64,000 nucleotides of DNA from positions 1,216,001 through 1,280,000 of the forward strand of contig CP000066.1 of NCBI GenBank assembly GCA_000002445.1, given 5' to 3'. Positions 1-64,000 of this stretch are shown here, piece by piece. Both the position numbers and the translations under genes were made by a program. The notes under the pieces are model-generated. The model was not told the origin of the DNA. It ran no database searches and worked only from the letters and a program-made list of their open reading frames with translations. The stretch is from Trypanosoma brucei. Its lineage: Eukaryota. The number at the start of each line of letters is the position of its first letter. Position 1 is the first letter of the stretch.

Positions 1-1122
1 CAGTTTCTTGTGCTGCGAGGCAACCTCCAGGAATTGAGAGTACTCCACACGTCGCTTCTCCTCGCGGTCAATCTCCTCAATCCGCCGCTTGACCTCATCG
101 AATCGCTCCGTGCCAAGCTTCTGCAACTGCCGCTCAAGGTCCTGGATCTTGTTCCACGTCTCCTCCTGCCTATCCTCGTTCTCTCGGATGTAGCGGTCGC
201 TTTTCTCTTTGTTCGCAGCGTGGCGCTTCGTCGCCTCGGCATCCTCAAGGTCAGCCTTCTGGATCGCGTCGTGGATGTGCTTCAGATCTGTCTCACACCG
301 CTGCTTCAGGCGACGCTTCGCATCCTTCATCTGACTCGTTTCCTGATTCGCCTGTTTCTGCACCTCATGGATTTTGCTGAAGGCCTGGTTCTCCTCCTCA
401 CATTTGCTGATCAAGCGGAATTTGTCCTGAATCAGATCGATTAAGCGCTCCTGAAGCTGTACCTTCGTCCACATTTGCTCCTCGGCGACCTGCATCTCAC
501 CATCATGCATCGCAACGTTCTGGATCTCGTTCGTTTTTTCAAGCTGCGCCAACTGCGTCTTGATCTGGTCGTCAGTTGAGGCAAGCGCATTCTGGATTTG
601 CGTTACGTTCATGATATCCTCCACTTGCTTCAATGTCTGTGTGGGGACCTGCGCCAACTGCGTTGCATCCAGCTGCGAGCGGCGAAGCTCCTCCTCAACC
701 TTTTCAACCTTCGCGATGGCGTTGTCGATCATCTGCGTGAAGCTCACAACACGCGTCTTGTTGCGGTTCTGACGCAGGTCCTGAAGCACCTTTTTCATGG
801 CAATAATGTCCATGAATTGTGCCTTGTCCTCAGGGCGGTAAAGCTCGCGTTGGCTCATCTCGAGTCCACACACGCGCATCAGCTTTGCGAGGTCGTATAC
901 CTCCGTTAGGTTCCATTTCGTACCGACGTCCACAGCGGCAACCAGCTCCTCAGCCTTCAGGTGGGCGCCGCGCAGCTTCTGCCTCTGTGTCTCGCTCCAG
1001 TCAGATACATGCAATTCCTGTACAAGTTCCTCATTCTCCAAACAGGCTGTCTTCAGCTTCAGGTTGTGGATCTTCTGCTTGCGCGCAGCCTCCAAACCAG
1101 TGGCATCGTCAACTGCGGCCAT
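1..1122 (-). CDS. PFR1: Paraflagellar rod protein, partial tandem copy (N-terminal ~374 codons; 3' end of CDS lies beyond window start)
   Basis: Nucleotides 1-1122 match 2164-3285 (offset 2163 bp) except for one synonymous difference (898 t vs 3061 c). The start codon complement is at 1120-1122 (ggcCAT), as in the full copy. The translation matches the N-terminus of the 589-aa PFR ORF. Confidence 0.85.
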   Translation of the reverse strand, partial: MAAVDDATGLEAARKQKIHNLKLKTACLENEELVQELHVSDWSETQRQKLRGAHLKAEELVAAVDVGTKWNLTEVYDLAKLMRVCGLEMSQRELYRPEDKAQFMDIIAMKKVLQDLRQNRNKTRVVSFTQMIDNAIAKVEKVEEELRRSQLDATQLAQVPTQTLKQVEDIMNVTQIQNALASTDDQIKTQLAQLEKTNEIQNVAMHDGEMQVAEEQMWTKVQLQERLIDLIQDKFRLISKCEEENQAFSKIHEVQKQANQETSQMKDAKRRLKQRCETDLKHIHDAIQKADLEDAEATKRHAANKEKSDRYIRENEDRQEETWNKIQDLERQLQKLGTERFDEVKRRIEEIDREEKRRVEYSQFLEVASQHKKL

Positions 1123-1515
1123 GGTAGCACTCTTTTATTAAGGATAATCGATTTCTTGTGTTGAAAGTTGTGTGATTTCTGTCTGGTGCTTGAAGTTCTT
1201 ACGTGATGTTTCTAGATCTTATTCCTTGCTTTCCTACAAGCTATTGCGAAAAACTGTTTGCCGGACGCGTACAAGATGATGAAGAAAAGTGTGAGCATCA
1301 GTGCAATGTTAAAGCTACACAGGCAAGTGGTGGTGCCGGAAGCCGTCGGTTTGGCACAATAACAGAGCGGATGCTCGAAAACGCATCATGGTGACCTACA
1401 TATACCGACCCAGTTGGGCCTTTATTACATCTAGTACAAGAATAAGAAAAGACTGCACAAGACATTGGCATCAAATAACTAGTTGCACTCAATTTACATA
1501 ATAATTGCGGCCACA

Positions 1516-3285
1516 CTATTCGAGGCGTGCCGGTGCAGTGTTGTTTCCGATGCGGACCTGCTCGCCACCGGCACCAGAGCTGCGCAGTAAGCGCGCCCTC
1601 TTGATTTCCTCGCGTTCGGCGGCAATCTTCACCTCCTCCTGCTTCGTCAGGTGCGAGCGGTACTCCACCATCTTGCTGCGGCGTGTAAGCACCTCCTCGT
1701 TGTTCTCGTCCACAGGGTGGTTGAACTCGATGCCAGCAGCGTCCAGAGCCTCCTCTGACTCCTTGAACTCCTCCAACGCCTTCGCCTGCTTCTCTTTCAG
1801 CATCGCCAGCTCCTCCTCTACGCCCTGGCGCAGCCTGTATAGCTCTTTCTTCATGTCGGCGTGCTTCTTCGCATTCGGGTCGAATGTTTCCACACAGAAC
1901 TCCAACTGGATGTGCGTTGTACGGATGTTCCGGTCAATCTCCTCCATCCGCTTCTCTTTCTTGTAGATAAGAGAACCCAACGTGAGGTACAGCATGCGGA
2001 AGTACTCCAAGTGCTCTTTATGAACATCCAAACGAAGGGCTGCAAGATCCTGGCTCGTTTTGTCGTGGCGGGCCTTCACCGCGGCACAGCCCTCCGACAC
2101 CAGCTCCTCCACCAGCCCGGTACAGCGGATCGCGAGGTCGCAGTTGTACACTGTCAGCTCGAGCAGTTTCTTGTGCTGCGAGGCAACCTCCAGGAATTGA
2201 GAGTACTCCACACGTCGCTTCTCCTCGCGGTCAATCTCCTCAATCCGCCGCTTGACCTCATCGAATCGCTCCGTGCCAAGCTTCTGCAACTGCCGCTCAA
2301 GGTCCTGGATCTTGTTCCACGTCTCCTCCTGCCTATCCTCGTTCTCTCGGATGTAGCGGTCGCTTTTCTCTTTGTTCGCAGCGTGGCGCTTCGTCGCCTC
2401 GGCATCCTCAAGGTCAGCCTTCTGGATCGCGTCGTGGATGTGCTTCAGATCTGTCTCACACCGCTGCTTCAGGCGACGCTTCGCATCCTTCATCTGACTC
2501 GTTTCCTGATTCGCCTGTTTCTGCACCTCATGGATTTTGCTGAAGGCCTGGTTCTCCTCCTCACATTTGCTGATCAAGCGGAATTTGTCCTGAATCAGAT
2601 CGATTAAGCGCTCCTGAAGCTGTACCTTCGTCCACATTTGCTCCTCGGCGACCTGCATCTCACCATCATGCATCGCAACGTTCTGGATCTCGTTCGTTTT
2701 TTCAAGCTGCGCCAACTGCGTCTTGATCTGGTCGTCAGTTGAGGCAAGCGCATTCTGGATTTGCGTTACGTTCATGATATCCTCCACTTGCTTCAATGTC
2801 TGTGTGGGGACCTGCGCCAACTGCGTTGCATCCAGCTGCGAGCGGCGAAGCTCCTCCTCAACCTTTTCAACCTTCGCGATGGCGTTGTCGATCATCTGCG
2901 TGAAGCTCACAACACGCGTCTTGTTGCGGTTCTGACGCAGGTCCTGAAGCACCTTTTTCATGGCAATAATGTCCATGAATTGTGCCTTGTCCTCAGGGCG
3001 GTAAAGCTCGCGTTGGCTCATCTCGAGTCCACACACGCGCATCAGCTTTGCGAGGTCGTACACCTCCGTTAGGTTCCATTTCGTACCGACGTCCACAGCG
3101 GCAACCAGCTCCTCAGCCTTCAGGTGGGCGCCGCGCAGCTTCTGCCTCTGTGTCTCGCTCCAGTCAGATACATGCAATTCCTGTACAAGTTCCTCATTCT
3201 CCAAACAGGCTGTCTTCAGCTTCAGGTTGTGGATCTTCTGCTTGCGCGCAGCCTCCAAACCAGTGGCATCGTCAACTGCGGCCAT
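1516..3285 (-). CDS. PFR1: Paraflagellar rod protein (69-73 kDa major PFR component); PFR1/PFR-C-like, 589 aa
   Basis: Full 589-aa ORF (MAAVDDATGLEAARKQKIHNLKLK...). It is highly charged with long coiled-coil heptads, and I recognise it as the major kinetoplastid PFR protein family. It sits in a tandem array, as is typical for PFR genes. PFR1 versus PFR2 assignment is by recollection of neighbouring genes and is uncertain. Confidence 0.9.
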   Translation of the reverse strand: MAAVDDATGLEAARKQKIHNLKLKTACLENEELVQELHVSDWSETQRQKLRGAHLKAEELVAAVDVGTKWNLTEVYDLAKLMRVCGLEMSQRELYRPEDKAQFMDIIAMKKVLQDLRQNRNKTRVVSFTQMIDNAIAKVEKVEEELRRSQLDATQLAQVPTQTLKQVEDIMNVTQIQNALASTDDQIKTQLAQLEKTNEIQNVAMHDGEMQVAEEQMWTKVQLQERLIDLIQDKFRLISKCEEENQAFSKIHEVQKQANQETSQMKDAKRRLKQRCETDLKHIHDAIQKADLEDAEATKRHAANKEKSDRYIRENEDRQEETWNKIQDLERQLQKLGTERFDEVKRRIEEIDREEKRRVEYSQFLEVASQHKKLLELTVYNCDLAIRCTGLVEELVSEGCAAVKARHDKTSQDLAALRLDVHKEHLEYFRMLYLTLGSLIYKKEKRMEEIDRNIRTTHIQLEFCVETFDPNAKKHADMKKELYRLRQGVEEELAMLKEKQAKALEEFKESEEALDAAGIEFNHPVDENNEEVLTRRSKMVEYRSHLTKQEEVKIAAEREEIKRARLLRSSGAGGEQVRIGNNTAPARLE

Positions 3286-3485
3286 GGTAGCACTCTTTTA
3301 TTAAGGATAATCGATTTCTTGTGTTGAAAGTTGTGTGATTTCTTGAAAACAGTTGTGTGAAGATTTGAATAAGTTTTATCAAAATTTTAGCGGTCTTTCG
3401 ATTAAGATATTGTTATAATTTTTAATTTTCGTTGTTTACGCATATTTATATTTTTTCTTTATTAATATATATATATATTATTGGT

Positions 3486-4655
3486 TTATAGGGATTTGTT
3501 TGTGTAGACAGCCCATTTTCCTCCGTCCTTTGAATAATGGTCCATTGGGTAATGTACGTCGTTCCAGTTTACGTTTCCCAAGGCTACTTCTGCCTCATAA
3601 GGTGACAATAGAGGCTTATCGAACGCGTATCCCCAGTCGATGGAAAGTCTTGGACATGCTACCTGAATATAGCAGTCAACATCCTGAATTCTTGCCAGTT
3701 TCTGAGGGAAGATTTCGGACATGAGAAAGAGGGTGACTGTTTTTCCTCGCTTCTCCGCAAGTTGCATTATGCGGTCTACCAACCGTGGGTTTCCCTGACG
3801 TCCTAACGTTCCCATAATAAGTGCAAAACTACTAGCGGCTTTTCCCAATTGGACCGCCTCGCGCCGCAGAGTTCTCATTTCGCTCGTGTTGTAGCTTTCT
3901 GTTGTCATTGTCTTCTTGTAAGGATCATATTGTAAAGCGTTTAATGTTGGGTGAGCAATTAGAAAAGCTTCAAGATGGAAACGTCCATCACCTACGTACA
4001 GCACAAGATCCACAGCCGTTGGGTCCAGTACTGGGCTCGTGCAACCCAACAACTCCCCCCTTGAGAGCGGCTTATTTTGTGGCACAACAACAGGCTGATG
4101 AAAGTGGTTCTCTAACATCTGAACCCCAGCGCGCATGGAAGAAACGAACTGAATCGTTGCAATGCAGGCCAGGCGAGTCTCTGGGGGGACAAGGGAGCGA
4201 ACGGTATCAACGAAATGTTGTACATCAATGTCAATTTCGACAAACACGTACATCATATTTTTTATCAGACAATCTTTTATCGATATAAGGCAACTGTGAC
4301 CATAGTGAATCAAGAAGTCACAACCCAACGCTAGGGCCGAATAATCGTCTACGCAGCAGGCGCCGTATGTAACATCACCCAGAATTACCATCTCAGCTCC
4401 CGTCTGTTCCTCGAGAATATCAGCAATTGGCGCAGCGAACATCAGAAGGCCCTCGGGAAACTGGAGGGCTACGCGCGTAGCGCCCTTTTCCCTTATGCGT
4501 CGGGCACACTTCTCAATCTCAAACCTGTAGTTACTTGGAAGACCCAACTCCGCCTCCATGGTGTCTATGGCCCTTAGTAAAGCGTTGAAGAGAAACGTGT
4601 GGAGAAGATTGGTGAAAGACGACACAGCGGTATCTTCATTGCAACATCGGCTCAC
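3486..4655 (-). CDS. Diphthamide biosynthesis protein, Dph1/Dph2 family (2-(3-amino-3-carboxypropyl)histidine synthase)
   Basis: The motifs ALQFPEGLL, GDVTYGACCVDD and CDFLIHYGHSCL are the conserved blocks (including the cysteine ligands) of the Dph1/Dph2 family. The ORF is 389 aa. Confidence 0.7.
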   Translation of the reverse strand: MSRCCNEDTAVSSFTNLLHTFLFNALLRAIDTMEAELGLPSNYRFEIEKCARRIREKGATRVALQFPEGLLMFAAPIADILEEQTGAEMVILGDVTYGACCVDDYSALALGCDFLIHYGHSCLISIKDCLIKNMMYVFVEIDIDVQHFVDTVRSLVPPETRLACIATIQFVSSMRAGVQMLENHFHQPVVVPQNKPLSRGELLGCTSPVLDPTAVDLVLYVGDGRFHLEAFLIAHPTLNALQYDPYKKTMTTESYNTSEMRTLRREAVQLGKAASSFALIMGTLGRQGNPRLVDRIMQLAEKRGKTVTLFLMSEIFPQKLARIQDVDCYIQVACPRLSIDWGYAFDKPLLSPYEAEVALGNVNWNDVHYPMDHYSKDGGKWAVYTNKSL

Positions 4656-4868
4656 TATGCTCCCTTACCCTTGAGTGTACCTAACTCGCGGCGTATCGCG
4701 TCGCTGTGCACCATTTCGGCGTCTCATAGGGGTAACCTAATCCTGCACACAGTTTGGAGGGCGGTGGGAACGAATAGGAGCCAACAAGACAACACAGAGA
4801 CACCACATGCTACCACGTGCACGAGTTCAGCGGCAAAAAAATGAACTTTACAACAATGCCGAATGATC

Positions 4869-7262
4869 TCACGAAGAATCCTTCGGGCGTTTGCGCGCTC
4901 CAGTTTTCGGCATGAGTTCGTAGATAACGGGATCCGGTTCTAGTGTACACAGACAGTGCGCTATGTATTCCATCCTATATACCTTCAATCGTGAATTGAT
5001 AGCCGCAAGCTGCCCCTGCTCCCAGTTGTTGTCGTCGGAGAGGACGAAGTTTATGCTGTCGACAGGCCCAGACCCCTGAAGCAGAGCATCCACCAACTCC
5101 TGGGGTGTATACGGAATTACAGCCTTGCAGCCCCCACTTTGCAGAACGCGGGCGAAGCTCTTCGTCCTTAAATCAGTCGAACAACACAAAGCAACAGTCC
5201 AGGAAGCAAACGGCCGCTCGGTTCGGCGCCGTTGAAGCTGACACGCTTTCACAAGTTCAGAGACGGAGTTACGAAGCGACGCTCTTCGAGCCATTTCCGG
5301 GCACCATTCGTGTGGCTCCTCGGGGGGAATGCGATTTTCTTGTCTTGCTTCCTTAATAAACGAGGGTGCGAGCACCCACTTCCCTGCCGCAACGGCACTG
5401 AGAAAATATTCAGTTCTAGAAGGTCTTTCGGTAATGTAGTGTGTGCACTCTTCTACACTTATAGCTATCGTAAGTCCTAACGGCAGCAACTGAGAAAGTT
5501 CCTCTTCCAGATGTAAAAGTGATCTCGACAGCATAATACAACAAGGGGAAGGTGAAAACTCCCCCCGCCCCCCGCGTGGTGTATCGTCAATTTGAACCCT
5601 TTCACCTTCCTTTTCTGGATGAGGCGACACCCCTCTGTGTTCTATCTCTTTCCGCTCGCTTTGCGGTTGCTCCATATCAGCTTGCTTGTAGACTATCATC
5701 TGTGACGCTGGTGGAGTTTCCCGCCCGAACCTTCTACCGCACGCTGAAGAAGCAAGGGCATTAAAGGACACCTCTACATTGCAGGCGCATACGTCCCCCT
5801 CGCCCCGATCCTCTGCAGACCTACTTTGTGCCTGTCCCACACCCACAGCAGGTGACGTAGGCGTGACACTGGTTGCATCGGTCTTTGTTTCCAGTTCCCC
5901 AATCAGGTGCTCGAGCGAGCTTGAGAGCACAGAATCCCTCGGTGTTACGTCCTTGGAGAGACGTTGCAAACCATGGCCGTATGCACTGCTCCCACTCCTT
6001 CGCCCGTCGGCCAACACACCAGCAGATGCGACTGTCGCATTCCCCAACTCCTTGTTAAACTCGGAGAACTGTGGTGTATTCATGATGAAAGGGGAGCAGT
6101 CCTCCCAATATCCCGCCACAAGTGAGTGGTGTAGCCAGTCCACATGCACAAAAAAACACTCAATCACCCGTAGCTTATACCTTCGCCAGGCCAATGAAGC
6201 AACCTTAGTTGACCCTGCCAGGCCGTCAGCACTACCCACAACCAGGTGAGTAGTGTTGCTGCGCGCAAATGAGCCAACACTGTTCGCGCCCAGCACAAAG
6301 TCGTCCTGTATAACACACTGCATCCCGGCGCGCTTTAGGGAGTTCCGGAACGCCTCCCGGTCCTCTTGAGGCACAGCGGTGAATGTAATAACTGGTTTCA
6401 GAACACTAGAAACAACATACGGCTTCGCACACACACGCCCGTGACCTTGCGCTGCACACTCCTCGAGCCAGGAAAGTGAGACAAACTCTAGGCCGGGCCG
6501 AGGTGCAAAGAATTCAGTTGTTGGGCCCAGCAACACTACGTGGGTGGTAACTATTGTCAACGTCTGAGCCTGACGTATACCCGAGCGTTTGATTAGTTCC
6601 TTCACATCATCTGATACTAGATTAGGTGGAAAACAGTAGGCAACTGCGCCCGACCTCTCCCGCAGAGCGGTTATGCGCGTCGATATATCCCGCAGACCCG
6701 ATACTCCTACTAGTCCACCGTACTGTTGCGAAAACTGACAGTACGGTTTAACGCAGCATTGGTACTTCCGGGCAAACTGAACCTTAGCGTTTCGTGATAA
6801 ATCCGATATTCTGCTTGGAACAACTAATACTGAACATCTCCGGGTCATTTCGGGAGAGTACCTAGCTTGATGAGTCTCGCAAATTCTTTGCACCATCTGT
6901 CGTTCCGCAACATCCAATGAAGTTGTACACACCTCCAGCCCTCGAAGTGAGTAGTCAATCCCAAACTCACTTACTCGATCCATCGAGCAGTTGCCTGACA
7001 GCACCCACTCTGGTGTAACACATGGAATCCCGTGTACCTTAGCCAAAGCATATTTTTTCCCTTCGGTACTCCTGGCAACCAACACATTGGTCCTGTCCGT
7101 CAGTGTTTCTGTGTATGTCATACCTTGCTGCTCCAGCTTAGATTTAATGAGTTCCAGGTCATTTCCAGATATCGCTGTTGTTGTAACAAGCATGTATTTC
7201 GGTATATGGCACCCACGAGAGACGAAGACCACCCTCTCGTGGCTTATGGAAGAAACGTACAT
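4869..7262 (-). CDS. BRCT-repeat protein (multi-BRCT, TopBP1/Dpb11-like architecture), 797 aa
   Basis: The N-terminal segment LIKSKLEQQGMTYTETLTDRTNVLVAR...AKVHGIPCVTPEWVL is a canonical BRCT fold signature. Further BRCT-like blocks follow (VVPSRISDL...KPY; LAPSFIKEA...). A long acidic/serine-rich linker is present. Confidence 0.55.
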   Translation of the reverse strand: MYVSSISHERVVFVSRGCHIPKYMLVTTTAISGNDLELIKSKLEQQGMTYTETLTDRTNVLVARSTEGKKYALAKVHGIPCVTPEWVLSGNCSMDRVSEFGIDYSLRGLEVCTTSLDVAERQMVQRICETHQARYSPEMTRRCSVLVVPSRISDLSRNAKVQFARKYQCCVKPYCQFSQQYGGLVGVSGLRDISTRITALRERSGAVAYCFPPNLVSDDVKELIKRSGIRQAQTLTIVTTHVVLLGPTTEFFAPRPGLEFVSLSWLEECAAQGHGRVCAKPYVVSSVLKPVITFTAVPQEDREAFRNSLKRAGMQCVIQDDFVLGANSVGSFARSNTTHLVVGSADGLAGSTKVASLAWRRYKLRVIECFFVHVDWLHHSLVAGYWEDCSPFIMNTPQFSEFNKELGNATVASAGVLADGRRSGSSAYGHGLQRLSKDVTPRDSVLSSSLEHLIGELETKTDATSVTPTSPAVGVGQAQSRSAEDRGEGDVCACNVEVSFNALASSACGRRFGRETPPASQMIVYKQADMEQPQSERKEIEHRGVSPHPEKEGERVQIDDTPRGGRGEFSPSPCCIMLSRSLLHLEEELSQLLPLGLTIAISVEECTHYITERPSRTEYFLSAVAAGKWVLAPSFIKEARQENRIPPEEPHEWCPEMARRASLRNSVSELVKACQLQRRRTERPFASWTVALCCSTDLRTKSFARVLQSGGCKAVIPYTPQELVDALLQGSGPVDSINFVLSDDNNWEQGQLAAINSRLKVYRMEYIAHCLCTLEPDPVIYELMPKTGARKRPKDSS

Positions 7263-7452
7263 ATGTGTTCAAACATAAGAAGGAAAGGAAAAAGGAGATG
7301 CCCATGCATGACATGTGCGGCAAACCAGTATATTCGGATAACAATAAAACGGCTGGTACATGTGGGAAGAAAAATAACATGAGAGGAAAGGAATAATAAT
7401 AATAAAAAGAAAAAATTACGCGCAGCTACGAAAAGGACAAGACGGATGGCTC

Positions 7453-7845
7453 TTAGTAGAAGAAACCGAGCACTTTACCACCAGTATTGCGAGCACGGGC
7501 CTCTTCGTGGTCCATGATGCCAAGTGACGTCGTGAGCACGACGAAGCCAAACTGCCGACTAGGGAGAATATTCTTCACCCACTTTTCGAAGTCACGAGCA
7601 GTGCAGTCGAACCGAGGGCAGATGGCCCCGCATTTATTGAGGCGCCCATTGAGATTTACGACGATCTTCCCTGCACGGTGGTCGTCAACAATCTCAAACT
7701 CACCAATGTAGCCGTGTTTCTGCATTACCTGCAGAAACTTCACTACTACTTTCGATGAAGGCCGGATGAGAACCTGGCGCTTGCCGCGGCGCTCTGCGCC
7801 CGCAATGCAGCGGAGCGCATTAGCCAAAACGCTCATCATTGTCAT
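7453..7845 (-). CDS. RPS15A: 40S ribosomal protein S15a (uS8)
   Basis: 130 aa. It contains [53 protein letters not shown]...[35 protein letters not shown], which is near-identical to eukaryotic RPS15A/RPS22. Confidence 0.92.
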
Positions 7846-8041
7846 TTTGCTTAACCACTACTAGAAATGACAAAGAAAAAGAAAGCAAGAATGAAGTGTG
7901 CAGTAAGTGTTACAAAGCAGACGAACGAACATACACCAACAAGCAAGTGTCATACATGGAAGTGTGTCGATACAGCTTTTTCCGAACCCCCATGGTGCAC
8001 AAGTTAACGAAGGGAAAAAACAACGCAACACACAACAGGCC

Positions 8042-9736
8042 CTACGCACTCCCAAGAAAAATTAATGCGTCATGGTCGTAGCTAGAGTTTACCATCGAGT
8101 TCGGCTCTACCCTGCCTCCAGAGTCAACAAAAACGGCGCCAGTATCACCAGAAAAAAAGTTTGCATTACAGGAGGATTCGACCGAAGCTAGCCTACTTGA
8201 TGGGAGGCAATAGTCTCCCAGGAAGAAATCAAATAGACGATGCCAAATTGGACGCGAGTGCCGGTAAGAGGTGCGTCGTTTACCCGAGCATAGTGAGTCT
8301 TTGTTAGTAATGCGGGTCGCACCTTCCTGGAACAATTCCGCGTATAGCCGACCCCGCAAGACAGTCTCCACCACTAGTTGCTCGATGTGGAACTGCAGTT
8401 TTTTACACGTACGAGCAGCAGCAGGTACGAACATGTGTGACCGAAGCAAATTCGTGAACTGCTTTACGACGCTGGAGCGGGACACGTCCCCTATTTTATG
8501 ATATGCGTGGGGTTTATCTGTGTCTGAACCCCGCCCACAAGCACCATAGTTGTGGATGGAAACGATACGCCCCGAATCATCTACATTTACGCAAACCACG
8601 TCCGAATGTGGAACACCAGCGTTCGTCTGACGTGTCATTTCGATAAGCGTCCCGAGACGGACAGGCGTATTAAAGCTGAGTATTCTACTTTCGCATGGTA
8701 GTCTGTACTTCTCCGAGAAAACTGAAACGGACCTGAGTGATCTCGGCAGTATTTGCGATAAGGAAATCGCCAAGCCGGCACAGTGGATATTGTCCGCACC
8801 ATACACAACAATTTGTTTGCCCCGCAGGAGAGCGGATAAAAGCAACTCCGTTTCGTCAAGACCGGTATCACTCCACTCTAGAAACACCAGCAACCAAACC
8901 GAAAGAGGCTTTAGCAAATGAAAGGGGCCTAAAGACACAACCCTACTGTCGCCCAATGATACGCATCTGCCGATTTCAGGTGGCCAACCGACATCAACAT
9001 CAATAGTTTCCACCAACGGAAGCTTCATCTCGAGATATTGTTTCACTGTGTTCAAAACCGCAGTTTCGCAGGTCGGTTCTTCAGGTATCAATGGCGTCCT
9101 TCCAAACAATGCCAAAAGAACACATTCGAAAAAGTTGTGGGTGCGCCTAAACGCATCAGCTTCTGCTTCGTCGTCTTCCGCCAACAACGACATCAGTGGG
9201 CGCATTGGACGTTTGCGTGCCTCCTCACGCCGTCTCTCGAGGTCGGGAAACGTAGAGTATTCGGACGCCAACCGCCTTTCTGTCACATCAACCCAGCCCT
9301 CTAGCAAAATCCTCATAAAGCAAGAAAGAACAGGCCATCGGCGTATGAGCTCATCACTTCGAGGATGTGTAATTATCACACAAAAACGGCGACTTTCGCC
9401 CCGGGCAAGTATGTCTCCCAGACAAAAAGCTATACCGGACACACCACCTGCATCAGGGTCCGACATCACGACAGATTCTTCATTTGACTCATTCGAATCG
9501 AGAACACGGGCAACAAGTTCTCTCATTTTCTGCTTAGAATGAGGGCGCAGCGATCCGCTAATTGAATGAGCACTGAAAAGCGCTTTTCCATGAAACGCAG
9601 AAAGTTGTGGCATCTGTGCACCAAACGAATTCATTTCTTGATATTCATAATACTCTGTAACATGAAGATCCTTTGGACCCTCAATGGCATCAAATTCCCC
9701 CAATATTACCGCGGGAACATTCCATACCGTCTGCAT
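8042..9736 (-). CDS. Conserved hypothetical protein; possible longin (uDENN)-DENN-type protein of the folliculin/NPRL2/SMCR8 class
   Basis: 564-aa ORF. The N-terminal AVILGEFDAIEGPKDLHVT resembles the longin-domain start of FLCN/NPRL2 (hydrophobic-x-x-F-x-E-x-x-GP). The C-terminal ELLLSALLRGKQIVVYGADNIHCAGLAISLSQILPRSL resembles a DENN core. This is by eye only. Confidence 0.3.
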   Translation of the reverse strand: MQTVWNVPAVILGEFDAIEGPKDLHVTEYYEYQEMNSFGAQMPQLSAFHGKALFSAHSISGSLRPHSKQKMRELVARVLDSNESNEESVVMSDPDAGGVSGIAFCLGDILARGESRRFCVIITHPRSDELIRRWPVLSCFMRILLEGWVDVTERRLASEYSTFPDLERRREEARKRPMRPLMSLLAEDDEAEADAFRRTHNFFECVLLALFGRTPLIPEEPTCETAVLNTVKQYLEMKLPLVETIDVDVGWPPEIGRCVSLGDSRVVSLGPFHLLKPLSVWLLVFLEWSDTGLDETELLLSALLRGKQIVVYGADNIHCAGLAISLSQILPRSLRSVSVFSEKYRLPCESRILSFNTPVRLGTLIEMTRQTNAGVPHSDVVCVNVDDSGRIVSIHNYGACGRGSDTDKPHAYHKIGDVSRSSVVKQFTNLLRSHMFVPAAARTCKKLQFHIEQLVVETVLRGRLYAELFQEGATRITNKDSLCSGKRRTSYRHSRPIWHRLFDFFLGDYCLPSSRLASVESSCNANFFSGDTGAVFVDSGGRVEPNSMVNSSYDHDALIFLGSA

Positions 9737-10004
9737 GGCATTCCCTCTGGAATTATGCGTACATAGAAATACACGGAGATAAACAGTTTTAAAGGGGGGT
9801 AGAGAAGGAATAAAAAATAAAACAACAAGATTTAAACGTTAGTGAAGCAGTCGAACACATATTGTAACAAGCATAATGAAGAAAAACAATGTGCATTAAG
9901 GCGGTATTTTTACTTCATGGATTAATATATCTCAACTCCTCTTGTACAAATGAGGAAAGTAATAAACACACAATGATGGATGACTCAACACTTGTGCAAC
10001 GAAA

Positions 10005-11540
10005 TCACATGGAAAAAGCGGATGACCATGTAAGACCAAATTTCACATGATCAAACAGGCGATTATTCCCATTCCTCCATGTAATGTTGCCACGCCCATC
10101 CACACCAACAGGTACACAAAAATTAAGTTCAAACCGACCGTTCGGCGTGACACCGAAAAGAGGAACCCTTGTCACGACAATACCAAAGCCTACAGACGCA
10201 GCACATGTACGAAACCAGCGGTATGTGTCAAAGAGTTCTGAAGACGAATTTACCATTCGAAGATTCCCGACATTACCGAATAAATGCATGGCTGCAAGAC
10301 CATTATTCGGAAAAAAGAGAAATGGAAAATTTACGCTGAGTGACGTCGCCCATAGCGCATTTCCTCCTGTTGCCGCAAAGTGACCACCCTCTCTCACGCC
10401 ACCGTCAACTGTCGACGGACCAACACTCCTGAACCCTCGAACGTGACATGACGACAGGAAAAGTCTGTCACTCAACGGTATCCTAGCCCGTTTGTATGAC
10501 CAAATCCCCGCAACTTTACTGTTCCATTGAACACTGCAAAAAGGGCCCAAGGGCCAGTACTTGGCAGTTTGAATTTCGGTCTTCAAGAAATTGAACCCAC
10601 CTCCGAGAGGACCACCCGCCAGCTCATTTTTCATGCTCAACTGGACGCCCTTTATGGGTAGCGGGTAGATGCCACACAGATAGGGGTCTGCATGATGCCA
10701 CACGTTAGAAACTCCCAACTCATGCCTGAAATAACCTTTGAAGGTCGTTCTAAAGTCCTGTAACATTTCATCAGGCAGATTCGTTCCTTCCCTCGATACG
10801 AGGAGCCTACGCTGAAATCCGATAGTGAATTCGGATAAAAGACCTCGCTTTTCATTTCTCGTGGTGGCTTTAACTTCGTCGATCCTTTCGTTGCTGGCAA
10901 GATGGTACATTTTATTTTCACTTCGTCGCCCCAAATAATACTCACCCGTTTGACCCAAATACGTAGCATTCGAAAGCATTGAAAGCGAAACCGCATGCGC
11001 TCGGGATGTAGGGGGAACGTAGCTTCCAGATAGCGAGTACCTACCACCTAAAATATTTTCCAGCGAAAGTGTTAACTCTGGAAGAACTGTTTCTGTTGTG
11101 AAGACTCCAAATGTCTTCTTAGGTTTAGCCTCCACAACGTCGATATGAACACAAACATCGTTAGATTCCCCATGAAATGTAGGCTCTAAATTGAAATCTA
11201 CCTTACTGAAAATACCCATGCGTGCCCATCGTGTTCTAGCTTCGTTCATATTGTTCGTAATGTCTTCAATGTTTTCAGACCGTTTAATTGCCTCGACATC
11301 ACGACTGATAACACGGGGATGAATGTTTTCAATGCCTCTGATGCGGACGTGTGTACGTATAGGAACGTTAAGCACCTTACCGATATCCTCTTCGCCTATA
11401 TAGACCTCTTGAGGAGGTACACTACTCTCGCTAGAAAAGGTCATACGATCCTCACAACTAGTGTCCCTAGGATAAGTAAACTTGTGTGTCCCTTGTAGGG
11501 GTTGAGAAAAAACTTTAGTGCACAGAAAATGGCAAAACAA
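10005..11540 (-). CDS. SAM50: SAM50/Tob55 (Omp85/bacterial surface antigen D15 family) mitochondrial outer-membrane beta-barrel assembly protein
   Basis: The N-terminal POTRA-like region (VLNVPIRTHVRIRGIENI) is followed by a long alternating-hydrophobic beta-barrel region. The motif DRLFLSSCHVRGFRSVGP matches the Omp85 RGF/loop-6 motif, and the protein ends in an aromatic-rich terminus. The true start is probably an internal Met (MTFSSESS...). Confidence 0.7.
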   Translation of the reverse strand: MFCHFLCTKVFSQPLQGTHKFTYPRDTSCEDRMTFSSESSVPPQEVYIGEEDIGKVLNVPIRTHVRIRGIENIHPRVISRDVEAIKRSENIEDITNNMNEARTRWARMGIFSKVDFNLEPTFHGESNDVCVHIDVVEAKPKKTFGVFTTETVLPELTLSLENILGGRYSLSGSYVPPTSRAHAVSLSMLSNATYLGQTGEYYLGRRSENKMYHLASNERIDEVKATTRNEKRGLLSEFTIGFQRRLLVSREGTNLPDEMLQDFRTTFKGYFRHELGVSNVWHHADPYLCGIYPLPIKGVQLSMKNELAGGPLGGGFNFLKTEIQTAKYWPLGPFCSVQWNSKVAGIWSYKRARIPLSDRLFLSSCHVRGFRSVGPSTVDGGVREGGHFAATGGNALWATSLSVNFPFLFFPNNGLAAMHLFGNVGNLRMVNSSSELFDTYRWFRTCAASVGFGIVVTRVPLFGVTPNGRFELNFCVPVGVDGRGNITWRNGNNRLFDHVKFGLTWSSAFSM

Positions 11541-11813
11541 ATTACTTTATGTAATTTTCGATGATATTTTCGGACAGAATGCTAATAGTTAACACGACAT
11601 TGTAAATCCAGGTATACATGCATTCATGCAGGAGCGTACATTAATATAATAGTAATAGAGGAAGCATACTATGATACGGCCGGTGGCCCTTACAAGGAAA
11701 CTAAAACTACGGCTTCCATCATTGCGAGAAAGCGTACTAGATACGTCACAATGATGGGGCTAAACATCTAACAACGAACCCGTCCTCCTCGCACGGTTAG
11801 GGAATAAAACAGC

Positions 11814-13331
11814 CTAATATGCTCTGCCTCGGTCAAGATTTGGAGGCGACCACTCATTAACGATAAGTTCGGGGAAAACATTAGGTTTCAAAGTTGAAGT
11901 ACCAAGAAGCATATTGACACACTCTTGGAACCCTTGGGTTATTGCAGGGTAAGCTGTATGGAGCTGACTCAGGTTATAAATCGATTCGCGATTATGAATT
12001 GCCAATGAAGCCAACTCAATAATGCTGCTTGCATGCGGTCCAACAGCTCGCACACCAAGAACCTGCATTTTGTGATCATTTGTAACGATAAGCTTCACAA
12101 AACCGCTCGTATTGCCCATTGCGAGGGCCCGACCCACAAATTCATAACCGTACCTGGCCACCTTGTATGCTATGTGTTCCTTCCTGCATTGTTGCTCATT
12201 GCGACCTACAGCGGCCACCTCCTGATCAAGAAACATAATCGTCGACAGATTGTCCAGGCGTTGAATAAGTTCTCCCTCCGGATATGGACGATACATATGC
12301 TCAATACAGGAACGCGCTTCCAACTCCCCAACGTTAACAAGCGCCACCCTTGAGCCGACATCACCACACGCATAAATATGCTTGTGTGGAACAACGCAAT
12401 AAAACTGGTCACGCTGGATTCGACCCTGCTTCAACTCAACACCGATTTTGTCGAGTCCAATGCTACCCACATTTGGATCCCTTCCTATTGAAACCAACGC
12501 CTTGTCGACCACGTGGTCTGTTAGCCTGTTGTCTCTCAAATCACGCAGCGTGTAACGGAATTGGCCGCCCTCCACCTTGTTGCTTTGCAAAGCAGAATGG
12601 TGGTGAAAATTGACCATCTTTGCCTCCAGGAGCTTCTGAACGAAGAGAGCAACATCATCATCTTCCATTGGCAATATTCGATTAGACTTTTCAATAACAT
12701 TTACTTCGGTAAGTCCAAAGTTCGCAAATATCGATGCAAACTCACATCCTATAACGCCAGCGCCGATAATGACAATGCTTTTCGGAAATGGTTGAGTCAT
12801 TATATCATCGGAAGTGAAGACAACCTCACCGTCGGCAATTACGGAAGCATGTTTACGAGGTTGAGCGCCGCACGCAATGACAAAGTAGTCGGCCCGTACC
12901 TCCTCAATGCCTCCACCCAACAGTTTAACATCGACACTGTGAGGTGACGTAAATGACCCATGACCACATATAACGTCAACGCTAACCTTCTCAAGCTGAT
13001 GAAGAATCTGGCCGTGACGGAACTCTGCTGCGCAATCTATTGATTTCTTAATATTCGAAAAATCAATACATGGGAGAGCTTGACGGCACTTCATAAAACG
13101 ATTGGCGGTTTGGCCGTTCATAAGGCGGACGAATTTTGCCATTTCCCATAACGTCTTCGACTGTAGCGCACCGTTCCAAAGGTCAGCACCTCCAATCCGT
13201 GATGACTCGATTATGCAAGCCCTTTTTCTATAATCCACAGCCCGCAACGCGGCGGCCACTCCTGCAGGTCCTCCCCCTATGACACAAACATCCACATTTT
13301 TCGCCCAGCTGAGCCGGGTTTTAGCAAACAT
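11814..13331 (-). CDS. Dihydrolipoamide dehydrogenase-like FAD/NAD(P)-binding oxidoreductase lacking the redox-active CxxxxC disulfide
   Basis: It has an FAD-binding GxGxxG (DVCVIGGGPAGVAAAL), a second dinucleotide fold (IVIIGAGVIGCEFAS) and a C-terminal dimerisation domain. A LipDH-like H...P...E block (LHTAYPAITQGFQE) is present. Where LipDH has GGTCLNVGCIPSK, this protein has GGADLWNGALQSK, so both active-site cysteines are missing. Confidence 0.75.
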   Translation of the reverse strand: MFAKTRLSWAKNVDVCVIGGGPAGVAAALRAVDYRKRACIIESSRIGGADLWNGALQSKTLWEMAKFVRLMNGQTANRFMKCRQALPCIDFSNIKKSIDCAAEFRHGQILHQLEKVSVDVICGHGSFTSPHSVDVKLLGGGIEEVRADYFVIACGAQPRKHASVIADGEVVFTSDDIMTQPFPKSIVIIGAGVIGCEFASIFANFGLTEVNVIEKSNRILPMEDDDVALFVQKLLEAKMVNFHHHSALQSNKVEGGQFRYTLRDLRDNRLTDHVVDKALVSIGRDPNVGSIGLDKIGVELKQGRIQRDQFYCVVPHKHIYACGDVGSRVALVNVGELEARSCIEHMYRPYPEGELIQRLDNLSTIMFLDQEVAAVGRNEQQCRKEHIAYKVARYGYEFVGRALAMGNTSGFVKLIVTNDHKMQVLGVRAVGPHASSIIELASLAIHNRESIYNLSQLHTAYPAITQGFQECVNMLLGTSTLKPNVFPELIVNEWSPPNLDRGRAY

Positions 13332-14712
13332 TAAAATTATTCGGTAAACCTGATACGATAGCAGGGAAATAATTAGCGGAAGTAAGAGTTTTTCTCAGGC
13401 AGAAGCGACAGAAAGTTAAAATACGCAGCTGAGGGTTATCGTAGAGAGTCAGATGAGCACATATATTTATCTTATGGGAAGTCAAATGGCACACACTGAA
13501 GGAAAGCAGCAACACAAACACCCTATTATACCACTTCCTTCCTCTCAGCGGTGCTTCTAAAACCATTCCCCTTCACTCCCTCCTCCTAGAGCGGACGCGA
13601 CCAGGTGCAAGAGAACGAGAAGGAAAGGCGCAGCGGGCAGATCTGGCCATCCGGACGAGAACACACTAAGCATCCTGACTGAAAACGGCGGTGCTAAGCG
13701 ACAGTGAAGGTGAAAAAAAGAACCACAACAGCAGTGTTACAGCAGACAGCGACACGCATGCAAATTTCGCTTTGCAAGTCAAAGGTAATGGGGAGCGAGG
13801 GGAGTTGGCAAGCGTCCACCGGTAGTGTGGAGCGCGAGGCCCGCGCAGTTCGCCCCACCCTCCATTAACCAGGCCAAACGAGCCAAACAAATCGAAAGGG
13901 GGAAAAGCACGACCACTCCTGAGAGCGACAATATTGCACCCAACCCTTCACACACATCCGTACGGAACCGGAGGCTGCATGAAATTCCGCCTACGGTCAG
14001 CCCAGCATCGGGAATATGGCTCAGCACCGCGCACCCAGCGGTCCCGCCCAGCCCCGCAATAATTCTAAGCAGCGGTCACCGCCCCGACGCCCCCATCACA
14101 TACTTCACCGTCCGAAAGCAAGGAAGCGGCCAGACGTACGTTCAGGCGGACGGGCGGCAACATAGCGCACAAAACCCGGGAGGGTAGTTCAACCGAAGGA
14201 AGCAGCTTCCTCCTCCCCCACCGGAGTCGACGTCAGCATCAAACGAGGAGGAAAACAAAGGAAGACCGGCACCATGCGGCCCCTCGAAAAGAGATATGTG
14301 CGGCGGGTGGTCAAAGCACCCGCGCAAGGAACATAATACTGCAAAGGGCTTTTAGCCCTTTAACGGGCGAGCACAGCCGGTCGGGTATATGACGACGGGC
14401 AAGGGGGCGGCGGATCTGTCCCTAAGAAACGCCGAAGCCATCTTTCACACTCCAGTGCCGCAACAACGCGGTTCCCCCGGGAGTGGGTGGGGCCCGTTTC
14501 TCAGCATGATTTTCCCTCGCCCGAACCCCACTTCGGCTCACTGACGAAAGCCTTTCCGCGCACAGACACCAACAAGAAGCACGACGCGGCAGAAAATCGT
14601 CACAGACGACCACGTAACGGTCTAGCGAACCACTTACACAGTTCCCTTCTTCGAGGGGTAATCCCTTCAGAGAGCCCCTCCTCAGCGGATATCACATAAC
14701 CAAGAGCCAGTT

Positions 14713-14858
14713 CAGTGTCTCACGCCCTTGTTTCCTGGGGGGAAAAAAGCATTGGGAGGGGGCGCGCTACTCGACTTCCCCGGCGCTGGTGGTGGTGACA
14801 AAGCGGTGCCCCCTCCCAATGCTTTTTTCCCCCCAGGAAACAAGGGCGTGAGACACTG
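14713..14858. repeat. Perfect 51-bp inverted repeat (arms 14713-14763 and 14808-14858) with 44-bp spacer
   Basis: The reverse complement of 14713-14763 (cagtgtctcacgcccttgtttcctggggggaaaaaagcattgggagggggc) is identical to 14808-14858. It lies in the ORF-free tract. Confidence 0.9.
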
Positions 14859-17296
14859 AGGTGAAGGAGAACCTTCTGGATGCCCCTCCGAAGTGACCTG
14901 CTAACGACCCCACCGAATAACCGCCTACAGACCCCACTAATAAGCAACTGCCGCACCTTTTCGTTTGGTAACTGTTGATGCGGAGAGTGCGTTTCAACCC
15001 CAACTCCATTTGGCCTGAGGAAGCGGAAAGCATCATTTTGAAGAGGAGAGAAATGTTGACAAGCGCTGTCGTTCTAAGAGGGCAGGCCTAAATACAGTCA
15101 CTATCGAAGGGAGGGGTCACCTGCATAGAGGGCAAAAAACAAATTTGTTCAAGGAAAACCAACCAATCCGAACGATTTTTGATTCTCAAGGGTAAAAAAT
15201 CATCGATACAGCATCACGGATGATATCTAAATTCTTCCTTCGCGCCGTAAAGGGAACCCATTTGGCATCTCTACTGACATTTTCACTGTGTATTCAAGTC
15301 ATCCGTTATTTGTTTATTTATTTTAGAAACGATACACACTTACAAGCGGAGCGCGGCGTCACGTTTTCACCTTAACTCAGCAAGTGCAGGCCCTCTACAA
15401 CCGGAGGTTTGGAAGGGGGCGTTTCGTTTCGTTTGTGCACACCATCCTGCAGGAAAGCATGCCCCTCCACCCTTTCGTACAAAGGTCCGCGCACCACATA
15501 CAGCAAAACCAAGGGTCGAGCCCCCTCCTCTCCCCAACACACACGTAACATTTCAACATGTCGCTGGAAAATGATGCCCAAGGGCAATATATTGGAGGAG
15601 ATCCATTCCTACCAGTTGGATCACCCGAACCCTAACAAAAGCCGGCCACCTTTCTGGGGAATCAGCCCTTGAGTCACCCTCGGCGGCGGATGCAGGTTCC
15701 CTCGAACGTCAGGGAGGAAATCTGCAAAAAAAAAATGTAGTTTTACTCCACAGATCTCTGAAGGTTGATCAAACACACCGCTGTTGAGTTTTCTTTCTGT
15801 TATACAAATGCCCATCGTTGGTGCCATAACTTTCGCCTCCCCAAAATGGAGTGCGCTCTGATGCCACAGGCGTTCTGAGTTCCGCATCCCTAGCAACGGC
15901 TCCCAACCTATTTTCCGCGTGAGGATGGGCACAATTTCAAGGTCACGCAGAGCATACGCCCATAGTGCCTCTTTATTCTGTTTTCAAGAACACTGCGTTC
16001 GCTGGGGGCTATTACCCACATTAGCTCACCCAGTGGTCTTTGTTCTTCGTCCTTCACTTGAAAAATATCACTCTGGGAGCGCCTTTCCATTTGAGGCGTG
16101 TAGTTGTGTTAATGACCGGTTTATCCGGGACTGTGAAAGAACAGGCTTTGCGATCATGATGAGGGAGGCTAAGATTGGTGTTGATGGGCGGAAAATTCCC
16201 TCGCGATGCCGGCCACCTCATCATGGGTCTAGGGTCCAGTACACCATCTCATCGGGTTAAGCCAAGAGCCAGCAGCGTTCTTCTCCAGGGTAACACTGCT
16301 CTGCCCGGCTGCGGCATCATACAGCACAGGGATCAGCAGCGTCTTGCTGGGACACCGCTTTTCATTTGTCGGTCCCTGGGTGTGTGCCAGTGTGCCATCA
16401 GCGGCAGAACGGATGGTGTTTTCCTTGAAAAAGCTGTGCGTCTATTTTTCCGCAACCGTTTCAGCACTGCGATGGAAAGAATATTGAAAAAAAGTGTTTA
16501 ACAACAAGCTTAAGAGGAAAACTCAGTGATGAACAGTGTTGGCGATGGTGGAATTGTCTGTGCTCGTTGATTGTTGTGTGCATTGTGCGAGTGATAAAAG
16601 CGTGTTTTATCTACATGTTTCTTCCGTGCGTTCGTTTCCTTCAATATTATGCACTCTAGCCTTTAGGCGAAAGCCTAAGCATCCGCGCAGTTTCCGCACA
16701 TACCGCAATTTACACTCGTTATTTTTGGTTGTGTACTCGTTGCCGACGGCTGGAAACTCTGAGTGTGAAGAAATCGGGAATCTCTGTGGGGCCCGTGCTC
16801 TTGGACGTAATCTCACCGTTTGTGAAAAGAGCGCCTTCATTGCGGAGATCGGGTGGCCTAGTGGAATGAAAATGGTCAACACGTACCACTTCCCCCACAC
16901 AGGGACAAAAACGTGGTAGTTCCAGAGAGCGATCTGGGCAACAAATATAACCTTGCACAAGGAAGCTCTTTTTCACGGCATGCGCAACTTTTTTCTTTGT
17001 TTGAAGGATGCGGGTGCAAAGTTCGAACAGGTACGTCAAAGGCTTATGCGGGATGTCACTCTGTCCTTCGAAGGACCTTTCTCGTTCCGATACCAGTGCG
17101 CCAAAAACGAAACTTACGCGGAAACGCCTCCACGCGCAAACCTCTTCTCGCGGCGCCAGCTGTTGGGGAGACGGCAACGTCAACTAAGTAAAGGCCTCAA
17201 ACCCGACGGCAGCGGAACGAAAACAGGAACCGACGCCACGCATTCGGACGCCAGCCCCGGCGCTGCTGACCCGTCTCTTTTGAAGCAACACAAATC

Positions 17297-17425
17297 AAAA
17301 ATTTAAATAACAAGAACTTTGTCACGAGGTTAATTTTTCTCTCCGGAGCGGTTGTTGATTTAGAGCAGTTGCCTGAAGTCATGGTTAAGGGGTTCGGTTC
17401 CCCGGTCATCTGTCGTTTTTTCCAT
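17297..17425. ncRNA. Candidate small-RNA/tRNA-like element ~100 bp upstream of tRNA-Ser(AGA); strand and identity unresolved
   Basis: On the plus strand, 17389-17421 reads GGGG-TTCGGTT-CCCC-GGTCATCTGTCG-TTTTTT, i.e. a T-arm-like hairpin, an acceptor-like 3' strand and a T6 terminator. I could not fold an anticodon arm, so it is not a canonical tRNA. Read on the minus strand, the same interval starts ~100 bp divergent from the tRNA 5' end, the spacing kinetoplastids use for tRNA-dependent pol III small-RNA genes. It ends at an Sm-site-like AAAUUUUUG (plus-strand A-run 17297-17301). Confidence 0.25.
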
Positions 17426-17523
17426 AAAGCGCTTTTCTCAGAGCCTTCGGCCGGCGTCGTGTAGCATACATAAATATAAGTACGTCAAATTTTAGTAAAT
17501 TTAGTAAAGAGGTCGGCGCACGT

Positions 17524-17604
17524 GTCACCATACCCAAGTGGTTACGGGGACTGACTAGAAATCAGTTGCGATCTCGCGCGCAGGTTCGAATCCTGCTGGT
17601 GACG
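17524..17604 (+). tRNA. tRNA-Ser (anticodon AGA), type II with long variable arm
   Basis: The cloverleaf was folded by hand. The acceptor is GTCACCA/TGGTGAC plus discriminator G. The anticodon stem is ACTGA/TCAGT with loop CTAGAAA. The variable arm is long. The T-arm is GCAGG-TTCGAAT-CCTGC. A T6 run follows at 17605-17610. Confidence 0.88.
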
Positions 17605-17610
17605 TTTTTT
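17605..17610 (+). terminator. Pol III T-run terminator (TTTTTT) after tRNA-Ser(AGA)
   Basis: A T6 run lies immediately 3' of the tRNA. Confidence 0.7.
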
Positions 17611-17809
17611 CGTCAATTCCCCGTGTTCCGCTGCTTTTGTCCAGTCAACTTTTTTCCGTAACAACAGCGATTGGGAATTGGGAAACGGTACGCGCACCAC
17701 AGGCCAGTTGTGACCACCAAGCAACACAGAGACGCCGCGGAGGACGGACAGCGTTGGGCAACACCGCTCCGAAGGGTGAAAACAATCAGCCGATTTGGGT
17801 GCGAAAAAG

Positions 17810-17891
17810 TGACAAGAGTGGGGTTTGAACCCACGCCTACGAATAGAAGAGAACTTGAGTCTCCCGCCTTAGACCACTCGGCCATCTTGCC
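17810..17891 (-). tRNA. tRNA-Leu (anticodon CAA), type II
   Basis: The minus-strand sequence is GGCAAGATGGCCGAGTGGTCTAAGGCGGGAGACTCAAGTTCTCTTCTATTCGTAGGCGTGGGTTCAAACCCCACTCTTGTCA. The anticodon loop is CTCAAGT, the variable arm is long, and the T-loop is TTCAAAC. It is followed on the minus strand by C+T5 (plus-strand A-run 17804-17808). Confidence 0.88.
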
Positions 17892-17950
17892 ATCGACGGC
17901 CACAACAGATTTGTTTTAGACACTTTTTTTATTTATGCAATGCCAAAAAC

Positions 17951-18031
17951 CGTCACCAGCAGGATTCGAACCTGCGCGCGAGATCGCAACTGATTTCGAG
18001 TCAGTCCCCGTAACCACTTGGGTATGGTGAC
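17951..18031 (-). tRNA. tRNA-Ser (anticodon CGA), type II; identical to the Ser(AGA) gene except position 34
   Basis: The minus-strand sequence equals the 17524-17604 tRNA with a single change in the anticodon loop (CTCGAAA vs CTAGAAA). A T5 run follows on the minus strand (plus-strand A-run 17945-17949). Confidence 0.88.
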
Positions 18032-18112
18032 ACCGCCTCGCCACCACCTCTCAAATGCGTTACCCTTGCACAAGCGATCGATGCCGTGATTTTTTTGTGC
18101 GTTTCTGTGCGA

Positions 18113-18360
18113 TGCGGAGTGTGAAGCGGTTGGTGGTGGTTTGCCGTCCTCCAACGGACGGCCGCCAGTCACTTGTCGTATGAGCCGATAAAGCTGCGCC
18201 GGAGTTTTCCTGGAAGTCCTCTCTGAACAATATAACTGTGGGATGTGGACGCAGAAATTTGTAGGGCTTAAAGTCACGGCGTCAAGTTGCAGTGCCAGTC
18301 GTTGATGGGCGGGCCACCATCGGATAAGAAGGGTGGGGGACACTACGCGCCACAGAACAG
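18113..18360 (+). ncRNA. Candidate structured GC-rich RNA element divergently positioned ~95-100 bp from tRNA-Ser(CGA) 5' end
   Basis: The hairpin GCCGUCC-UCCAAC-GGACGGC lies at 18142-18161. A long-range complement pairs GGUUGGUGGUGG (18129-18140) with CCACCAUCGG (18314-18323). A TTTT run is at 18204-18207. I looked for the SRP-RNA helix-8 AGCAG/GNRA signature and did not find it, so the identity is unknown. Confidence 0.2.
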
Positions 18361-21300
18361 CACTATGAGACTATAAAAATGAGGTAAAGCCGCACATGAG
18401 CTTGTTGTAGTCACTCAGTTATGTGGTGGAGCGTCTCACGAGTCGGCGCGGTGGCCATGGCAAATGGAAAGGACATTGGATCATCACAGTACCATTACAA
18501 GTGCACATCTTTCGGTGCTTTGTTTTGGAGTTAAAGAAGATGGAAGAGTCGGAAAATTTTCTTCAATTTAACACCACTAACTCAGTGCTCTTGAGCTTCA
18601 CTATCAACAGTTTCCGTTTGTGGCTCGTGTGTCCCAAGTGTCCACAAGGTTTGTACGCCTCGGGCCTCTCGGAACAGTAACGTGCCTGCGGATTGTGGAG
18701 AAAAAGTGGATAGTAAAATTAATGAATGTAGGGAGAACACGCCCTATGTACTGATTTTTTGTGAGCTTTTTTCTCGTGTTAGAGACTCACCCGCTCAAGT
18801 TACTGCATTCTTCAGGCTATGGGGAAGGCCATATTCAAGAAAATTGGCTGTGTGAACAGCAGCTGCCTCTGAATAGAGCAGGTGAATCACCGATTGGGCC
18901 TCCATGACTTTCCCACGGTGGGGAACATAAGAATTCCACATATTAATGTCCACGGAGCCGTGCAGATAGGCGTTTTTATGTTCCTAAAAACCTACTAGCG
19001 TCAACCGTGTTGGCACAACAGCGTTGAAGCCGTCTCTAGAGTCTCCGCTGTGGGGAGTAATCGGCGTTTACTTTCCTGTGAGATGCCCGTTCACCTCCAT
19101 TATTTCACGACATCAAAAAAAAAAACGTTCCAAACTTGGTTATGTGGATACTTAATGTTCAAGGGGTCAAGTACACGGGTCGAAAGTTTCATCGTTTCAA
19201 AAAATTTATTACCAGCAATGTTAGGTGTGTATTGAACTGTTTTTTCCGGGAAAAGTTGGTAAATGAATCTGTCATAGGGAAACTTGCCACCTTCACCAGC
19301 CCATTCTGAACAACAGCCCCCAGCATGTAGATTTTGAAATACGCATTGTTTTCCACGGGATTCGCACCGGTTTCTTCTGCGCGCCTTTGTGTTTTCGCTT
19401 ATCGCTCTGAAAGTCACATTTTTTTGTGGAAACATCTGCATGGTTCCCCTCGATTATTTCTTCGGTCCGGGCGCCGCATGTGCGTGAATTTCTGTCGATG
19501 TGTGTCCCAACAGTTGGATTGCCTCTTCAGTCTTTACTGAACCTTGTTGACTTCTACGTGCGCTGCGTGGGTTGCCTGCAGCGTGCTTAGGGTCATTTTA
19601 CCTTGGGATGCTCTCTGTTCCCGTGCCGAAGTGACGGCTGTAGTTGAACCGTTGTAATGAGCTTAAATGATCCTTTGCTGCGTGTCCAAAATGCTCAAGT
19701 ACTATGGACGCCCCACCCCCTGGGATGAAGTTGCCACACCAAGAGCACCGGCCACGATTACTCGTGCGGATGAAGCCGCGGACTTCCCACCGATTTGAAT
19801 GTCACCGTACTTATGGTCGTGTTGGGCGCCGTTGGCGTCTTACAAGCCACCAGCACTTTGACTCATGATGTTCCAGCGTCTTGTGTTTCATTTCCCGGAG
19901 TACTGGTTTTATCTGCTCTACTATACCAAATGTATGCGGTTGCTGCGATCCACGTGAGAAAATACGAACTGCGGTGCGCACTGCGTAAGTCTGTCTAGTC
20001 AAAGCTTTTATTTGGCCCTTTTCGCCGCATTTTCCGCTTGTAAAAAAAGTTGATCTCGGCACACTTTGTTTTACTTTCTCTAAATATTGCTCCAGTCAAT
20101 ATGTTTGGAGTCTTCTGCAGCCTCTTTCCCTATTTTTGGTGCCTTTGAATATTCTCGTCCAGCTAGTTTTTCTCTTTTTTTATTTTCTCTGGCTAGTCTC
20201 GCCTTTTCTCCTTCATAAATTAACTTATATAATTGGCGTTCTGCAGTTGCAAGTTTGTTGGTACTCTCGTTTATTCCGCTGCTTTTCTGGAGTATATCTT
20301 CCCTCCATCCTCATTTTTCCTACGTTCTCGTTTTTGCTGGACCACTGTAGTTGAACGCCGTTGTAATTTTCCTAACATCTGTTGAAACCCATTGAAACTT
20401 CATTGTGATCTCCACTCTCATATAGGTTGTGAAATTTGACAAGTCTTCTAAACATCGACTCACTGCCTTCGTTCGTGTCGGTTTCACGGGTATTGTGTCG
20501 CTTCAGTGGTGCAACCTGGCACTTGTGCGTGCGTGTCTGCTAAAAAATTTGTTTTCTCAACACAGAGAAGTGCTGGCATGGACTAGGTGCGTGGTGAAAC
20601 TACTAACCTACGTTGTTTTATTTTTTTTTGTTAAGTTATAAAAGGAAATCTGGAAAATTTGAAAGGTTATAAGATTCTGGCACAGTTGCCTCCTTTGTGT
20701 CTCCGATGTGCTGGTCAAGTCCTCCATGACTGTGCTCAACTGAATCAAGTATCATCTCTAAGTTTAGAAACGTCGCTACGATTCAAGAAAATGGCTTTCC
20801 CCCAGTTTGATTGCTTTTGCCGCTTCGGAAATGAAGTTGGTGGTGGCCGTCCATGGTCGAAACCTTTACTGGCGTATGCGTTTCTGCCCTTCCAAGCAGT
20901 CAAGTCGCTGAGCTACCACTCACCCCCTATTACGTTGCACACTCCATAGTAATGTCAGGGCCCATATTCCAGATGAGAGGGAAAACCGAGCGTGTTCATC
21001 AATTCTGTTCCTTAGTGATTGGGGCCGGCAGATGATTGTCGGCCTCCGGGGGGAGCAGGCATCAAAGTCATCGGTTCTCGGGGATGAAAAGGAACATCAC
21101 CTTACCCTTCTGCAATCGTGAGGGCACCTTTTCGGTGGTCTGTAGGCCAGCACAGTCATCAAGCACGCTCTACAAAAATAACCCGGACACAATCCCACAT
21201 GGATCGCAATGGGGAGCTAGGGAGCTCCCACAGCCGAAAAGATTCGCTTTGGCAAAGCAACTTCACAGTTACGACGTCAATTTCTGAATTTTGCGAGGAT

Positions 21301-23475
21301 TACGTGTGCCCAAAGAAGCGGAATACAAAAATGAAATATTAACAGAAGACCATAGAAATTGCACGGCCCTGAAAATGAAGACAGAACCAATACTTGAAAC
21401 GGGTAGCGACGGTATGCTTTGGGCCCCGCGATGTACAGGGAGGTATGAAAGAGCATCGGCTAAATCGATGCCGGGCAGGGGCTATAAGTCACATTTCTGC
21501 CAACATATCCCTAAAAAGCGGAAGCGGCCACAAGGCGAGCGCCGGATTCGCTCCGCCCAACAGTTAGCGCATTGATGACCGGTGCCGATATGAACTGGAG
21601 CAGTCGGGAGTTAGCTCCATACACACAGCCAGGCGAAGCAGGCTGCCTCGTCCAGGGGCATTTGGAAGGGAAACTGAGGAGAGCCAACTCTGGGAAGGCC
21701 GCAATAAAGCCTCGAAGGCGTAACTGGTCCTCACAGCTGGGCGTGGCCACATACGGAGGGTGCTGGGTATTAAACTGGAACTCGAAATTGAACTGAATTA
21801 GCGACAGCAATAGAATCATATTCTAAGTAGGGATGTGCATGAATGCTGATAAAGTCATTTTTTTTGTACTTTCACCACACACTACTCGCAGAATAAGAAC
21901 GATTGAATAGCTTGCCAACAAACACAGGTGCACGGGGTAAAGAATGGCTCGAGCGTGACCCAAAGAAAATAGGAATATAAAGGAGGTTACGCTATTGTCT
22001 CCGGTAAGAATGGAAACACAGACGACAACACCAAAAACAGATACACTGGCGCAACACTTCTTGAGCAAAGAGCTGAAAATCTTCTAAATGGAATGACGTT
22101 ATGTGACAATGTAAGCGGAAAAGTAGCGGAGAAACATAAGGTGAAAAGTCTAATCAAAGGAAAGACACAGAGTGATGGAGAGGAAAAACATTTAAGGCAA
22201 GAAACACAGAAACAGCAGCCATCAACTCAACCAATCAGGAATTCCCACCGAGGTTACAAAACACGCAAGAAATAATTGTCACCAGGCCATTGCCGATAAA
22301 GGGACGGCTGCAGCTGTAATATCACCGGGGGCTGAGGAAGTAAGGACATATTATTTCCATGGAACAAGCAAACTAACGCGCAGTTGCTGAGCAAAAGGTG
22401 TGGCAACGGAAGGAGGACCCAGAGCATTTATTGGCATTTGGGGAAACGGTTAAAGAGCGGAAGGACATTGGCGGCACTCGCCAACTTACTGTCCCCACGA
22501 TTAACTCTAAAAATAGGTCCTGCGAAAGTAAAGGAAGGGATGCTATGATGGACGTGGAAACACAGGGCGAAATTAACCAAAGGCGTAGAACCAACCATCA
22601 GGTCAACGTTTTCACACTGTCGGACAAAGAAAAATTATGAAATGGAGCGAAAACCCAACGAGGGCAACCTCACTTCAAAACAGTGCTCGGCGTGGTAGAC
22701 GGGGATTGCCACCGCAGTGGCGGAAAAGTTGAAAAGGAATGGCGAAGGGAAGCGGTACCCAATGTCTATGGCCAAAAAAAATATGAGAGGTCCTTGCCAA
22801 AGCGTGCCTCCCTCCGGGTAGTTCCGGCGAACTCACTGGAAAGCCAACAGCACGGTCGCGAATAGGGGCGCCCCGCACGTAACCGGGGGCTGTGTAGTGG
22901 GACTGAGAATTTTGTGGCAACTCCTCCTCCTCCTCCTACCTTTTACTGAGGTTCAAGTAACTTTTCCCTTTCCCCAGGAAATTGCAGGTCGAATTTTTGG
23001 CATTTCAGATGATGCGAATTATCGCTGTGAGTCGCTTGTGGCATCAGCAGTAAGAGCCTGGAAACGCCTCCGGGTCGCGTTTAAACCGCCCGGCTTCGAA
23101 CTAGCAGTGTGCGACGCACTGGGCCGGTGCCGTTGCGCACACAAAGAGGGCGGCTGCATTGTCAGCGGCTTATTCCAATATTGCGTGAGGGGCATTTCAG
23201 AAACTGCTGAACTTGTGGCGTTTGAGCATTTTTTCATTTAGAAAGGGAGAAAAGATGAGATATCTGCCATGCTACTTTTCGGATGAAGTAAGTTTGAGCG
23301 TTGCCGCAGCCCTGATAATGCGGCGGTGGGAGTGGTAGTGGCTAGATGATTTTAAATGTTACAGTGATTGGGTGGATGCTGTGGGTGAATTTTAAGTAGG
23401 AAAATGCGACCACTCAGAGGCTGCCTCTCCATTTGAGTTGCTGGTGTTTCGCGTTCGCGCAGGATATCCAATGGG

Positions 23476-24639
23476 TCATACGTCCTTCACTGCCCCTACC
23501 TCCGTCCTGAGTGATTGATGTCGCAAAGCGACATCCTCCACCTTGTAGAACTCCTTCTGCACAAGGTTGTCAAGCGCGTCGGCCACCAGGGCTTTCTGCG
23601 ACAACTGGGACCTGAGTTTCTTGCATTCCATGTCCGCCTGGCAGCTTATACGACTGATGCGTGCGCTAAGGTCGGCCCGACCATTATGTAGTTGCTCGAC
23701 ATCTGAAGATATTACCTCCACGTGTTGTTTTACACGCTGAAGGTTTCGAGTAACCCACTGTCTTGTCGTTTCTATTTCTTCCATGAGCAATGCCCGCGCC
23801 TGCTTCGCCTCGTTACCTAAAGTCACCACGGTGCCCGCAGTCTTGTCAACCTTTTGCTCCAGCGAACTGAGCGACTGGGTAATACCGTCAATTTTTTCTT
23901 GAAGCGGTGGAACCCGTGAATAATCCCGTCCTACTGACATCTCCAAATCCCTTAAAGAGCTTTCCACGAGCCGTAATTTTTCACGAAGGGTATCTTGCGC
24001 CTCTTGCCTTGACAAGTCCTTCTGCTCCGCCTCGCCCCACAGGGATGCGATCCGCTCCTCCACATCTCTTCTCACGTCACTCACTGTGTTTTCTATGCGT
24101 TGTTTCGTTCGTGCCGCTTGCTCTTCTCCGTCGGCTCGGATCTTCGCCAGATCACTCAAAAATGCTTGGTGGGCATCTTCTAATGTTTCCTGTACCTTGG
24201 AAATGATGAATTGTTTGAATGTTTCCATATCCTCTAACCTTGCACAGGCCTGCTCTAACCGTTTTAACCGCGACAGCAGCTCCTGCTGCTGAAACCTGAT
24301 GTCGGCCTCCTTTTCCTCTTGGATTCCTTGGGCTAGTTTCACCAACTTCGTAAGGTTCACCATTTTTTCATCGAACATACACACGCGGGCGGAGAGCTCC
24401 TCTACTCGATCAAGCAACTGCTGAACAGAGAAGGCGCCCTTCAACATCCACTCCACTCGTGACTCGGCGGCTGAGTCCACCTGTGCCGACCTTAAGGGCT
24501 CTTGAGGAGATACACTTTCCTTCTTTCGTGGCCGCAAATATATGTCAGTGTAGTCCATCGCTCGCACTGCGTCGGACAATCGTCTTGTTATGCTTTCCAA
24601 AAATAACAAAAGTAATGTAAAAGAGATGTGGGAGAGCAT
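23476..24639 (-). CDS. Coiled-coil protein, hypothetical (first gene downstream of the ORF-free tract on the far side)
   Basis: 387-aa ORF with continuous heptad-like charged repeats (EELSARV...LEQACARLEDMETFKQ...). The hydrophobic N-terminal 27 residues may be ORF extension, and the real start may be Met28 at 24558. Confidence 0.55.
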   Translation of the reverse strand: MLSHISFTLLLLFLESITRRLSDAVRAMDYTDIYLRPRKKESVSPQEPLRSAQVDSAAESRVEWMLKGAFSVQQLLDRVEELSARVCMFDEKMVNLTKLVKLAQGIQEEKEADIRFQQQELLSRLKRLEQACARLEDMETFKQFIISKVQETLEDAHQAFLSDLAKIRADGEEQAARTKQRIENTVSDVRRDVEERIASLWGEAEQKDLSRQEAQDTLREKLRLVESSLRDLEMSVGRDYSRVPPLQEKIDGITQSLSSLEQKVDKTAGTVVTLGNEAKQARALLMEEIETTRQWVTRNLQRVKQHVEVISSDVEQLHNGRADLSARISRISCQADMECKKLRSQLSQKALVADALDNLVQKEFYKVEDVALRHQSLRTEVGAVKDV

Positions 24640-24824
24640 GAGGTGAAGAAAACACCAGCAAGTCGAGACGATATCAACTTTTTACACACCACCACTAGTA
24701 GAGTCACCATGGGAACTCTGCTTGTTGTCCGGTCCCTCCATCCTGCATCTATAATCCCGTCTATCCTTTTTATTTTTATTTTTATTTTTTCCACACCTCT
24801 CCCAGTGATAGAAATCATGTACAC

Positions 24825-25487
24825 TCAAACCAGCCTATCGGAATCGTCCACGTAGAGACATGCTTCGAGTGTTTTGTTTTCCACATTCCACCTAACATAT
24901 GCCTTGCCCGCAAACACCTTCTGTGGCAGTGCGGCGCGAAGAAAATACTTTGTAGAGGAAAGCCTAAATTCATATGGATCGACTTCAATAGCTACATCAG
25001 CAATACGGGCCTGTTTCGGCATCGTAACTTTCACAAGCAGGCCGGATGAACCCGTTCTGGTGAAATCCATGCCCAAATACAAGTCCTCCGCCGTGACCTT
25101 TTCTTGGTGAAGAATGGTGTATTCGGGTTCCTCAACACCATCCCTAGGTTTTGTTGTAGTATCCTTTCGGAACTGATGAACTTCGTTGAGTTCGTCATCT
25201 GTCCAGATTGCGTAACCCTTAGGCCTTCGAGCTTGATGCTGTTTTGCCTGAATTCTTTTTGCTTCCCGACTTTCTGAAGGGATTGGGAGGCATAACTGCT
25301 GATCGATTACCGTCGCGGGAAGGGGGATATTCGATGGGTTTGGAGCGGCGGCGCTGTCGCCATGGTTCACGACGGCCGTCGGCGCCGTTTCCTGCAAACT
25401 GTAGCCAACGGATTGGCCGTCAGGGCGTTTAAAACCGTGGTTTCTGTCTAGAAGCTGGGCGAGGCTCTGAATGTCACTATAAGACAT
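24825..25487 (-). CDS. Small CS/p23-like domain protein (PIH1-family C-terminal CS domain; DNAAF6/PIH1D3-like size)
   Basis: 220 aa. The C-terminal LLVKVTMPKQARIADVAIEVDPYEFRLSSTKYFLRAALPQKVFAGKAYVRWNVENKTLEACLYV shows the alternating beta-strand pattern (L-x-V-x-LP ... L-x-L-x-LP) of PIH1/kintoun CS domains. Confidence 0.35.
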   Translation of the reverse strand: MSYSDIQSLAQLLDRNHGFKRPDGQSVGYSLQETAPTAVVNHGDSAAAPNPSNIPLPATVIDQQLCLPIPSESREAKRIQAKQHQARRPKGYAIWTDDELNEVHQFRKDTTTKPRDGVEEPEYTILHQEKVTAEDLYLGMDFTRTGSSGLLVKVTMPKQARIADVAIEVDPYEFRLSSTKYFLRAALPQKVFAGKAYVRWNVENKTLEACLYVDDSDRLV

Positions 25488-25844
25488 TTCCGCTTCCCTT
25501 TCCTTTCTTTTCCACTAACCGACTGACTTCCACTCACTTTCTACCAACACTACATTATGGTGTCGTCATCCCCAAGGGGGGGGGGGAAAGCAAAAACGCA
25601 ACACACAACACAGTGCCAATAAGGAGTGGGAGGTGATAGATAGTAACGGTCAACTTTTTTTTTCACCTCCTCGGCACGATAGGCGCTGCTGAGGAGGTTA
25701 GTGGAGGTGAGTGAGATGGAAAACACGTGAAGGGGGAGGTTTAGCTGTCAACTGTAACATAAGGCCCGCATGTACGTCTGTTGTTGCGTCCTGTGCCATT
25801 CGCACCGCCCCCTCCACCACCTCGCAAGGCTGAATCAATTCGTA

Positions 25845-27176
25845 TCACATTTTGCTCGCATTTTCCAGGAGGGGATCCAAAAGCAGTCTGTCGAGTACTT
25901 GGCGGATCTCGGGCTTGAAAACAACAAGAGAAATATACTGTTTGGCCTGGAACGCAGTAAGAACGGAAGTGCGCATACAGCCGTCTTCTATGATTATGGT
26001 ATTGAGCACCTTGTGATCCATCTCTGTAAATGGCATACGTGCCAGCTTTGAGGGGGATTCCCTCGACCACAATCGGAGCAACTTAAGTGCATCTTTGCTG
26101 AGATACCTTAGCGGCAGACTATTCTTCGGATGCTCCACTACAACGTACATGGTGCGGATCAACGACTCATACGCAGCTACGAGGTTTTGCTGCGTGTTCT
26201 CACGAACCTCCAAAACCTTTTTTGCGTTGTAAAACTCCATGAACTGCAGTGCGTTTTCTGGCCAACGCAGCACCGCGTACGCTAATGGTTCTTCATTCTC
26301 TTTAAAGTGCCTGAGGACTGAGCTCATGGAGTGCGCTTGCTGCGTGTGTTCCACCATCTCCCGTATGAGTGGTTCAATTTTTCCCAGATAGTGCTGAATG
26401 TCAGGTATTCCCGCTGCCCGTTGAAACAATCCACGTACAGCCTCCTGAGCATTAAATATGGCCGCCAAACGCGGTTTGGATGCCACCGCCGCTCCCGCCT
26501 GCGCCGCGACTGCATCGTCTTGAATGGGATGCAGTTGCACAATGTAGCCACAATGCGGCCGAAGCGTGTTGATCGGGTTTGGCTCCCGGAGGTAGGTTAT
26601 GATGTCCCCGTCATCAGCCTTATGCTGGTACAGGGTATTTTCAATGAATAGTTTGCACCCCGGTGACTCAAACGTGATGGCAGGCGCTCGGTCTTCTACC
26701 GCACGACATGCGGCAAGTACGGCACCGAGGCTATGACCGGTATAACTAATGAACCACTCCCCTTCACCTTCCCCCTTTGTAGCACTCAAATGGATCCGCA
26801 CCTGCTTGGAAAATTGTTGGGCCAGGCTAAACAAGATAGTCCTTTCGTTGAAGTAATACCAAACCCCCGAGCGCAAGCTCAACGCATCAGCCGTTCCACG
26901 GTGAGCGATGATACAGTGACGCAGTTCTTCATTTATATATGAAGCAGCGAAGTAGCCATCTTTGTCTAGCCCCAATTCCGCGGCCGTCAGGTGGAGGTTC
27001 CAGGGTTTAGGCAGCGGAGGCGCGTCAGCGATGCCGTAGACATGTAATGAAAGGAGCGCGTACACGTAATGCGAGACAAGCGGAAGCGAGGGAACTTCGT
27101 CTGGCGTCAGCTTCGATAGTGAACTTGGGGACGTCGTTTCTGGCTTAGCGGGGAGGAAGTTGTAAAAGATACTCAT
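25845..27176 (-). CDS. Class 3 (fungal-type) lipase domain protein
   Basis: It has CIIAHRGTAD (lipase_3 HRGT block) and ISYTGHSLGAVLAA (GHSxG nucleophile elbow). The ORF is 443 aa. Confidence 0.65.
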   Translation of the reverse strand: MSIFYNFLPAKPETTSPSSLSKLTPDEVPSLPLVSHYVYALLSLHVYGIADAPPLPKPWNLHLTAAELGLDKDGYFAASYINEELRHCIIAHRGTADALSLRSGVWYYFNERTILFSLAQQFSKQVRIHLSATKGEGEGEWFISYTGHSLGAVLAACRAVEDRAPAITFESPGCKLFIENTLYQHKADDGDIITYLREPNPINTLRPHCGYIVQLHPIQDDAVAAQAGAAVASKPRLAAIFNAQEAVRGLFQRAAGIPDIQHYLGKIEPLIREMVEHTQQAHSMSSVLRHFKENEEPLAYAVLRWPENALQFMEFYNAKKVLEVRENTQQNLVAAYESLIRTMYVVVEHPKNSLPLRYLSKDALKLLRLWSRESPSKLARMPFTEMDHKVLNTIIIEDGCMRTSVLTAFQAKQYISLVVFKPEIRQVLDRLLLDPLLENASKM

Positions 27177-27454
27177 CTCGCCGCCTCAGCGAGTGATGAC
27201 TGTAAACAAACGAGGGGGGAACGGAAAAAGCTATTTTCCTCACCCATGCCGTCGAAACAAACGAGCCAGGGAAAAAGAGAAACCAAATTAGATAAAAAGG
27301 ACGGATAGAGTGACCCGTGGTGAAGGTGTGTGCCATTGGGTTTGCAGAGGGTGTGAAACTACAGATTAGAATGAAATGGATTGAGTATGCGTTGGCATGT
27401 GCTCCGGTGAGCAACACATTCCTTTCGGCTGACTGGAGGTGACGTGGTAACTAA

Positions 27455-29335
27455 CTAGCGCTGAACACGTTCCCTCCATTCCCGTTGTGCGAGGGCCTCG
27501 AGGGTGCGCCTCACCTGCCAAAGTTCCCTTTGCCTCGGGGGTTTGACTGCCTCTATCCATGGCGGTTGGGACCGGGGAAGGCGGTGGCGCTGCCGTGTGA
27601 AGCGCATGATTGGCGCAACCACAGTAGCCTCATCCACGAGCCCACGGGGTGCTTCCTTCCCCTGCAACTGATGGATGGCAGCAAGACGGGAGGTAATCTT
27701 CGAGTTTAGCGAGTATCCGACTAGTGGCGGACCTGCACCAGTTGTTTTGCCATCGTTGAGGAGTGCGCGCGCCTCCATCATGAGAGTTTCGTAGTCGCTG
27801 TTTTTCAGTGTGGGTTGCGTCAGAACCCATTTAAGCGCAATAGATAACCACTGAGCTCTCGCGTAGTCGGACGCGTCGGCTTGAAGTTCCCTTTTCAACA
27901 CCATGTAATATTTAAAGAAGCTGACGTGCTCCATTTCCTGCACGATACGAAGGAACAATGTCGCATTTCTTACGGAGAAACCGGCGCGGCTTAGACATCC
28001 GTCGACATGGGTAAGATGTTTTTCCACACGTTGGACAAGTTCTTCCCCAAGGAACAAATTGTGCCGGCTATACAACAAATCAAGATACAAATACTCCTCT
28101 CCTGTCTGTTTCACGTGACCAGACTCCTCTAGCGTGCGGAGCACCTTTTTGAAGTCCTTCACTCGACACTTTGCCAGGGCCACAAGACACGGGAAGATAC
28201 TATGTGGTGATGGCGAAGAGGGCTGGCGTTCACTAAGAAGCGCTTGCAGGCACCACACGGCAAGTTCCCCATCCCCCGCGTCACCAGCAAGTCTTGCTGC
28301 ACTGTGTATTACCATCGCCGAGGGAATATACCCCACCAACGCTTCGCGGATGCGCCCAAACCATACAACCCCCGCCTTACTAAACGACGATGAACTGAAG
28401 TACGTTAGACAATGCTGCAAAAGGGTGTCATCAGGATGGTTCGCTCTGGAAAGTAGGCAGTCACGGGAAACATTCACATAGCGGCCCGCCAAGTCCCAGC
28501 GTTCACCCTTCACACACGAGCGCAGCATCGCCACTAGGCAGGGTGGCTCTACCCACTTCAGAAATTCCTCGCCATGGTAATTCTCCCAACAGGAAAAGAA
28601 CTGCTCGTAAACCGCAGCTTCCCCCTTGTCTTTCTGGTGGTACAACACGAGCCGTTTGACCCTTGCCCACCAATCGCTAAACAGAACGTCATCTGGGAGC
28701 TTAAGGAGGCGAAATGCTTCCTCCGAAACCGCACGGTAGCGCCCGAGAACTGTCTCGCGCTGCTTTGCCGCACCTCGTTCCCCCCTGTCCTCACTCCATT
28801 CCTTACGGCTACGTTCGATGCACACGAAACACCTTGTACTCTGCCAGAATATACGAAGAACGATGACTGCTTCATGGGATGCCAGGCCCCGAGTGAGAGA
28901 TGTACCGTCACTATTAGATAGGCACTTTTGTAAGTACTCCGGATCCAACGTGCATGCGGCAGCATTAATAACAAGGTCATTTAGAGTGACAGGGCCCATC
29001 TTGCGGCAGCTAAAAAACATTTCCGCACACTCCGCATGCAACCCCGCAGCGTGGGCCATTCGACAGGCTTCTTTGCAAAGTCGTGCCTTGCGAGAGTCAG
29101 AGCACTGAATGAGTTTTCTCATCAACTTTCCCAACTGTTTAATGTCGATGAGGCCGCTGGATTTTGACAACGAGCGCAAGCTGGCTTCCAAAGTGTCGAC
29201 TCCCTCCGTTGCTGTCGGCACAAGTGTTGTCACTGCTCGCCCTTGAATACACCGGGAGAGTGCACTAACTAACCGTTGCATTTTAAATAAGCATCGGCGG
29301 CGGAACTGCGTTACCCTTTCCCGAAAAACAGACAA
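27455..29335 (-). CDS. Hypothetical helical-repeat protein with putative N-terminal mitochondrial presequence
   Basis: 626-aa ORF. The N-terminus is Arg-rich and amphipathic (MSVFRERVTQFRRRCLFKMQRLVSALSR). The rest is largely alpha-helical leucine-rich composition. No catalytic motif was recognised. Confidence 0.5.
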   Translation of the reverse strand: MSVFRERVTQFRRRCLFKMQRLVSALSRCIQGRAVTTLVPTATEGVDTLEASLRSLSKSSGLIDIKQLGKLMRKLIQCSDSRKARLCKEACRMAHAAGLHAECAEMFFSCRKMGPVTLNDLVINAAACTLDPEYLQKCLSNSDGTSLTRGLASHEAVIVLRIFWQSTRCFVCIERSRKEWSEDRGERGAAKQRETVLGRYRAVSEEAFRLLKLPDDVLFSDWWARVKRLVLYHQKDKGEAAVYEQFFSCWENYHGEEFLKWVEPPCLVAMLRSCVKGERWDLAGRYVNVSRDCLLSRANHPDDTLLQHCLTYFSSSSFSKAGVVWFGRIREALVGYIPSAMVIHSAARLAGDAGDGELAVWCLQALLSERQPSSPSPHSIFPCLVALAKCRVKDFKKVLRTLEESGHVKQTGEEYLYLDLLYSRHNLFLGEELVQRVEKHLTHVDGCLSRAGFSVRNATLFLRIVQEMEHVSFFKYYMVLKRELQADASDYARAQWLSIALKWVLTQPTLKNSDYETLMMEARALLNDGKTTGAGPPLVGYSLNSKITSRLAAIHQLQGKEAPRGLVDEATVVAPIMRFTRQRHRLPRSQPPWIEAVKPPRQRELWQVRRTLEALAQREWRERVQR

Positions 29336-29828
29336 ACAGATATAGACGTGAAGCGGTGTGTGTGTGTGTGATCCCAGTCTAACGAAGGTTCATATGAATT
29401 TCCGTGCAACACTGCTCTGCAGATTGTAGCTCACTAAGCACCCATATTCCAGAATAACAAAAACGTCATTTTTTCTTTAAATAGTCTGATTTAATTTAAA
29501 AAATTTTCTATTAATGTGTTCGAGCCAGTCCACATGTAAAAACCATTGCGGACTATTTTCACCCGATGCATTACCTTCATACACAACAATTGTGTTATAC
29601 TTTTGTTGCGATGTTGTCGTCGACGCCTTGGCATTGTCGCTGTGGAAACTGAAATGAGGCTGCAAATTAGAAAAATCAAAGTAAAGGGGGGAGGGGAAAC
29701 AACCGTGGGTCAACAGCAACACCAACAACTCCAATAATAACGGATTCCGAAGTGACGGATATTGAAATGCGATAAGTGGTGCCACTGAACCTGCCAACTG
29801 CCGTGGCGTTTGTAACCGTGCGCGGACG

Positions 29829-30869
29829 TTACCGTTTGGCCCTTCCTCTTTTCTGCGGTCCAGTTTTCTTTGGAGATGTTTTTTTCTTAGATGTGCTATG
29901 GTGTTCCAAAATTGCCTTGACGCAATTCGTCCTGTTCAGCCCCTTCTTAAGACCCAACTCTCCCTTGGCGAACGCAACAAGTTCAGACGCGAGGTAGTGG
30001 TTTCGCAGTTCGAACTCGGTAATTTCCGGATCGTACAACTTCCGCCGTAATTCCCGCACGATCGCTTTGGGGATGACAGATGGATTTTCAAGCATAAACG
30101 TAGCGACGTTCTCGCTTGTTAGCAGTACCTCCTCGTTGTTTTCATTTTCTTGATCTCTCTCAGTATCCTCTTCTTCTTCAGCGTTGACTGCCTCGCAGCA
30201 CTGCTCATATGAAGCTATGAGCCAATCCACCATGTCACTCTCTTTTGCTTCATTACCATATGAAGGTGGAAAAACAACATCGATGATGAAATCCTCTACT
30301 GCATTGGGGAGCTCAGCAGCCCTACCGCGTGCCGCCTCCAGCACCTCAGGTTTAACACCGCACGCCACCACGAGGGCGTCATTTTCTTTATGGCTTCTGC
30401 CATTCATCCATCCATCGATGGCGTCGATAAGAAACTGCTCGGATATTTTCACACTGCCGCTGCTAACCTTTTCGTTGCCATCCGTGTTGAGTGCGACGGC
30501 CTCCTGCAAACGCAACCGAGCCCACACCGGTAAAGCGCTGTCAACAACTTCGTCAAATTCCTGCAGTGACGGAGGCTTTAGAACCCCTTCACCAAATACG
30601 GTGGGAGTTTCATTGGGATCCCCCACCAATAGAAGCAACTGCTCCCGCTCCTTTTCATCAGCGAAGAGACGTGTGATGTTGGCGCGTAATGCGTGGAGGC
30701 CGCTGCGCAGGATGTTGTGCATCACAGTCCCGGCACCAACCGTCCGATCGGGGTTTATGAAGGTGCCGTCACTTTTTAAGTCATTTGCGTGGGAAAAACG
30801 CTGAAGGCCAACGACATCCAGAAAAGCAAGTAGTCGAAAGAGTGGGTTATCCTTCCATTTCTCTATCAT
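29829..30869 (-). CDS. Hypothetical protein with acidic tract and basic C-terminal tail (possible DEK-C/SAP-like DNA-binding end)
   Basis: 346-aa ORF. It has an acidic stretch (EEEEDTERDQENENNEE) and the segment IPKAIVRELRRKLYDPEITEFELRNHYLASELVAFAKGELGLKKGL. The tail KKKTSPKKTGPQKRGRAKR is AT-hook-like. Confidence 0.4.
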   Translation of the reverse strand: MIEKWKDNPLFRLLAFLDVVGLQRFSHANDLKSDGTFINPDRTVGAGTVMHNILRSGLHALRANITRLFADEKEREQLLLLVGDPNETPTVFGEGVLKPPSLQEFDEVVDSALPVWARLRLQEAVALNTDGNEKVSSGSVKISEQFLIDAIDGWMNGRSHKENDALVVACGVKPEVLEAARGRAAELPNAVEDFIIDVVFPPSYGNEAKESDMVDWLIASYEQCCEAVNAEEEEDTERDQENENNEEVLLTSENVATFMLENPSVIPKAIVRELRRKLYDPEITEFELRNHYLASELVAFAKGELGLKKGLNRTNCVKAILEHHSTSKKKTSPKKTGPQKRGRAKR

Positions 30870-31752
30870 TTACTTTTCCACCTCCACCTCCAGTTCAGAA
30901 TCAATCCTACGAGTGTTTGAGTGTACAGCTCCAAAAAGGAAAGCGATATCAGGACAACAAATTGCTTCCTTTTACCTACTACTGGAGGGTTGGGTTTATG
31001 ACGAACCCTCCCTCCCAATAGTTTTTTTAAAAAAAAGGTGGAGGCAAAAAAAAAAAAACCAGTAACAAAACCAACAAAAGTAATAAGGAGAAACAGAAGC
31101 ACTTCGAAAGTCCCGGTTCTTTCTTTTCTTTTTCACACTACTTACACTATCAATGGGTGACGTTTACCAGTTGTGGTGCGTATGCGCAGAAGTTTCTCGG
31201 ATAAAGGGGCGATGTTTCAAACTTTCTATTTGTTTTTTTTTACCTGTTTGTGTCGGAAAATGACCCTCACAAACACCTGTTCATTTAAACGCACTTAACG
31301 TGAACGGCAACGTCCTTGAATGGACACAAAACCAAAAACGAAAAGAAAGTAGAAGAGACCTTTAGCCATGTTTATAGAACACCAACAACTTTTGTCGTGG
31401 AACTCCCTTACTTCTCACTGAGGATACAGTATCATCCAAGGCTTCTTCTGTCTCACGGTCTTCTTTTATCTTTTTCTTTTATATTTGTTTCACCATAATA
31501 ATGTGTATATTTCCTCAGTCCTCCTAACACAGCCTTTTCTTCACTCCACTTCACCTTTTTTTCATATATATATATATTTGTACGCATCTTTCCCCCCTTT
31601 TTCCAGTCACCACATGTGTTTAGTAATCTCACCCAAACGTATGTCTTGCCCATCCTGTGATTAGACAAAAACAAAAACAAAAAGAGAAGAGAAAAAAGAC
31701 ACCACCACCGCCAGCTGCTGCTACCATCCCAACAACAGCACGGAAGAAGATA

Positions 31753-32361
31753 TTACGAATTGCGACTTATTTCTTCCGTTCTCAACGCAACCAATTGATA
31801 ACGGTGCAGCGGATTGTGAAGCACAACTATTCGTCTAGACCGTGACGTCTCAGAACACATGTTAGCACTACCGTCGTTACAACCATCATTTGCTTTATCA
31901 TTCCGAGAGACGCCTTCACGCTCTCGACATCGTTTCCGCTGCGTGACGAGCGGCTGGGTTGGGAACAACACCCCCGTCTTTTTGTCCCTCAGCATCGCGT
32001 TGCCTTGTGTGCATATCCTTGCCAAATCTACAAACCACTGCTTCGCTGCCACTTCCTTTCCATTGGGGCCCGTGTATATTCCACACACAGCGCCATAAAA
32101 GAGTGGAACCTCCATGTCATCACTTACACGTGTCTCCACCTTAATAGTTTTCCGAGGGCGTGAATGCAGGAGATCCGGAAGCAGAAGTGAATCGGGCGAT
32201 ACATTTGTCACCACACATTTCATGCGGAGCAGAACCGGTGACATGGGGATCGCCTGGCAGTTAACGATTGTTTCGGTAAGCTCAACCGGTGTATATTTTA
32301 AGCGGGTTAGCTGGGAAGTTGGTGGTGGGTTCGCTTCGTTATATTGGGGAGAGCACCGCAT
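31753..32361 (-). CDS. Hypothetical protein, 202 aa
   Basis: Intact ORF in the transcribed orientation. No motif was recognised. Confidence 0.35.
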   Translation of the reverse strand: MRCSPQYNEANPPPTSQLTRLKYTPVELTETIVNCQAIPMSPVLLRMKCVVTNVSPDSLLLPDLLHSRPRKTIKVETRVSDDMEVPLFYGAVCGIYTGPNGKEVAAKQWFVDLARICTQGNAMLRDKKTGVLFPTQPLVTQRKRCREREGVSRNDKANDGCNDGSANMCSETSRSRRIVVLHNPLHRYQLVALRTEEISRNS

Positions 32362-32830
32362 TCGTTAAACGTCTTCACATTAAATATGCGTTTCCCTAAA
32401 ACGGACGAAACTAACAAACTTGGCGTCTTTAGTTTTATATTATTGTTGCTTTTGTTGTTGTTATTATTATTATTACTGTTGTTGCTGTGGTTCGACCCCC
32501 TCCCCCCGAAAAAAAAACAAAAAAGAGGTTAAAACACTTATTCAATTCCGTGAGTGGTACAACGGGCGTGCGTGAAGAAGGGGAGCGAAGGGAGATGGAG
32601 GGCGATGCGGTGATGAGTTCCACTGCAACACGGTACGGCTCTAAAGTGAGAAGAAGGAGAGAATTTGCATATTTAAAGTAACGCAAAAACACCAGCAACA
32701 TATGTGAAGCAACAAGTTACAATGAGACATCCATGCGGAGATCAATACACTCAACAACAACACGTTATGAGGGGCTGGGAAGAGAAACTAAGCGGTACCA
32801 AACCACTTCCGACTGTAGGACTCACACATA

Positions 32831-34132
32831 TTACCAAAAGGGAACACTTTCATATCCCTCCGCTCCTGCTAAGTGTTTCATGCTGAAGAGAGCTGCCAGG
32901 AACGTCTTGCGCTGCACCTTGCCATTCACATAACCAAAGAAGTAACTCACAATATCCCCAATTGTCACCTTATCCAAGTTACGTATTTGACGCAGCAGCG
33001 CATCGTCGGTTGCGCTCATGGGAATGACTGCTCCCACTTCGTCAAGGTCCCCCGACTCACTACAGCGCCGGCGCTTTTCAGCGTTAAGCATCGCCGTGGT
33101 TCCACAAAGTGCTGACCACACACTATCATACCGCTGTTGCGCGTTTGGATGATCGGCAACTTCCGATACCGCCAAAACCACGCGCAGCACTTCACGCAGT
33201 TGCATGTATTCACGAGCTACAGCAGCGGCTCTCTGCCAACACCGCTTCAAGAGTTTGTACTTTCCGTTGAGGGACTCGATATTGTCTGACTGCATGCGTG
33301 CCGTAAAGGAGGTTAAGAACCGCCTCGGGATTGTTCTGTTCGCTATTGTTTGCAGCACAACCCACCCTTGATCATGTTCCTCTTCCACGACAGTTGCCCG
33401 CAGTAAATCTCGCACGCTTTCAAGATCTGCGACCTCAGTGCACCACATGCGCTTCTTAACAGCCTGCAACGCCACTAAAAGACCCGTAAGTGCAAATCGT
33501 GAGTCCGCATTTTCTACGATGTCTGCGAACAAACGCAAATCCTGAATTACCTCTTCACATCGGTCTGTCACCCACTGGTATAGTTTTTCTTGTGAAATTA
33601 CTTGGCTCGAGATGGCAGCTGTGTTCAACACATCATACTCATCCGAGACCCCAGCTCTCGCTGAAGAAAGAGGGACCGGTATGGAGTTTATGGCAGCGTA
33701 CATTCGCAGTAGTGAGTCGTTGAAAAGGGTTTGCCTCAAAGTGTAAGGGTGCTGCAAATAAACACGCTCAGTGAAGTGTCTCCACAACACAATGTTTTCT
33801 GATGTGGTAAAGGCATGAAAGAAACAGTTGATTGTTCCTAGCGAGAGCACCTCGCGCACGGACATGAACTCCGCACAACGTAAAAGAACATCATACGGCA
33901 GGTCCTGAAAGCGGTGTCGCGTGGCCGAACTGCAAGACGACGATGGCCCCGGTTCATCAGGACATTCCTTTCCCTGGTTCTGTTGTTCAGCTATCATCGC
34001 ATGCCCCTCCTCGTACGATAAGAACGGCACAACAACAATTAGAACAAATCTTTCAATAATAACAGGGAGAAACGGAGAAAGACAAAGGGAAGAAGGGATG
34101 CAATGGCGACCGCTGGCAAATGGACGATGCAA
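32831..34132 (-). CDS. F-box domain protein
   Basis: RFQDLPYDVLLRCAEFMSVREVLSLGTINCFFH fits the F-box consensus (LP-D-LL-I...L....L......VCK-W). A probable start is the internal Met (MIAEQQNQ...). Confidence 0.55.
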   Translation of the reverse strand: MHRPFASGRHCIPSSLCLSPFLPVIIERFVLIVVVPFLSYEEGHAMIAEQQNQGKECPDEPGPSSSCSSATRHRFQDLPYDVLLRCAEFMSVREVLSLGTINCFFHAFTTSENIVLWRHFTERVYLQHPYTLRQTLFNDSLLRMYAAINSIPVPLSSARAGVSDEYDVLNTAAISSQVISQEKLYQWVTDRCEEVIQDLRLFADIVENADSRFALTGLLVALQAVKKRMWCTEVADLESVRDLLRATVVEEEHDQGWVVLQTIANRTIPRRFLTSFTARMQSDNIESLNGKYKLLKRCWQRAAAVAREYMQLREVLRVVLAVSEVADHPNAQQRYDSVWSALCGTTAMLNAEKRRRCSESGDLDEVGAVIPMSATDDALLRQIRNLDKVTIGDIVSYFFGYVNGKVQRKTFLAALFSMKHLAGAEGYESVPFW

Positions 34133-34218
34133 CAGGCCTCTGTGAAGAAAATATTATAAGAAGTATATGCACACGTATGCGCACTTTCATTCGCTTGAAA
34201 AAGTACATACGCGACATA

Positions 34219-34220
<2 letters not shown>

Positions 34221-34254
<34 letters not shown>
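34221..34254. repeat. (CA)17 microsatellite
   Basis: A direct dinucleotide run is visible. Confidence 0.95.
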
Positions 34255-34257
<3 letters not shown>

Positions 34258-35152
34258 TACGTATTCTCTTACTCGACAAACCTCTCATAACCCAAAGGAG
34301 GTGGCATAATAACGCAGCCTCTATCTCAGGCATTGTCAATGTGCTACGCGTATTAGTGTAACGCAAGAAAAGCACCAGAATCAAGGCCTTCCAACGTGTA
34401 ATTCCCGTGTACCTTGTCCAGCTGTTCGCTCCGTATATAAGTTTTTATGAACTGCACATCCTTTTCCATCCAGATAGGTGTGGAAGGCGGTGAATTACAG
34501 CGCGGGAACACTTTTGCGGTATTCCCTCCGCACATGTTCCTTAACAATGCCTACACACACATACATGCACACACACGCTAAGACGTGAACCGAACTAAAG
34601 CAAGCAAACACATGGGGGAGAGGGAAAGACAAAAAAAGAAACGAATGTAAATGCGTACATGAAGTGCGGTTGAACAAGGTCGCATGTAGAAAGGGATACG
34701 TATACATACGCCGTCACGTATTTTAGGGCTTGTTACAAACACTTTGCCCCACCGCATTAACGCTGTCGGTAGCAGCACATTCACGAACGCCGTGTTAGTG
34801 TGTGTGTGTGTGTGTGGGAAGGGAAGCCTAAAAAGCAGTTGAGAGAGCATGCTGGTAGCAGATTTGATGTACCTTGTAATAATACGTACACATAAGCCAG
34901 CTGCGTATTCGTACAAGACAAAAAAAACGGAAGGGAAACCGCGTGCAAGGTGTTGATAACACATTCCTTCCTTTACCCGCCGTCACACCATGGACACATG
35001 GCAAGGCAAAGTGCTCGATCACAGCATATGAAGGATACTAATGTTGTTGTTGCTGTCGTTGGTGTTCGTGAACGAATGATGCCTAAACAGACAAATAAAG
35101 AAATATACAAACTCATTTATTAGAGGTTTCTACAACTACAAGGTGTTCTTGC

Positions 35153-36634
35153 CTACCGCTGCTCGCGATTTTCGTATGCCCAAAATGAAAGACAGTCAAT
35201 CAAAAGAGCTACGAAAAGCCCCGCCTGTGGGGCCTTAACAAACTCTTCCCGCGTGATGCGTAGGGGCTCTGCGGTTGGAATGAGATCAAACACCTCCTGC
35301 ACGACCGTCTCCCGCGATGGCATCTCCAGCCCGGCTTCAACCAGTTTGGAATGAGTTTCCCTAAAAAAAGAGTTGACGTGAACAGGTCTCAGGACGCCGC
35401 AACCCTCAATGTCTAGTATATTCCAGAAGAAAAGCGGTCGCTGACAGGCGGGGAGAAATTCCACGGCTATAACAAAGTCAACAAACTTCCTAAAATCTAA
35501 CTCAGAACACGCCATCATTACGCTTGTTTCGAAGAATCTGTCAATGAAAAGAGAAGAAAGCGGGCCGACGCCGCGAGGGAGACCGTCATCTCTTACGGTG
35601 GGGAGGCCCTTTTTGTAAAGCTTCATGTTCGCAGCATTGAGAGTGCCTTGGTTGCGCGTGTCGAGGAGCAGAAACTTGTCATACAAGTGTGAGGTAATGG
35701 CTGCACTAAACCAATTGCGTGGCAGGTCTTCACGCATCAACTGTAAACTCACCCATTCATCCATTAGAGGGCTCTGCAAAAGTGCGTCAATGCGTATGGT
35801 GCCTCTCATACCAGGATCTAGAGCCCAAAATATGCGCCGACTCACTGCACAACAGTAAAAAGGTAAAATGTCGTTGCTGATGTCGCGGAGTGCATCAACT
35901 CGCGACACCAAATCCCGTACATAGCTCTCGAGCTCATCTTCCGTGAGGCGCCCATCATTGTTGGTATCCCACATGAGGAGCTCAGCCTCACATTTGACGA
36001 GTGACACCTGCTTTGCGAACCGTTGGTAAATATGTGCCACTTCCACGCCACCCGCATGAGAACGTGGACATGAAAGAAACAACTGCAACGACGGACGGGG
36101 CCTCTTTGCCACACCAACGTACATCACTTCATCCAACGGAGTGGTGTCGACGGGGCACTCCTGCTGGGCTGAGCGAACCGATATTTCCCGACACGGTGAA
36201 GTCTTGGGAGTTGGTTCGAAACGCTGCCCTTGCCAAACCTTAAGTTTGTTCATGATTTCTGTGAATTCCGAGATAGTAACCGTTTGCTTCGATTTATCTG
36301 CGGTGAGCAGTGACCACAGTTTTACCTGCATCTCGTCCAGTTGCTCAATATCTCTAAAGCGGAGATTGAGCTCAAACGCTTTGCTGGTGACTCTCAAGTG
36401 CTGCAACACATCCTCGGCGGAGGGATCACGTGTGCGGAGGTAAATTGCAGGGATGAATGATTTTTCTTCCGCCCTCCACGCCTTCTGCGCCTCCTTATTG
36501 ATTCGTGCAACCTCCTGCCTCCGTGAATCGTCATCCACATCGCCAGACGTCGACGCATTGTTTGCCGCCCGCTTAAATGCCTTCACTAGCGCGGGATCCA
36601 CCGTTGGTAACCCCTGTGATAGTGCCAACATCAC
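35153..36634 (-). CDS. Protein phosphatase 2A regulatory subunit B'' (PR72/PR70-like, EF-hand)
   Basis: It has an EF-hand loop (DTNNDGRLTEDELESY) and a second pseudo-EF region (FFWNILDIEGCGVLRPVHVNSFF), as in the PR72 family. The ORF is 493 aa. Confidence 0.6.
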   Translation of the reverse strand: MMLALSQGLPTVDPALVKAFKRAANNASTSGDVDDDSRRQEVARINKEAQKAWRAEEKSFIPAIYLRTRDPSAEDVLQHLRVTSKAFELNLRFRDIEQLDEMQVKLWSLLTADKSKQTVTISEFTEIMNKLKVWQGQRFEPTPKTSPCREISVRSAQQECPVDTTPLDEVMYVGVAKRPRPSLQLFLSCPRSHAGGVEVAHIYQRFAKQVSLVKCEAELLMWDTNNDGRLTEDELESYVRDLVSRVDALRDISNDILPFYCCAVSRRIFWALDPGMRGTIRIDALLQSPLMDEWVSLQLMREDLPRNWFSAAITSHLYDKFLLLDTRNQGTLNAANMKLYKKGLPTVRDDGLPRGVGPLSSLFIDRFFETSVMMACSELDFRKFVDFVIAVEFLPACQRPLFFWNILDIEGCGVLRPVHVNSFFRETHSKLVEAGLEMPSRETVVQEVFDLIPTAEPLRITREEFVKAPQAGLFVALLIDCLSFWAYENREQR

Positions 36635-37024
36635 CCACCTGCACTAATACAACTCAGCTACTTCACACGTCTCCACCCCGCTGATAAGGCAGGGGGGGGG
36701 GAAAGTAATATCGACACACCAAAACCAAAATGGCGTCAAGTGAACGCTGTCCGTCAAAAGGCTAACGGTAAGGATGAAGTGGTAGAGAAAGGGACCGGTT
36801 TTGTCATTGCCATTCACAGTGTTACTTTTAGAGATAGGTGAAAATGTTTCCTCCGAAAAAGAAAAAAAAAGAAGATCCCACACACTACCGCACAACCCTG
36901 GGAGAGGCGAATACCAAAACGCACCCGCCTTGTCATCCACATGAAATAACCAACATCACCCCTAGGAGGGGTTCCATTCACCCACATTTCAGCCCACGCT
37001 CCAGAGGTTATCGCACACATTCCA

Positions 37025-37585
37025 TCAAATCGCGATCCACTTCAATGAGCATCGCTCTTCGGCGTGTTTCCTCAGAAACTCATGCGTTCGCTCAGCACAG
37101 ATTCGATCCACGTATTCTCGTAGGAAGAATGGCGCCACCGCTGTAATGGGTATGAACAACAGTAACTGCCTTCGGAACAGATATTTCGTCCTCTCACGCT
37201 CCGCAGCAAGTCGTTGGAGTTGTTTTTGTGTTGCCACAACTGCTTCATCTGAGGCCCTACACCACGCCTGCAGTTCACTCACGTATTGATTAACATACGC
37301 GCCATACGGTGTGCCTACAACAGCGGTAGGAGCTATGCATCTAAGCGGTACGATGTTTGATGGCTGGTAGTACATTGTCTGTGCTGCAGCTGTTCTTTGA
37401 ACCCGCAACAATTTGTTTGCTCTCGCCCATATATCTTTTCGCAACGCGAGGAGTGAACCCCCTAATGCCATCCTACAGTACGCAAACGATGAATGGATAT
37501 CAAAGAGAGAGGGGAGAAAAAGGAGAGAGGAAAAAAACAACAACAACAGAAAATTCCCCTCTCCCCAAACAAAGCAAACCCACAC
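37025..37585 (-). CDS. Small hypothetical protein (probable start at internal Met, ~148 aa) with C-terminal hydrophobic segment
   Basis: ORF in the transcribed orientation between two confident genes. The N-terminal 38 residues of the ORF are low complexity and probably 5' UTR. Confidence 0.3.
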   Translation of the reverse strand: MWVCFVWGEGNFLLLLFFSSLLFLPSLFDIHSSFAYCRMALGGSLLALRKDIWARANKLLRVQRTAAAQTMYYQPSNIVPLRCIAPTAVVGTPYGAYVNQYVSELQAWCRASDEAVVATQKQLQRLAAERERTKYLFRRQLLLFIPITAVAPFFLREYVDRICAERTHEFLRKHAEERCSLKWIAI

Positions 37586-38393
37586 TGCAGTGTTTACACG
37601 TAACTACATGTGTAATATGTTCGTCACAGAGGTGACATAAAGATCGCTCATCATAAAGTCGTAGAAGTTACAATGCATTTCCCATCAGTTGCACGAACTT
37701 GGGTGTGTACTAAGCCGATACCAAGAAAGGGGAAATGGACGGGTAGAGGAGGTGTGTGTGTGTGTGTGGAGGGAGGCAATCAGAGTTGTGTTAAGCTTTG
37801 ATTCATCGTTTCACATCAGAAAAATAGATGCGTAAAATTTGGCATTTGGACATCATAGAAGCTTTGGAACTACTACGGAGCATATTTTTTCCTTTTTTTT
37901 TCTCGTGCAGGAAGTGAGCTTTGGTATTCAGCAGCTAAACTAACATGTGACAACCAATGAGCAGCCGAAAGGAGCAAGGTTCTCGTGCTACATTGTAAGA
38001 TGTTACCGTGCCCCGCGTTCATTTCCCCATCGAGTTTCACGACGGCTTGCATATTCGCTTCGAACACATCAAAGAGTGAAGACCTCCCGCCCTAAAAACG
38101 ATAAGAGGAAAGAGAGACCAAGCAATAGAAACAAAAAAAATAGGGCAAAGATAGCTTACGCACGCATGTGCCTCTAGGAACAGGAAATAACAGGTGGGGA
38201 CGTGCTAAGACCGCGTAACATTTCGTTCCGCTTCTTACTTACAGTGAGTGCAGCTGTTCCCGGAATGGGGAGTCACGAGAAAAGGTAACAAAGCGACTAC
38301 GGAGAACGCGTTTGGAGAAACAAACTTCGGGGTTGCGCAACCCCGCAAAACTGTAACCGAAACGCGCTTTTAGGTATCCGCACGGGTTCGCTT

Positions 38394-40232
38394 TCAAACA
38401 TAGTCCCGGTTCATAACGATATTCATCTCATGCTTCCAATATTTCCTTCTTATGTCATCTTCAACGAATAGACGCCGTGCCAGCCGCAGTGCCTGGAGCT
38501 CAGCTTCCAGGAAGAACTTTACACAGTCGTCCGATTGCTGTTGCGCAAGTGCAGCGGCCTCCGCATCCCCCCCAGCGTAAACTTCTGGTGGAAGAGCGGC
38601 GGCCACATTCTCCCTATCACTCACTGTAAAGTAACAACGCCACATGTACTCAAGTATCGTAAACAAACAACGGTAACGTGCCGTGTACACTTGATGTGTA
38701 TTGTCCAGCAAAAACTGAGAGCGACGTTTGCGAATAACGGAGATTGTCGCATCGTCGCGTCCCTCCCCGCCACTGCGGAACTCTTCTGCACGTGGCGTTA
38801 TGACGTCGCTCAATACATTCACTTGACATAAGAGGAGGCGGAAGGTTTCAAGGAATGCTCCCCACCGGAGTTTGTCCCGTAAATTCATGTGACGAAGAGA
38901 TGAGGAGCCCGCAACTTGGATGATCTCATCATCACGGAGGAAAACGTGTGGTGCATCTTCGTGTGAGGATAGACATAGATGAATTGCAACAGCTTGGTGC
39001 AAAACAGCAACGCAGCGTGCATGCACAAATGACGATTCGTTGCAGGGCTCGTAGGCACACCATTGAAGGGCGTAAAACATTTCACATTCGCACAGCCGTT
39101 TCAGTATCAACTTCGCCTCTTCCGTCTGTTGTGGCGGGATCACACGAATTAGTGGCACGATGAGGTCATGTTCAAATACGTAAAAACGATGGCACCATGC
39201 TGAGTTGTTCATGCAATCATGCAAAATGCGTTTCGCTGTACTCGTGAGCTCATCACTCAAGGGGCATTCCGGGATGATGGGCTGCAAGCACTTGTGTAGC
39301 CAATCTTCTTCTACCGTAAACGACCGAAAGGGTGCGGCGTGCAGTTCACTGTGTTTATCTTCAGTACCCTGATCTCCGCCTAATAATGAGTCCCACGAAG
39401 GTGGGTGGAGTAGGAAGGGAAACGAATGCACGAACCACGACCGGTACAACCATGCGTGATAGTTTTTGCTATCATCGTCCAATGCGGCGTCGCAAAATAC
39501 CCGCTCATCGATGTCAGAAAACTGCATGTTATGACAAGTAAGAAGGTAACCGTCGAAAGCGCTTCGTGACCCCGTTACTGCGGAGTTTGCATGCATTAGA
39601 GCCTCTCGCAGCATTTCCCCCCGATGATGCCACGCTTGGAAGTTTTTGGGATTCATCAACGCAAAGCGCTCCATTGCCTTCAGCTCCCAACGTATCGCCC
39701 TCCACACGCTGTACTCCCCCGTTGGGCCCTGCACGTCGCATTGCGCCGGCAGCCACTCCTGAATGACCTTCGCAAGACTGTCACTCTTGTCGCCACAACA
39801 TTGCTGGCCATTTTCCGCCATAAATGCATCTCGTGTGGATGTGAGAAGTCTCGAGGGCTGAAGAAAAACGTCGCGCCGGTCCTTCCATGCGGAATAGTGC
39901 GATGCGTTTTGCTGAATCACAAATGATGTCAGAAGCAGCCACTGCGGCGTGGAGGGACCAACGCGGGTACCCTTGAAGGTTACGCCAACGGCTCTATAAA
40001 TTCCCATCACGTAATCGAACTTCTTCGAGAAGACGGCGGGAGTCATGTTGGGGTGTTTTATCAAAGGGGTCTCCTCTTTTGGGGTAACGCCTGGGAAGAG
40101 GGCCTGCAGCGCATTAATATCGGAAAGCAGCGCCAACCTCTCATCTTCTGAGTTCAATGATGACGACGAGTAAGTGGATGGTAGCGATGATGATTGGCGG
40201 CTTTCTTCACTACGCACCGCGCTCTTATTCAT
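38394..40232 (-). CDS. Protein farnesyltransferase/geranylgeranyltransferase alpha subunit (expanded, 612 aa)
   Basis: It has repeated prenyltransferase-alpha motifs: NASHYSAWKDR, KNFQAWHHRGEM, KNYHAWLYRSW and NNSAWCHRFYVF (N-x-x-W-x-YR repeats). Confidence 0.75.
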   Translation of the reverse strand: MNKSAVRSEESRQSSSLPSTYSSSSLNSEDERLALLSDINALQALFPGVTPKEETPLIKHPNMTPAVFSKKFDYVMGIYRAVGVTFKGTRVGPSTPQWLLLTSFVIQQNASHYSAWKDRRDVFLQPSRLLTSTRDAFMAENGQQCCGDKSDSLAKVIQEWLPAQCDVQGPTGEYSVWRAIRWELKAMERFALMNPKNFQAWHHRGEMLREALMHANSAVTGSRSAFDGYLLTCHNMQFSDIDERVFCDAALDDDSKNYHAWLYRSWFVHSFPFLLHPPSWDSLLGGDQGTEDKHSELHAAPFRSFTVEEDWLHKCLQPIIPECPLSDELTSTAKRILHDCMNNSAWCHRFYVFEHDLIVPLIRVIPPQQTEEAKLILKRLCECEMFYALQWCAYEPCNESSFVHARCVAVLHQAVAIHLCLSSHEDAPHVFLRDDEIIQVAGSSSLRHMNLRDKLRWGAFLETFRLLLCQVNVLSDVITPRAEEFRSGGEGRDDATISVIRKRRSQFLLDNTHQVYTARYRCLFTILEYMWRCYFTVSDRENVAAALPPEVYAGGDAEAAALAQQQSDDCVKFFLEAELQALRLARRLFVEDDIRRKYWKHEMNIVMNRDYV

Positions 40233-41998
40233 TTTGTGGCTGCACCTGTAGGTCCCAGAGGGAGTCCAGCGTCCCTCTTCTGCAAGTTTCTTTCCCTAAA
40301 TAAATAAAGTACCAGCAACAAAAGAAAGGATTGGGGAGAGGGGGGGGGGGAGGAGGGTTAAAAAAAAAAAAAAGAGAAACGAACCAAAATGGTAACCCTC
40401 AGAAGTGAGGAGGGGAACAGCACAATAAGAATTCTAGATTTTCTTCGATATAAAAATAAAGACCGCAAACAACACACCAGCGGCAAAAAAAGAGGAAATC
40501 AAAAAAAAAAAAAGATCAAAAAAGTCAAATTACTCAAACCTGCACCGATTCCTTTCTTCGAGATATGAAAAAATGAGAAAGATAAAAGAAAGAAAAAATT
40601 GAATGCCGGGCAGTTGAGGGTGTGGGTCTCCCCAGCGCCCCTCAAGAAAAAAAAATAATGATCAAGCGAATACATTGACAGGGTCACTTTTCATAGTTCC
40701 ACACAGGTCTTCTTTTTTTTCTTTTTTTCCTATTTTCCTCCCCGTTGAAAAGGAAGAAAAAAAAATGTACATGTATGTGTTGCATTCTTCTTCTTTTTTT
40801 TCCTCTCCATTTTTCTTTGGTTTCACTTCAAATTATTAATGTCGGTAGGTTTCGCGATCGAGCACCACGAGATGAGTGCAGACAGACAGGATCAAAGCCA
40901 GAAAAAAAAATGTTTAATCAAAGTTAAGGCTGTAATGAAAATGATAAAAATAGGAATAATAAAAAATGATCTTAATAAGTGGTAATGATTATCACCAACA
41001 CAAATAGAAAATTAAAAATAAAAGAAAAGACACGGTGGCTCCGATATGTATCAAACGGAACTCCCGCTCGAAACGTGAGTTGTCTCCGGGAGGCAAAACA
41101 AAAAAAAAAAGAACACGGATGTCATTCCATGTGATATCAAATGAAAATAGGACTCCTTCTCTCATGCATATTTGTCTGAGACCTTTTATAATAACGTTTA
41201 CACTGTAAAAAGCACATATACACACACATATATATATTTATATATTTGAAACGAAAGAAAAAAGCGGAAAGTAAACTAAACATAATTATACAAATATCAC
41301 CCATGCTATTGCATCACATAAACCACACGTGGGAGTGACACGCCACCCATCTTCTCTTTTCTTCCTTCTTCAATCACATTCCTTCACTTTTTTTATTTTT
41401 TTTTCTCCCTAACAAGTGCTAATAGGCGGTTATTTCGCGTTCAGAAGAGTGCAATAACAAATAGTATTAAATATAGTTGTATTGGCAATTATCATCACTT
41501 TCTATTTATCTGCTTCCACTCCCCTCCTTATTTTACTTATTCCTTTACTTAATTTAATGTGGCTTCACACCGACTCACCGCTAATATCTATTTTAAACTA
41601 TGCAGTACCCCCTTCTCCCCATTTCTTCTTCTTATTTTTGTTTTCTCGTTCCATACCTTTTGCAGCTGCCCCTTTCACCGCTTTCATATTACTTCAATTT
41701 TTCTTAAATTCATATTTGTGAAACCCATTGAGTTCTTAACTACACCTTCACAACCTTTCATCATTTTGTTTGTTTGTTTCACGCGGCACCCGCCAGCGTT
41801 CCCCCTGTTCATTTATATGATACGGTAAAGATAAAAATCCCTTGAATGAGGGTTTACGTTGTGCACATATATTTATATTTATATATGCCGTTGTGCCATT
41901 TCCCGACACCTGCGCGAAGGCACGGCTGTACATCTGCCAGCAGCAGTAATAATAATGCACAATGCGGGAAGGAATGATTAATGACGCTCCAACGGGCA

Positions 41999-43699
41999 CT
42001 AGACGAGTTTAGCATAGAAGTCATTACCCTTGTCGTCCACAATAATGAATGCGGGGAAGTTCACAACCTCAATGCGCCATACGGCTTCCATACCCAGCTC
42101 TGGATATTCCACAACTTCAACCTTCTTGATGTTGTCCCTCGCAAGGATGGCCGCGGGGCCGCCAATACTTCCAAGGTAAAATCCACCGTACTTCTTGCAA
42201 GCGTCGGTAACGACTTTAGAGCGGTTCCCTTTTGCAAGGGTGACGAAACTGCCGCCCGCAGCCATGAATGGTGCCACGTAGGAATCCATTCGACCAGCGG
42301 TGGTAGGTCCAAAGGAACCGGACGCCATTCCCTTGGGAGTCTTTGCAGGCCCCGCGTAGTAAATCGGGTGATCCTTCATGTACTGCGGTAGTGGCTCATC
42401 GGCATTAAGTCGTTCCATGATCTTTGCGTGTGCGATGTCACGCGCCACGATAAGGGGACCAGTGAGGCTCAGCCGCGTTGTCACGGGGTATTGAGTAAGT
42501 AACTCACGAATCTTACTCATTGGCTGGTGGAGGTCCACTTCAACAGTGCCGTTCCCGAGGGACGTGAGTGGCACATCGGGAAGGTATTTGGCCGGGTCCC
42601 GCACGAGTTTCTCCAGGAACACACCTTCAGATGTTATCTTTCCTAGAATTTGACGGTCTGCACTGCAGGAGACGCCCAAACCAACAGGGCATGAAGCACC
42701 ATGGCGCGGTAGTCGAATGACACGGATCTGATGGGCGAAGTATTTTCCACCAAACTGCGCACCAATACCAAGATTACGCGTCATCTCCAGTATGATTTCT
42801 TCCCATTCAATGTCGCGGAAGGCCCTGCCGCTTTTGTTTCCAGTTGTCGGCAGGGAGTCGTAGTAGCGACAGGAGGCAAGTTTTACCGTTTTCATCGTCA
42901 TTTCCGCGCTGGTGCCCCCGATGACAAGTGCAATGTGATAAGGAGGGCAAGCTGAAGTGCCGAGAGTTTTCAGTTTTTCTTCAACAAAGGCGCGGAGAGA
43001 CTTCGGGTTTAGGAGAGCTTTCGTTTGCTGGTAGAGAAACGCCTTGTTGGCACTGCCACCGCCCTTTGCGACGAAGAGGAAATGATACTCATTTCCGGGC
43101 ACGGCCATCAGATCCATTTGCGCCGGCAGATTGTCGCCTGTATTTGCTTCCTTGAACATATCCAAGGCAGCAGTCTGGCTGTAGCGGAGGTTGCGACTCA
43201 CGTAGCATTTCCAGATGCCATGGGACAGATATTTCTCGTCTTCACCCCCCGTCCAACACAGCTCACCGCGCTTCCCCAATACAATGGCAGTACCCGTATC
43301 TTGACAGGCGGGAAGGATGCGGCCAGCAGCGACGCAGGCATTTTGCAGTAGCGTTGTAGCGACGAAGCGGTCATTATCAGTTGCCTCAGGGTCGTCAAGA
43401 ACACGGCGCCAGCCGGAGAGATGATCTTCGCGGAAGTAGTGATGCACGTCGGTGAAAGCGTGTTGCGCAAGTACGGTTAAGGCGGTGGGATCGACGCTCA
43501 ACACTTTACGGCCCATTACCTCGATTTCCTTTACGTAATCTCCGGGAATATTGTAGTATTCTGTCTTGTCATGGTGTGGATCGGAGGGTTGAAAGATGGG
43601 TTCGTAATGGAACTCTGTGGTAATGGGAAGAGTTTCCTCGATATCGTCAACACCATGGCAGTTCTCGCCAAGCTCACAGTTTTCGCAGAGACTCATCAC
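41999..43699 (-). CDS. FHc: Fumarate hydratase class I (Fe-S dependent fumarase), cytosolic-type (no presequence)
   Basis: 566 aa. It carries the fused alpha/beta class I fumarase signature blocks ([11 protein letters not shown]..., [65 protein letters not shown]). Confidence 0.85.
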
Positions 43700-44456
43700 T
43701 TACTTAATCCTCACCCTATCTTGCACGTACACGTATGTACTCGCGATATGTTTATTCCTTTTTTTTAAAAAAAAACTCTTTCCTACCTTGTACCTATGGC
43801 TTTCGTTCGGGTGAATCTCAGCCCCCTTCTCTTACTTTTTCTCTAAGTCTTTGCCCCTTACCTCTTTTTTTGAAAAAGTTTTCTTTGTCAGGTGGCGGGT
43901 TGTAATATTACTTTCAATTTTTGTTTTTCTTGATAAATTAACTCCTTCCAACCCGTCGCACGTGGGGTGTGCCGTGGCCAAAACAGCGACAGCAGAAGTG
44001 TTGGAGGCGGGGTGATAAAAAGAAGTGAGAGAAGAGAAGGCAACAAAAATGAGGCAAAGCAAACGGAAAGAGTTGCAGCCACCACGCCGCAAGAGGGATT
44101 CTCTTGTCTTTTAGTTCTCAATATGTATTTCTCATTCTCGTGCAGTTGTTTTCTTTTTTTCTTTTTAAGCCACACAGATGCGGAGCTGATGGTTCAAGCG
44201 CTGTTCCTTTCACCTACATCGCACCTTACCGTCCGTTCCCCGGCAGTGGGGAAGCAACACCAAGCAAACCAATGGAAAAAAAGTAAAGGAAAAACGCACA
44301 CTTTATTATCTAACATGACTCACATATCCTTTTCCATTAAAATACTAAACATGGTACAAAAAAAAAAAAGAAGAAAGACACGCATTCTCCACCAAGAACG
44401 GAGATCAGCTAATGTAAGCGTCAGCAACTTCCAATACGGGTTGGAATGGCGGTGCG

Positions 44457-47400
44457 TTAGTCAATGTACGGGACGCGGAGCAGCTCTGGCAGTCGCTCCA
44501 CGATCTCGTGTCGCACCTCCTGCAAGTTTTGTAAATCCGCCAGGCAGGCCTCAGCCACTTGAAGGAAATCACGGCGCGCCGCCGGATGGGCGTTGCAAAT
44601 GGCTTCCAGTGATACCGCCGTGCGGTTGTACAACTCCGCTGTGAGTTCTGCCACTTCCGCAATGGACCCCACCGAATCCTTTCCCGCGATTGCGTTGATG
44701 GTCTCGACCGCCAACCGCTTTGCGCTTGAAACCATCACTCTCTCGGCCCTTTCCTGATCGTGCCAGTGCGTGTTGGCCGCGACAACCGAGCGATGGTAGT
44801 CGTCTTTCTTGCCTTCGCCAATCGTTGTGCTGCTATCATTGTCTGTAAGTATGCAACTTAATTGGATATTCCTATTCTCACGCTCTAGCTTAATAATTCG
44901 TTCATCCCTAGTGGCAATTACTCGTTGCAACTCCAGCAACTCCTGGAGTAGTTTAGTATTATTCCTTTTGAGCTCCCTATTTTTGCGTGAAAGCGTCTCT
45001 GTGCCCAATACCTGATTCCTAAGGGCCTCATTGTTCATACTCCTCTGTTCATTTACGAAAGCAACTGCTGTGTGGATGCCATCTGACACCTCATGAAGAA
45101 GTCCCCCAAGTTGCGTCTTCCACGAGCCCGTCATCGCTTCTCTAAGCGACCACGCCTCCTCCTTTAACGCAGCCGCATCACGCAGAAGTTCCTTAAGAGA
45201 CCGTCTCCACACTGCCACTGCGCCCAGCCTCCGTTGGACTAGCTCATCCAGGCAATCATGATTTTCAGTCCGAATGAGGTGAAGCAACAGAAGCTCAGTG
45301 ACAGGTGCCTCGGATTCAAGGGAACTGGTGCTTGGCAGTGAATTGAGCACAACCGCCAGCATTCTAAGAATCAAATTCTGCTGATGCTGTTTTCTTGCTA
45401 CTTGCAGCGAATTCGTTTCCTCAGCCTCTCTCGCATCGTACACTGCTTGTTTTCGGCGCTCACAGACGTACTTCATCCACAAAACGAGGCACCCCCCGAG
45501 GCGCACCCTGGGTACTACTCTTTCCAACAATCGCGCTATATGCACCGCGCGCCGTCTTGCAAGACGCTCCTCGATCCCCTTTTGCTCACTGAGTTTCTCT
45601 GTGCCGTCGAGGAGCTTCTGGTTGACCTGGTTTAGCCGATCCACCTCTTTCGTGAGTTTTTTAATCAGAGAGGAGTGCCGGTCGGTGCAGCGCGCCACCT
45701 CATCCCTAAGCGTTTCTTTTTCACTCTGCAGTAGCGCCACCTTCGCGGTTAACATCACCAACCGATCGCTGACGCTACCCTTCCAGCTGCTCTTATCGCT
45801 TGTTTCAGCTGCATGACGGTTGAGCACTTTCTTCAACTCCTTTGTGTGTCTTGCGAGCGATTGTATCATGTCCCTGTCGCACGGCGGTGTGTGTAAATGG
45901 GTGGGGCCAACATGTGTGCCGTCAAGGACGGTTAATAGTTCCGCACACGCGCCATGTAGCCCCAGAAATTCTTCGGCGGTCCGACGTACACCGCGCAGGA
46001 GAGTGCGTAAGATTTCGCTGCATCGCATGGCGTCATCATCATTACCTCCGACCGGTATGTTTTCGTGACGGGAAGCTACTACTTTCGATGTCTGCTCATC
46101 CACAACACCCACCTTCTGTTCCACCGTTGTTAGTTCCCACCGTCGCAACATAGCGGCCACGCTTGAGCGACCCTCGGTCTCCACGCCATTATCGTACAGT
46201 GTGCTAACGTGATTCAAGCCCTTCATGAGTGACACACACTCGGCTTCTACCATCTGCAATCCCTTAAGCTTATTTTGCAGCTGAACAACCATGTCATGCA
46301 TACAAAACTTGCCGGTATCATTTGCTTTCATCGCCGTCTTTGCTTCCATAACGGCCCTGCCGAGCTCCTCACACATCGTCAAGAGGCGGGTTCCCTCAGG
46401 GAAGCGCGCCACAGACGAGTTAATGCCATTATTCTCGCCCAAAAATTCCTCACCATCGTAAGTGCCGCCGCTGAGTGCAACTACAGAGCGTCGGATAACG
46501 CTTCGAAGTTCCTTCAACTCAATGTCTTTGAGGTTGATACAATCACGTACCGCGTTTATAATCGGCTCAGCCCGTTTCATCGGGTAATGTAAGTAGTCGC
46601 TGGTGTTTCGCGATATTGACAGTTGCGGCCTCTCTAAGGAATTCAACCTGCTGTCATTACAACTTTCACTGCTTACGCTGGCACAGCTTTCCCTTCCACT
46701 GCCTATTGCAGACAAATCAAAAATTAGCTGCTGCAACTCGTTGTACACCGTCTCATAGGCGTCAACTGCCTCCTTTTGCTGCTCATGTAGACCCTGCACC
46801 ATCTTCACGAGGCCACTGTACGACACAAATCGCGATGTTTCAGTAGATGCATCACCAGTGGAGGGTACTTTGCTTTGCACGTCCTGCGCTGACATTTTGG
46901 GTGGCGGCCTGGTGCTAAGGAGGATATGACGTATCTTCGAGAGGGCGTCAGAGGCTACCTCGCTCTCATACCGCAACAATGCTGCCAGTTCACACACCTT
47001 TACACCTGTCAGTTCCTCTTTGGCATCTATGGTGGTGGTGTCCCGCTGATGTTGGGCAGTCATTGAACACCAGCTCTGGATCAGCCCCACGGCTTGCTCC
47101 GCTGCTTCAGCGAGAACATGCACTTGCTCCCTTGTGCAGTTGGCAGTCTTCTGCTGGTTACTCATATATTCATCAGCCTCTTGCTGTCTCTCGTACAAAC
47201 ATTTTAGAGCATCATCCACGTTCTCGAGAACGGCGACAGTTGAGGGCACTCCGTTCATCAGTGTGTCCCCATGTGACAGCTGATCCTTTAGAAGTTCAAG
47301 TGTTTCCCAGTCCACAAAGGAGCCCCCCGTCACGTTATGGCGATGAGGTTCACGACTCTGCTCCGGTGTTGGCGTTTGGTTGAAATTGTTCACCCTCCCA

Positions 47401-48452
47401 CGGAATAAGTTAGGTGGGGAACACTTTTGAGATATCGCTAAAATATTTTCCCCAGTGCTCTGCAGAACGTTTCGCATGTACTTTGTCAGGGTCGAGCTGC
47501 TGTGCAACTCATCCATCAACTCATCGAATGTACCATCCAATTTAGAGATGTGCTGACAGACGGACTGAACAACGTCACTTAAAGTTCCCGAACCTTCGTT
47601 TTCCATTGGAAGTACACTTCGCAATTCGCTCACGGCTTTGTGTACATCCGTGGCCGCGGCCCGCAACAACTGCAGCGATTCTTCATCCCCAACACTATCC
47701 GATAAAACATTTTGCCCCTTCTCTGCCTGTGGTGCCACTCCTTGAGAGTTGGTTTCTGCCCAGGATGATACATGTAGCAAACTAACAGCTTCTCTAACGG
47801 CCTGACGATAGTTCTCCAGCTCACGAAATTGGCGGTTGCGGTGCGCCTCCATATTCGTTAAGAGCGATTTAAAGGCCTCCTCACGCTCCTGTTGTCCTTC
47901 GCAATGCTGTTCCATCATTTCAATATCAGTGAGTAACTTCTCATTCTGTTGGGTAAGCTCGTACAACCTCCGTGCAAGTCTTTCCTCCCGTTGCTGATGG
48001 ACGAAACATCGCCATTGGTGGAAGCTGCAGAGGAGTTGCCTTTCCCTCGTCTTATTCTTCAATAGTTCCGTGTTAGTGCAACGACGCTGGCGAATCCGCC
48101 TAAGCCACTCGCGCCACTGTTGGAAGTAGCGGACGCCCAAGTTAACGAAGTCTTGGTTAGTGGGAAATACAACAATGCGTGGTAGTCCTTCGAACCCTAA
48201 CGAACCGGCTAAATGGCGCCGCGTATTGTAAAACCAACGCAAAAAATGCGTCACGACTAGCCTCCTAACAGCGTTGTGCTTTAACAAAGTGGCACATCGT
48301 CCTAGGTGTTTTTTTCGTTTACCCTTTTCCACATGCCGCTGAAGTTTGACGAAGTACCTGCTCATGAGGAGCAGGTCAGCCTGCTTGCGGACACCGCTCA
48401 GCACAATCATACTATCTTCTTGTTTTTCTCGCAAAATCATTACTTCACCCAT
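44457..48452 (-). CDS. Large coiled-coil protein (1331 aa), hypothetical
   Basis: A long uninterrupted ORF with extended heptad and charged segments. No enzymatic motif was recognised. Confidence 0.6.
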   Translation of the reverse strand: MGEVMILREKQEDSMIVLSGVRKQADLLLMSRYFVKLQRHVEKGKRKKHLGRCATLLKHNAVRRLVVTHFLRWFYNTRRHLAGSLGFEGLPRIVVFPTNQDFVNLGVRYFQQWREWLRRIRQRRCTNTELLKNKTRERQLLCSFHQWRCFVHQQREERLARRLYELTQQNEKLLTDIEMMEQHCEGQQEREEAFKSLLTNMEAHRNRQFRELENYRQAVREAVSLLHVSSWAETNSQGVAPQAEKGQNVLSDSVGDEESLQLLRAAATDVHKAVSELRSVLPMENEGSGTLSDVVQSVCQHISKLDGTFDELMDELHSSSTLTKYMRNVLQSTGENILAISQKCSPPNLFRGRVNNFNQTPTPEQSREPHRHNVTGGSFVDWETLELLKDQLSHGDTLMNGVPSTVAVLENVDDALKCLYERQQEADEYMSNQQKTANCTREQVHVLAEAAEQAVGLIQSWCSMTAQHQRDTTTIDAKEELTGVKVCELAALLRYESEVASDALSKIRHILLSTRPPPKMSAQDVQSKVPSTGDASTETSRFVSYSGLVKMVQGLHEQQKEAVDAYETVYNELQQLIFDLSAIGSGRESCASVSSESCNDSRLNSLERPQLSISRNTSDYLHYPMKRAEPIINAVRDCINLKDIELKELRSVIRRSVVALSGGTYDGEEFLGENNGINSSVARFPEGTRLLTMCEELGRAVMEAKTAMKANDTGKFCMHDMVVQLQNKLKGLQMVEAECVSLMKGLNHVSTLYDNGVETEGRSSVAAMLRRWELTTVEQKVGVVDEQTSKVVASRHENIPVGGNDDDAMRCSEILRTLLRGVRRTAEEFLGLHGACAELLTVLDGTHVGPTHLHTPPCDRDMIQSLARHTKELKKVLNRHAAETSDKSSWKGSVSDRLVMLTAKVALLQSEKETLRDEVARCTDRHSSLIKKLTKEVDRLNQVNQKLLDGTEKLSEQKGIEERLARRRAVHIARLLERVVPRVRLGGCLVLWMKYVCERRKQAVYDAREAEETNSLQVARKQHQQNLILRMLAVVLNSLPSTSSLESEAPVTELLLLHLIRTENHDCLDELVQRRLGAVAVWRRSLKELLRDAAALKEEAWSLREAMTGSWKTQLGGLLHEVSDGIHTAVAFVNEQRSMNNEALRNQVLGTETLSRKNRELKRNNTKLLQELLELQRVIATRDERIIKLERENRNIQLSCILTDNDSSTTIGEGKKDDYHRSVVAANTHWHDQERAERVMVSSAKRLAVETINAIAGKDSVGSIAEVAELTAELYNRTAVSLEAICNAHPAARRDFLQVAEACLADLQNLQEVRHEIVERLPELLRVPYID

Positions 48453-48704
48453 TATATACAGCTTCTATATATCTATATATTCAGTCGCTCTCCTACAATT
48501 CCCTCTTTTGCTTGTTCCTCAACCGCCTAAAAAAAAAACGGATGCGCCTCCTAGTGCGAATACTTTGCACACGCATACAAACACTGTGACAGTACAGATA
48601 CACCTTGGCGGCTGTTTCACCAGTTATGCACAAAACAAGGTGGACAAACCCTTTCTTGCGCCTGACCAGAGGGATTGGACATAGGTAAAAAGATAAGGAA
48701 AAAA

Positions 48705-48705
<1 letters not shown>

Positions 48706-48744
<39 letters not shown>
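48706..48744. repeat. (TA)~19 microsatellite
   Basis: A direct repeat is visible. Confidence 0.95.
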
Positions 48745-48748
<4 letters not shown>

Positions 48749-49163
48749 GTGGACAATGATGACACAAACATATTCGGGTGAAGTGAAGACGTAAGGGAAG
48801 TAATGGGCCAAATGCAACCCATTCCCCTTCCCTTGATGGACAGCTGCTCCTTCTTTCCTCTTTTCCCACTTGTACTTCAGGGTTAAAGCAGAGAGCTGCA
48901 GCATGTGGTCGGTTAAGACGCCCACGCACACATACATAAGTACGTATGAAAGCACAGAAGGAAACCTAGCCCCATGCACAAAGAAAAATAGAACAATACG
49001 GCAGCTGATCGTTAACGACAACAACAACAACCACTCCGTAATTAAATGTGAAGAGAAAATAAATGCCATGAAACAAAAGAAAAAAAAAACTGTGCCACCA
49101 CCCACGCTAACAACGGTGCATGTCTTGCAAAACGAGTAACAATGATCCATCATACGGCATTAC

Positions 49164-50018
49164 TCAAATAATGGCGGTGAGAGTTGTAGCGATATGTGTT
49201 GGTAATCCACCGGCCGTGTCGCACATGCGGTTCAAGTGCCGCAGCCGCTCTTCACTGTTTATCCATCCATCTGATGAAAACTTCTGGCAACGGCGGATGA
49301 GGAAACACATCGGAATGAGCAATAACTCGGGCTCCTCACCAACGATAAGTATTTTGTCCAACGCTGCCCGAAGGAAAAATGATGAGAAGTGCTCAAACGT
49401 CAGAAGTCCCGACTCCTGTAAATCATACACGGAACGTTGAAGCACCTCAGCAGCGCTCCAACCATCAGCAGTAAAAACACACACGTTACTCCTTTGACCC
49501 TTTTCTGAATCTGCTGCATGGCTGACTGTCTTTGCATTCAGCAACAGCTTAGCGACGCGCAGTAGAAACCCAGCAGCGACAGATGGGGTTAACTGGTGGG
49601 ATCCGACCAAGTGAACCACAGCGGACGGAAGCAGGCACAATGGTGCGGGGGTTCCACCACTAAACCAATCCGCCACAATGCCTGCCCGCTCGTACCAATC
49701 TGTAATGTGCACAATTTTAGAATGAAGTACAAGCTGGAGGAGTGTACCGTGAATAGGACTTGAGTGAAGGTACTCTGTGACTGAATGGGCGGTGAGATCA
49801 CCTTTCTTCAAGGCTCTGTATCTCCTTACAGCTTCCGCTTCCCAATCGCTGAGCGGAAAGTTCGCAGCTGCGTGTCCGCCGCACGTGCTTCCAGGAGAAG
49901 TGGCACCTCGCAACACTTCACCACCCTGCACGTTTCTCATAGCGTGAGTGCCATCTGATCGTGGGCCACCCTTCTCGGGCAGTAATTGGTTCCAACTCGG
50001 CACGGTTGCGATTTGCAT
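49164..50018 (-). CDS. Hypothetical protein, 284 aa
   Basis: ORF in the transcribed orientation. No motif was recognised. Confidence 0.4.
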   Translation of the reverse strand: MQIATVPSWNQLLPEKGGPRSDGTHAMRNVQGGEVLRGATSPGSTCGGHAAANFPLSDWEAEAVRRYRALKKGDLTAHSVTEYLHSSPIHGTLLQLVLHSKIVHITDWYERAGIVADWFSGGTPAPLCLLPSAVVHLVGSHQLTPSVAAGFLLRVAKLLLNAKTVSHAADSEKGQRSNVCVFTADGWSAAEVLQRSVYDLQESGLLTFEHFSSFFLRAALDKILIVGEEPELLLIPMCFLIRRCQKFSSDGWINSEERLRHLNRMCDTAGGLPTHIATTLTAII

Positions 50019-50276
50019 CCTGCGGCCTTGCGTGGGCTGGCGACCGCAGAAAATAAAGAGAACTTTATGGTCCCCGGTGATATTATCTTTGGTTACCCCC
50101 CCTTTTCTACGAATGCGCCCTGAGAGGGAAAAGAGGAGTGATATTAGGGTTACAAAACCGAATTATTTTCGAAGACAGTCACAGCAAAGGAAACACCTTC
50201 GTGTGCGCCATATGACCAAGGATATGGAGAGCAAATGTGGCTTGAAGAGAGCAGTGAAGGAGGTACCTCCTCCATG

Positions 50277-51050
50277 TCAACCAGATATAACGACGGTAAC
50301 GTCGATGGGAGGTGCCGGCCGCGCTGTCAAATTCTTTTGTGCTATGGAAGCGCTGCGAAGCGCAGATGCCTCACTTTGTGCATAGACAAACAAGTTTAAG
50401 GGTCCTACAACACCTTCTTCTCGTCGCATTACAGCCACAGACGATAAATTGCGCCAGCACTCTGCGCATGGGAACGCTACCCCACTGCAAGATGCATCAG
50501 CATCACTGACTTCACCACTGCCCTTGTGCACTTCACCGCTGCAGACGTGGCCGCATGCAGCAGACACGTCTCCTTCCGAAGGTGTGGAACAAGTCACAGC
50601 ACACAAGTACACGTCGTTGATGGAGGTGTAGCAATGCCCGCTCGCGGCTGCCACCCCGAGCGCATTTTGCTCGGCACATCCTCTAAGAATCCCCTTCAGT
50701 GTCTTTCCAGCGTTAAACGAGCGATGAAGGGCGTAATTCACACCTGTAGCACAAAGTTCATTTCCTGAATTCAACCCCAGTGAGGGTGAACAACGGGTTT
50801 GGCTTCGACCCCCAACAACAGAACATGCGACAAACGTCCCCTTGCCACTGAGAGATTCCGTAACCCCTGTCACCAGCTGGCACAACCTCCATAAGTGATG
50901 CTGTTGATGGGGACGGAGTGAAGAAAGACGCCGTATGTGTATGTTATCAGTGGTTAAGGCGTGCGGCGCTGCGTGCCGCTGTTGCACAGAGGTACACGAA
51001 TGTGGTGTCCATATCCTCGCCATGGCATCAACGACGCGACACATCAACAA
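50277..51050 (-). CDS. Hypothetical protein with cytidine/deoxycytidylate-deaminase-like zinc motifs (CAE ... PCxxC), atypical spacing
   Basis: GCAEQNALGVAA resembles the (H/C)AE block, and FPCAECWRNL resembles PCxxC. They are separated by ~70 residues, longer than in canonical CDA, and an extra ACGHVC sits between them. Confidence 0.3.
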   Translation of the reverse strand: MLMCRVVDAMARIWTPHSCTSVQQRHAAPHALTTDNIHIRRLSSLRPHQQHHLWRLCQLVTGVTESLSGKGTFVACSVVGGRSQTRCSPSLGLNSGNELCATGVNYALHRSFNAGKTLKGILRGCAEQNALGVAAASGHCYTSINDVYLCAVTCSTPSEGDVSAACGHVCSGEVHKGSGEVSDADASCSGVAFPCAECWRNLSSVAVMRREEGVVGPLNLFVYAQSEASALRSASIAQKNLTARPAPPIDVTVVISG

Positions 51051-51257
51051 TAGCTAAACATGCAGCACAACATGTGGCGTTAAATGAAGAAGCACACATA
51101 TTCACCAAGGTTGTTCATGAACACGGTATTTGTGAGAGAAGTGATTCAGCATGTGGTGATTATGTGTAGAGAAAGATATTGGCTCGTGACACGAATACAC
51201 ACGCAAGGAACAAAGCTCATTAACATTCCTCACCCTCGTTATTCCACATTATGTGGC

Positions 51258-52754
51258 TTATGTCAGTGGTTTCTTCCATACTTTACTTATGAACTGGAAA
51301 CTGGTGCTGAAAATATGGGGCCAGAACCTAACTCCTACTTCTTCAGCACCTTCTCTCGCTAAACCGGTAGTTACTCCATATGGGTCACCCGCAGCCGCCA
51401 GCCGCTGCTTCAGCAGCCCTACCTGCGTGCCGCTAAGTATCACTATTGGAGACACCTGCGCTTCTAACCCCACCTCGTGCTCGTAACAAAATGGCGAGCA
51501 TAAAACTGCCTCACCCCCGTATCGTTCCATTGTTTCTGCGTCTGCATTAACGGAGTGCATCATTTCCTGGACGATCCCTTCATTTTGTTGATAAGTGAAG
51601 GAACAAGTGCAATACACCAGGGTTCCACCGGGGTTTAGCTGAGCATAACCGTTTGTGAGGAGTTGAAGCTGAAGCTGTTGTAGGGGAGACACCTTCCTCA
51701 CCTCTGCGTTCGCAAATTCGTTACCATCTGGGAGACTCAAGTTTAGTCGCTGCATGCGCTGTTCATTGTTGATTGCCTGAGACGCAACATCCGCATCGCC
51801 GTCATGTCCTGCAAATGGCCTCTTTGTGCCACCTCCCAGAAACATGTGGGCAAGTGAGCCGTCGTGAGAACACTCGGCATCAACAAGCACGCGGTCAAAC
51901 CCATAGTGTTTCTGATTGGCACTTTCACCACTCTGAACAAGGCGCTTTCTGGCTTCGTCACATGTGAAAACAAGTGCTACCTGGTCGTCTTCGTCCCGCG
52001 TGACCGTGCCATCTGATGAGTCAGCAGCTCCACCGGCCCGCCGCTTCTTCATATACCGCAGCCGCCGCTCTTCTAAGGCCGTCAGTCCGTCGGTGTTGGA
52101 TTTTCCACGATAAAGTTTAGCTGCCTGTGCCACTGCGACTGCAGTACGGAGCGCGAACGACGTTCCGTCCGCGACAAACAAGCACACGTTGTTGGCCCTG
52201 TGTTTCTTCATCACAGAGCGAGCAGCGAACAACCGGTCCAGGTTGATATCCGTACCGACAGCACTCCCTTCTTCCCCGATGGCGTCTGCTATGAAACTCA
52301 ACTTCATTCCAGGCGAGCAACACACGTCCCAAACAGTTTCGCCTCGTCTTGGACGGAGCGCCACCACTGCTGCAATGGAGGCTGCATCCATCGCAGAAAC
52401 GACTCCACTCCGGTAAAGCTCGAGTTGGCTCACCGCAGTGTCGCGTGGAAGGGCCAAACAATACGGCCGGGGGAGCCACTCCACCTCGTAGACACAACCC
52501 GTAGGACCACCGACAGCAGTTGAGAGCTCGTGTATAACATCGCTCGGCACCCGAGAGCCTTGATCACATGAACAAGGTAATATTCTCTGTTGTGCATCAC
52601 TTGGTCGTATCCGTACATAGCGTGGCATGCGCGGCAGCAGTTCCCTTAGGTCATGAAATAGCTGCGGGGGCAACCGATGAGCACGACAGTAGTTGATGAA
52701 CTCTTCCGTGAAGGAGCTGGGGTAGTTTTGAGACGCATCATCACTCATAAGCAA
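51258..52754 (-). CDS. NOL1/NOP2/Sun-family RNA (cytosine-C5)-methyltransferase
   Basis: Motif I is DVCCSPGMK (D-x-CAAPGGK-like). Motif IV is FDRVLVDAECSHDG. Motif VI is GGTLVYCTCS. The ORF is 498 aa. Confidence 0.7.
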   Translation of the reverse strand: MLMSDDASQNYPSSFTEEFINYCRAHRLPPQLFHDLRELLPRMPRYVRIRPSDAQQRILPCSCDQGSRVPSDVIHELSTAVGGPTGCVYEVEWLPRPYCLALPRDTAVSQLELYRSGVVSAMDAASIAAVVALRPRRGETVWDVCCSPGMKLSFIADAIGEEGSAVGTDINLDRLFAARSVMKKHRANNVCLFVADGTSFALRTAVAVAQAAKLYRGKSNTDGLTALEERRLRYMKKRRAGGAADSSDGTVTRDEDDQVALVFTCDEARKRLVQSGESANQKHYGFDRVLVDAECSHDGSLAHMFLGGGTKRPFAGHDGDADVASQAINNEQRMQRLNLSLPDGNEFANAEVRKVSPLQQLQLQLLTNGYAQLNPGGTLVYCTCSFTYQQNEGIVQEMMHSVNADAETMERYGGEAVLCSPFCYEHEVGLEAQVSPIVILSGTQVGLLKQRLAAAGDPYGVTTGLAREGAEEVGVRFWPHIFSTSFQFISKVWKKPLT

Positions 52755-53072
52755 TCCGTACTACGCACCCTGACTCTTGCAAAGAACAAAAGCGTGGAGG
52801 CGAAAGAGCATACGAAAGAAAGGATAAGCAGTAAAGTCGCATGAGCTGAACCAATGGACAGTGAGAAGGAGGCAACGCCTATGGTACCGCGCGCATGAGT
52901 GATATGGTTAACGGTTAGGCGCATCCCACGACCTTCCGTACGCTCAACTCCAATAAACTCACTTTGCAAACGCGTGGTTTTTTTTTCTTCCCGCCACACA
53001 TCACATACACAGATAGCAACAGGCGAAACGATAATGCGAGCTAACTATTACCTGCGGCGGTCGATCCTATCA

Positions 53073-55112
53073 TCAAGACGGTACAAAGAGTCGCTTCATG
53101 TGTAGACCCCCGGGTTGGCCGGGCTTTGGTCCGTCTGTCTCATGCCGCAACCCACTGGAAACGGCACCAGCGGGATGTTTTGGCTGCTTCCGCTGTTCCC
53201 CCGGCGCCTTCAGTTCCACTTCGTCAGGGTAGCGAACTGCTGTCAACCCGGTGAAGGGTCGTAACTTGTTCCAATTTTCCACCACCTGCAACTGCAAACT
53301 TGTCGTTGAGAGAACATGGACGCTTGTGTCCGGATTCAGCGATTTAAGCATCGCCGCTACGGCGAGCACCCGCTCGGGAGCTGTGATGCGGTCCGGATAC
53401 TTCAAGAGACGCGGTTCATTGTTATGTAGTGCAACCTCGCCACGCATGGCGGCTACCTCCATTCCTTTTTTTGGAGAAAAATCCTGTAGGGTCTCCAAGG
53501 TGTTGGGGAAATCTCCCCTCTTGCGGATTACCAAAGGAAATGCCGCGCCGTGAGCCCCTTCCTTCGGCTCCGACACCGTCTTCCGAAGCAGCTCAACTGA
53601 TTCTGGTGTGATGGGACCATCCACAATGTATGTATGCGCGTTCAGTTGGTGGGTCAGAGGCAGCACACGTACAGCCGGGTGATCTTCCAACAGCTTCTGC
53701 AAGCGCTTCAACATATGTTTTGTGTAGCTGCCCTTGACCGTTCCACTCTCCTCTTTCACCCGGCGCACAAGCAGCCGAATAGAGGAAAGGGGCACAAGAA
53801 GCGAGTCGTAGTGGCTGAGAAGCGACTCAAAGCGTGGGTTAAGGATGATGTTGTGATCCAATACTGCGACGCGACCTTGAACAATCCAACGCTGCGACCG
53901 CAAACCGACAGTCCCGAGGCCACGGGTGGAAACGCTAACAATGTTACCGAGTTGGGATTCAAACACGTTAAAGAAAAGCATCGCGTCTTTCGGGCGACTG
54001 TGAGCCAACAACATGTCAAGAATGGCCAATCCTAGGGCAAGTGTTGAGTTCACTGGATTTCCGGGATCCTCAGTACTTCTACTGTACTCCCGCGCGGCGA
54101 AGCGCACCGCTTCATGATCGAGCTTAAGTCTCGTCAGGTTTGTGAGGACAGCACGATACATACTGTCGGTTACAGGCATGCCCAAGAGGTGTGCCTCGGT
54201 AACACATCGGACAACGTGCGAGGTGTTGTTTGGGTTGAGAGATACCAACGTAGCGAGTGTGTCTTTGCTTGGTTGCACATTGTTCTCCTTCATTGCCTGA
54301 AACACCTCTACACCCTTTTCCCACAAAGCCCCTGCCATCGTCGATATTGTCGCGTTGTACAAACCGGCTGTTACGTCAACGGTCCCACCAAGTGACTGAA
54401 GAACGGAGAGACTCATTTCCCACCTATTGGGCGAACGTGTCTGCTGCATGCACCTCAGAAGTTCCAAGTACACCGTGCTATTAGGTGCCGCTTCGTTTTG
54501 TACTGCCTTAGAGAAGACTGCGAGCCCAACGTCGACAGCACCAGCCCTGCGACACGCGTTCATTACCGTGTGCAGTGCGTAAGGATCGCACCCCATTTTG
54601 TCATCTATCATTGCTGCATAATGTCGTACGGCATCTTTCCACAGCCCGGATGATCGGTAAGTCGCGAGTAATGCGCCGTGTAGCTTCGAGTTGGCCTTCT
54701 TTTCTCGGCATGCCCGTTCCCAATACCGCAGCGCATTTTTGCTGTCCCTGTTATCATTTGCGTGTGCCATGAGTGTGCAGTAGTGCGAGGAGGTCAGCTT
54801 CAGTTTGGCTTCGTCAACCGCTTCTACTACTATCTCTGACCGGTCAAATCGATTTAACGCGCGGCACTTCCGCAGTACCTCAGAGATAGCCTCGTTTGAG
54901 AGTTCATTCATCCCAGTCGCTCTCCGGGTGGCGCTATGCAACTCTGCAATCGGAACCTGCAGTAACATTCCCACGACAGTTGGTTTTGCTTTACTGGCCC
55001 CATGGAGGGCATTTTTGCGCTTTCCGTACAACAGTTTCGCGATGTTGGGACGCTCGTTACGTCGTGAGGGTGCGCGTGGTATGTAACAGCGGTTTAACAT
55101 GATAACAGACAC
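53073..55112 (-). CDS. Helical-repeat (PPR-like) protein with mitochondrial-type N-terminus; C-terminal region of unknown function (possibly nuclease-like)
   Basis: 679 aa. The N-terminus is basic (MSVIMLNRCYIPRAPSRRNERPNIAKLL). Degenerate ~35-aa helical repeats occur (e.g. TYRSSGLWKDAVRHYAAMIDDKM..., TVMNACRRAGAVDVGLAVFSK...). The PPR call is by pattern only. Confidence 0.4.
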   Translation of the reverse strand: MSVIMLNRCYIPRAPSRRNERPNIAKLLYGKRKNALHGASKAKPTVVGMLLQVPIAELHSATRRATGMNELSNEAISEVLRKCRALNRFDRSEIVVEAVDEAKLKLTSSHYCTLMAHANDNRDSKNALRYWERACREKKANSKLHGALLATYRSSGLWKDAVRHYAAMIDDKMGCDPYALHTVMNACRRAGAVDVGLAVFSKAVQNEAAPNSTVYLELLRCMQQTRSPNRWEMSLSVLQSLGGTVDVTAGLYNATISTMAGALWEKGVEVFQAMKENNVQPSKDTLATLVSLNPNNTSHVVRCVTEAHLLGMPVTDSMYRAVLTNLTRLKLDHEAVRFAAREYSRSTEDPGNPVNSTLALGLAILDMLLAHSRPKDAMLFFNVFESQLGNIVSVSTRGLGTVGLRSQRWIVQGRVAVLDHNIILNPRFESLLSHYDSLLVPLSSIRLLVRRVKEESGTVKGSYTKHMLKRLQKLLEDHPAVRVLPLTHQLNAHTYIVDGPITPESVELLRKTVSEPKEGAHGAAFPLVIRKRGDFPNTLETLQDFSPKKGMEVAAMRGEVALHNNEPRLLKYPDRITAPERVLAVAAMLKSLNPDTSVHVLSTTSLQLQVVENWNKLRPFTGLTAVRYPDEVELKAPGEQRKQPKHPAGAVSSGLRHETDGPKPGQPGGLHMKRLFVPS

Positions 55113-55118
55113 CTTAAC

Positions 55119-55142
55119 TAATATATATATATATATATATAT
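55119..55142. repeat. (TA)12 microsatellite
   Basis: A direct repeat is visible. Confidence 0.9.
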
Positions 55143-57859
55143 TTATATGTCCGTGTGTTTTCTGTGAGGATATGCGTTTCCCAATACGCTTTTGCGTGGC
55201 CGCTTCACGTTGCGCTCCCGTTAGAGATGTGTGTGAACCGCGCTGAGGCGAAAAATTGCCGAAGAAGAATGAGAAAGAAAAAAAAAAAGAGAAAGTTGTT
55301 GGATAGTCCAGGTGTTAATGGGTAGCATTTCTTAGCAGCCTTGAGCAGAGGTGGTGAACTGTTTTTTTTCTTGTATTTCCCTTTTTTCTTTTTTTTTCCC
55401 CAGTGACAACACCCTTATTTTCCTACGGGACCGGTAAACAAATATTGTGTTGAAGAAGCTACTTTCCCCCTTTTCTAGATTTGCATACATGGCGGCGGAT
55501 GTGTGCGGTAAAAAATAAAAAAAGGTTTGAGTAAATCTTTAAGACATCTTCTCCCTCTTTTTCATTTTCATTTTCTTTTGCCCCAAGTTCAGTGTTTTCA
55601 TCTGTACACGTTTTTTTTTTGTTCCTGCCTGTAACGCAAATACACAAATGGTGATATCAATATATAAGTATATAAATAGACAAATCCCTTTTGCTGTCTC
55701 TCTCTCTCTCTTTTTTTTTTCTTTCTTTCTTTCTTTTTTCTTTTTTAAACGCTCCGTTCCATATATGTGAAGGTAAAAGGGGAAGGCGTCTGTGTATGTG
55801 GTCAATCAGTCATGTTGGCATGGGGCTCTTTTCTCTTTTCTCTTTTTTCCTTTTCTTTTCTTTAATTATTCATCATATTCTCCCTTCAATGCATCTCTCC
55901 TTTTGCTTCCTTTATTGCTATATGATCCACTTTGCATTATCAGCCACTAACTCAGCGCTGATCCGTTACTTCTTTTTTTCCTTTTCCTTTTCCTTTTCTT
56001 CCTTCAAGGAGTTCTTCGTGTACATTTTATCACGATTTTGCGGTTGGGAACCGCTACACTCGTCTCCCGCCCTCATGCCTCATTTTTCCTCCTCCCCCAA
56101 CCTTTAACTCATTCGCACTTTTCCTGCCATACACAAAAAAACAGACGGTGCCCAAAGAAAAAAAAGAGAAAAAAAAAGATGAAACAAAACAAAACATAAA
56201 AGATAACATAAAAGATAACACGACAACGAGTAGAGTGGAAAAGTGACGTGTAAGTCGGCATTAAAGCGGTGAAAAGTACCAACTGGTGGCTATCGTTACT
56301 AACGGTAAAGCAAAAATACACTACAGAGCTCATGAACGCACATTGAGGCTGCAATGTTGACCATACAAATTCCTTCTCTTAACCTTTTTTTTCTTTGCTC
56401 TTAACCCCCTTTGTGTTTCCCTTTCCTTGCTCTCCTCTTATTTCATCGTTTCAATTCATTCGATTATTTTATTTTATTTTTTTTTATTTTTCCGATTCCC
56501 TCTTCCCATCGTTCATATATTACTGAGTTGAAAAGGACAGGAAAAGGACAGGGGAAAATGAGACGTAAAAGAAGTTAAGGGGAACAGAAAGAACTAAAAT
56601 GAAAAGAAAAGAAAGGTTCGAATAAATAAATACACGAAAAGGAAAATAAAAGGGGGGGGGGAGATGAAAAAAAAAAAAAGAAGCAAATGCACCCACATCT
56701 TTTATGCTCATTGTCCACTTCATTTCCTATCGAACAAACCACCACCATCAACAACAGCGAAGACGACAAACAAACTCCGACAAACGTAATAAAAAAAAGC
56801 GAAATAGGACACTTTATAGATTGACCGACACTTGTAAATCGAAATCCAACTAGCGTACACACGCCGCGCTTCGGTTAAAAAATTTTTTACTTTCTCTCTG
56901 ACTGGAAAACAAAAAGAAAAAAAAAACAAAAAAAAAAAGGGCCCGCAAAAACCAGGAGTTCACACCGCAATGAGTCCGAGAAGGGGATAAGAGTAAACAC
57001 CGGCTCAGCGACAAGTGCCAGTGGGGGAACAGTAACAATAACCGGCCATCCGCGCCCCATACCTTTCACTAAGGTATTTGCAACAAATGGGCGGGCTTTA
57101 ACTTTTAAACCAACAATAATGGGGGAAATGAAAAACAAAAAACAAAAAAAAACAAAACAACAGTAAAAGCGGTAACAATAGAAGGCAAACCGAAGCAATA
57201 ACGTATACAAATATATCAGATAGTAGTAGAAGCCACCGCCATCAGCATAAAGGTATAACAGAATGGAGGGGGAAATATAAAGATAAGAAAAACAAACTAA
57301 CAACACTCTGATAGCCGTATAGCGGGAGCCAACAATACAAATAAAGAGGAAGAAAAGCAGGGGAAAACAATAATAATAACAACAACAAATGGAACCGTAC
57401 CGTGTAGGAGAGGTGCTCAAAACGAGAGAGCCACTAGAGACAATACCACCCATTCGTCCATTCATACATCAATCCAAACACAAACATGCACATGTATGTA
57501 CGTGTAAGCATATAGCTATTTACTCCACACCCCTTCACAACCAGTACACAAAACTCACGGATCCAAAACGTGTAAACAAAAAAAGAAAAAAAGAAAGAAA
57601 GAAAGAGGGAAGTGAAAGAAAAAGAGAGAGGGGAAAAAGAAGAGGGATGACCGTGCGGTGCTTTACTTTCATATCTACTGGTCCCGCCACCGCCCACAAT
57701 TTTTCTTTCCCTCTTGTTCACACACTTTGTTATTTTTCTGCTGGTTCCTCCCCAAAAGAGGGTGTGAGCGCACTCGCACATAAAGAGCATGTGCACATAC
57801 AAGCACTTATACTCTTTGGTCACGCGGCATTAAAACACAACTGCTAACACCGCCTGTGC

Positions 57860-59755
57860 TCACGCCAATTTCTGGACAAGAGTGCAAAACAAGCAGCGTA
57901 CGATGTCCAGTGCAATCACTGAGCCTTTTAAAACACTAAAGTCCAATATATACCCGTCGTCATGGCTTTCACGAATGCGGAAGAGATGAATAAGTATAAC
58001 AACCTGCAGCACTCTGTCCGCACGTTTCTGTTGTGTGTGTTGCAGTCCTTCATCCTCTGCTGAGTCCCAAGAGCTTGTCTCCCTCAAGGGGTTGTATATC
58101 CGTTCAAACGTCACCGCTGTTGGACGGACGAGCAGTTCAAACGAAGTGGGGCTCTTCCACTCCATAGCATACCGCTTAAGCACCTCGTATACGACGCGCA
58201 TCACCCCAGAGGAAGTGAGGTCAGCCATGAGACCGATTCGCCAGCCCACATTATTCTTCACTATGAACTCGCGCTCTTCCCTTGTGTAGATCACGTCTGA
58301 CTTTGCTACGGACCCCACACGCTGGCGCTCAGTGTTTCCACTACTTAGCCTGCTCTTGGAGTCTCTGGAGCATCCCGGCCGAGCCTCGTCAATTGGGTTA
58401 GTGCTTCCACAATCCTCACGGTAAGATGAGTCCAAGGTGCCGCTCGTCTCGGCGTAGGAGTCGGCGCGTTTCCCAATAAAAAACACACCACCCGGGTTAG
58501 GCGGTGTAGCCGCCGCCGTGGCAGCTCCGTGATGTGTCTCCCGCATGGATGCGGGAACGAAGTTACTCCCATTGTAGGCGTGTTTGTTGGATGAGACATC
58601 GCCGTTACCGAGCAGTGACTCCATCACAGGACTTTGCGTCAACAACAGACCGAGGTGCAGTTCCCGCTCCGTTGCCCTAGGCACATGCGTCAGCTCCGTC
58701 CCGTATGTCGTACACCCCATCTCGGTGGTCTCTTTGTTAAGAATTTCATCCGCCCCGTTTCTGAGTATTTTCCGCTGTTCTGCGTCGAATATGATGCTGT
58801 AAGCCACAAATGCCTCACCACGGCCCTCCCTGATGGCAGCGCGGACTTCACGGTCACTCCTGTTAAGGTATTTCGCAGTAGCCGCCGCAGCGGTTGTTGA
58901 TATGCGTTTCTGCTCGTCCACGCGTCTGGGGTCGGCAGGCCAAAGCCGAGCAGGAAGATTTGTGACGAACCATTGGTGATTGTAGATCTGTGGGATTGTT
59001 AGCCGGTGAACTGGATCGACAACTAATATCTTTTCAATGAGATCCCGCGCACCACTGCTGACGTGTGCGGGGATTTTGTAACTACCGCTTTTGATCTTCC
59101 TGAAAAGCGATGGTGTGTCACTCTCGTCGAAGGGCAGGGACCCGCAGAGTAGGGCATAGAGTATAACGCCGCATGACCATATATCTGTATTGGATCCCAC
59201 GTAGTATCGGCCATCAATTACCTCCGGCGCAGCATAATTTGGTGACCCGCATGAGGTTTGTAGGAACTCTCCATCCTTTGCTATGTTGGAGAGACCAAAG
59301 TCGATTAGTTTTACCTGCAGACCCGGACCCAGTAATATATTCTCCGGTTTAAGATCTCGGTGGGCAACCAAGAAGTTGTGACAGTAGTTCACCGCACATA
59401 TAATCTGCTGAAATATGTAACGGGCTTCGTTTTCCCGAAGTTTTCCCTGATTCACAATGTGTTGAAACAACTCCCCACATTCGACATACTCCATGATGAG
59501 GAATATTTCTGTGGTGGTGTAGATGACTTCATACAGACGGCAGATATTAGGGTGGGAAAACAACTGCAGTATCTTAATCTCACGGGCCACCTTTTCATCC
59601 ATTTTTGCATGTTCCAACCTATCCCGATTAATCATCTTCACTGCTACTGTATGCCCTGTGGGAATATGCGTTGCCTCCTTCACTTTACCAAAGCTTCCCT
59701 TTCCTATGGTTTTACCAATGACATAGTTGCCAATAGCCTGTTCACCTTCCGGCAT
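57860..59755 (-). CDS. AMPKA: SNF1/AMP-activated protein kinase catalytic (alpha) subunit
   Basis: The N-terminal kinase domain has GKGSFGKV, VAVK, HRDLKPENILL, DFGLSN and GSPNYAAPEV. The activation-loop context and HPNICRLYEV are typical of SNF1/AMPK. A C-terminal regulatory extension is present. The ORF is 631 aa. Confidence 0.8.
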   Translation of the reverse strand: MPEGEQAIGNYVIGKTIGKGSFGKVKEATHIPTGHTVAVKMINRDRLEHAKMDEKVAREIKILQLFSHPNICRLYEVIYTTTEIFLIMEYVECGELFQHIVNQGKLRENEARYIFQQIICAVNYCHNFLVAHRDLKPENILLGPGLQVKLIDFGLSNIAKDGEFLQTSCGSPNYAAPEVIDGRYYVGSNTDIWSCGVILYALLCGSLPFDESDTPSLFRKIKSGSYKIPAHVSSGARDLIEKILVVDPVHRLTIPQIYNHQWFVTNLPARLWPADPRRVDEQKRISTTAAAATAKYLNRSDREVRAAIREGRGEAFVAYSIIFDAEQRKILRNGADEILNKETTEMGCTTYGTELTHVPRATERELHLGLLLTQSPVMESLLGNGDVSSNKHAYNGSNFVPASMRETHHGAATAAATPPNPGGVFFIGKRADSYAETSGTLDSSYREDCGSTNPIDEARPGCSRDSKSRLSSGNTERQRVGSVAKSDVIYTREEREFIVKNNVGWRIGLMADLTSSGVMRVVYEVLKRYAMEWKSPTSFELLVRPTAVTFERIYNPLRETSSWDSAEDEGLQHTQQKRADRVLQVVILIHLFRIRESHDDGYILDFSVLKGSVIALDIVRCLFCTLVQKLA

Positions 59756-60959
59756 CCTGTACGTATCTGACTTGCGGTGATTCCCTGTTTTCGCTTACTT
59801 TACCAACGACTTAACTCCACCCCGCTTTCGCGTCTGTACGCCGCCCCTTCAATGCGCTTCGCTATTTACACCGAATAGTGCGCTTATTTGTATTTGCAAG
59901 TGTGCTACCACGCGCCTCCTTGTGCCAAATTTCCCCTTTCCCTTTCCCCAGCTGCGTACGAGTGATTTACTGGAGTGGGAAAAAAAGGAGAGGAAAAGCC
60001 TCGAAGTGAGTGGCGTGTCACCAACCTATTCCGCTTCCTCCTTCCTTCCTCTGCTGTACGCTCAGCTTGAAGTGGGGGCGACCGCGTAACGTGAGGAGAA
60101 AAAAAAATCCAATATATATATATATAAATATATATCCTGTCCTTATTCAGATATATTGAAAAGTACCCCACCGCGTACCCCCCCCCAAAAAAAAATGAAA
60201 ATGACAAAAACAGAAACGCAGCCTGATACCTGTCGTACCTGGCCTTTACTTCGCTCCTTGGTCACTTTCCAGTTGTTATTTTTTGTGCCTTTCGGGTTTT
60301 TTTTTCCTTAAACAAAAAACCAACCGGCCCTACCCCCTCCCACGTGTAGAGGGGCCTTCACCTCGCTTCCTCTCTCCTTATAATGATAACAACAACGATA
60401 ATAAGCTATTGTTAATATCGTTTTTATGTTGCTTTGATTAAAGTACATCAGTCGGAGATGGAGAGCAGGCAGCGCGCGGGCGTGGGTGAGGGAGAGGGAA
60501 AAATGAGAACAAGAGATTGAAAAGGAAGGAATATTATTGCTGATGACGCAAAGGGCTAAAAACGCACTGTGCCGAAAACACTCCGTACACGTGGATGGAT
60601 GTGTGCCAAATGGGTAATCCCCATGTAAATAATTTAAGCGAGTTAACCCGTCGCTCCGGGATAGGACCTGTCGACCCACAAACGGTATTAAGCAAAAAAA
60701 AAAAGAAGTGGTGAGGAATGGTGAAAATGATAAGCGAGCAGCACTGGCGACTTAAACACCATAAATCACAGCTGCAATCGCCGACAAGCATGGAGTCTAT
60801 AATGCATGCTCCACACACTCTATGCTGTGCATGCATATTGTACCTAATCAGCAAATTAGCGACACCTGACACTTATTTGCAGCGCATACGTGTACTTGCC
60901 GTTGCTTTCCGTTCACCACTGCCACCGCTACGACCGCTTTTAACGTTAAAACCACTATG

Positions 60960-63149
60960 TTACGCAACGGCCGTCTTTGGTAGTGTCATTCCCGTCAAAG
61001 GCATAATGTCAGCTGGCAATGGTGGGACGAGGCACTTTCCCGGATTTGTGCGTTCCCAGCGCCTCACTTTGAAGACAGCAACTATCATATCAAATGGGTG
61101 AAGTCTTCCCACAACATGCGCAACCAGCAGGAAATCAGCCAGCAGCACCCTCAGCTCCAGCGGTTTCGATACAACACCAAACTCCACGGTCAACGAGCCC
61201 CGCGCAAACGGGTTCAACGCTCGTGAATGCTGCGGTGTGCTTAGCACCTTCGGTCCCGTTAATGCCACCCCACCAGGCCACTGCCGCCGGTACAGTGCCC
61301 AGTAGAAGAGAGGATAAAGTGGAAGGTAAAGTGTGAGGTGGGCAGCTACCAGCAATGCTCCCTGTAACAACCATACGGCAATACATATGAGAGCAAAATA
61401 CACATGGTAAACAGCCAATGTGGGGAGGAGGAAGACAATAATGGTGAAGATCACGGTTGCCACGAGGGTCTGCTCAACGGGAAAGTCATATGTATCGGTG
61501 CGGTGTCGCAGGGGGTTATGCTTCTTGCCTTGGAACTGGAGGAACAGGTTCCGGAGCATGAAACGTGCAAACCGATACGGCAAGGAGACGCTGTGGAATA
61601 CCAAATATAAGTGGAGGGAGGCAATTAAGCACAGGTCCGCAACGAAGGCGAATGCACAGCTAGCACCTAACGGCGCAACGAAAATCAGCAACTTGTAGAA
61701 TAAGCCTACATTGCTAAGATCCTCAACGGAGGCCCAGCTCGCCTCAAGTACAGCCTTAGCGATGCAAGATAACGTCATACTGAGGTCTCCGTTCATCTTA
61801 AGACCTGCGGGCCATCCTTCAAACCAGTCCATGTATTCCATGTGAAGGTCGTACAGGAGCCACCGGCACCAAGACACAGCCTTTGTCACCAATAAGCCGC
61901 TCCCGTGTGATAACAGCAAACTCAGAAGCATCCCACATATTGTGTCCACCGCAAAACGAACAAGGAAATCAACGACGCAGAAACGCCGCAGTGCAGGATC
62001 GTTGTGTTGAATGTGAGGTAACACAGGATGAAGACAACAGACTCTTGTATCCCCTCTTAGTAACAAAAGCCAATGGATCACCATACGGAGGCGAAATTCT
62101 AACAGAGCTGCAGTGTACGAGACGTTCCCAGGCCACTTGAGCACGAGGTGGAACACCACAAGTATTTTTGTGAGAAAACCGGTAAATCTGTTGCCGCAGT
62201 TTTTCCAGTAAGCACACAGACGTGCCGTCGCAGCGGTGCCATCTGTGGCGTTGCTAACCTTATTCTCACACAATTCTCGCAGTATCTTGCCGTATGCACT
62301 GGCCCGTAGTAACGAGCTAAGCTCCCCATAGTCAGTACTTGTGGGGAAATCAAGCCGCGGATGCAACTCCCCCCCAAATCTAGGGGTTTCCGAACCTCTA
62401 ACACTTTGTGACTCAGTGCTTCCTTCGCCCGAACCTGAGCTCCCCACAGACACGCGGTCGTCCTCTGTTCTTTGCTTTGCCCCTTCCTGTTTTTCCTCCT
62501 CGTCTTGTGTCAGTGGGTCGCTGCCCACCATCCGCCTCATTTTGGTACGCGGTCCTGCTGAATGGACCATGTGCGACGGCAACAACACACCTTCTAATGT
62601 GGAATTTGCACCTTCCACGCAAATAGGCTGCATTTTGCCTTCTACCAACTTCACTAAGTCGCCGCGATCGTGCCTGGCCACCGCACTGAAGGCAGTTGAC
62701 GTAACGGCATAAGATACAGTGGGATCACTTCGCAAGACGTGAAGGTGGCATGGCTGCACGGGGGACCCGCAGCAGTACAGTTGATGTAGTAGTGGACCCT
62801 CATTCAGTTCCAGCCATAACTCTGCACGGCTATGCTGTGAACGAACCCACGCGTCTGCATATTCACTCTTGTCCAGTGTTGCTTGTTTGCTGTGCATCCA
62901 GCCCAGTATTAGCAGCGATGTTGCACTGGGGACGTCCTTGTGCTGCTTCCGATGGGCAGTAGCGCGAATGTCTCCTTCGCTTTCCTTTAACTTGTTGAGA
63001 GCCGCTGTCGCGTTCTCAACACGCGGATCGTGCACAACTGCGACCACAATGACGAGTAGTCCATGCGGGTTCCACCCAATCAACCACCCACCACGTTCCT
63101 GCTCCTTGCGAAACGGCCACATTATTATGCATGTGTTGGTTACCATCAT
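60960..63149 (-). CDS. GPI1: GPI-GlcNAc transferase complex subunit GPI1/PIG-Q
   Basis: It is multi-pass hydrophobic. The conserved Gpi1 block MEYMDWFEGWPAGLKMNGDLSMTL (W-x-x-GWPAGLKLN) is present. The ORF is 729 aa. Confidence 0.7.
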   Translation of the reverse strand: MMVTNTCIIMWPFRKEQERGGWLIGWNPHGLLVIVVAVVHDPRVENATAALNKLKESEGDIRATAHRKQHKDVPSATSLLILGWMHSKQATLDKSEYADAWVRSQHSRAELWLELNEGPLLHQLYCCGSPVQPCHLHVLRSDPTVSYAVTSTAFSAVARHDRGDLVKLVEGKMQPICVEGANSTLEGVLLPSHMVHSAGPRTKMRRMVGSDPLTQDEEEKQEGAKQRTEDDRVSVGSSGSGEGSTESQSVRGSETPRFGGELHPRLDFPTSTDYGELSSLLRASAYGKILRELCENKVSNATDGTAATARLCAYWKNCGNRFTGFLTKILVVFHLVLKWPGNVSYTAALLEFRLRMVIHWLLLLRGDTRVCCLHPVLPHIQHNDPALRRFCVVDFLVRFAVDTICGMLLSLLLSHGSGLLVTKAVSWCRWLLYDLHMEYMDWFEGWPAGLKMNGDLSMTLSCIAKAVLEASWASVEDLSNVGLFYKLLIFVAPLGASCAFAFVADLCLIASLHLYLVFHSVSLPYRFARFMLRNLFLQFQGKKHNPLRHRTDTYDFPVEQTLVATVIFTIIVFLLPTLAVYHVYFALICIAVWLLQGALLVAAHLTLYLPLYPLFYWALYRRQWPGGVALTGPKVLSTPQHSRALNPFARGSLTVEFGVVSKPLELRVLLADFLLVAHVVGRLHPFDMIVAVFKVRRWERTNPGKCLVPPLPADIMPLTGMTLPKTAVA

Positions 63150-64000
63150 CAGAAAGCCGCACCAGAGTCGGGATCGAATTTTATAGCAGCTTCCACTCGC
63201 GTCCTTTGCACTCCCGTGCCCACTGCAGCGCTTTCCCTCGGTTGTCCTTATCCAACAAACTCTCCTGCACGTCCTTTTACTGACGGCAGCCCCTCCACTG
63301 CGTTGGACTTAGGGCGAAGGCCTCGCGTTGTGCCCTTTCCCGCGGCTTTGGGGCTCAACGTTCTATTGGATAAACACCACTTCGGTTATCTAAACCTTCG
63401 GATGCAGAGAAAAAAGAAAATTAGGATCACTGAACAGAAACAGAAACACCAAAGCCGTTAAGAGTGAAAATTCCAAAAATGTTTCAGCTCTATAGCTTTC
63501 GTGTTCATTATATGCTGCACAAGAGGTACTCCCCTTCTCGTGCCTGGCGATTCGACGCAAACGAAATTTGCGACATGCTCTGGCAACAGCCAAAACATCT
63601 GTTACCGACATTCTGCTCGACGATCTCTCTCCTAAACCAGAGGGCTTGTCACGACATTCCCCTTCTTTGTTTCGTGATGTATTTCAATCGTATGACCTTC
63701 TCCGTAAGAGCGCCTAAGGAGGTTTGTGCGTGGGAGAGTGCAGTTCCATTGCTTGCTATTTCACGGCACTATACTTGACGCATTGAAAGGATATTGCATA
63801 TCTGTCCACAGGCTGGTGCGAGCCACCTGACCGCTTGCTTACGGCCATCGACGCGCCATCGGTACCCCGCGAAGTTGTAATTTAGGATATTTAACTCACT
63901 TACAAGTACCCCCAACGGCTAAAGCGGCATACGCACCGAAGCGTACAAAAAGGTAAGAGAAATGCCGACCAGTGCGCCTGCGGAGAGGTGGCGACAAGAT

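Follow-up and report, generated by a model that had tools for sequence, protein, structure and literature searches.

Tb927.3.4390 (GCVL-1) of Trypanosoma brucei encodes a protein of the lipoamide dehydrogenase (E3) type in which both redox-active cysteines and the catalytic His-Glu dyad have been replaced. Databases list it under the name "dihydrolipoamide dehydrogenase, putative (GCVL-1)", which is almost certainly wrong, and in the literature it figures as a DLD isoform. Sequence comparisons place GCVL-1 in a monophyletic, strongly constrained, and unnamed cysteine-free sister family of E3, and argue that it is neither a glycine cleavage L-protein nor a 2-oxoacid dehydrogenase E3. By analogy with related flavoproteins, it is proposed, with a probability of roughly 55%, to be an NADH-dependent flavoenzyme of the diaphorase or quinone-reductase kind, whose flavin would hand electrons straight to an acceptor other than a disulfide.

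The open reading frame at positions 11814 to 13331 of the window (the whole stretch of DNA analysed, 64,000 nucleotides) is Tb927.3.4390, a complete coding sequence for 505 amino acids with an ATG start and its stop codon at 11814-11816. The coordinates given in the earlier note were correct; the strand, which is minus here and for every feature described below, is added by the present analysis. The calculated mass of the product (55,838.6 Da) equals the 55.839 kDa listed for UniProt Q580K3, and 503 of the 505 residues are identical in a T. b. equiperdum protein (P0001). The gene had also been described as the first one after a putative restart region; its position after an ORF-poor gap is real, and no link between this position and the function of GCVL-1 was found. 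The authentic E3 of T. brucei is a different gene, Tb927.11.16730, with an MS intensity much above that of GCVL-1 in published proteomic data (PMC5436138). In the literature searched, the main text of only one paper mentions Tb927.3.4390, in a target list, and the supplement of Urbaniak 2012 has no entry for it.

The loss of the redox disulfide is evident from alignment with solved E3s (6uzi, 1dxl, and 1jeh), whose GGTCLNVGCIPSK aligns exactly in phmmer over the GCVL-1 segment GGADLWNGALQSK (residues 47-59, positions 13155..13193). In this former redox-disulfide motif, Asp50 (13182-13184) replaces the interchange cysteine (Cys1) and Ala55 (13167-13169) replaces the flavin-proximal cysteine (Cys2), with Lys59 kept. 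The earlier claim that both cysteines had gone was thus confirmed by aligning the protein with lipoamide dehydrogenases and other disulfide-reductase relatives, a motif comparison that also covered E. coli Lpd, SthA, and Gor and M. tuberculosis LpdA (sequence verified against 1xdi). The partner-subunit His-Glu dyad is changed as well, AHPTLSE of E3 reading AYPAITQ in GCVL-1, with Tyr461 for the histidine and Gln466 for the glutamate in the segment AYPAITQGFQEC (residues 460-471, 11919..11954). The earlier note had overlooked this second loss. Its exclusion of classical dithiol-disulfide exchange, made on account of the cysteines, holds and is strengthened by the missing acid-base dyad.

Neither chance nor a sequencing artefact explains the cysteine substitutions, because every one of the 92 kinetoplastid-type homologues shows them too. 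These sequences span three paralogue lineages in which the cysteine-free motifs are almost invariant (Asp50 in 92/92, Tyr461 in 91/92, and Gln466 in 79/92), and GCVL-1 is accordingly not a decayed copy. The bacterial type carries Gly50 and Ala55 in 25 of 25 sequences each, His461 in 22/25, and Glu466 in 25/25, so that bacterial members of the clade retain the His-Glu pair and the HxHPxxxE motif of E3, whereas kinetoplastid members have Tyr461 and Gln466. Displacement of the cysteines, as opposed to their loss, was rejected: a displaced, conserved CxxxxC was sought across every cysteine of GCVL-1 in 117 homologues and none was found, a CxxxxC of any kind being present in 8 of the 117 only. Within the N-terminal 70 residues, where the earlier note had proposed looking for an alternative CxxxxC, the only cysteines are Cys16 and Cys39, which fall within strands beta1 and beta2 of the Rossmann fold; E. 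coli Gor likewise carries a cysteine at the beta2 position. Residues C16, C39, and C196 occupy ordinary Rossmann-strand or GxGxxG-neighbour positions, and the pair C82-x5-C88 is specific to T. brucei and absent even from T. vivax. Cys471 (QEC) is a single cysteine, conserved in 97% of the cysteine-free family.

These substitutions bear on the reading implied by the annotation, namely that GCVL-1 does work as a dihydrolipoamide dehydrogenase, or as an isoform of the glycine-cleavage L-protein, though with low activity. Besides the annotation itself, this reading can draw on the nearest solved relatives of the protein, which are E3s by sequence, profile, and fold. A biochemical study of GCVL-1 and GCVL-2 from Leishmania was reportedly carried out by Chiranjivi and Dubey in 2018. 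A 2025 knock-out study (PMC11949353) relates from a 2018 study that the two Leishmania proteins act on the same substrate, GCVL-1 being the less active, and suggests that GCVL-1 might stand in for DLD. If accurate, the report of activity in Leishmania conflicts with an absence of lipoamide activity. The established E3 mechanism, however, needs both thiols, and GCVL-1 has neither the redox disulfide nor the His-Glu dyad, nor a CxxxxC displaced to another site, while its score against the E3 model TIGR01350 (294.7 bits) does not reach the cut-off of 408.8. A weak E3 is therefore regarded as highly improbable, and to judge from its residues GCVL-1 should be unable to back up DLD by the known mechanism.

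Outside the catalytic residues, the lipoamide-dehydrogenase fold of GCVL-1 is predicted to be complete. The earlier description of intact dinucleotide folds and dimerisation domain agrees with the Pfam domains, the cofactor motifs, and the structural model. Briefly, Pfam recognizes Pyr_redox_2 at residues 14-335 (E 4e-45), Pyr_redox at residues 185-255, and the dimerisation (interface) domain Pyr_redox_dim (PF02852) at residues 364-470 (11922..12242; E 1.6e-19), the last with a high-confidence fold. The FAD-binding GxGxxG (GGGPAG, residues 19-24, 13260..13277) is invariant in the cysteine-free family, the NAD(H)-binding GxGxxG opens the segment GAGVIGCEFASIFANFGLTEVNVIE that runs to the end of strand beta2 (residues 190-214, 12690..12764), and the GD motif of the FAD domain is conserved as YACGD (residues 320-324, 12360..12374). 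Gly19, Gly21, Gly24, Glu42, Lys59, Gly190, Gly192, Gly195, Glu197, Gly283, Arg284, Gly323, and Asp324 are all intact in GCVL-1 and invariant in 75 family sequences. Glu214, at the end of the NAD strand beta2, is also in place, with Asp at this position in the paralogues and bacteria; an acidic residue here suggests that NADH is preferred over NADPH, because of the known role of the acidic beta2 residue in E3 as against the Arg residues of glutathione reductase.

The structure prediction proposed in the earlier note yielded an AlphaFold model with a pLDDT of 90.0 and a pTM of 0.85, for which the top Foldseek matches were all E3s (TM 0.87-0.94, rmsd ~2 Å); the pocket residues were placed by homology. 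With E3 (EC 1.8.1.4; human DLD, T. cruzi LipDH 2qae, and Elizabethkingia 6uzi) GCVL-1 thus shares the domain order FAD, NAD, central, and interface, together with Lys59, the GD motif, and the motifs for FAD and NADH, and no other proteins score better against it by sequence or profile. It differs from them by Asp50, Ala55, Tyr461, and Gln466 at the catalytic positions and by an identity of ~24-27%; its NAD domain has one residue inserted, and its conserved tail at the C-terminus is longer.

The cysteine-free proteins form a clade of their own. In an NJ tree, a distance method applied here with four reference sequences only, they were monophyletic with respect to Lpd, SthA, Gor, and LpdA in 100% of 200 bootstraps, and GCVL-1 is 24-27% identical to each of the four. 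Besides kinetoplastids, the clade takes in at least one other eukaryote and many bacteria, for which GTDB species representatives supplied at least 402 loci. Its signature consists of GGA[DG]xxxGA[LT]xSK without cysteine at either redox position, Cys471, and a C-terminal GxSxxKP, all of which GCVL-1 has. No curated NCBIfam equivalog covers GCVL-1, two representatives of its paralogues, or two bacterial relatives, which all score below every cut-off, the values for GCVL-1 being 238.3 bits against 465 for NF003585 (STH) and 226.4 bits against 479 for NF005883 (LpdA). Neither GCVL-1 nor a close relative was found among the PDB structures searched, the best match having an E value of 7e-49 and ~27% identity. 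A conserved gene neighbour was not found in seven bacterial contigs inspected or on clustering the surroundings of 79 GTDB loci, in which the largest cluster covered 13 of the 79; the recurrent neighbours, as read from their sequences, look like unrelated housekeeping genes (sensor kinase, nitroreductase, hisIE/hisF, and riboflavin synthase) and offered no pointer to the acceptor. The idea of a pterin reductase was dropped, since a Biopterin_H (phenylalanine hydroxylase) gene overlapped in a single locus (L007) and this did not recur.

Precedents exist for flavin-direct chemistry on such a scaffold. Active-site cysteine mutants of E3 lose lipoamide activity and keep NADH-diaphorase and transhydrogenase activity. 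M. tuberculosis LpdA (Rv3303c, 1xdi) is reported to lack one cysteine and the His-Glu pair and to act as an NAD(P)H:quinone reductase, and our alignment confirms the missing cysteine and the missing histidine. LpdA is the best functional analogy for the proposed direct reduction of a non-disulfide acceptor by GCVL-1, sharing the class-I disulfide-reductase fold, a redox centre that is disabled, and a Tyr where the catalytic His would be (GGAAVLDDCVPSK / VYPSLSG). It differs in that the flavin-proximal cysteine is kept, whereas the GCVL-1 family has no redox cysteine; the two proteins are 26.5% identical and LpdA falls outside the cysteine-free clade in the NJ tree.

On this model, GCVL-1 would act as a homodimer whose FAD is reduced by NADH on the re face, as in E3. 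The reduced flavin would then pass its electrons directly to a non-disulfide acceptor on the si face, with no disulfide relay, by chemistry like that of LpdA and of Cys-to-Ser E3 mutants. Placed by homology, the acceptor pocket would comprise the invariant Asp50, Trp52, Asn53, and Gln57 of one subunit, to which the other subunit would contribute its conserved C-terminal tail together with Tyr461' and Gln466'. Asp50 and Tyr461 may have taken over the acid-base function of the His-Glu pair in kinetoplastids.

A second type of disulfide-independent catalysis has to be weighed, that of the soluble transhydrogenase STH (SthA/UdhA), according to which GCVL-1 would use FAD and one nicotinamide site to exchange hydride between NADH and NADP+ and serve as a mitochondrial NADPH source. 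SthA also lacks the disulfide and shows the same His-to-Tyr change (GGGCTHWGTIPSK and NYPTMAE), the two proteins have the GVIGCE motif in common, and Arg218 of GCVL-1 aligns opposite the Arg in 'DRLL' of SthA; moreover, the STH model ranks second among the NCBIfam matches, and 9n4y, an STH filament structure, matches strongly by both profile and fold. Such a role is nonetheless doubtful: GCVL-1 lies far under the STH cut-off (238 vs 465 bits), and the tree gives no support for a sister relationship, SthA grouping with the cysteine-free clade at 0.5% bootstrap. SthA furthermore keeps the first cysteine (GGGC), is only 24% identical, and has Asn at the end of beta2, leaving its nicotinamide site open to both NADH and NADPH; the acidic Glu214 or Asp that the family has there would normally be expected to disfavour the 2'-phosphate of NADP(H).

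Catalysis might also have been given up altogether. The earlier note had offered two alternatives, a diaphorase-type enzyme and a non-catalytic paralogue, of which the former stands and is likelier than an E3, while the latter is weakened by the near invariance of the cofactor motifs and the substituted motifs across 75-117 homologues. As a pseudoenzyme, GCVL-1 would be a structural or regulatory subunit that might bind E2, an E3BP-like partner, or another mitochondrial complex. All four E3 catalytic residues are gone, and the use of one-time enzymes as structural subunits is known from mitochondrial complexes of trypanosomes. The FAD- and NAD-binding residues, however, are invariant in kinetoplastids and bacteria alike, few parts of the protein are as well conserved as the substituted active-site motifs, the free-standing bacterial members, with no conserved neighbour, point to an autonomous enzyme, and no PDB structure contains GCVL-1 or a close relative. 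A purely structural role is consequently considered unlikely, and the NADH-dependent flavoenzyme remains the preferred reading.

GCVL-1 is an expressed mitochondrial protein imported through ATOM40. In whole cells it was detected with 24 peptides and 60% coverage, and in mitochondria purified after ATOM40 RNAi its ratio fell to 0.457 (log2 -1.13, 4/4 replicates, p = 0.013); it is TargetP-positive and was counted among 331 new mitochondrial candidates (PMC5436138, Suppl. Data 6). A glycosomal location was rejected, the PEX14-RNAi ratio of 0.72 not being significant (p = 0.52; PMC5436138) and the C-terminus, -RAY, not being a canonical PTS1. The Leishmania orthologue is described as non-mitochondrial in L. 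infantum in PMC11949353, which cites a 2018 study for this; if accurate, that report conflicts with the localisation in T. brucei.

The same ImportOmics data (PMC5436138) place the kinetoplastid paralogues in the mitochondrion. Kinetoplastids thus maintain a cysteine-free E3-like flavoenzyme in three copies, all under constraint and imported into mitochondria. Databases, metabolic reconstructions, and drug-target lists enter both Tb927.3.4390 and the Leishmania orthologue as dihydrolipoamide dehydrogenase, and the family, which occurs in hundreds of bacterial species, has neither a curated family model nor a solved structure. Knowledge of the acceptor would fill a gap in the reactions of mitochondrial redox metabolism in trypanosomes and would give the flavoprotein disulfide reductase superfamily a further, functionally new branch. 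As a speculative and rather improbable extension, the cysteine-free E3-like proteins, including the three mitochondrial paralogues of T. brucei, could represent an unrecognised class of matrix NADH:acceptor oxidoreductases, for instance NADH:ubiquinone, working with His-Glu in many aerobic bacteria and, after a swap at the site, with Asp50, Tyr461, and Gln466 in kinetoplastids, and adding to the NADH reoxidation that continues after removal of complex I and NDH2; loss of NDH2 is partly compensated according to PMC5225879. The family is best described as a mis-annotated and uncharacterised enzyme family that embodies no new principle, because disulfide-reductase folds without disulfide chemistry are already known from STH and LpdA.

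The paralogues are likewise members of the cysteine-free clade and carry GG[AC]DLW[ND]GALQSK, (A/S)YP...Q, and MLRR-type presequences; they are 42-49% identical to GCVL-1, differ from it by longer N- and C-terminal extensions, and in some cases carry a cysteine one residue before Asp50 (GGCD) that is absent from GCVL-1. Ahead of the Rossmann fold, GCVL-1 itself has the leader MFAKTRLSWAKN (13296..13331; pLDDT <50 for residues 1-7), probably a mitochondrial presequence, and in the N-terminal alignment its paralogues and bodonid orthologues begin MLRR. At the opposite end, the family-specific tail LLGTSTLKPNVFPELIVNEWSPPNLDRGRAY (residues 475-505, 11817..11909) extends ~20 residues beyond the end of E. 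coli Lpd; its Ser479, Lys482, and Pro483 each reach 90% conservation or more with the bacterial sequences counted in, and the pLDDT for residues 471-500 is 86-94.

The gene GCVL-1 (Tb927.3.4390) is a minus-strand open reading frame at 11814–13331 with an ATG start and 505 codons, whose product carries all three domains of the class-I pyridine-nucleotide disulfide oxidoreductases in Pfam, namely Pyr_redox_2 (residues 14–335), Pyr_redox (185–255), and Pyr_redox_dim (364–470). The protein is identical at 503 of 505 positions to a T. brucei equiperdum dihydrolipoamide dehydrogenase entry (P0001), and its closest solved relatives are lipoamide dehydrogenases (E3), with an E-value of about 1e-48. 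Alignments to solved E3s place the GGTCLNVGCIPSK stretch of E3 exactly onto GGADLWNGALQSK of GCVL-1, with Asp50 (13182–13184, minus strand) in place of the interchange cysteine and Ala55 (13167–13169, minus strand) in place of the flavin-proximal one. In E3, the partner subunit supplies a His-Glu acid-base pair from the motif AHPTLSE; at this place GCVL-1 reads AYPAITQ, with His replaced by Tyr461 and Glu by Gln466. Judged from these alignments, GCVL-1 keeps none of the four residues of the E3 dithiol-disulfide chemistry. The earlier note's claim that both redox cysteines are lost is thus borne out, and the loss of the His-Glu pair is added to it. With thiols and dyad gone, a weak genuine E3 is highly improbable; the true E3 of T. 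brucei is a separate gene, Tb927.11.16730 (GCVL-2, 50.4 kDa), with far higher mass spectrometry intensity than GCVL-1 (PMC5436138 data).

Displacement of the redox cysteines rather than their loss, for which the earlier note had named an alternative CxxxxC within the first 70 residues, was ruled out by the positions of the cysteines and the lack of a conserved CxxxxC. That region holds only Cys16 and Cys39, which sit in strands β1 and β2 of the FAD Rossmann fold in the secondary structure of the model described below, and E. coli glutathione reductase (Gor) likewise aligns a cysteine at the β2 position of Cys39. Neither residue of the Cys82-x5-Cys88 pair of T. brucei is conserved, T. vivax included. 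Among 117 homologues, cysteine occupies more than 50% of a column only at positions 16, 39, 196, 382, and 471, position 196 falling in GVIGCE, which is found in SthA (soluble transhydrogenase) too, while any CxxxxC at all occurs in just 8.

Homology searching retrieved about 100 sequences of kinetoplastid type, from Trypanosoma, Leishmania, Leptomonas, Phytomonas, Angomonas, Trypanoplasma, and Neobodo together with many from metagenomes, and GCVL-1 shares 80% identity with the T. vivax protein and 75% with that of T. cruzi. Asp50 is present in all 92 kinetoplastid-type sequences compared, where position 55 holds Ala, Thr, or Ser but in no case Cys, and Tyr461 and Gln466 occur in 91 and 79 of them, respectively; the substituted motifs rank among the best-conserved stretches of the protein. 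All expected FAD/NAD(H) residues (G19, G21, G24, E42, K59, G190, G192, G195, E197, G283, R284, G323, and D324) are invariant in a 75-sequence alignment. This alignment was used to build an AlphaFold model of P0001 (two residues off the window protein, G107S and Y505H), which reached a pLDDT of 90.0 and a pTM of 0.85; when it is superposed on crystal structures of E3, the TM scores are 0.87–0.94 and the rmsd is about 2 Å. Domains, cofactor residues, and model together uphold the view that both dinucleotide folds and the dimerisation domain are intact. A decaying copy was ruled out by the near-invariant substituted motifs and the invariant cofactor residues; this is the pattern left by purifying selection on an enzyme whose active site has changed, and it is not what a pseudoenzyme would show. 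The same two features argue against a non-catalytic subunit, which we consider unlikely; between the alternatives of a diaphorase-type flavoenzyme and a non-catalytic paralogue left standing earlier, the former is favoured.

Beneath the kinetoplastid matches rank bacterial relatives 41–46% identical to GCVL-1, in which the motif GGAGxxNGALSSK has no cysteine at either redox position and HPHPxxTE keeps the His and Glu, unlike GCVL-1. A neighbour-joining tree that took Lpd, SthA, and Gor of E. coli and LpdA of M. tuberculosis as references placed the cysteine-free sequences, kinetoplastid and bacterial, in a single clade in 100% of 200 bootstraps, within which the kinetoplastid group bearing Asp50 was monophyletic in 97%. 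Identity to Lpd, SthA, and LpdA is only 24–27% each, and to Gor 22%. The nearest solved families in a profile search were E3 (324 bits), STH (265), MerA (259), LpdA (236), and glutathione reductase (about 221), and this search of solved structures found none of a clade member. No NCBIfam equivalog cut-off was reached by GCVL-1, by either T. brucei-type paralogue representative, or by either of two bacterial members, so the clade is without a curated model. Scanning GTDB with one genome for each species gave at least 402 bacterial loci in Myxococcota, Bdellovibrionota, Bacteroidota (Cytophagales, Flavobacteriales), Burkholderiales, SAR324, and others. Three intermediates (P0076, P0108, and P0109) combine Gly50, Tyr461, and Glu466 with N-terminal extensions; since P0109 (L093, 123–1613) adjoins a eukaryotic MCM2-type gene at 1610–4192, the family extends to at least one eukaryote outside the kinetoplastids. 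Covariation links position 50 (Asp or Gly) to 461/466 (Tyr/Gln or His/Glu), which suggests that the acid-base function may have been relocated rather than lost at random.

We propose, with a probability of about 0.55, that GCVL-1 is an NADH:acceptor enzyme of the diaphorase or quinone-reductase type. NADH would reduce the FAD as in E3; a preference for NADH over NADPH is predicted because the acidic Glu214 (Asp in relatives) ends strand β2 of the NAD domain, a place taken by Arg in glutathione reductase and by Asn in SthA. With no disulfide to take the electrons, the reduced flavin would hand them directly to an acceptor on its si face, a site whose probable walls are Asp50, Trp52, Asn53, and Gln57, all invariant, on one side of the dimer interface and, on the other, Tyr461′, Gln466′, and the conserved C-terminal tail (residues 475–505; Ser479, Lys482, and Pro483 at least 90% conserved, pLDDT 86–94). 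Disulfide-reductase folds that do not use a disulfide are already known in STH and LpdA. The proposal draws on the likeness to active-site cysteine mutants of E3, which keep diaphorase and transhydrogenase activity, and to LpdA of M. tuberculosis (Rv3303c). The latter is a quinone reductase in which the alignment shows one cysteine missing and a Tyr at the His position; GCVL-1 likewise has a Tyr there (Tyr461) and lacks both cysteines. An STH-like transhydrogenase, the family ranked second in the profile search, is an unlikely alternative, and the leftover probability belongs to chemistry outside the four readings.

Gene neighbourhoods gave no conserved partner, either around seven bacterial homologues or on clustering the neighbours at 79 GTDB loci, where the biggest cluster reached 13/79 and the recurring genes look like unrelated housekeeping genes; the family thus behaves as a free-standing gene. 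At one locus (L007), the homologue P0117 (8001–9488) shares 10 nt with the end of a same-strand gene for Biopterin_H (aromatic amino-acid hydroxylase; 7240–8010), which hints at a pterin-recycling reductase role; the overlap did not recur at 79 other loci.

Kinetoplastids hold three lineages, GCVL-1 itself, a Tb927.4.5040-like lineage (P0069, 49% identical to GCVL-1), and a Tb927.8.7380-like lineage named "acetoin dehydrogenase E3 component-like / point mutation" (P0087 and P0095, about 42%). Many members of the latter two (P0069, P0073, P0075, P0077, P0078, P0091, P0095, and P0102) carry GGCDLW, in which a Cys directly precedes the position of the canonical first redox cysteine; GCVL-1 has Ala49 in its place. 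The TriTrypDB label "point mutation" shows that annotators had already spotted the altered site of Tb927.8.7380, and one chromosome-4/8 copy has been regarded as undergoing pseudogenisation (PMC2212663). Because the gene is annotated, its sister paralogue is so flagged, and the Leishmania orthologue was reportedly assayed, according to a passage in PMC11949353 citing earlier work, the bare cysteine loss is probably not new to specialists; the literature searched yielded no confirmed published statement of it for GCVL-1 specifically. What appears undescribed in the resources searched is the membership of GCVL-1 and its paralogues in a large constrained cysteine-free clade with bacteria, the lack of a curated model or solved structure for this clade, and the kinetoplastid swap of His-Glu to Tyr/Gln together with Gly50 to Asp. 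A 2010 drug-target ranking listed Tb927.3.4390, Tb927.4.5040, and Tb927.8.7380 as dihydrolipoamide dehydrogenases (PMC2927427), and in 2025 a study of DLD knock-outs in L. major proposed GCVL-1 as possible compensation for DLD loss (PMC11949353); the sequence features found make both doubtful.

The leader of GCVL-1, MFAKTRLSWAKN, is short, as is typical of other trypanosome matrix proteins, and MLRR starts the paralogues and bodonid orthologues in the N-terminal alignment. In the ImportOmics data (PMC5436138), Tb927.3.4390 was detected in whole-cell extracts with 24 peptides (60% coverage) and is among 331 new mitochondrial candidates; it is TargetP-positive. ATOM40 RNAi lowered it in gradient-purified mitochondria to 0.457 (log2 −1.13, 4/4 replicates, p = 0.013), Tb927.4.5040 behaved the same (0.431), and the mitochondrial reference set includes Tb927.8.7380; SAM50 RNAi left Tb927.3.4390 unaffected (1.02), and PEX14 RNAi had no significant effect (0.72, p = 0.52). 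In conflict with this localisation, the L. infantum orthologue is described in a passage of PMC11949353, citing earlier work, as non-mitochondrial.

Every window ORF of at least 200 aa with a credible match lies on the minus strand, so the window forms one head-to-tail gene array. A gap of about 10 kb upstream of GCVL-1 (13332–23475), containing no ORF of at least 200 aa and no convincing shorter one, separates two minus-strand gene arrays; it holds tRNA genes Ser-AGA (17523–17605, plus), Leu-CAA (17809–17891, minus), and Ser-CGA (17950–18032, minus), and a sign change of the GC skew falls near 16 kb. The gap, which is the "restart region" proposed earlier, has the look of a boundary where one transcription unit follows another head to tail, and GCVL-1 is indeed the first ORF past it in the direction of transcription; no link between this position and function was found. 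Downstream, all on the minus strand, lie an Omp85/Sam50-type protein (10005–11540; PF01103, E 1e-17), a folliculin-domain protein (8042–9736; PF11704), and a twin-BRCT protein (4869–7262; PF00533/PF12738 plus RTT107-type BRCT). The first is probably mitochondrial Sam50, which is consistent with chromosome 3, where TbSam50 is Tb927.3.4380; its true start probably lies downstream of the TTG listed, as an in-frame Met (MTFSSESS...) follows. Against a window background GC of about 0.49, the 2-kb bins 40001–42000 (0.387) and 56001–58000 (0.400) are low, the latter also being strongly AT-skewed (+0.28).

What the first reader, a model, noticed from the sequence alone, without database searches (positions are those of the whole stretch)
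13332..23475. 10-kb ORF-free tract with a pol III tRNA cluster inside a uniformly minus-strand gene array: candidate head-to-tail transcription boundary
Every credible CDS in the 64 kb is on the minus strand, and gene spacing elsewhere is 0.2-2.7 kb. Between the lipoamide-dehydrogenase-like gene (start 13331) and the coiled-coil gene (ends 23476) there is no ORF >154 codons on either strand for ~10.1 kb. This interval holds three tRNA genes. In T. brucei, tRNA genes inside same-strand units are known to coincide with pol II termination and downstream re-initiation, marked by H3.V/H4.V/base J and H2A.Z/H2B.V. The layout predicts termination of the upstream unit near 18-23 kb and restart between ~13.4 and ~17 kb. 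The tract may also hide unannotated non-coding RNAs.
Basis: partly seen in the sequence, partly recalled or inferred. Interest (0 to 1): 0.7.

Follow-up and report, generated by a model that had tools for sequence, protein, structure and literature searches.

The report
Known tRNA-marked transcription boundary, T. brucei
The 10-kb gene-free stretch is a real boundary where one long multi-gene transcription unit of Trypanosoma brucei chromosome 3 stops at a cluster of three tRNA genes and the next unit starts, but this exact boundary was already mapped and published in 2010 and 2021, so it is ordinary.

Summary
Window 13332-23475 has no ORF above 154 codons, no protein-family hit and three intact tRNA genes, and it sits inside a uniformly minus-strand gene array.

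The window is T. brucei TREU927 chromosome 3, bases 1,216,001-1,280,000. The flanking genes are Tb927.3.4390 (the lipoamide-dehydrogenase-like gene) and Tb927.3.4400 (the coiled-coil gene).

- Kolev et al. 2010 list a transcription unit Tb927.3.4390 to Tb927.3.4020 as starting "next to tRNA", with the upstream unit ending at Tb927.3.4400.
- Staneva et al. 2021 list these three tRNA genes as overlapping the annotated single termination region sTTR_55 and as bound by the pol III/termination factors.

Refinements from published coordinates checked against the sequence:
- The last upstream mRNA ends at 23344.
- A published low-abundance transcript, Tb3.NT.54, covers 15120-13442.
- Re-initiation must therefore lie upstream of 15120, most likely between 15.1 and 17.5 kb.

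The tRNA-marked site is conserved from Leishmania to T. brucei. The spacer DNA is lineage-specific and diverges about three times faster than the neighbouring genes.

One unexplained extra is a perfect 52-bp palindrome at 14712-14859. Its spacer is flipped in T. b. equiperdum and its centre is deleted in T. b. gambiense.

The parts
23344..24639 (-). Tb927.3.4400, a coiled-coil protein and the last gene of the upstream transcription unit. ORF 24639..23476; published mRNA 24592..23344, giving a 3'UTR of about 132 nt.
   Evidence: ORF. Kolev 2010 Table S1 coordinates 1240639/1239476 and 1240592/1239344. Table S14 names it the last ORF of unit Tb927.3.4890 to Tb927.3.4400. Orthologues sit in the same position in T. 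vivax, T. melophagium and L. braziliensis.
18033..23343 (.). 5.3-kb spacer with no published transcript, between the last polyadenylation site and the tRNA cluster. Inferred zone in which upstream pol II runs out; how far sTTR_55 extends into it was not checked.
   Evidence: No listed transcript between Tb927.3.4400 and Tb3.NT.54. No Pfam hit. No polypyrimidine or polypurine tract of 18 nt or more. No similarity to the syntenic gaps of other species. Diverges 1.0-1.9% between T. brucei subspecies. The tRNA genes at its lower end overlap annotated sTTR_55.
17950..18032 (-). tRNA-Ser(CGA), same direction as the pol II units.
   Evidence: ARAGORN. Rfam 59.2 bits. T5 run downstream on its strand. 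Equals Tb427v9_000761500 in sTTR_55. Conserved in T. vivax, T. melophagium and L. braziliensis.
17809..17891 (-). tRNA-Leu(CAA), same direction as the pol II units.
   Evidence: ARAGORN. Rfam 54.3 bits. T5 run downstream. Equals Tb427v9_000761400. The Ser(CGA)-Leu(CAA) pair aligns as one block of about 230-250 nt at 78-83% identity as far as Leishmania.
17523..17605 (+). tRNA-Ser(AGA), opposite direction. With tRNA-Ser(CGA) it forms an 89-nt, 98% complementary inverted pair 334 nt apart.
   Evidence: ARAGORN. Rfam 57.9 bits. T6 run downstream. Inverted repeat I1. Equals Tb427v9_000761300. Kept just upstream of the orthologous gene in T. cruzi and T. melophagium.
15121..17522 (-). Inferred pol II re-initiation zone, between the tRNA cluster and the first used spliced-leader acceptor site.
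   Evidence: Inference. The first trans-splice site of the downstream unit is at 15120, so initiation must be upstream of it. Kolev 2010 types this unit's start 'next to tRNA' from 5'-triphosphate RNA-seq. Coding-strand-biased TSR 10-mers of Wedel 2017 occur 12 times on the minus strand and once on the plus strand in 13-17 kb.
13442..15120 (-). Tb3.NT.54: published 1678-nt spliced and polyadenylated transcript, 0.25 copies per cell, with heterogeneous splice sites. First processed RNA of the downstream unit. It lies mostly in the G+C-rich stretch (55-61% over 13.5-15 kb) whose minus strand is G+T-rich.
   Evidence: Kolev 2010 Table S7 (1231120..1229442, minus strand) and Table S12 (splice-site dispersion 117). 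An AG preceded by a polypyrimidine run sits immediately upstream of 15120 in the sequence. Composition. The listing of minus-strand ORFs of 70 aa or more shows none above 89 aa inside it.
14712..14859 (.). Perfect palindrome inside Tb3.NT.54: two 52-nt arms with a 44-nt spacer.
   Evidence: Inverted repeat I2, 100% complementary. RNA fold -132.9 kcal/mol, z = -15.8. DNA fold z = -14.8. Spacer exactly reverse-complemented in T. b. equiperdum, with a paired arm substitution. Centre deleted in T. b. gambiense.
11814..13349 (-). Tb927.3.4390, dihydrolipoamide-dehydrogenase-like, the first protein-coding gene of the downstream unit. Splice acceptor at 13349, ATG at 13331, 5'UTR 18 nt.
   Evidence: Pfam Pyr_redox_2, Pyr_redox and Pyr_redox_dim. 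Identity to T. brucei proteins. Kolev Table S12 splice site 1229349 with an 18-nt 5'UTR. AG at 13351-13350 in the sequence. First ORF of the unit typed 'next to tRNA'.

Best explanation
The tract is a head-to-tail boundary between two minus-strand pol II polycistronic units of T. brucei chromosome 3.

Shown:
- The upstream unit, Tb927.3.4890 to Tb927.3.4400, makes its last mRNA, which ends at window 23344.
- An active three-gene pol III tRNA cluster lies at 17523-18032 and overlaps the annotated termination region sTTR_55.
- The first used splice site of the downstream unit is at 15120.

Inferred:
- Pol II runs on without producing stable RNA and terminates within 5.3 kb, at or before the tRNA cluster.
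- Pol II re-initiates in a dispersed way in the roughly 2.4 kb just downstream of the tRNAs, at about 15.1-17.5 kb.
- It then yields first the low-abundance non-coding transcript Tb3.NT.54 (15120-13442) and then Tb927.3.4390 and the rest of the unit down to Tb927.3.4020.

The remaining DNA of the tract is fast-evolving, lineage-specific spacer with no coding content. The tRNA-marked site itself is ancient. Whether the pol III complexes themselves stop pol II is not shown.
For: Locus identity:
- The protein is 100% identical to T. brucei dihydrolipoamide dehydrogenase.
- Its neighbours are Sam50/Omp85, folliculin, a BRCT protein and a paraflagellar-rod protein.
- Published ORF coordinates of Tb927.3.4400 and Tb927.3.4350 map to window ORFs with a constant offset of 1,216,000.
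- The published splice sites 13349 and 15120 each follow an AG and a polypyrimidine run in the sequence.

Boundary:
- Kolev 2010 Table S14 lists the two units, and types the downstream one 'next to tRNA'. The basis is 5'-triphosphate RNA enrichment at starts of units near tRNA genes.
- Staneva 2021 Table S8 puts the three tRNAs in sTTR_55 with all the RNAPIII/TTR factors bound. The intervals there are 286 and 427 bp, as in the window.

General rule: tRNA genes are associated with pol II termination, H3.V/H4.V mark termination regions, and H2A.Z/H2B.V mark non-divergent start regions.

Sequence:
- No ORF above 154 aa.
- No Pfam domain in stop-free segments of 55 aa or more in any of the six frames.
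- No polypyrimidine or polypurine tract of 18 nt or more in the tract, against 29 elsewhere in the window.
- Minus-strand G+T richness at 13.5-15 kb, and 12 versus 1 coding-strand TSR 10-mers in 13-17 kb.
- The tRNAs are intact and have T-run terminators.

Evolution:
- The order coiled-coil gene, tRNA-Ser(CGA), tRNA-Leu(CAA), lipoamide-dehydrogenase-like gene is kept in T. vivax, T. melophagium and L. braziliensis.
- T. cruzi keeps tRNA-Ser(AGA) 430 bp upstream of the gene and has an opposite-strand trans-sialidase beyond it.
- The spacer shares nothing but the tRNAs across species.
- Within T. brucei it diverges 1.5-1.8%, against about 0.5% for the gene-dense flank.
Against: - I did not see the ChIP-seq or RNA-seq tracks. 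The support comes from published summary tables, so the exact edges of sTTR_55 and of the adjacent start region are unknown to me.
- The GT-rich promoter signature is weak: there are no long G runs, and the 10-mer list is dominated by T-rich words common in any UTR.
- 133 of 154 annotated termination regions lack pol III genes. tRNA genes are therefore not generally needed for termination, and their causal role here is unproven.
- The last polyadenylation site lies 5.3 kb upstream of the tRNAs, so termination could occur well before them.
- Composition in 18.5-21 kb has plus-strand polarity. The simple model does not explain this.
Confidence: 0.9

Rival explanations
1. The boundary is real, but the tRNA genes are passengers. 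Termination would be set by chromatin (H3.V, H4.V, base J) or other sequence in the 5.3-kb spacer, and initiation by the G+C-rich, G+T-rich DNA at 13.5-15 kb and its neighbourhood. The pol III complexes would play no causal role.
For: - Most annotated termination regions (133 of 154) have no pol III gene.
- The last mRNA ends 5.3 kb before the tRNAs.
- Synthetic GT-rich elements can drive directional initiation and H2A.Z deposition on their own.
- In T. vivax and T. melophagium the position of the tRNAs within the gap differs.
Against: - The same tRNA genes have stayed between the same two genes from Leishmania to T. brucei, while all surrounding spacer DNA has turned over.
- tRNA genes were described earlier as strong stops for pol II.
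- The pol III/termination factor set sits on exactly these genes.
Confidence: 0.25
2. There is no boundary. Pol II reads through the tract, and the tRNA genes are merely embedded in one long minus-strand unit. The tract would be an unusually long intergenic region.
For: - All genes on both sides are on the same strand.
- Some tRNA genes bound by pol III factors do not coincide with an annotated termination region.
Against: - Kolev 2010 splits the array here into two units.
- This cluster is explicitly assigned to sTTR_55.
- No processed transcript is listed over about 8 kb.
- The tract has no long polypyrimidine tracts.
Confidence: 0.04
3. The ORF-free tract is the wreck of a protein-coding gene or of a retroelement (ingi, RIME or DIRE type), and its length reflects that insertion rather than boundary function.
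For: - Boundaries of transcription units are common insertion sites. In T. cruzi the equivalent place now holds a trans-sialidase gene.
- The T. b. gambiense annotation calls four short hypothetical ORFs of 105-124 aa in the tract.
- The spacer differs in size and position between species.
Against: - No reverse-transcriptase, endonuclease or any other Pfam domain at E up to 0.1 above noise, in any frame.
- No translated similarity to the gaps of four other species or to the rest of the window.
- No internal or window-wide repeats other than the tRNA pair and the palindrome.
- The gambiense ORFs have no Pfam hit.
Confidence: 0.05

Closest known systems
Non-divergent (head-to-tail) boundaries of pol II polycistronic units in T. 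brucei: a single termination region followed by a non-divergent start region, often at tRNA or snRNA genes (Siegel 2009 as cited; Kolev 2010; Wedel 2017; Staneva 2021)
   Same: - Same-strand genes on both sides, with pol III genes in the gap.
- The locus itself is listed as sTTR_55 and as a unit start 'next to tRNA'.
- The first RNA is a low-abundance, heterogeneously spliced transcript, of the kind described near initiation sites.
   Different: Nothing categorical. At 10.1 kb between ORFs the gap is large. The coding-strand GT-rich signature is only modest.
tRNA genes as barriers or roadblocks to pol II, and as chromatin boundary elements, in yeast. This comparison is drawn in Staneva 2021.
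   Same: A compact cluster of active pol III genes coincides with the place where pol II transcription of one unit ends and another begins.
   Different: - A causal barrier function has not been tested at this locus.
[quoted passage not shown]
- Most trypanosome termination regions lack pol III genes.
Long inverted repeats that give siRNAs in T. brucei (IR1-IR7; Tschudi 2012). Relevant only to the palindrome at 14712-14859.
   Same: Near-perfect arm identity is maintained, and the element lies in pol II-transcribed DNA.
   Different: - The arms are 52 bp, against 422-10,011 bp for IR1-IR7.
- No chromosome 3 locus other than convergent units appears in that paper's lists.
- siRNA production here is untested.

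Membership tests
Head-to-tail pol II unit boundary (single termination region plus non-divergent start region) of T. brucei | Protein-coding genes on the same strand on both sides of the gap | tested here: met
   All long ORFs in the window are on the minus strand. The flanking genes are 11814-13331 and 23476-24639, both minus strand. Kolev Table S14 gives both units as '-'.
Head-to-tail pol II unit boundary (single termination region plus non-divergent start region) of T. brucei | Upstream unit ends: last processed mRNA, then no spliced or polyadenylated RNA | tested here: met
   By look-up of published maps, not raw data. The Tb927.3.4400 mRNA ends at 23344, and the next listed transcript on the way down is Tb3.NT.54 at 15120. 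The sequence has no polypyrimidine tract of 18 nt or more in the tract.
Head-to-tail pol II unit boundary (single termination region plus non-divergent start region) of T. brucei | Annotated termination region, or termination factors, at the site | tested here: met
   Staneva 2021 Table S8: the three tRNA genes overlap sTTR_55, and 'overlap with TTR factors' is 'yes'. The locus match rests on anticodons, order and identical 286/427-bp spacing.
Head-to-tail pol II unit boundary (single termination region plus non-divergent start region) of T. brucei | H3.V, H4.V or base J enrichment upstream, and H2A.Z, H2B.V or H4K10ac enrichment downstream | not testable with these tools
   No ChIP-seq tracks or coordinate lists of start regions were available. 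The Wedel 2017 supplements hold no such list.
Head-to-tail pol II unit boundary (single termination region plus non-divergent start region) of T. brucei | Evidence of new initiation downstream (5'-triphosphate RNAs; a unit start is called) | tested here: met
   Kolev 2010 Table S14 starts a unit at Tb927.3.4390, typed 'next to tRNA'. The method is described. The exact start sites were not seen.
Head-to-tail pol II unit boundary (single termination region plus non-divergent start region) of T. brucei | GT-rich bias on the coding strand of the start region (Wedel 2017) | tested here: inconclusive
   Minus-strand G+T is 0.56-0.60 and A is 0.13-0.20 at 13.5-15 kb. Enriched 10-mers occur 12 times on the minus strand and once on the plus strand in 13-17 kb. 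Similar counts occur in ordinary intergenic regions, and there is no G run longer than 6.
Functional nuclear tRNA genes (pol III) | Cloverleaf with anticodon, family-level covariance score, and a downstream T-run terminator | tested here: met
   ARAGORN finds three genes. Rfam RF00005 scores 54-59 bits against a gathering score of 29. T5-T6 runs follow each gene. The genes are 93-99% identical across trypanosomatids.
Degenerate non-LTR retroelement (ingi, RIME or DIRE) | Remnants of reverse-transcriptase or endonuclease coding sequence, or multi-copy DNA | tested here: not met
   There is no such Pfam hit in six-frame segments of 55 aa or more. There are no repeats shared with the rest of the window. 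A whole-genome copy-number check was not possible.
siRNA-producing long inverted repeats of T. brucei (Tschudi 2012) | Inverted repeat of hundreds of bp or more, with mapped AGO1-bound small RNAs | tested here: not met
   The arms are only 52 bp. The locus is absent from that paper's tables of inverted repeats, convergent units and miscellaneous loci. Small-RNA reads themselves were not examined.

The most novel reading that the evidence does not exclude
The perfect 52-bp-arm palindrome at 14712-14859 lies in the first transcript made after re-initiation. It might be a functional invertible or structure-forming element rather than an unstable curiosity. Its 44-bp spacer has the opposite orientation in T. 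b. equiperdum. Its arms carry a paired substitution that keeps them complementary. It could form a cruciform or an RNA hairpin that influences pol II start-up, nucleosome exclusion or Dicer processing at this unit's start.
Probability: 0.04. Interest if true: 0.55.

Novelty: already known. Interest (0 to 1): 0.12.

Why it matters
It matters little as a discovery. Both the class (tRNA-associated head-to-tail boundaries of trypanosome transcription units) and this locus (sTTR_55; the unit start at Tb927.3.4390 'next to tRNA') are in the literature.

Two things are useful:
- A reader with no tools recovered a real, experimentally supported boundary from strand layout, ORF absence and tRNA genes alone.
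- This boundary has kept the same tRNA genes between the same two protein genes since the Leishmania/Trypanosoma split, while the spacer grew from 1.9 kb to 7-10 kb of unrelated DNA in different trypanosomes. That makes it a clean natural test case for whether pol III genes cause pol II termination.

Tried and rejected
- Hidden coding gene or retroelement. I ran a six-frame Pfam scan of all stop-free segments of 55 aa or more (searches failed on stop codons). I also ran tblastn and blastn against the syntenic gaps of T. vivax, T. cruzi, T. melophagium and L. braziliensis, and against the rest of the window. Nothing matched but the tRNAs.
- Other RNA genes. Rfam at gathering scores and at E up to 1 gave only the tRNAs and weak miRNA-model hits, which simply reflect the palindrome.
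- Tandem repeats. None were found.
- GT-rich promoter test with the Wedel 2017 10-mers. The bias has the right sign but is not discriminating.
- Coordinate list of start regions. None is held in the Wedel supplements. Cordon-Obras 2022 is not in the library, so its promoter motifs could not be tested.
- Palindrome as a known siRNA locus. It is not listed in Tschudi 2012.
- Broad protein search with a chimeric six-frame query. It timed out and I did not repeat it, so non-syntenic homologues of the short ORFs were not searched database-wide.
- Exact look-ups of the TREU927 protein. Two found nothing on record, so TREU927's own annotation of the tract was not seen.
Full report
**1. What is in the sequence**

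The window contains 26 minus-strand ORFs of 150 aa or more. The plus-strand ORFs of that size all overlap longer minus-strand ORFs or their flanks.

Between the ORF starting at 13331 and the ORF ending at 23476 there is nothing above 154 codons on either strand. That single 154-codon ORF has a TTG start. By my estimate it is no longer than chance predicts for about 760 stop-delimited segments: (61/64)^154 is about 6e-4 each, so about 0.5 are expected.

Outside the tract, about 71% of the DNA is minus-strand ORF, and the largest other gap is about 1.8 kb.

ARAGORN and Rfam agree on three tRNA genes:
- Ser(AGA), 17523-17605, plus strand
- Leu(CAA), 17809-17891, minus strand
- Ser(CGA), 17950-18032, minus strand

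Each is followed by a T5-T6 run on its own strand. No other Rfam family reaches threshold, even at E up to 1. There are no tandem repeats.

**2. Where the window comes from**

The protein encoded at 11814-13331 is a pyridine-nucleotide-disulphide oxidoreductase. It is 100% identical to 'dihydrolipoamide dehydrogenase, putative' of T. brucei, and its cluster includes TREU927, T. b. gambiense and T. equiperdum entries. Downstream neighbours are Omp85/Sam50, folliculin, ribosomal S8, a BRCT protein, diphthamide synthase and a paraflagellar-rod protein.

Published coordinates fix the frame exactly:
- Tb927.3.4400 ORF 1240639..1239476 equals window 24639..23476.
- Tb927.3.4350 ORF 1223262..1220869 equals window 7262..4869.

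So window position equals Tb927_03_v4 position minus 1,216,000.

As a nucleotide-level check, the published splice-acceptor sites 1229349 and 1231120 map to 13349 and 15120. Each is immediately preceded in the sequence by AG and a pyrimidine-rich run. The lipoamide-dehydrogenase-like gene is Tb927.3.4390.

**3.

Kolev et al. 2010 (PMC2936937 is not the id; the paper is PMC2936537) used 5'-triphosphate-enriched RNA-seq to call pol II units. Table S14 lists 'Tb927.3.4890 to Tb927.3.4400, -, Divergent' and 'Tb927.3.4390 to Tb927.3.4020, -, next to tRNA'. [quoted passage not shown]

Staneva et al. 2021 (PMC8559703), Supplemental Table S8, lists for Lister 427 Chr3_core:
- tRNA-Ser(aga), 1100184-1100266
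- tRNA-Leu(caa), 1100470-1100552
- tRNA-Ser(cga), 1100611-1100693

All three overlap 'sTTR_55', a single, head-to-tail termination region, and all are bound by the RNAPIII/TTR-associated factors. Order, anticodons and start-to-start intervals (286 and 427 bp) are identical to the window.

tRNA genes are associated with pol II termination. H3.V, H4.V and base J mark ends. H2A.Z and H2B.V mark the 57 non-divergent start regions.

**4. Anatomy of the tract, refined**

From published maps, read on the minus strand from high to low coordinates:
- Tb927.3.4400 mRNA, 24592..23344, with a 3'UTR of about 132 nt.
- A 5.3-kb stretch with no listed transcript, 23343..18033.
- The tRNA cluster, 18032..17523.
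- 2.4 kb with no listed transcript, 17522..15121.
- Tb3.NT.54, 15120..13442. It is 1678 nt, present at 0.25 RNA per cell, with splice-site dispersion 117, meaning very heterogeneous.
- Tb927.3.4390, with its acceptor at 13349 and an 18-nt 5'UTR.

The downstream unit must therefore initiate upstream of 15120.

Sequence features fit:
- The tract has no polypyrimidine or polypurine run of 18 nt or more, against 29 elsewhere in the window. By simple density, about 5.5 would be expected.
- 13.5-15 kb is 55-61% G+C, and its minus strand is G+T-rich, with A only 13-20%.

That last test is weak. The words are mostly T-rich and are also frequent in ordinary intergenic DNA, and no long G run is present.

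**5. No hidden gene or retroelement**

- All stop-free segments of 55 aa or more in six frames (8,992 residues) gave no Pfam hit better than E = 0.003, well below any cut-off and with no reverse-transcriptase or endonuclease family.
- Translated and nucleotide comparison with the syntenic gaps of T. vivax, T. cruzi, T. melophagium and L. braziliensis found only the tRNAs.
- Between T. brucei subspecies the tract differs by 1.8% (T. b. equiperdum) and 1.5% (T. b. gambiense). The gene-dense 2-13 kb flank differs by 0.46% and 0.55%. This is consistent with weak constraint.
- The T. b. gambiense annotation calls four ORFs of 105-124 aa in the tract with no Pfam hit. The T. b. equiperdum annotation calls none.
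- A database-wide protein search with a chimeric query timed out.

**6. Evolution of the site**

- T. vivax: the orthologue of Tb927.3.4400 (41% identity) is followed by Ser(CGA), Leu(CAA) and Ser(AGA) within 1.7 kb. A 7.6-kb gap then precedes the lipoamide-dehydrogenase-like gene.
- T. melophagium: the orthologue (50% identity) is followed by Ser(CGA) and Leu(CAA), then 5.3 kb, then Thr(AGT) and Ser(AGA), and then the gene.
- L. braziliensis: the orthologue (29% identity, E = 1e-31) is followed by Ser(CGA) and Leu(CAA), and the gene, in a gap of only 1.9 kb.
- T. cruzi: Ser(AGA) sits 430 bp upstream of the gene, and the DNA beyond it holds an opposite-strand trans-sialidase gene.

The tRNA-marked site is therefore ancestral to trypanosomatids. 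The long spacer is lineage-specific and was acquired at different positions relative to the tRNAs. This is a modest comparative addition, not a new kind of feature.

**7. Mechanism and its uncertain step**

Shown:
- Two units with a boundary here.
- Active-looking pol III genes that are bound by pol III and termination factors.
- The first processed RNA of the downstream unit at 15120.

Inferred:
- Pol II from the upstream unit decays over 23.3-18 kb and does not pass the tRNA cluster.
- New initiation is dispersed in 17.5-15.1 kb.

Not shown: that the tRNA genes cause the stop. Only 20 of 154 annotated termination regions overlap tRNA or snRNA genes, so tRNA genes are not generally required. 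Against that, they have been retained here while everything around them changed, which argues for a link. I give the 'passenger' variant 0.25.

**8. An unexplained extra**

A perfect palindrome lies at 14712-14859, inside Tb3.NT.54. It has 52-nt arms and a 44-nt spacer. As RNA it folds at -132.9 kcal/mol with z = -15.8, and as DNA with z = -14.8.

- In T. b. equiperdum the spacer is the exact reverse complement of the TREU927 spacer. Both arms carry a matching C-to-T and G-to-A change, with one further mismatch.
- In T. b. gambiense DAL972 the centre is missing. About 24-bp arms remain, carrying the same T/A variant.

This looks like ordinary palindrome dynamics: recombination between the arms flips the spacer and homogenises the arms, and central deletions occur. 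The gambiense deletion could be a cloning artefact. The locus is not among published siRNA loci. I rate a functional role as unlikely (about 4%), but it is the most novel reading left open.

**9. Verdict**

The novelty rating is 'already known', for both the class and this locus. Interest is 0.12.

Noticed in passing
window 14712-14859 (L001 about 8473-8620; L007 about 8570-8620): A perfect 52-nt-arm palindrome with a 44-nt spacer lies inside transcript Tb3.NT.54. The spacer is exactly reverse-complemented in T. b. equiperdum, and the arms carry a paired C-to-T/G-to-A change. In T. b. gambiense DAL972 the centre is deleted, leaving arms of about 24 bp. It is not listed among published siRNA loci.
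   Followed up: yes
window 24558-24639: The annotated start codon of Tb927.3.4400 is probably wrong. The published splice acceptor (24592) lies inside the ORF. The T. melophagium orthologue aligns from Met28 ('MDYTDIYL'), and the L. braziliensis alignment starts at residue 25 and covers the same Met. The true start is therefore probably at 24558.
   Followed up: partly
window 18500-21000: Composition has plus-strand polarity inside a minus-strand array. The plus strand is up to 42% T at 20001-20500. Eight start-region coding-strand 10-mers lie on the plus strand and none on the minus strand in 20-21 kb. This could reflect antisense or bidirectional transcription, or old inverted DNA. Similar reversals occur elsewhere, for example at 24-25 kb.
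   Followed up: partly
window 17522-17610 and 17945-18033: tRNA-Ser(AGA) and tRNA-Ser(CGA) form an 89-nt, 98% complementary inverted pair 334 nt apart, with tRNA-Leu between them. Any pol II read-through RNA would fold back on itself here.
   Followed up: no
window 17001-18000: This 1-kb bin holds the tRNA genes, yet it shows the highest divergence between T. brucei subspecies in the region (3.1-3.3%). The changes presumably lie in the spacers between tRNAs.
   Followed up: no
window 1-300 and 2164-2463: A 300-nt direct repeat, 100% identical, spaced 2163 nt apart, at the paraflagellar-rod gene (ORF 1516-3285). This is consistent with a tandem gene array running off the window start.
   Followed up: no
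window 48677-48750, 55093-55150 and 60086-60145; also 55689-55746 / 57580-57637: (TA)n microsatellites occur in several intergenic regions. A long CT-rich tract on the plus strand is mirrored by a GA-rich tract 1.8 kb away.
   Followed up: no
L004/L005 1-4300 (T. cruzi); L009 8853-8925 (T. melophagium): In T. cruzi the DNA upstream of the conserved tRNA-Ser(AGA) holds an opposite-strand trans-sialidase gene, so the ancestral boundary has become a synteny break and a divergent strand switch. T. melophagium has an extra tRNA-Thr(AGT) at the site.
   Followed up: partly
L007 3979-4311 and 6118-7240 (about window 16.1-17.2 kb and 19.0-19.35 kb): The T. b. gambiense annotation calls four hypothetical ORFs of 105-124 aa in the tract with no Pfam hit. 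The T. b. equiperdum annotation calls none. They are probably spurious.
   Followed up: partly

Follow-up and report, generated by a model that had tools for sequence, protein, structure and literature searches.

Where a trypanosome gene array breaks off and resumes on the same strand, does RNA polymerase II (Pol II) start afresh, and does it do so within the sequence just ahead of the resumed array or further upstream? We asked this of a GC-rich segment crowded with C-runs on Trypanosoma brucei chromosome 3, which a preliminary description, made from sequence alone, had put forward as a plausible internal start region. The window, by which we mean the whole 64,000-nucleotide stretch analysed, is from T. 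b. brucei TREU927, and its positions convert to Tb927_03_v4 coordinates by adding 1,216,000, an offset checked by three features (the open reading frame (ORF) coordinates of Tb927.3.4400 and the splice sites of Tb927.3.4390 and Tb927.3.4380). The coordinates of Tb927.3.4400 in Table S1 of Kolev et al. 2010 (1240639-1239476) equal those of the window ORF plus 1,216,000, AG dinucleotides stand exactly at the offset-predicted sites 13350-51 and 15121-22, and the dihydrolipoamide dehydrogenase (DLDH) protein of the window is identical to XP_844031.1 of TREU927.

Table 1. Features of the locus, in window coordinates.
Feature	Position	Strand	Source or remark
Tb927.3.4390, dihydrolipoamide dehydrogenase (DLDH)	11814-13331	-	Pfam; first annotated gene of the downstream unit
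SL-addition site of Tb927.3.4390	13349	-	Kolev 2010 Table S12
Tb3.NT.54, catalogued transcript	13442-15120 (Tb927_03_v4 1231120-1229442)	-	Kolev 2010 Tables S7, S12
GC-rich, C-run-rich segment	13560-15100		GC 0.570; C-runs and G-runs both ~2-fold enriched
Most sense-strand G/T-rich block of the gap	13832-14331	-	GC 0.604; sense GC skew +0.13
Canonical G-quadruplex motif (plus strand CCCAGCGGTCCCGCCCAGCCCC)	14034-14055	-	predicted; G3+N1-7 x4
Perfect palindrome	14712-14859 (148 nt)		arms 14712-14763 and 14808-14859, spacer 14764-14807
Polypyrimidine tract and AG splice-acceptor signal of Tb3.NT.54	15121-15175	-	minus strand ttttccttgaacaaatttgttttttgccctctatgcag/g
Candidate zone in which start sites feeding Tb3.NT.54 would partly lie	15121-15960	-	deduced; upstream of the mapped acceptor
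tRNA cluster: Ser(AGA) (+), Leu(CAA) (-), Ser(CGA) (-)	17523-18032	mixed	boundary between two co-directional Pol II units
Tb927.3.4400, last gene of the upstream unit (Tb927.3.4890 to 4400)	23476-24639	-	Kolev 2010 Tables S1, S14

A catalogued restart site bounded by tRNA genes

The large ORFs of the window all lie on the minus strand, and their succession is broken by one single gene-free gap of 10.1 kb (13332-23475), flanked throughout by minus-strand genes and containing three tRNA genes and no ORF of at least 180 aa. A Pfam search of the open and stop-to-stop frames of the gap returned no domain, leaving a decayed gene or retroelement unsupported; no tandem repeats were found within 13-24 kb, and in a scan of the window at Rfam 15 gathering scores the three tRNAs alone passed. 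Table S14 of Kolev et al. 2010 gives Tb927.3.4390, at which the array resumes, as the initial ORF of a putative Pol II unit that is labelled "next to tRNA" and extends from Tb927.3.4390 to 4020; the table summarises start sites mapped by 5'-triphosphate RNA-seq, which according to that paper coincide with published histone marks. Coordinates for this locus do not appear in the supplements of Wedel 2017 or of Staneva 2021. We take the unit-start status from the published tables, as we do the transcript and processing sites described below, and at the level of the locus the start-region reading of the preliminary description is borne out by a site already in print. Identity of the site with the siRNA locus CTU7 (chromosome 3, 1,120,900-1,132,400) was rejected: CTU7 is the convergent region between Tb927.3.4000 and Tb927.3.4020, and the gap is at 1,229,332-1,239,475.

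Genes of this tRNA set also lie upstream of DLDH in five further Trypanosoma species, with all three present in T. vivax, T. melophagium and T. rangeli and Ser(AGA) alone in T. cruzi and T. theileri, and the tRNA-containing break 5' of DLDH is conserved in all five. The distance from tRNA-Ser(AGA) to DLDH is 0.4-1.3 kb in T. cruzi, T. rangeli, T. melophagium and T. theileri as against 4.2 kb in T. brucei, which therefore carries about 3 kb extra. A sense-strand G-run patch between the last tRNA and DLDH occurs in four of six species; the T. vivax locus has no comparable patch. When the gap was compared by blastn with the T. vivax, T. melophagium and T. cruzi loci, the matches were to coding sequence and tRNAs only, and when the gap ORFs of other species were searched against the window by tblastn, those of T. 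vivax, T. melophagium and T. cruzi found no match, four ORFs from the T. b. gambiense gap alone matching, at orthologous gap positions. For T. congolense, the closest outgroup, searches with DLDH or Sam50 found no ortholog. As to the segment at 13560-15100 itself, blastn detected no nucleotide similarity outside T. brucei in the loci compared, and its divergence among T. brucei subspecies proceeds at the normal non-coding rate; taken together, nothing indicates selection on its sequence.

Base composition of the segment

At 57.0% GC against 48.8% for the window, the segment ranks first among 625 equal-length windows (mean 0.487, sd 0.037, about +2.2 sd) and stands well above the ordinary intergenic spacers of the window (0.570 against 0.24-0.51); the earlier wording "far more GC-rich" is right as to rank and overstates an eight-point difference. 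It lies 229-1769 nt 5' of the ATG at 13331, in keeping with the distance first described. C-runs of at least 3 nt occur at 24/kb, as against 11/kb in the window, the 500-nt bins in 13.75-15.0 kb hold 14-16 C-runs each (mean 5.6, sd 2.7), and each of the four C-tracts singled out in the preliminary description is found once, at 13853, 14088, 14209 and 14823. Compared with composition-matched shuffles, runs of at least 4 nt are in excess (17 versus 9.0, p=0.003), the excess for runs of at least 3 nt being only marginal (37 versus 29.8, p=0.06).

The special C/G strand asymmetry that had been claimed for the segment did not hold up. Its GC skew in a sliding-window analysis is -0.063 against a window mean of about -0.058, with 319 of 625 windows equal or lower, and plus-strand G-runs are enriched as well (15/kb versus 8.8/kb in the window), which together leave the claimed asymmetry weak. 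A far larger asymmetry of C-runs over G-runs (15 versus 1) is found in a coding-sequence part of the window at 5451-5901, and one of the quoted tracts, ttttttccccccagg, forms an arm of a perfect palindrome, with the matching G-tract in the opposite arm. The real strand bias of the segment is of T over A on the sense strand (+0.26), with a sense G+T content of 0.57 versus 0.52 for the window; within the 500 nt at 13832-14331 the T-over-A skew reaches +0.42 and G+T 0.624, with 16 sense G-runs to 6 antisense, and no sense-strand G-run longer than 6 nt was noticed in the segment. The polarity of the G-runs changes at about 15.96 kb: to the left 54 are sense and 35 antisense, to the right 11 are sense and 21 antisense (Fisher p=0.013, for a boundary chosen post hoc), and the cumulative keto-skew has its minimum at 15962, beyond which polarity reverses.

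The suggested G-quadruplex (G4) potential of the minus strand was recovered: a search for the pattern G3+N1-7 x4 returned one canonical motif within the segment (Table 1), the only minus-strand match in the whole window. G4Hunter regions scoring at least 1.2 are enriched 5-fold on the minus strand of the segment (6 versus 1.16 expected, Poisson p=0.0012), and the plus strand carries 3 where 0.75 are expected (p=0.04).

The segment is the body of a processed transcript

The GC-rich segment is matched almost exactly by the span of Tb3.NT.54, one of the 1,114 novel transcripts catalogued by Kolev et al. 2010, which are described there as trans-spliced and polyadenylated; Table S7 of that study gives it as 1678 nt, on the minus strand, at 0.25 RNAs per cell. 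Its predominant SL-addition site is at 15120, with a dispersion of 117, splice sites being heterogeneous (Table S12). Tb3.NT.54, which is not among the 103 transcripts listed in that study as having no ORF of at least 25 aa, is probably non-coding.

From the SL acceptor at 15120 we infer that initiation for Tb3.NT.54 must lie upstream of that position, before the tRNAs at 17.5 kb. The proposal that the segment as such is the start region is not established: a transcript extending from 15120 to 13442 makes 13560-15100 transcribed sequence past the SL acceptor, and the G-run strand bias on which the proposal relied is no stronger than that of the background. Our reading is that the segment belongs to a broad start region as its proximal, transcribed portion and is not a demonstrated core promoter; we put the probability of this reading at roughly three in four. 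Dispersed initiation inside 13560-15100 may also occur, T. brucei start regions being broad. With the segment placed downstream of at least some start sites by its acceptor, the search for promoter elements moves to 15.1-17.5 kb. Within this interval the candidate zone directly upstream of the acceptor has 16 sense G-runs to 9 antisense and, at about 15380-15560, a patch of GT sequence and G-runs on the sense strand (tacgtgtgtgttggggagaggagggggc...gggtggagggg).

Published work describes T. brucei start regions as broad, without ORFs and favoured by GT-rich sequence, with all tested fragments initiating transcription, and has Pol II terminating just upstream of tRNA genes. Applied to this locus, these properties suggest a sequence of events in which transcription of the upstream unit would end in the gene-free stretch before the tRNAs at 17.5-18.0 kb and Pol II would re-initiate dispersedly along the 4.2 kb that separate the tRNAs from Tb927.3.4390; around 15.1-16.0 kb, we infer, this initiation would probably be bidirectional. 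Tb3.NT.54, spliced at 15120 and polyadenylated at 13442, would be the first RNA released from the new primary transcript, with the GC-rich segment as its body. The sense T-over-A bias and moderate G-run excess would then be the compositional signature reported for trypanosome start regions; this G-run and T bias may help to keep chromatin open, without standing as a proven promoter.

A palindrome that varies among subspecies

Inside Tb3.NT.54 lies a perfect palindrome of 52+44+52 nt, its arms 100% complementary, which is the only complex non-tRNA inverted repeat in the 64-kb window and which as RNA is predicted to fold at -126.3 kcal/mol (z=-15.3). The T. b. equiperdum copy has a spacer that is the exact reverse complement of the TREU927 spacer, and two indels in its arms; the T. 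b. gambiense copy is reduced to 24-nt arms around a 5-nt loop, the central 95 nt being missing. Positions 14723 and 14848 are substituted together, a mirrored double substitution that leaves the arms identical. In a permissive Rfam scan of 13.3-23.5 kb the hairpin gave miRNA-precursor matches only, at 22-32 bits versus gathering scores of 60-105, and the published text that was searched makes no mention of the 148-nt hairpin. The palindrome, which varies among T. brucei subspecies by inversion, deletion and concerted mutation, is a new item.

Apart from this unstable 148-base palindrome, the finding is largely ordinary: the 2010 catalogue already has this stretch, both at the head of a Pol II unit and in the form of a rare processed transcript, so that little biology is added. 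It does illustrate that someone given only the bare sequence can, from its composition, rightly pick out a site of transcription restart in a trypanosome.

Alternative readings

Could Pol II instead start inside 13560-15100, the segment itself being a core promoter driven by sense G-runs or G-quadruplexes? The top C-run density of the window, its only canonical minus-strand G4 motif, the 5-fold minus-strand G4Hunter enrichment and a sense bias in the 10-mers of Wedel 2017 all fall here, and start regions are broad, with every tested fragment of such regions having initiated transcription. Yet we regard this as unlikely, given that at least some start sites must lie upstream of the whole segment, to judge from the mapped acceptor at 15120 and the transcript 15120-13442, that G-runs are enriched on both strands with GC skew at background and no long poly-G, and that the interval from segment to gene is only 229 nt. 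Possible, if doubtful, is that the segment is neutral lineage-specific filler, such as a decayed insertion, whose GC content and runs would be incidental and whose transcription and processing would be due solely to its position between fortuitous polypyrimidine-AG and poly(A) signals. Missing similarity outside T. brucei, the roughly 3 kb extra relative to other species, ordinary non-coding divergence among subspecies and an abundance of only 0.25 RNAs per cell are consistent with such an origin; however, no Pfam domain or long frame points to a decayed gene or retroelement, and the sense G/T bias has the polarity of a start region, flipping near 15.96 kb. Neutral filler is compatible with the best explanation of where transcription restarts. 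That the G-rich patch is not a promoter element but an entry or boundary element for base J, or else part of a replication origin associated with the tRNA boundary, seems to us improbable. Some T. brucei origins are reported to have G4s nearby, but the patch contains a single canonical G4 motif and is found on the restart side, 2.7-4 kb downstream from the tRNAs.

That Tb3.NT.54 encodes a small protein is already disfavoured and in our judgement hardly credible: the longest first-AUG ORF of Tb3.NT.54 (89 aa, 15036-14767) is indeed the first, its AUG 84 nt past the splice site, but it has no Pfam match, and the transcript is missing from Tables S8-S10 of Kolev 2010 (homology, peptides). Nor is the ORF conserved: it is longer in T. 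b. equiperdum (104 aa) and shorter in T. b. gambiense (73 aa) than in TREU927 (89 aa), and the C-termini are unrelated, since the frame enters the variable palindrome. An exact-protein look-up of the 89-aa ORF for further strains returned nothing. There is a slim chance that the palindrome is the functional element, either as a perfect 52-bp dsRNA stem within Tb3.NT.54 that would be processed to siRNAs by the nuclear Dicer, DCL2, or as a DNA cruciform that would exclude nucleosomes. Its stem is perfect (-126 kcal/mol, z=-15) and inside a mapped transcript, its arm identity has been maintained by a mirrored double change, and long inverted repeats are known siRNA sources in T. brucei (Tschudi et al. 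2012). Against this, the chromosome 3 entries in the siRNA-locus supplements of that study are three convergent-unit loci, all distant from the palindrome, with none near 1.23 Mb, although a small low-count locus could escape listing; the miRNA-precursor matches of the hairpin are far under threshold; the concerted arm change is explicable by DNA-level repair without selection; and the long stem is dispensable, as T. b. gambiense does without the central 95 nt and T. b. equiperdum has two arm indels. Slimmer still is the chance that the palindrome is a functional element rather than a repair scar, serving either as a symmetric part of a bidirectional start region, where its cruciform would hold nucleosomes off the DNA, or as dsRNA for nuclear RNAi that would tune chromatin or output at the restart site; were it functional, the flip-flop and deletion variants would translate into strain-specific differences.

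Comparison with known systems

With tRNA-adjacent head-to-tail re-initiation sites (Siegel et al. 2009; Kolev et al. 2010) the locus shares a gene-free co-directional gap and boundary tRNAs, and at this level nothing differs, the unit itself being in the Kolev listing. Its likeness to the GT-rich dispersed promoters of Wedel et al. 2017 (EMBO J) lies in a coding strand biased towards T over A, and mildly towards G over C, and in high sense G+T at 13832-14331; T-over-A amounts to +0.26, whereas G-over-C, at +0.063, equals the window mean of about +0.059, and the segment, GC-rich and not T-rich, is without long homopolymeric G or T. G10 is the top start-region-enriched motif in the Wedel 2017 list, and the poly-G 10-mers of that list (G10, G9C, CG9 and similar) have no match anywhere in the gap; its coding-strand 10-mers number 9 sense versus 1 antisense at 13.0-15.0 kb, with ordinary UTR bins higher (11-17). 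Orientation-dependent, sequence-specific Pol II core promoters are reported to lie inside start regions (Cordon-Obras et al. 2022, Cell Rep).

Tb3.NT.54 resembles the start-site-associated RNAs and the other novel or putatively non-coding trans-spliced transcripts of Kolev 2010 in its low abundance and heterogeneous splice sites, and it carries a 148-nt perfect hairpin. The long inverted repeats from which T. brucei produces siRNAs (Tschudi et al. 2012) likewise show near-perfect arm identity in transcribed DNA, but the arms of the palindrome are of 52 nt, as against 422-10,011 bp. As a small natural case of an unstable inverted repeat at a Pol II start region, the palindrome could serve as a strain marker or for studying hairpin-driven rearrangement in trypanosomes. 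In bacteria and yeast, quasipalindromes and short inverted repeats are unstable in three ways, by spacer inversion, templated correction of the arms and central deletion. Although the T. brucei mechanism is read from end states alone, and the spacer orientation may be an assembly artefact, all three signatures are present among three T. brucei genomes.

The gap and its published unit boundary

All ORFs in the window of at least 180 aa that match annotated genes lie on the minus strand, and at that length threshold the sole break in the array is a 10.1-kb gene-free gap, 13332-23475, containing three tRNA genes. The gene just below the gap encodes a protein identical to XP_844031.1 (dihydrolipoamide dehydrogenase, T. 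brucei brucei TREU927), and the gene after it encodes an Omp85/Sam50 protein; the literature names the two Tb927.3.4390 (dihydrolipoamide dehydrogenase) and Tb927.3.4380 (Sam50).

Published coordinates fix the offset to the chromosome, a position in Tb927_03_v4 being the window position plus 1,216,000. The Tb927.3.4400 ORF (published as 1240639-1239476) thus falls at 24639-23476. The main spliced-leader site of Tb927.3.4390 (1229349; 18-nt 5′UTR) comes to lie at 13349, with the ATG at 13331 following 18 nt later, and that of Tb927.3.4380 (1227511; 67-nt UTR) at 11511. A minus-strand AG lies exactly at the predicted places, read on the plus strand as 'ct' at 13350-51 and 15121-22.

Kolev et al. 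2010 mapped 5′-triphosphate RNA ends. A minus-strand unit running from Tb927.3.4390 to Tb927.3.4020 appears in their Table S14 as "next to tRNA", preceded by the unit Tb927.3.4890 to Tb927.3.4400, so the restart proposed in the preliminary description is already known. Their Table S1 also places a Tb927.3.4400 splice-acceptor site at 1240592, that is, at 24592 and inside the annotated ORF, so the 387-aa ORF start at 24639 is probably misannotated, the true start codon lying further downstream. On either side of the tRNA-Leu gene, the tRNA-Ser genes AGA and CGA together make an inverted repeat of 89 nt, 98% complementary (17522-17610 and 17945-18033).

Coordinates of features in and beside the gap
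Feature	Position	Strand	Description
First gene below the gap	11814-13331	minus	pyridine-nucleotide disulphide oxidoreductase
Palindrome, left arm	14712-14763		52 nt; 100% complementary to right arm
Palindrome, right arm	14808-14859		52 nt; 44-nt spacer between arms
tRNA Ser-AGA	17523-17605	plus
tRNA Leu-CAA	17809-17891	minus
tRNA Ser-CGA	17950-18032	minus

The GC-rich segment is the body of a processed transcript

The GC-rich segment at 13560-15100 had been put forward as a plausible internal Pol II start region. It is covered almost exactly by a catalogued novel transcript, Tb3.NT.54, given by Kolev et al. 2010 as 1231120-1229442 on the minus strand (1678 nt, 0.25 RNAs per cell; Table S7), or 15120-13442 here, with a predominant splice-acceptor site at 1231120 (dispersion 117; Table S12). 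The novel transcripts of that study are trans-spliced and polyadenylated. The minus strand 5′ of the acceptor AG reads ttttccttgaacaaatttgttttttgccctctatgcag, a typical polypyrimidine signal, and 93 nt separate the poly(A) site at 13442 from the splice site of Tb927.3.4390 at 13349, a spacing that fits coupled polyadenylation and trans-splicing.

Tb3.NT.54 is likelier to be a non-coding RNA. It contains 22 AUGs; its first ORF (89 aa, 15036-14767) has no match in a Pfam search and runs into the palindrome, its counterparts in T. b. equiperdum (104 aa) and T. b. gambiense (73 aa) having unrelated C-termini, and the transcript is absent from Kolev's tables of conserved or peptide-supported novel ORFs.

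Composition and G-quadruplex potential

With a GC content of 0.570 the segment ranks first among 625 windows of its length (mean 0.487, s.d. 0.037) and exceeds the window's ordinary intergenic spacers by 6-33 points. C-runs of at least 3 occur at about twice the window density, a marginal excess over composition-matched shuffles (p=0.06), and runs of at least 4 number 17 against 9.0 in such shuffles (p=0.003). The four C-tracts quoted in the preliminary description were each found once, at 13853, 14088, 14209 and 14823; among them, ttttttccccccagg belongs to the right arm of the palindrome. GC-richness, run density and some G-quadruplex (G4) potential therefore stand, but the claim of a special strand asymmetry is weak: GC skew (-0.063) is close to the window mean (-0.058), and plus-strand G-runs are enriched too (15/kb versus 8.8/kb). 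The clear strand bias is instead of T over A on the sense (minus) strand (+0.26), peaking in 13832-14331 (GC 0.60, sense G+T 0.62), a block with 16 sense versus 6 antisense G-runs. Within the window, C-runs outnumber G-runs most strongly at 5451-5901 (15 versus 1 per 500 nt), more so than in the segment; this is coding sequence in a BRCT-domain gene (4869-7262, minus strand).

The expected minus-strand G4 potential proved real but modest, with a single canonical motif at 14034-14055, the sole one on that strand within 64 kb, and six minus-strand G4Hunter regions (1.16 expected) beside three on the plus strand (0.75 expected). The plus strand, antisense to the genes, carries just two canonical motifs in the window, at 40333-40357 and 60478-60498, the former containing an 11-nt G-run and sitting in a long AT-rich intergenic region.

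Where transcription starts

Since an acceptor site at 15120 needs a primary transcript begun further upstream, at least part of the initiation must fall in the interval from 15.1 kb to the tRNA at 17.5 kb. The start-region reading thus holds for the locus, already recognised as a Pol II restart site beside tRNA genes, but the segment itself is transcribed sequence. With at least some start sites upstream of it, it forms the body of a rare processed transcript already catalogued, and is not purely upstream of the start. T. brucei start regions are broad, and all assayed fragments of them could initiate, so initiation may also take place within 13560-15100, whose G-runs are at most putative promoter elements. 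Sense-strand matches to the coding-strand 10-mers of GT-rich promoters listed by Wedel et al. 2017 outnumber antisense ones by 9 to 1 across 13.0-15.0 kb, although several ordinary UTR regions score higher, and the poly-G 10-mers of that list (G10 and near variants) do not occur in the gap.

Around 15380-15560 the sense strand has a second patch of GT and G-runs, and cumulative keto skew reaches its minimum at 15962. Left of that point G-runs number 54 sense versus 35 antisense, and right of it, as far as the tRNAs, 11 versus 21 (Fisher p=0.013), a contrast that is suggestive at most, since the boundary was picked post hoc from a related statistic. Both features would suit a bidirectional start region with its centre near 15.1-16.0 kb.

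From 15962 to 21146 the keto (G+T) skew has plus-strand polarity over some 5 kb, though the genes of the region are all on the minus strand, a stretch that takes in the tRNAs together with the upstream unit's end; an unannotated antisense transcript could lie behind it. At 16184-17303, T. b. gambiense is annotated with small hypothetical ORFs that correspond to the plus strand of the window. Two plus-strand polypyrimidine-AG signals within 13536-13591, ttccttcctctcag and ccccttcactccctcctcctag, could be candidate splice acceptors for antisense transcripts heading to the tRNAs.

A polymorphic palindrome within Tb3.NT.54

The palindrome is the sole complex non-tRNA inverted repeat in the window, with no further copy there, and has a folding energy of -126.3 kcal/mol as RNA (z=-15.3) and of -75.7 kcal/mol as DNA. 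We compared it in TREU927, T. b. equiperdum (L009 6593-6738) and T. b. gambiense DAL972 (L010 6682-6734). With flanking genes aligned, the T. b. equiperdum spacer is the exact reverse complement of that of TREU927 (0 mismatches inverted, 34 collinear), an orientation that may be an assembly artefact, and each arm carries a 1-nt indel; T. b. gambiense lacks the central 95 nt, leaving 24-nt arms (96% complementary) around a 5-nt loop. TREU927 is set apart from both others by changes at the mirrored positions 14723 and 14848, which complement each other so that its stem stays perfect.

An inverted spacer, correction of one arm with the other as template and loss of the centre are marks of DNA-level inverted-repeat instability. 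Judged from these end states, such instability would account for the variants, and selection on RNA structure is not required. Published siRNA-locus lists have no entry near the site, and Rfam returns miRNA-like matches alone, far below threshold. We regard the palindrome as a curiosity within Tb3.NT.54, with a small chance of function.

Comparison with other trypanosomes

Outside the palindrome, the segment differs among T. brucei subspecies by 4-9 positions per 500 nt, a rate ordinary for non-coding DNA, and it has no detectable nucleotide similarity outside T. brucei in blastn against the T. vivax, T. melophagium and T. cruzi loci. Beside tRNA-Ser(AGA), at 17000-17499, the subspecies show 22-24 differences per 500 nt versus 4-13 in the rest of the gap.

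A sense-G-run-rich bin lies between the last tRNA and the dihydrolipoamide dehydrogenase gene in four of six species (T. brucei 16:6, T. melophagium 13:4, T. cruzi 8:2, T. rangeli 8:2), and is missing there in T. vivax and T. theileri. The distance from tRNA-Ser(AGA) to that gene is 0.4-1.3 kb in four stercorarian species versus 4.2 kb in T. brucei, so that some 3 kb is lineage-specific. Opposite-strand ORFs in the gaps of T. melophagium (L004 6501-7535 (-)) and T. vivax (L002 6772-7413 (-)) are mutually related (27.7% identity over 119 aa, E about 8e-12), and tblastn finds no match to either in the T. brucei window.

The array break upstream of the dihydrolipoamide dehydrogenase gene also occurs in T. 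vivax, T. melophagium, T. theileri, T. cruzi and T. rangeli, accompanied by tRNA genes of the Ser/Leu/Ser set: the full trio in T. vivax, T. melophagium and T. rangeli, Ser-AGA alone in T. cruzi and T. theileri. Since break and tRNAs are common to these five species, the tRNA-marked array boundary is old. The sole new item at the locus is the polymorphic palindrome.

What the first reader, a model, noticed from the sequence alone, without database searches (positions are those of the whole stretch)
14713..14858. Perfect 51-bp inverted repeat with 44-bp spacer in the GC-rich tract
Arms 14713-14763 and 14808-14858 are exact reverse complements (51/51). The spacer is GC-rich (gcgctactcgacttccccggcgctggtggtggtgacaaagcggt). 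A perfect palindromic arm pair of this length cannot arise by chance in 64 kb. It can extrude as a cruciform or fold as a ~50-bp RNA hairpin if transcribed. Candidate roles are terminator/pausing structure, processing site, a dsRNA/siRNA source, or a recent foldback insertion. Its perfection implies recent origin or gene conversion.
Basis: seen in the sequence. Interest (0 to 1): 0.6.

Follow-up and report, generated by a model that had tools for sequence, protein, structure and literature searches.

The report
Flipping, self-correcting palindrome in trypanosome DNA
A real, perfect 52-bp inverted repeat sits in a non-coding transcript at the start of a Trypanosoma brucei gene cluster, and strain comparison shows an unstable palindrome (loop flipped, arms co-mutated, centre deleted) with no sign of a dedicated function.

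Summary
The arms are 14712-14763 and 14808-14859, 52/52 complementary, with a 44-nt spacer. The repeat is unique in the window.

The window is T. b. brucei TREU927 chromosome 3 (v4 1,216,001-1,280,000). The repeat lies in a 10-kb ORF-free gap holding three tRNA genes. Published data place a Pol II transcription unit starting at Tb927.3.4390 "next to tRNA" in this gap. The repeat is inside the spliced, polyadenylated non-coding transcript Tb3.NT.54, 261 nt from its 5' end.

Three genomes give three alleles:
- TREU927: long form.
- T. equiperdum IVM-t1: long form with the 44-nt spacer inverted, and one substitution present at mirror positions in both arms.
- T. b. gambiense DAL972: a 95-bp central deletion leaving 24-nt arms around a 5-nt loop.

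The syntenic T. vivax gap has the tRNAs but no such repeat.

Best reading: a lineage-restricted, recombinationally active DNA palindrome. Arm-to-arm recombination keeps the arms identical and flips the loop, and hairpin formation causes centre loss. Function as an siRNA hairpin, promoter element or terminator is unsupported but not excluded. Interest is modest: a new example of a known kind.

The parts
14712..14763 (.). Left arm of the inverted repeat (52 nt).
   Evidence: 100% complementary to 14808-14859.
14764..14807 (.). 44-nt asymmetric spacer (loop). Its orientation relative to the flanks is reversed in T. equiperdum IVM-t1.
   Evidence: (alignment). The window + strand segment 14712-14807 matches the L001 + strand 8479-8573 at 97.9%, although the flanks of L001 are the reverse complement of the window.
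14808..14859 (.). Right arm of the inverted repeat (52 nt). On either strand the 3' arm reads a polypyrimidine tract followed by AG (…GCTTTTTTCCCCCCAG|GAAAC).
14723..14723 (.). Polymorphic arm position (G in TREU927; A in IVM-t1 and DAL972, + strand). It is the mirror partner of 14848.
14848..14848 (.). Polymorphic arm position (C in TREU927; T in IVM-t1 and DAL972, sense strand of the alignment). It is the mirror partner of 14723, so the change is compensatory and pairing is kept.
14741..14835 (.). About 95 bp (inner arm halves plus spacer) that are missing in T. b. gambiense DAL972. What remains is TCAGTATCTCATGCCCTTGTTTCC-CCGCA-GGAAACAAGGGCATGAGACACTGA. The junction lies in a C/CC microhomology, so it is ambiguous by 1-2 nt.
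13442..15120 (-). Published non-coding, SL-trans-spliced and polyadenylated transcript Tb3.NT.54 (chr3 v4 1,231,120 to 1,229,442; 1678 nt; RPKM 0.25). It contains the whole repeat.
   Evidence: Kolev 2010, PMC2936537, supplementary files 23 and 28. The coordinate offset of +1,216,000 was derived from Tb927.3.4400 and Tb927.3.4350. A polypyrimidine tract and AG end at 15121 on the - strand.
11814..13331 (-). Tb927.3.4390 (dihydrolipoamide dehydrogenase), the first annotated ORF of the Pol II unit that starts 'next to tRNA'. The repeat is 1.4 kb upstream of its ATG.
17523..18032 (.). tRNA cluster Ser(AGA)+, Leu(CAA)-, Ser(CGA)-. It marks the head-to-tail boundary between two - strand Pol II units.
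13332..23475 (.). 10.1-kb gap without credible ORFs, between Tb927.3.4390 and Tb927.3.4400. It holds the end of the upstream unit, the tRNAs and the re-initiation region.

Best explanation
The feature is a lineage-restricted DNA palindrome in Trypanozoon that is structurally unstable and still recombining. It has 52-bp arms and a 44-bp loop. It lies in non-coding DNA at the start of a Pol II polycistronic unit and is carried passively inside the low-abundance non-coding transcript Tb3.NT.54.

Proposed mechanism:
1. The two arms pair and recombine within the same chromosome, by crossover/gene conversion or by a replication template switch.
2. That pairing copies any new mutation from one arm to the other, which keeps the arms perfect. 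Shown by the mirror-position substitution.
3. The same process inverts the loop. Shown as opposite loop orientation in two strains.
4. Hairpin or cruciform formation during replication makes the centre prone to loss through slippage or microhomology-mediated joining. This is inferred from the DAL972 allele: a 95-bp central deletion at a CC microhomology that leaves a 24-bp stem and a 5-nt loop.

No sequence-specific cellular function is needed to explain any of these observations. Any effect on RNA, such as a 52-bp perfect stem that could be cut by the nuclear Dicer DCL2 and so destabilise Tb3.NT.54, would be a by-product. That RNA effect is inferred and was not tested.
For: - Reality and uniqueness of the repeat.
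- Genomic identity: the window's DLD protein is identical to TREU927 Tb927.3.4390. The coordinate offset comes from Kolev 2010 tables.
- Position in a tRNA-marked re-initiation region and inside Tb3.NT.54.
- Three allelic states at the orthologous site.
- Spacer identity: the 44-nt spacer is 44/44 identical on the + strand of both the window and L001, while the flanks are reverse complements. This is an inversion.
- Concerted arm change: the only base substitution separating the TREU927 arms from those of IVM-t1 lies at mirror positions 14723/14848 and preserves pairing. Background divergence is about 1.5% (150 mismatches in 10,014 aligned bases). At that rate the expected number of such mirrored complementary double hits in 52 pairs is about 52 x 0.015^2 / 3 = 0.004 (my calculation).
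- Lineage restriction: the syntenic T. vivax gap has the same three tRNAs but no long inverted repeat and no similarity.
- No coding capacity and no recombinase: no ORF of at least 100 aa in the gap matches Pfam.
- Independent precedent at the same locus: the segment between the two inverted tRNA-Ser genes is flipped between T. brucei and T. vivax.
Against: - Only three Trypanozoon assemblies could be compared.
- The DAL972 deletion could be a cloning artefact. Long palindromes are deleted in E. coli, and DAL972 was assembled from Sanger clone libraries (my knowledge, not tested here).
- The 1-nt homopolymer differences in IVM-t1 may be PacBio errors.
- Whether both loop orientations coexist within one strain was not testable.
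- Lack of function is argued from absence of evidence: no small-RNA, ChIP or nascent-RNA data could be mapped.
- The repeat sits in a transcription start region, where a functional element would be plausible.
- Pairing-preserving change is also what selection on an RNA or DNA stem would produce.
Confidence: 0.6

Rival explanations
1. Functional RNA hairpin. Transcribed within Tb3.NT.54, the 52-bp perfect stem is a Dicer (DCL2/DCL1) substrate. It would yield a few siRNAs that act in cis, or it would serve as a stability or processing element of the first transcript of the unit.
For: - The repeat is inside a mapped Pol II transcript.
- The RNA fold is -140 kcal/mol with z = -13.
- T. brucei makes siRNAs from inverted repeats (Tschudi 2012).
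- Tb3.NT.54 is very low in abundance, RPKM 0.25.
- The arm change preserves pairing.
Against: - The locus is absent from all published lists of siRNA loci, which hold no chr3 IR or miscellaneous locus. The chr3 convergent-unit entries lie outside this window.
- Known siRNA-producing repeats have arms of at least 422 bp.
- Flipping of the loop and deletion of two thirds of the stem in DAL972 are tolerated.
- There is no other target of the arm sequence in the window.
- Rfam hits to miRNA precursors are far below gathering scores.
Confidence: 0.15
2. Functional DNA element of the transcription start region. A cruciform or hairpin-forming site would help open chromatin, position Pol II initiation, act as a boundary after the tRNA genes, or mark a replication origin.
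For: - It is located in the GC-rich region, GT-rich on the sense strand, between the tRNA cluster and the first gene of a Pol II unit listed as starting 'next to tRNA'.
- Strong DNA hairpin potential.
- T. brucei Pol II promoters are heterogeneous and poorly defined.
Against: - The SL acceptor of Tb3.NT.54 is 261 nt upstream of the repeat, so initiation occurs further upstream.
- It is not conserved in the T. vivax syntenic start region.
- It is largely deleted in DAL972 with the surrounding unit intact.
- It is the only such repeat in 64 kb.
Confidence: 0.1
3. Foldback or MITE-like mobile element, or its footprint, inserted in the gap.
For: The overall shape fits: terminal inverted repeats around a short unique core, 148 bp long, restricted to one lineage.
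Against: - No direct repeat (target-site duplication) flanks the arms...GAGCCAGT|TCAGTG...CACTGA|GGTGAAGG.
- No second copy was found in the window or in about 190 kb of fetched trypanosome loci.
- No exact match in prokaryotic, viral or metagenome collections.
- A whole-genome search of T. brucei was not possible.
Confidence: 0.05
4. Assembly or cloning artefact in the reference genome.
For: TREU927 was built from clones propagated in E. coli, and the chromosome 3 annotation even contains a Tn10 transposase (file 18). Palindromes are error-prone in sequencing.
Against: A clone-free PacBio assembly of another isolate (IVM-t1) has the same structure at the same site. DAL972 retains both outer arm segments.
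Confidence: 0.02

Closest known systems
Unstable genomic palindromes such as the human PATRRs (palindromic AT-rich repeats on 11q23/22q11). From my own knowledge.
   Same: - Near-perfect arms.
- Hairpin/cruciform potential.
- Allelic size polymorphism generated by central, often asymmetric, deletions.
- Located in non-coding DNA.
   Different: - This repeat is GC-rich.
- It is much shorter: 148 bp against several hundred.
- It has a 44-bp loop, whereas PATRRs have essentially none.
- No translocation or breakage has been shown here.
T. brucei long inverted repeats IR1-IR7 that produce siRNAs (Tschudi et al. 2012, PMC3447711).
   Same: Same organism. The arms are essentially identical, which those authors also took as a sign of homogenisation or selection. 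Both are transcribed by Pol II.
   Different: - Arms of 422-10,011 bp against 52 bp here.
- None of IR1-IR7 is on chromosome 3.
- This locus is not in their siRNA tables.
Flip-flop inversion between inverted repeats (plastid genome IR isomers, yeast 2-micron circle, herpesvirus segments) and bacterial invertible promoters such as fimS/hin. From my own knowledge.
   Same: A unique segment bounded by inverted repeats is found in both orientations. The arms evolve in concert.
   Different: - No dedicated recombinase is encoded nearby.
- The inversion is seen only between strains, not within a population.
- The segment is 44 bp and carries no recognisable promoter or gene.
Hairpin-RNA (hpRNA) endo-siRNA loci of Drosophila, and pre-miRNAs.
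   Same: A Pol II transcript containing a perfect stem-loop.
   Different: - No small RNAs are documented here.
- The stem is longer and more perfect than a pre-miRNA and shorter than hpRNA stems.
- Rfam scores are 22-33 bits against gathering scores of 60-105.

Membership tests
T. brucei siRNA-producing long inverted repeats (Tschudi 2012) | Arms essentially identical (99-100%). | tested here: met
   52/52 complementary.
T. brucei siRNA-producing long inverted repeats (Tschudi 2012) | Arm length in the range of the described set (422-10,011 bp). | tested here: not met
   52 bp here against Table 3 of the paper.
T. brucei siRNA-producing long inverted repeats (Tschudi 2012) | AGO1-bound, Dicer-dependent 22-25-nt RNAs from the locus. 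| not testable with these tools
   No read data are available. The locus is absent from the paper's IR, CTU and miscellaneous tables. That argues against abundant siRNAs in procyclic YTat1.1, but whether that strain carries the long allele is unknown.
MITE / foldback transposable element | Target-site duplication flanking the terminal inverted repeats. | tested here: not met
   The flanks GAGCCAGT| and |GGTGAAGG share no direct repeat.
MITE / foldback transposable element | Multiple dispersed copies in the genome. | tested here: inconclusive
   No other copy was found in the 64-kb window or in about 190 kb of other trypanosome loci. The whole genome was not searchable.
Site-specific invertible DNA switch | Segment bounded by inverted repeats and found in both orientations. 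| tested here: met
   The spacer is inverted in IVM-t1 relative to TREU927. This is between strains only.
Site-specific invertible DNA switch | Dedicated recombinase encoded at or near the locus, and a functional cargo (promoter or gene) in the invertible segment. | tested here: not met
   No ORF of at least 100 aa in the 10-kb gap matches any Pfam family. The 44-nt spacer has no recognisable signal.
Unstable cruciform-forming palindrome (PATRR-like) | Near-perfect palindrome with strong intrastrand folding. | tested here: met
   DNA hairpin -77.4 kcal/mol, z = -17.
Unstable cruciform-forming palindrome (PATRR-like) | Allelic polymorphism by central deletion. | tested here: met
   DAL972 lacks the central 95 bp and keeps both outer arm segments. 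Caveat: a cloning artefact is possible.
Unstable cruciform-forming palindrome (PATRR-like) | AT-rich composition and little or no spacer. | tested here: not met
   The repeat is GC-rich and has a 44-nt spacer.
microRNA precursor (Rfam families) | Score at or above the family gathering threshold. | tested here: not met
   The best hit is mir-6511 at 32.5 bits against a gathering score of 87. The other hits score 22-29 bits against 60-105.

The most novel reading that the evidence does not exclude
The repeat is a bistable, homology-driven invertible element or hairpin switch inside a Pol II start region. Its loop orientation or hairpin state (long or short allele) would tune processing or stability of the first transcript and hence output of the downstream polycistron. 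Alternatively it is the first short hairpin-siRNA (miRNA-like) locus in T. brucei. Nothing here excludes either reading, because neither within-strain orientation mixtures nor small RNAs could be examined.
Probability: 0.06. Interest if true: 0.7.

Novelty: new member of a known kind. Interest (0 to 1): 0.3.

Why it matters
If the best explanation holds, this is a compact natural example of several processes at one locus in a parasite that lacks classical end-joining and relies on homologous and microhomology-mediated repair. It shows how short palindromes stay perfect through arm-to-arm conversion, how they flip their loops, and how they decay through centre deletion.

It is also a practical caution. 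The locus will mis-assemble or drop out in short-read or clone-based genomes. It could also serve as a strain marker. It does not change how trypanosome transcription is understood unless the small-RNA or promoter readings prove true.

Tried and rejected
1. I suspected the gap was Tschudi's siRNA-rich 'CTU7' (chr3 1,120,900-1,132,400). This was rejected once the window was placed at chr3 1,216,001-1,280,000.
2. Exact-protein look-ups for the window's DLD, folliculin-like, BRCT and Tb927.3.4400 proteins found nothing. TREU927 itself is not indexed. A 10-20-kb contig, probably T. equiperdum OVI, carries Sam50 and RPS15A but was never returned. No fourth allele could therefore be obtained.
3. Rfam at permissive thresholds gave only sub-threshold miRNA-precursor look-alikes, which is a generic hairpin effect.
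4. Exact scans for the inner arm in prokaryotic, viral and metagenome collections found nothing, so there is no sign of foreign or vector origin.
5. Literature searches for palindromes or cruciforms in T. brucei, for Tb3.NT.54, and for promoter motifs (SPARC paper) gave nothing specific to this locus.
6. No extended weaker symmetry surrounds the repeat, and no part of the arm or spacer has a source elsewhere in the window.
7. I ran no further search on the spurious ORFs across the repeat. The T. brucei DLD cluster showed that the database holds only the three NCBI assemblies for this species, so a result would not have been informative.

Full report
**Observation**

The sequence at 14400-15200 and the repeat finder (and again on the whole window) show an inverted repeat.
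- The arms are 14712-14763 and 14808-14859, 52 nt each and 100% complementary.
- Allowing three mismatches, the 52-mer occurs only at these two places in the window. No match occurred in 100 dinucleotide-preserving shuffles.
- Folding gives -140 kcal/mol as RNA on the - strand with short flanks (z = -13.1).
- The 148-nt unit as single-stranded DNA gives -77.4 kcal/mol (z = -17.1).
- The surrounding kilobase is the most GC-rich in the window at 58.6%.

**Where it is**

All ORFs of 180 aa or more in the window are on the - strand. There is a 10.1-kb ORF-free gap at 13332-23475. The gap contains tRNA-Ser(AGA), tRNA-Leu(CAA) and tRNA-Ser(CGA) at 17523-18032.

The ORF at 11814-13331(-) is a dihydrolipoamide dehydrogenase. 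It is identical to T. b. brucei TREU927 XP_844031 (Tb927.3.4390).

Supplementary tables of Kolev et al. 2010 (PMC2936537) give Tb927.3.4400 at chr3 v4 1,240,639-1,239,476 and Tb927.3.4350 at 1,223,262-1,220,869. These are the window ORFs 24639-23476 and 7262-4869. The window is therefore TREU927 chromosome 3, 1,216,001-1,280,000, and the repeat is at 1,230,712-1,230,859.

The same paper's Table S14 lists a Pol II unit Tb927.3.4390 to Tb927.3.4020 on the - strand, starting 'next to tRNA'. It lists the preceding unit as ending at Tb927.3.4400. The gap is therefore a head-to-tail boundary: termination, Pol III genes, then re-initiation.

Kolev's novel transcript Tb3.NT.54 runs from 1,231,120 to 1,229,442 on the - strand. 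It is 1678 nt long with RPKM 0.25 and has a spliced-leader site at 1,231,120. In window coordinates this is 15120 to 13442. The sequence shows ttgttttttgccctctatgcag|g ending exactly there on the - strand, which independently validates the offset.

The repeat is therefore fully inside a trans-spliced, polyadenylated, low-abundance non-coding RNA, 261 nt from its 5' end. It lies 1.4 kb upstream of the first protein-coding gene of the unit.

**Comparison with other genomes**

Three related loci could be fetched.

*T. equiperdum IVM-t1* (PacBio; GCA_003543875.1, L001)
- It is 98.2-98.9% identical to the window over the region.
- It has the repeat at the orthologous site: 51-nt arms, 98% complementary, 44-nt spacer.
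- When the flanks are aligned, the spacers do not align.
- The spacer is 44/44 identical when read on the + strand of both records, although the flanks are reverse complements. The window + strand segment 14712-14807 matches the L001 + strand 8479-8573 at 97.9%.
- The loop is therefore inverted relative to the chromosome between the two strains.

*The arms*
- The only base substitution separating the TREU927 arms from those of IVM-t1 is at window positions 14848 and 14723. These are mirror partners, and pairing is preserved.
- With about 1.5% background divergence, about 0.004 such mirrored complementary double hits are expected by chance (my arithmetic).
- The arms therefore evolve in concert.
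- IVM-t1 also differs by 1-nt homopolymer lengths (G6A5 against G5A6). These may be PacBio errors.

*T. b. gambiense DAL972* (L006)
- It lacks the central 95 bp, approximately window 14741-14835.
- It retains TCAGTATCTCATGCCCTTGTTTCC-CCGCA-GGAAACAAGGGCATGAGACACTGA, which is 24-nt arms with one mismatch around a 5-nt loop.
- The junction lies in a C/CC microhomology.
- Both outer arm segments survive, so this is a deletion from the long form rather than an ancestral state.

*T. vivax* (L009, L010)
- The syntenic locus has the same gene order and the same three tRNAs.
- It has no long inverted repeat in the 7-10 kb upstream of the DLD gene and no similarity to the arm or spacer.

**Interpretation**

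The three alleles are what an active palindrome is expected to produce.
- Intramolecular recombination or template switching between the arms inverts the loop.
- As a by-product it transfers mutations between arms, which explains their perfection without invoking selection.
- Hairpin or cruciform formation promotes deletion of the centre between short direct repeats. Trypanosomes repair breaks by homologous and microhomology-mediated pathways (established knowledge).

The steps that are shown are the inversion, the mirrored substitution and the central deletion. The mechanisms behind them are inferred.

The same gap offers an independent precedent. The two tRNA-Ser genes form an 89-nt, 98% inverted repeat. 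The block [tRNA-Ser + about 60 nt + tRNA-Leu] between them is in the opposite orientation in T. vivax, aligning in reverse at 82% over 245 nt.

**Function**

I found no evidence for a dedicated function.
- The locus is not among the seven siRNA-producing inverted repeats of T. brucei, which have arms of at least 422 bp and none of which is on chr3. It is not among the 'miscellaneous' siRNA loci either. The chr3 convergent-unit entries lie elsewhere.
- Rfam gives only sub-threshold precursor-like hits.
- No ORF of at least 100 aa in the gap matches Pfam, so there is no nearby recombinase or transposase.
- There is no target-site duplication and no second copy in the available sequence.
- There are no matches in prokaryotic, viral or metagenome collections.
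- The repeat lies downstream of the Tb3.NT.54 splice acceptor, so it is not the initiation site itself.
- The DAL972 allele shows that two thirds of it can be lost. The caveat is that this deletion might have arisen during cloning.

A 52-bp perfect RNA stem is nevertheless a plausible Dicer substrate. The 3' arm also reads as a polypyrimidine tract followed by AG on either strand. Minor effects on Tb3.NT.54 processing or stability cannot be excluded.

**Comparison with known systems**

It works like unstable palindromes such as the human PATRRs: polymorphism by central deletion and cruciform potential. It also works like inverted-repeat flip-flop systems in its loop inversion and concerted arms. 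It is not a member of either in the strict sense, being GC-rich, having a 44-bp loop and lacking a recombinase. It resembles the T. brucei long inverted repeats in arm identity but is an order of magnitude shorter and is not a documented siRNA source.

**Verdict**

The functional guesses are unsupported. The finding is a new example of a known kind of genome feature, documented here with three informative alleles. Interest is about 0.3.

Noticed in passing
window 17522-18033; L001 5305-5814; L009 1208-2415: tRNA-Ser(AGA) and tRNA-Ser(CGA) form an 89-nt, 98% inverted repeat with tRNA-Leu(CAA) in the 334-nt spacer. In T. vivax the Leu gene has the opposite orientation and sits next to the other Ser gene. 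The T. brucei [Ser + about 59 nt + Leu] block aligns in reverse to T. vivax at 82% over 245 nt. The segment between the inverted tRNA-Ser genes has therefore been flipped between species.
   Followed up: partly
window 1-300 and 2164-2463 (and ORF 1516-3285 -): A 100% identical direct repeat with 2163-bp spacing. It corresponds to the tandem array of 589-aa paraflagellar-rod (PF05149) genes seen in the related loci. DAL972 shows a 508-aa first copy, which suggests an array difference or assembly difference.
   Followed up: no
window 14808-14840 (+) and 14731-14763 (-): On either strand the 3' arm of the palindrome reads GCCCCCTCCCAATGCTTTTTTCCCCCCAG|GAAAC. This is a polypyrimidine tract followed by AG, the shape of a trypanosome trans-splice acceptor. 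Kolev's table gives a large dispersion value (117) for Tb3.NT.54 splice-site usage. Whether this AG is used is unknown.
   Followed up: no
window 16175-17306 (+): Three short + strand ORFs (108, 127 and 117 aa) are annotated as genes in T. b. gambiense DAL972 (L006 6118-7240, - in that locus). They have no Pfam match and lie in the re-initiation region, so they are probably spurious. If real, they would make the gap a divergent plus convergent strand-switch region.
   Followed up: partly
TREU927 chr3 v4 261,163-262,371 (outside the window): Kolev 2010 Table S4 lists Tb927.3.1050 as 'transposase of Tn10' on the same chromosome. This is a reminder that the reference contains E. coli cloning artefacts.
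   Followed up: no
window 48685-48750, 55110-55150, 55689-55746, 56900-57640: Long (TA)n tracts and poly-purine/poly-pyrimidine tracts lie in intergenic regions. They account for nearly all other 'repeats' reported in the window.
   Followed up: no
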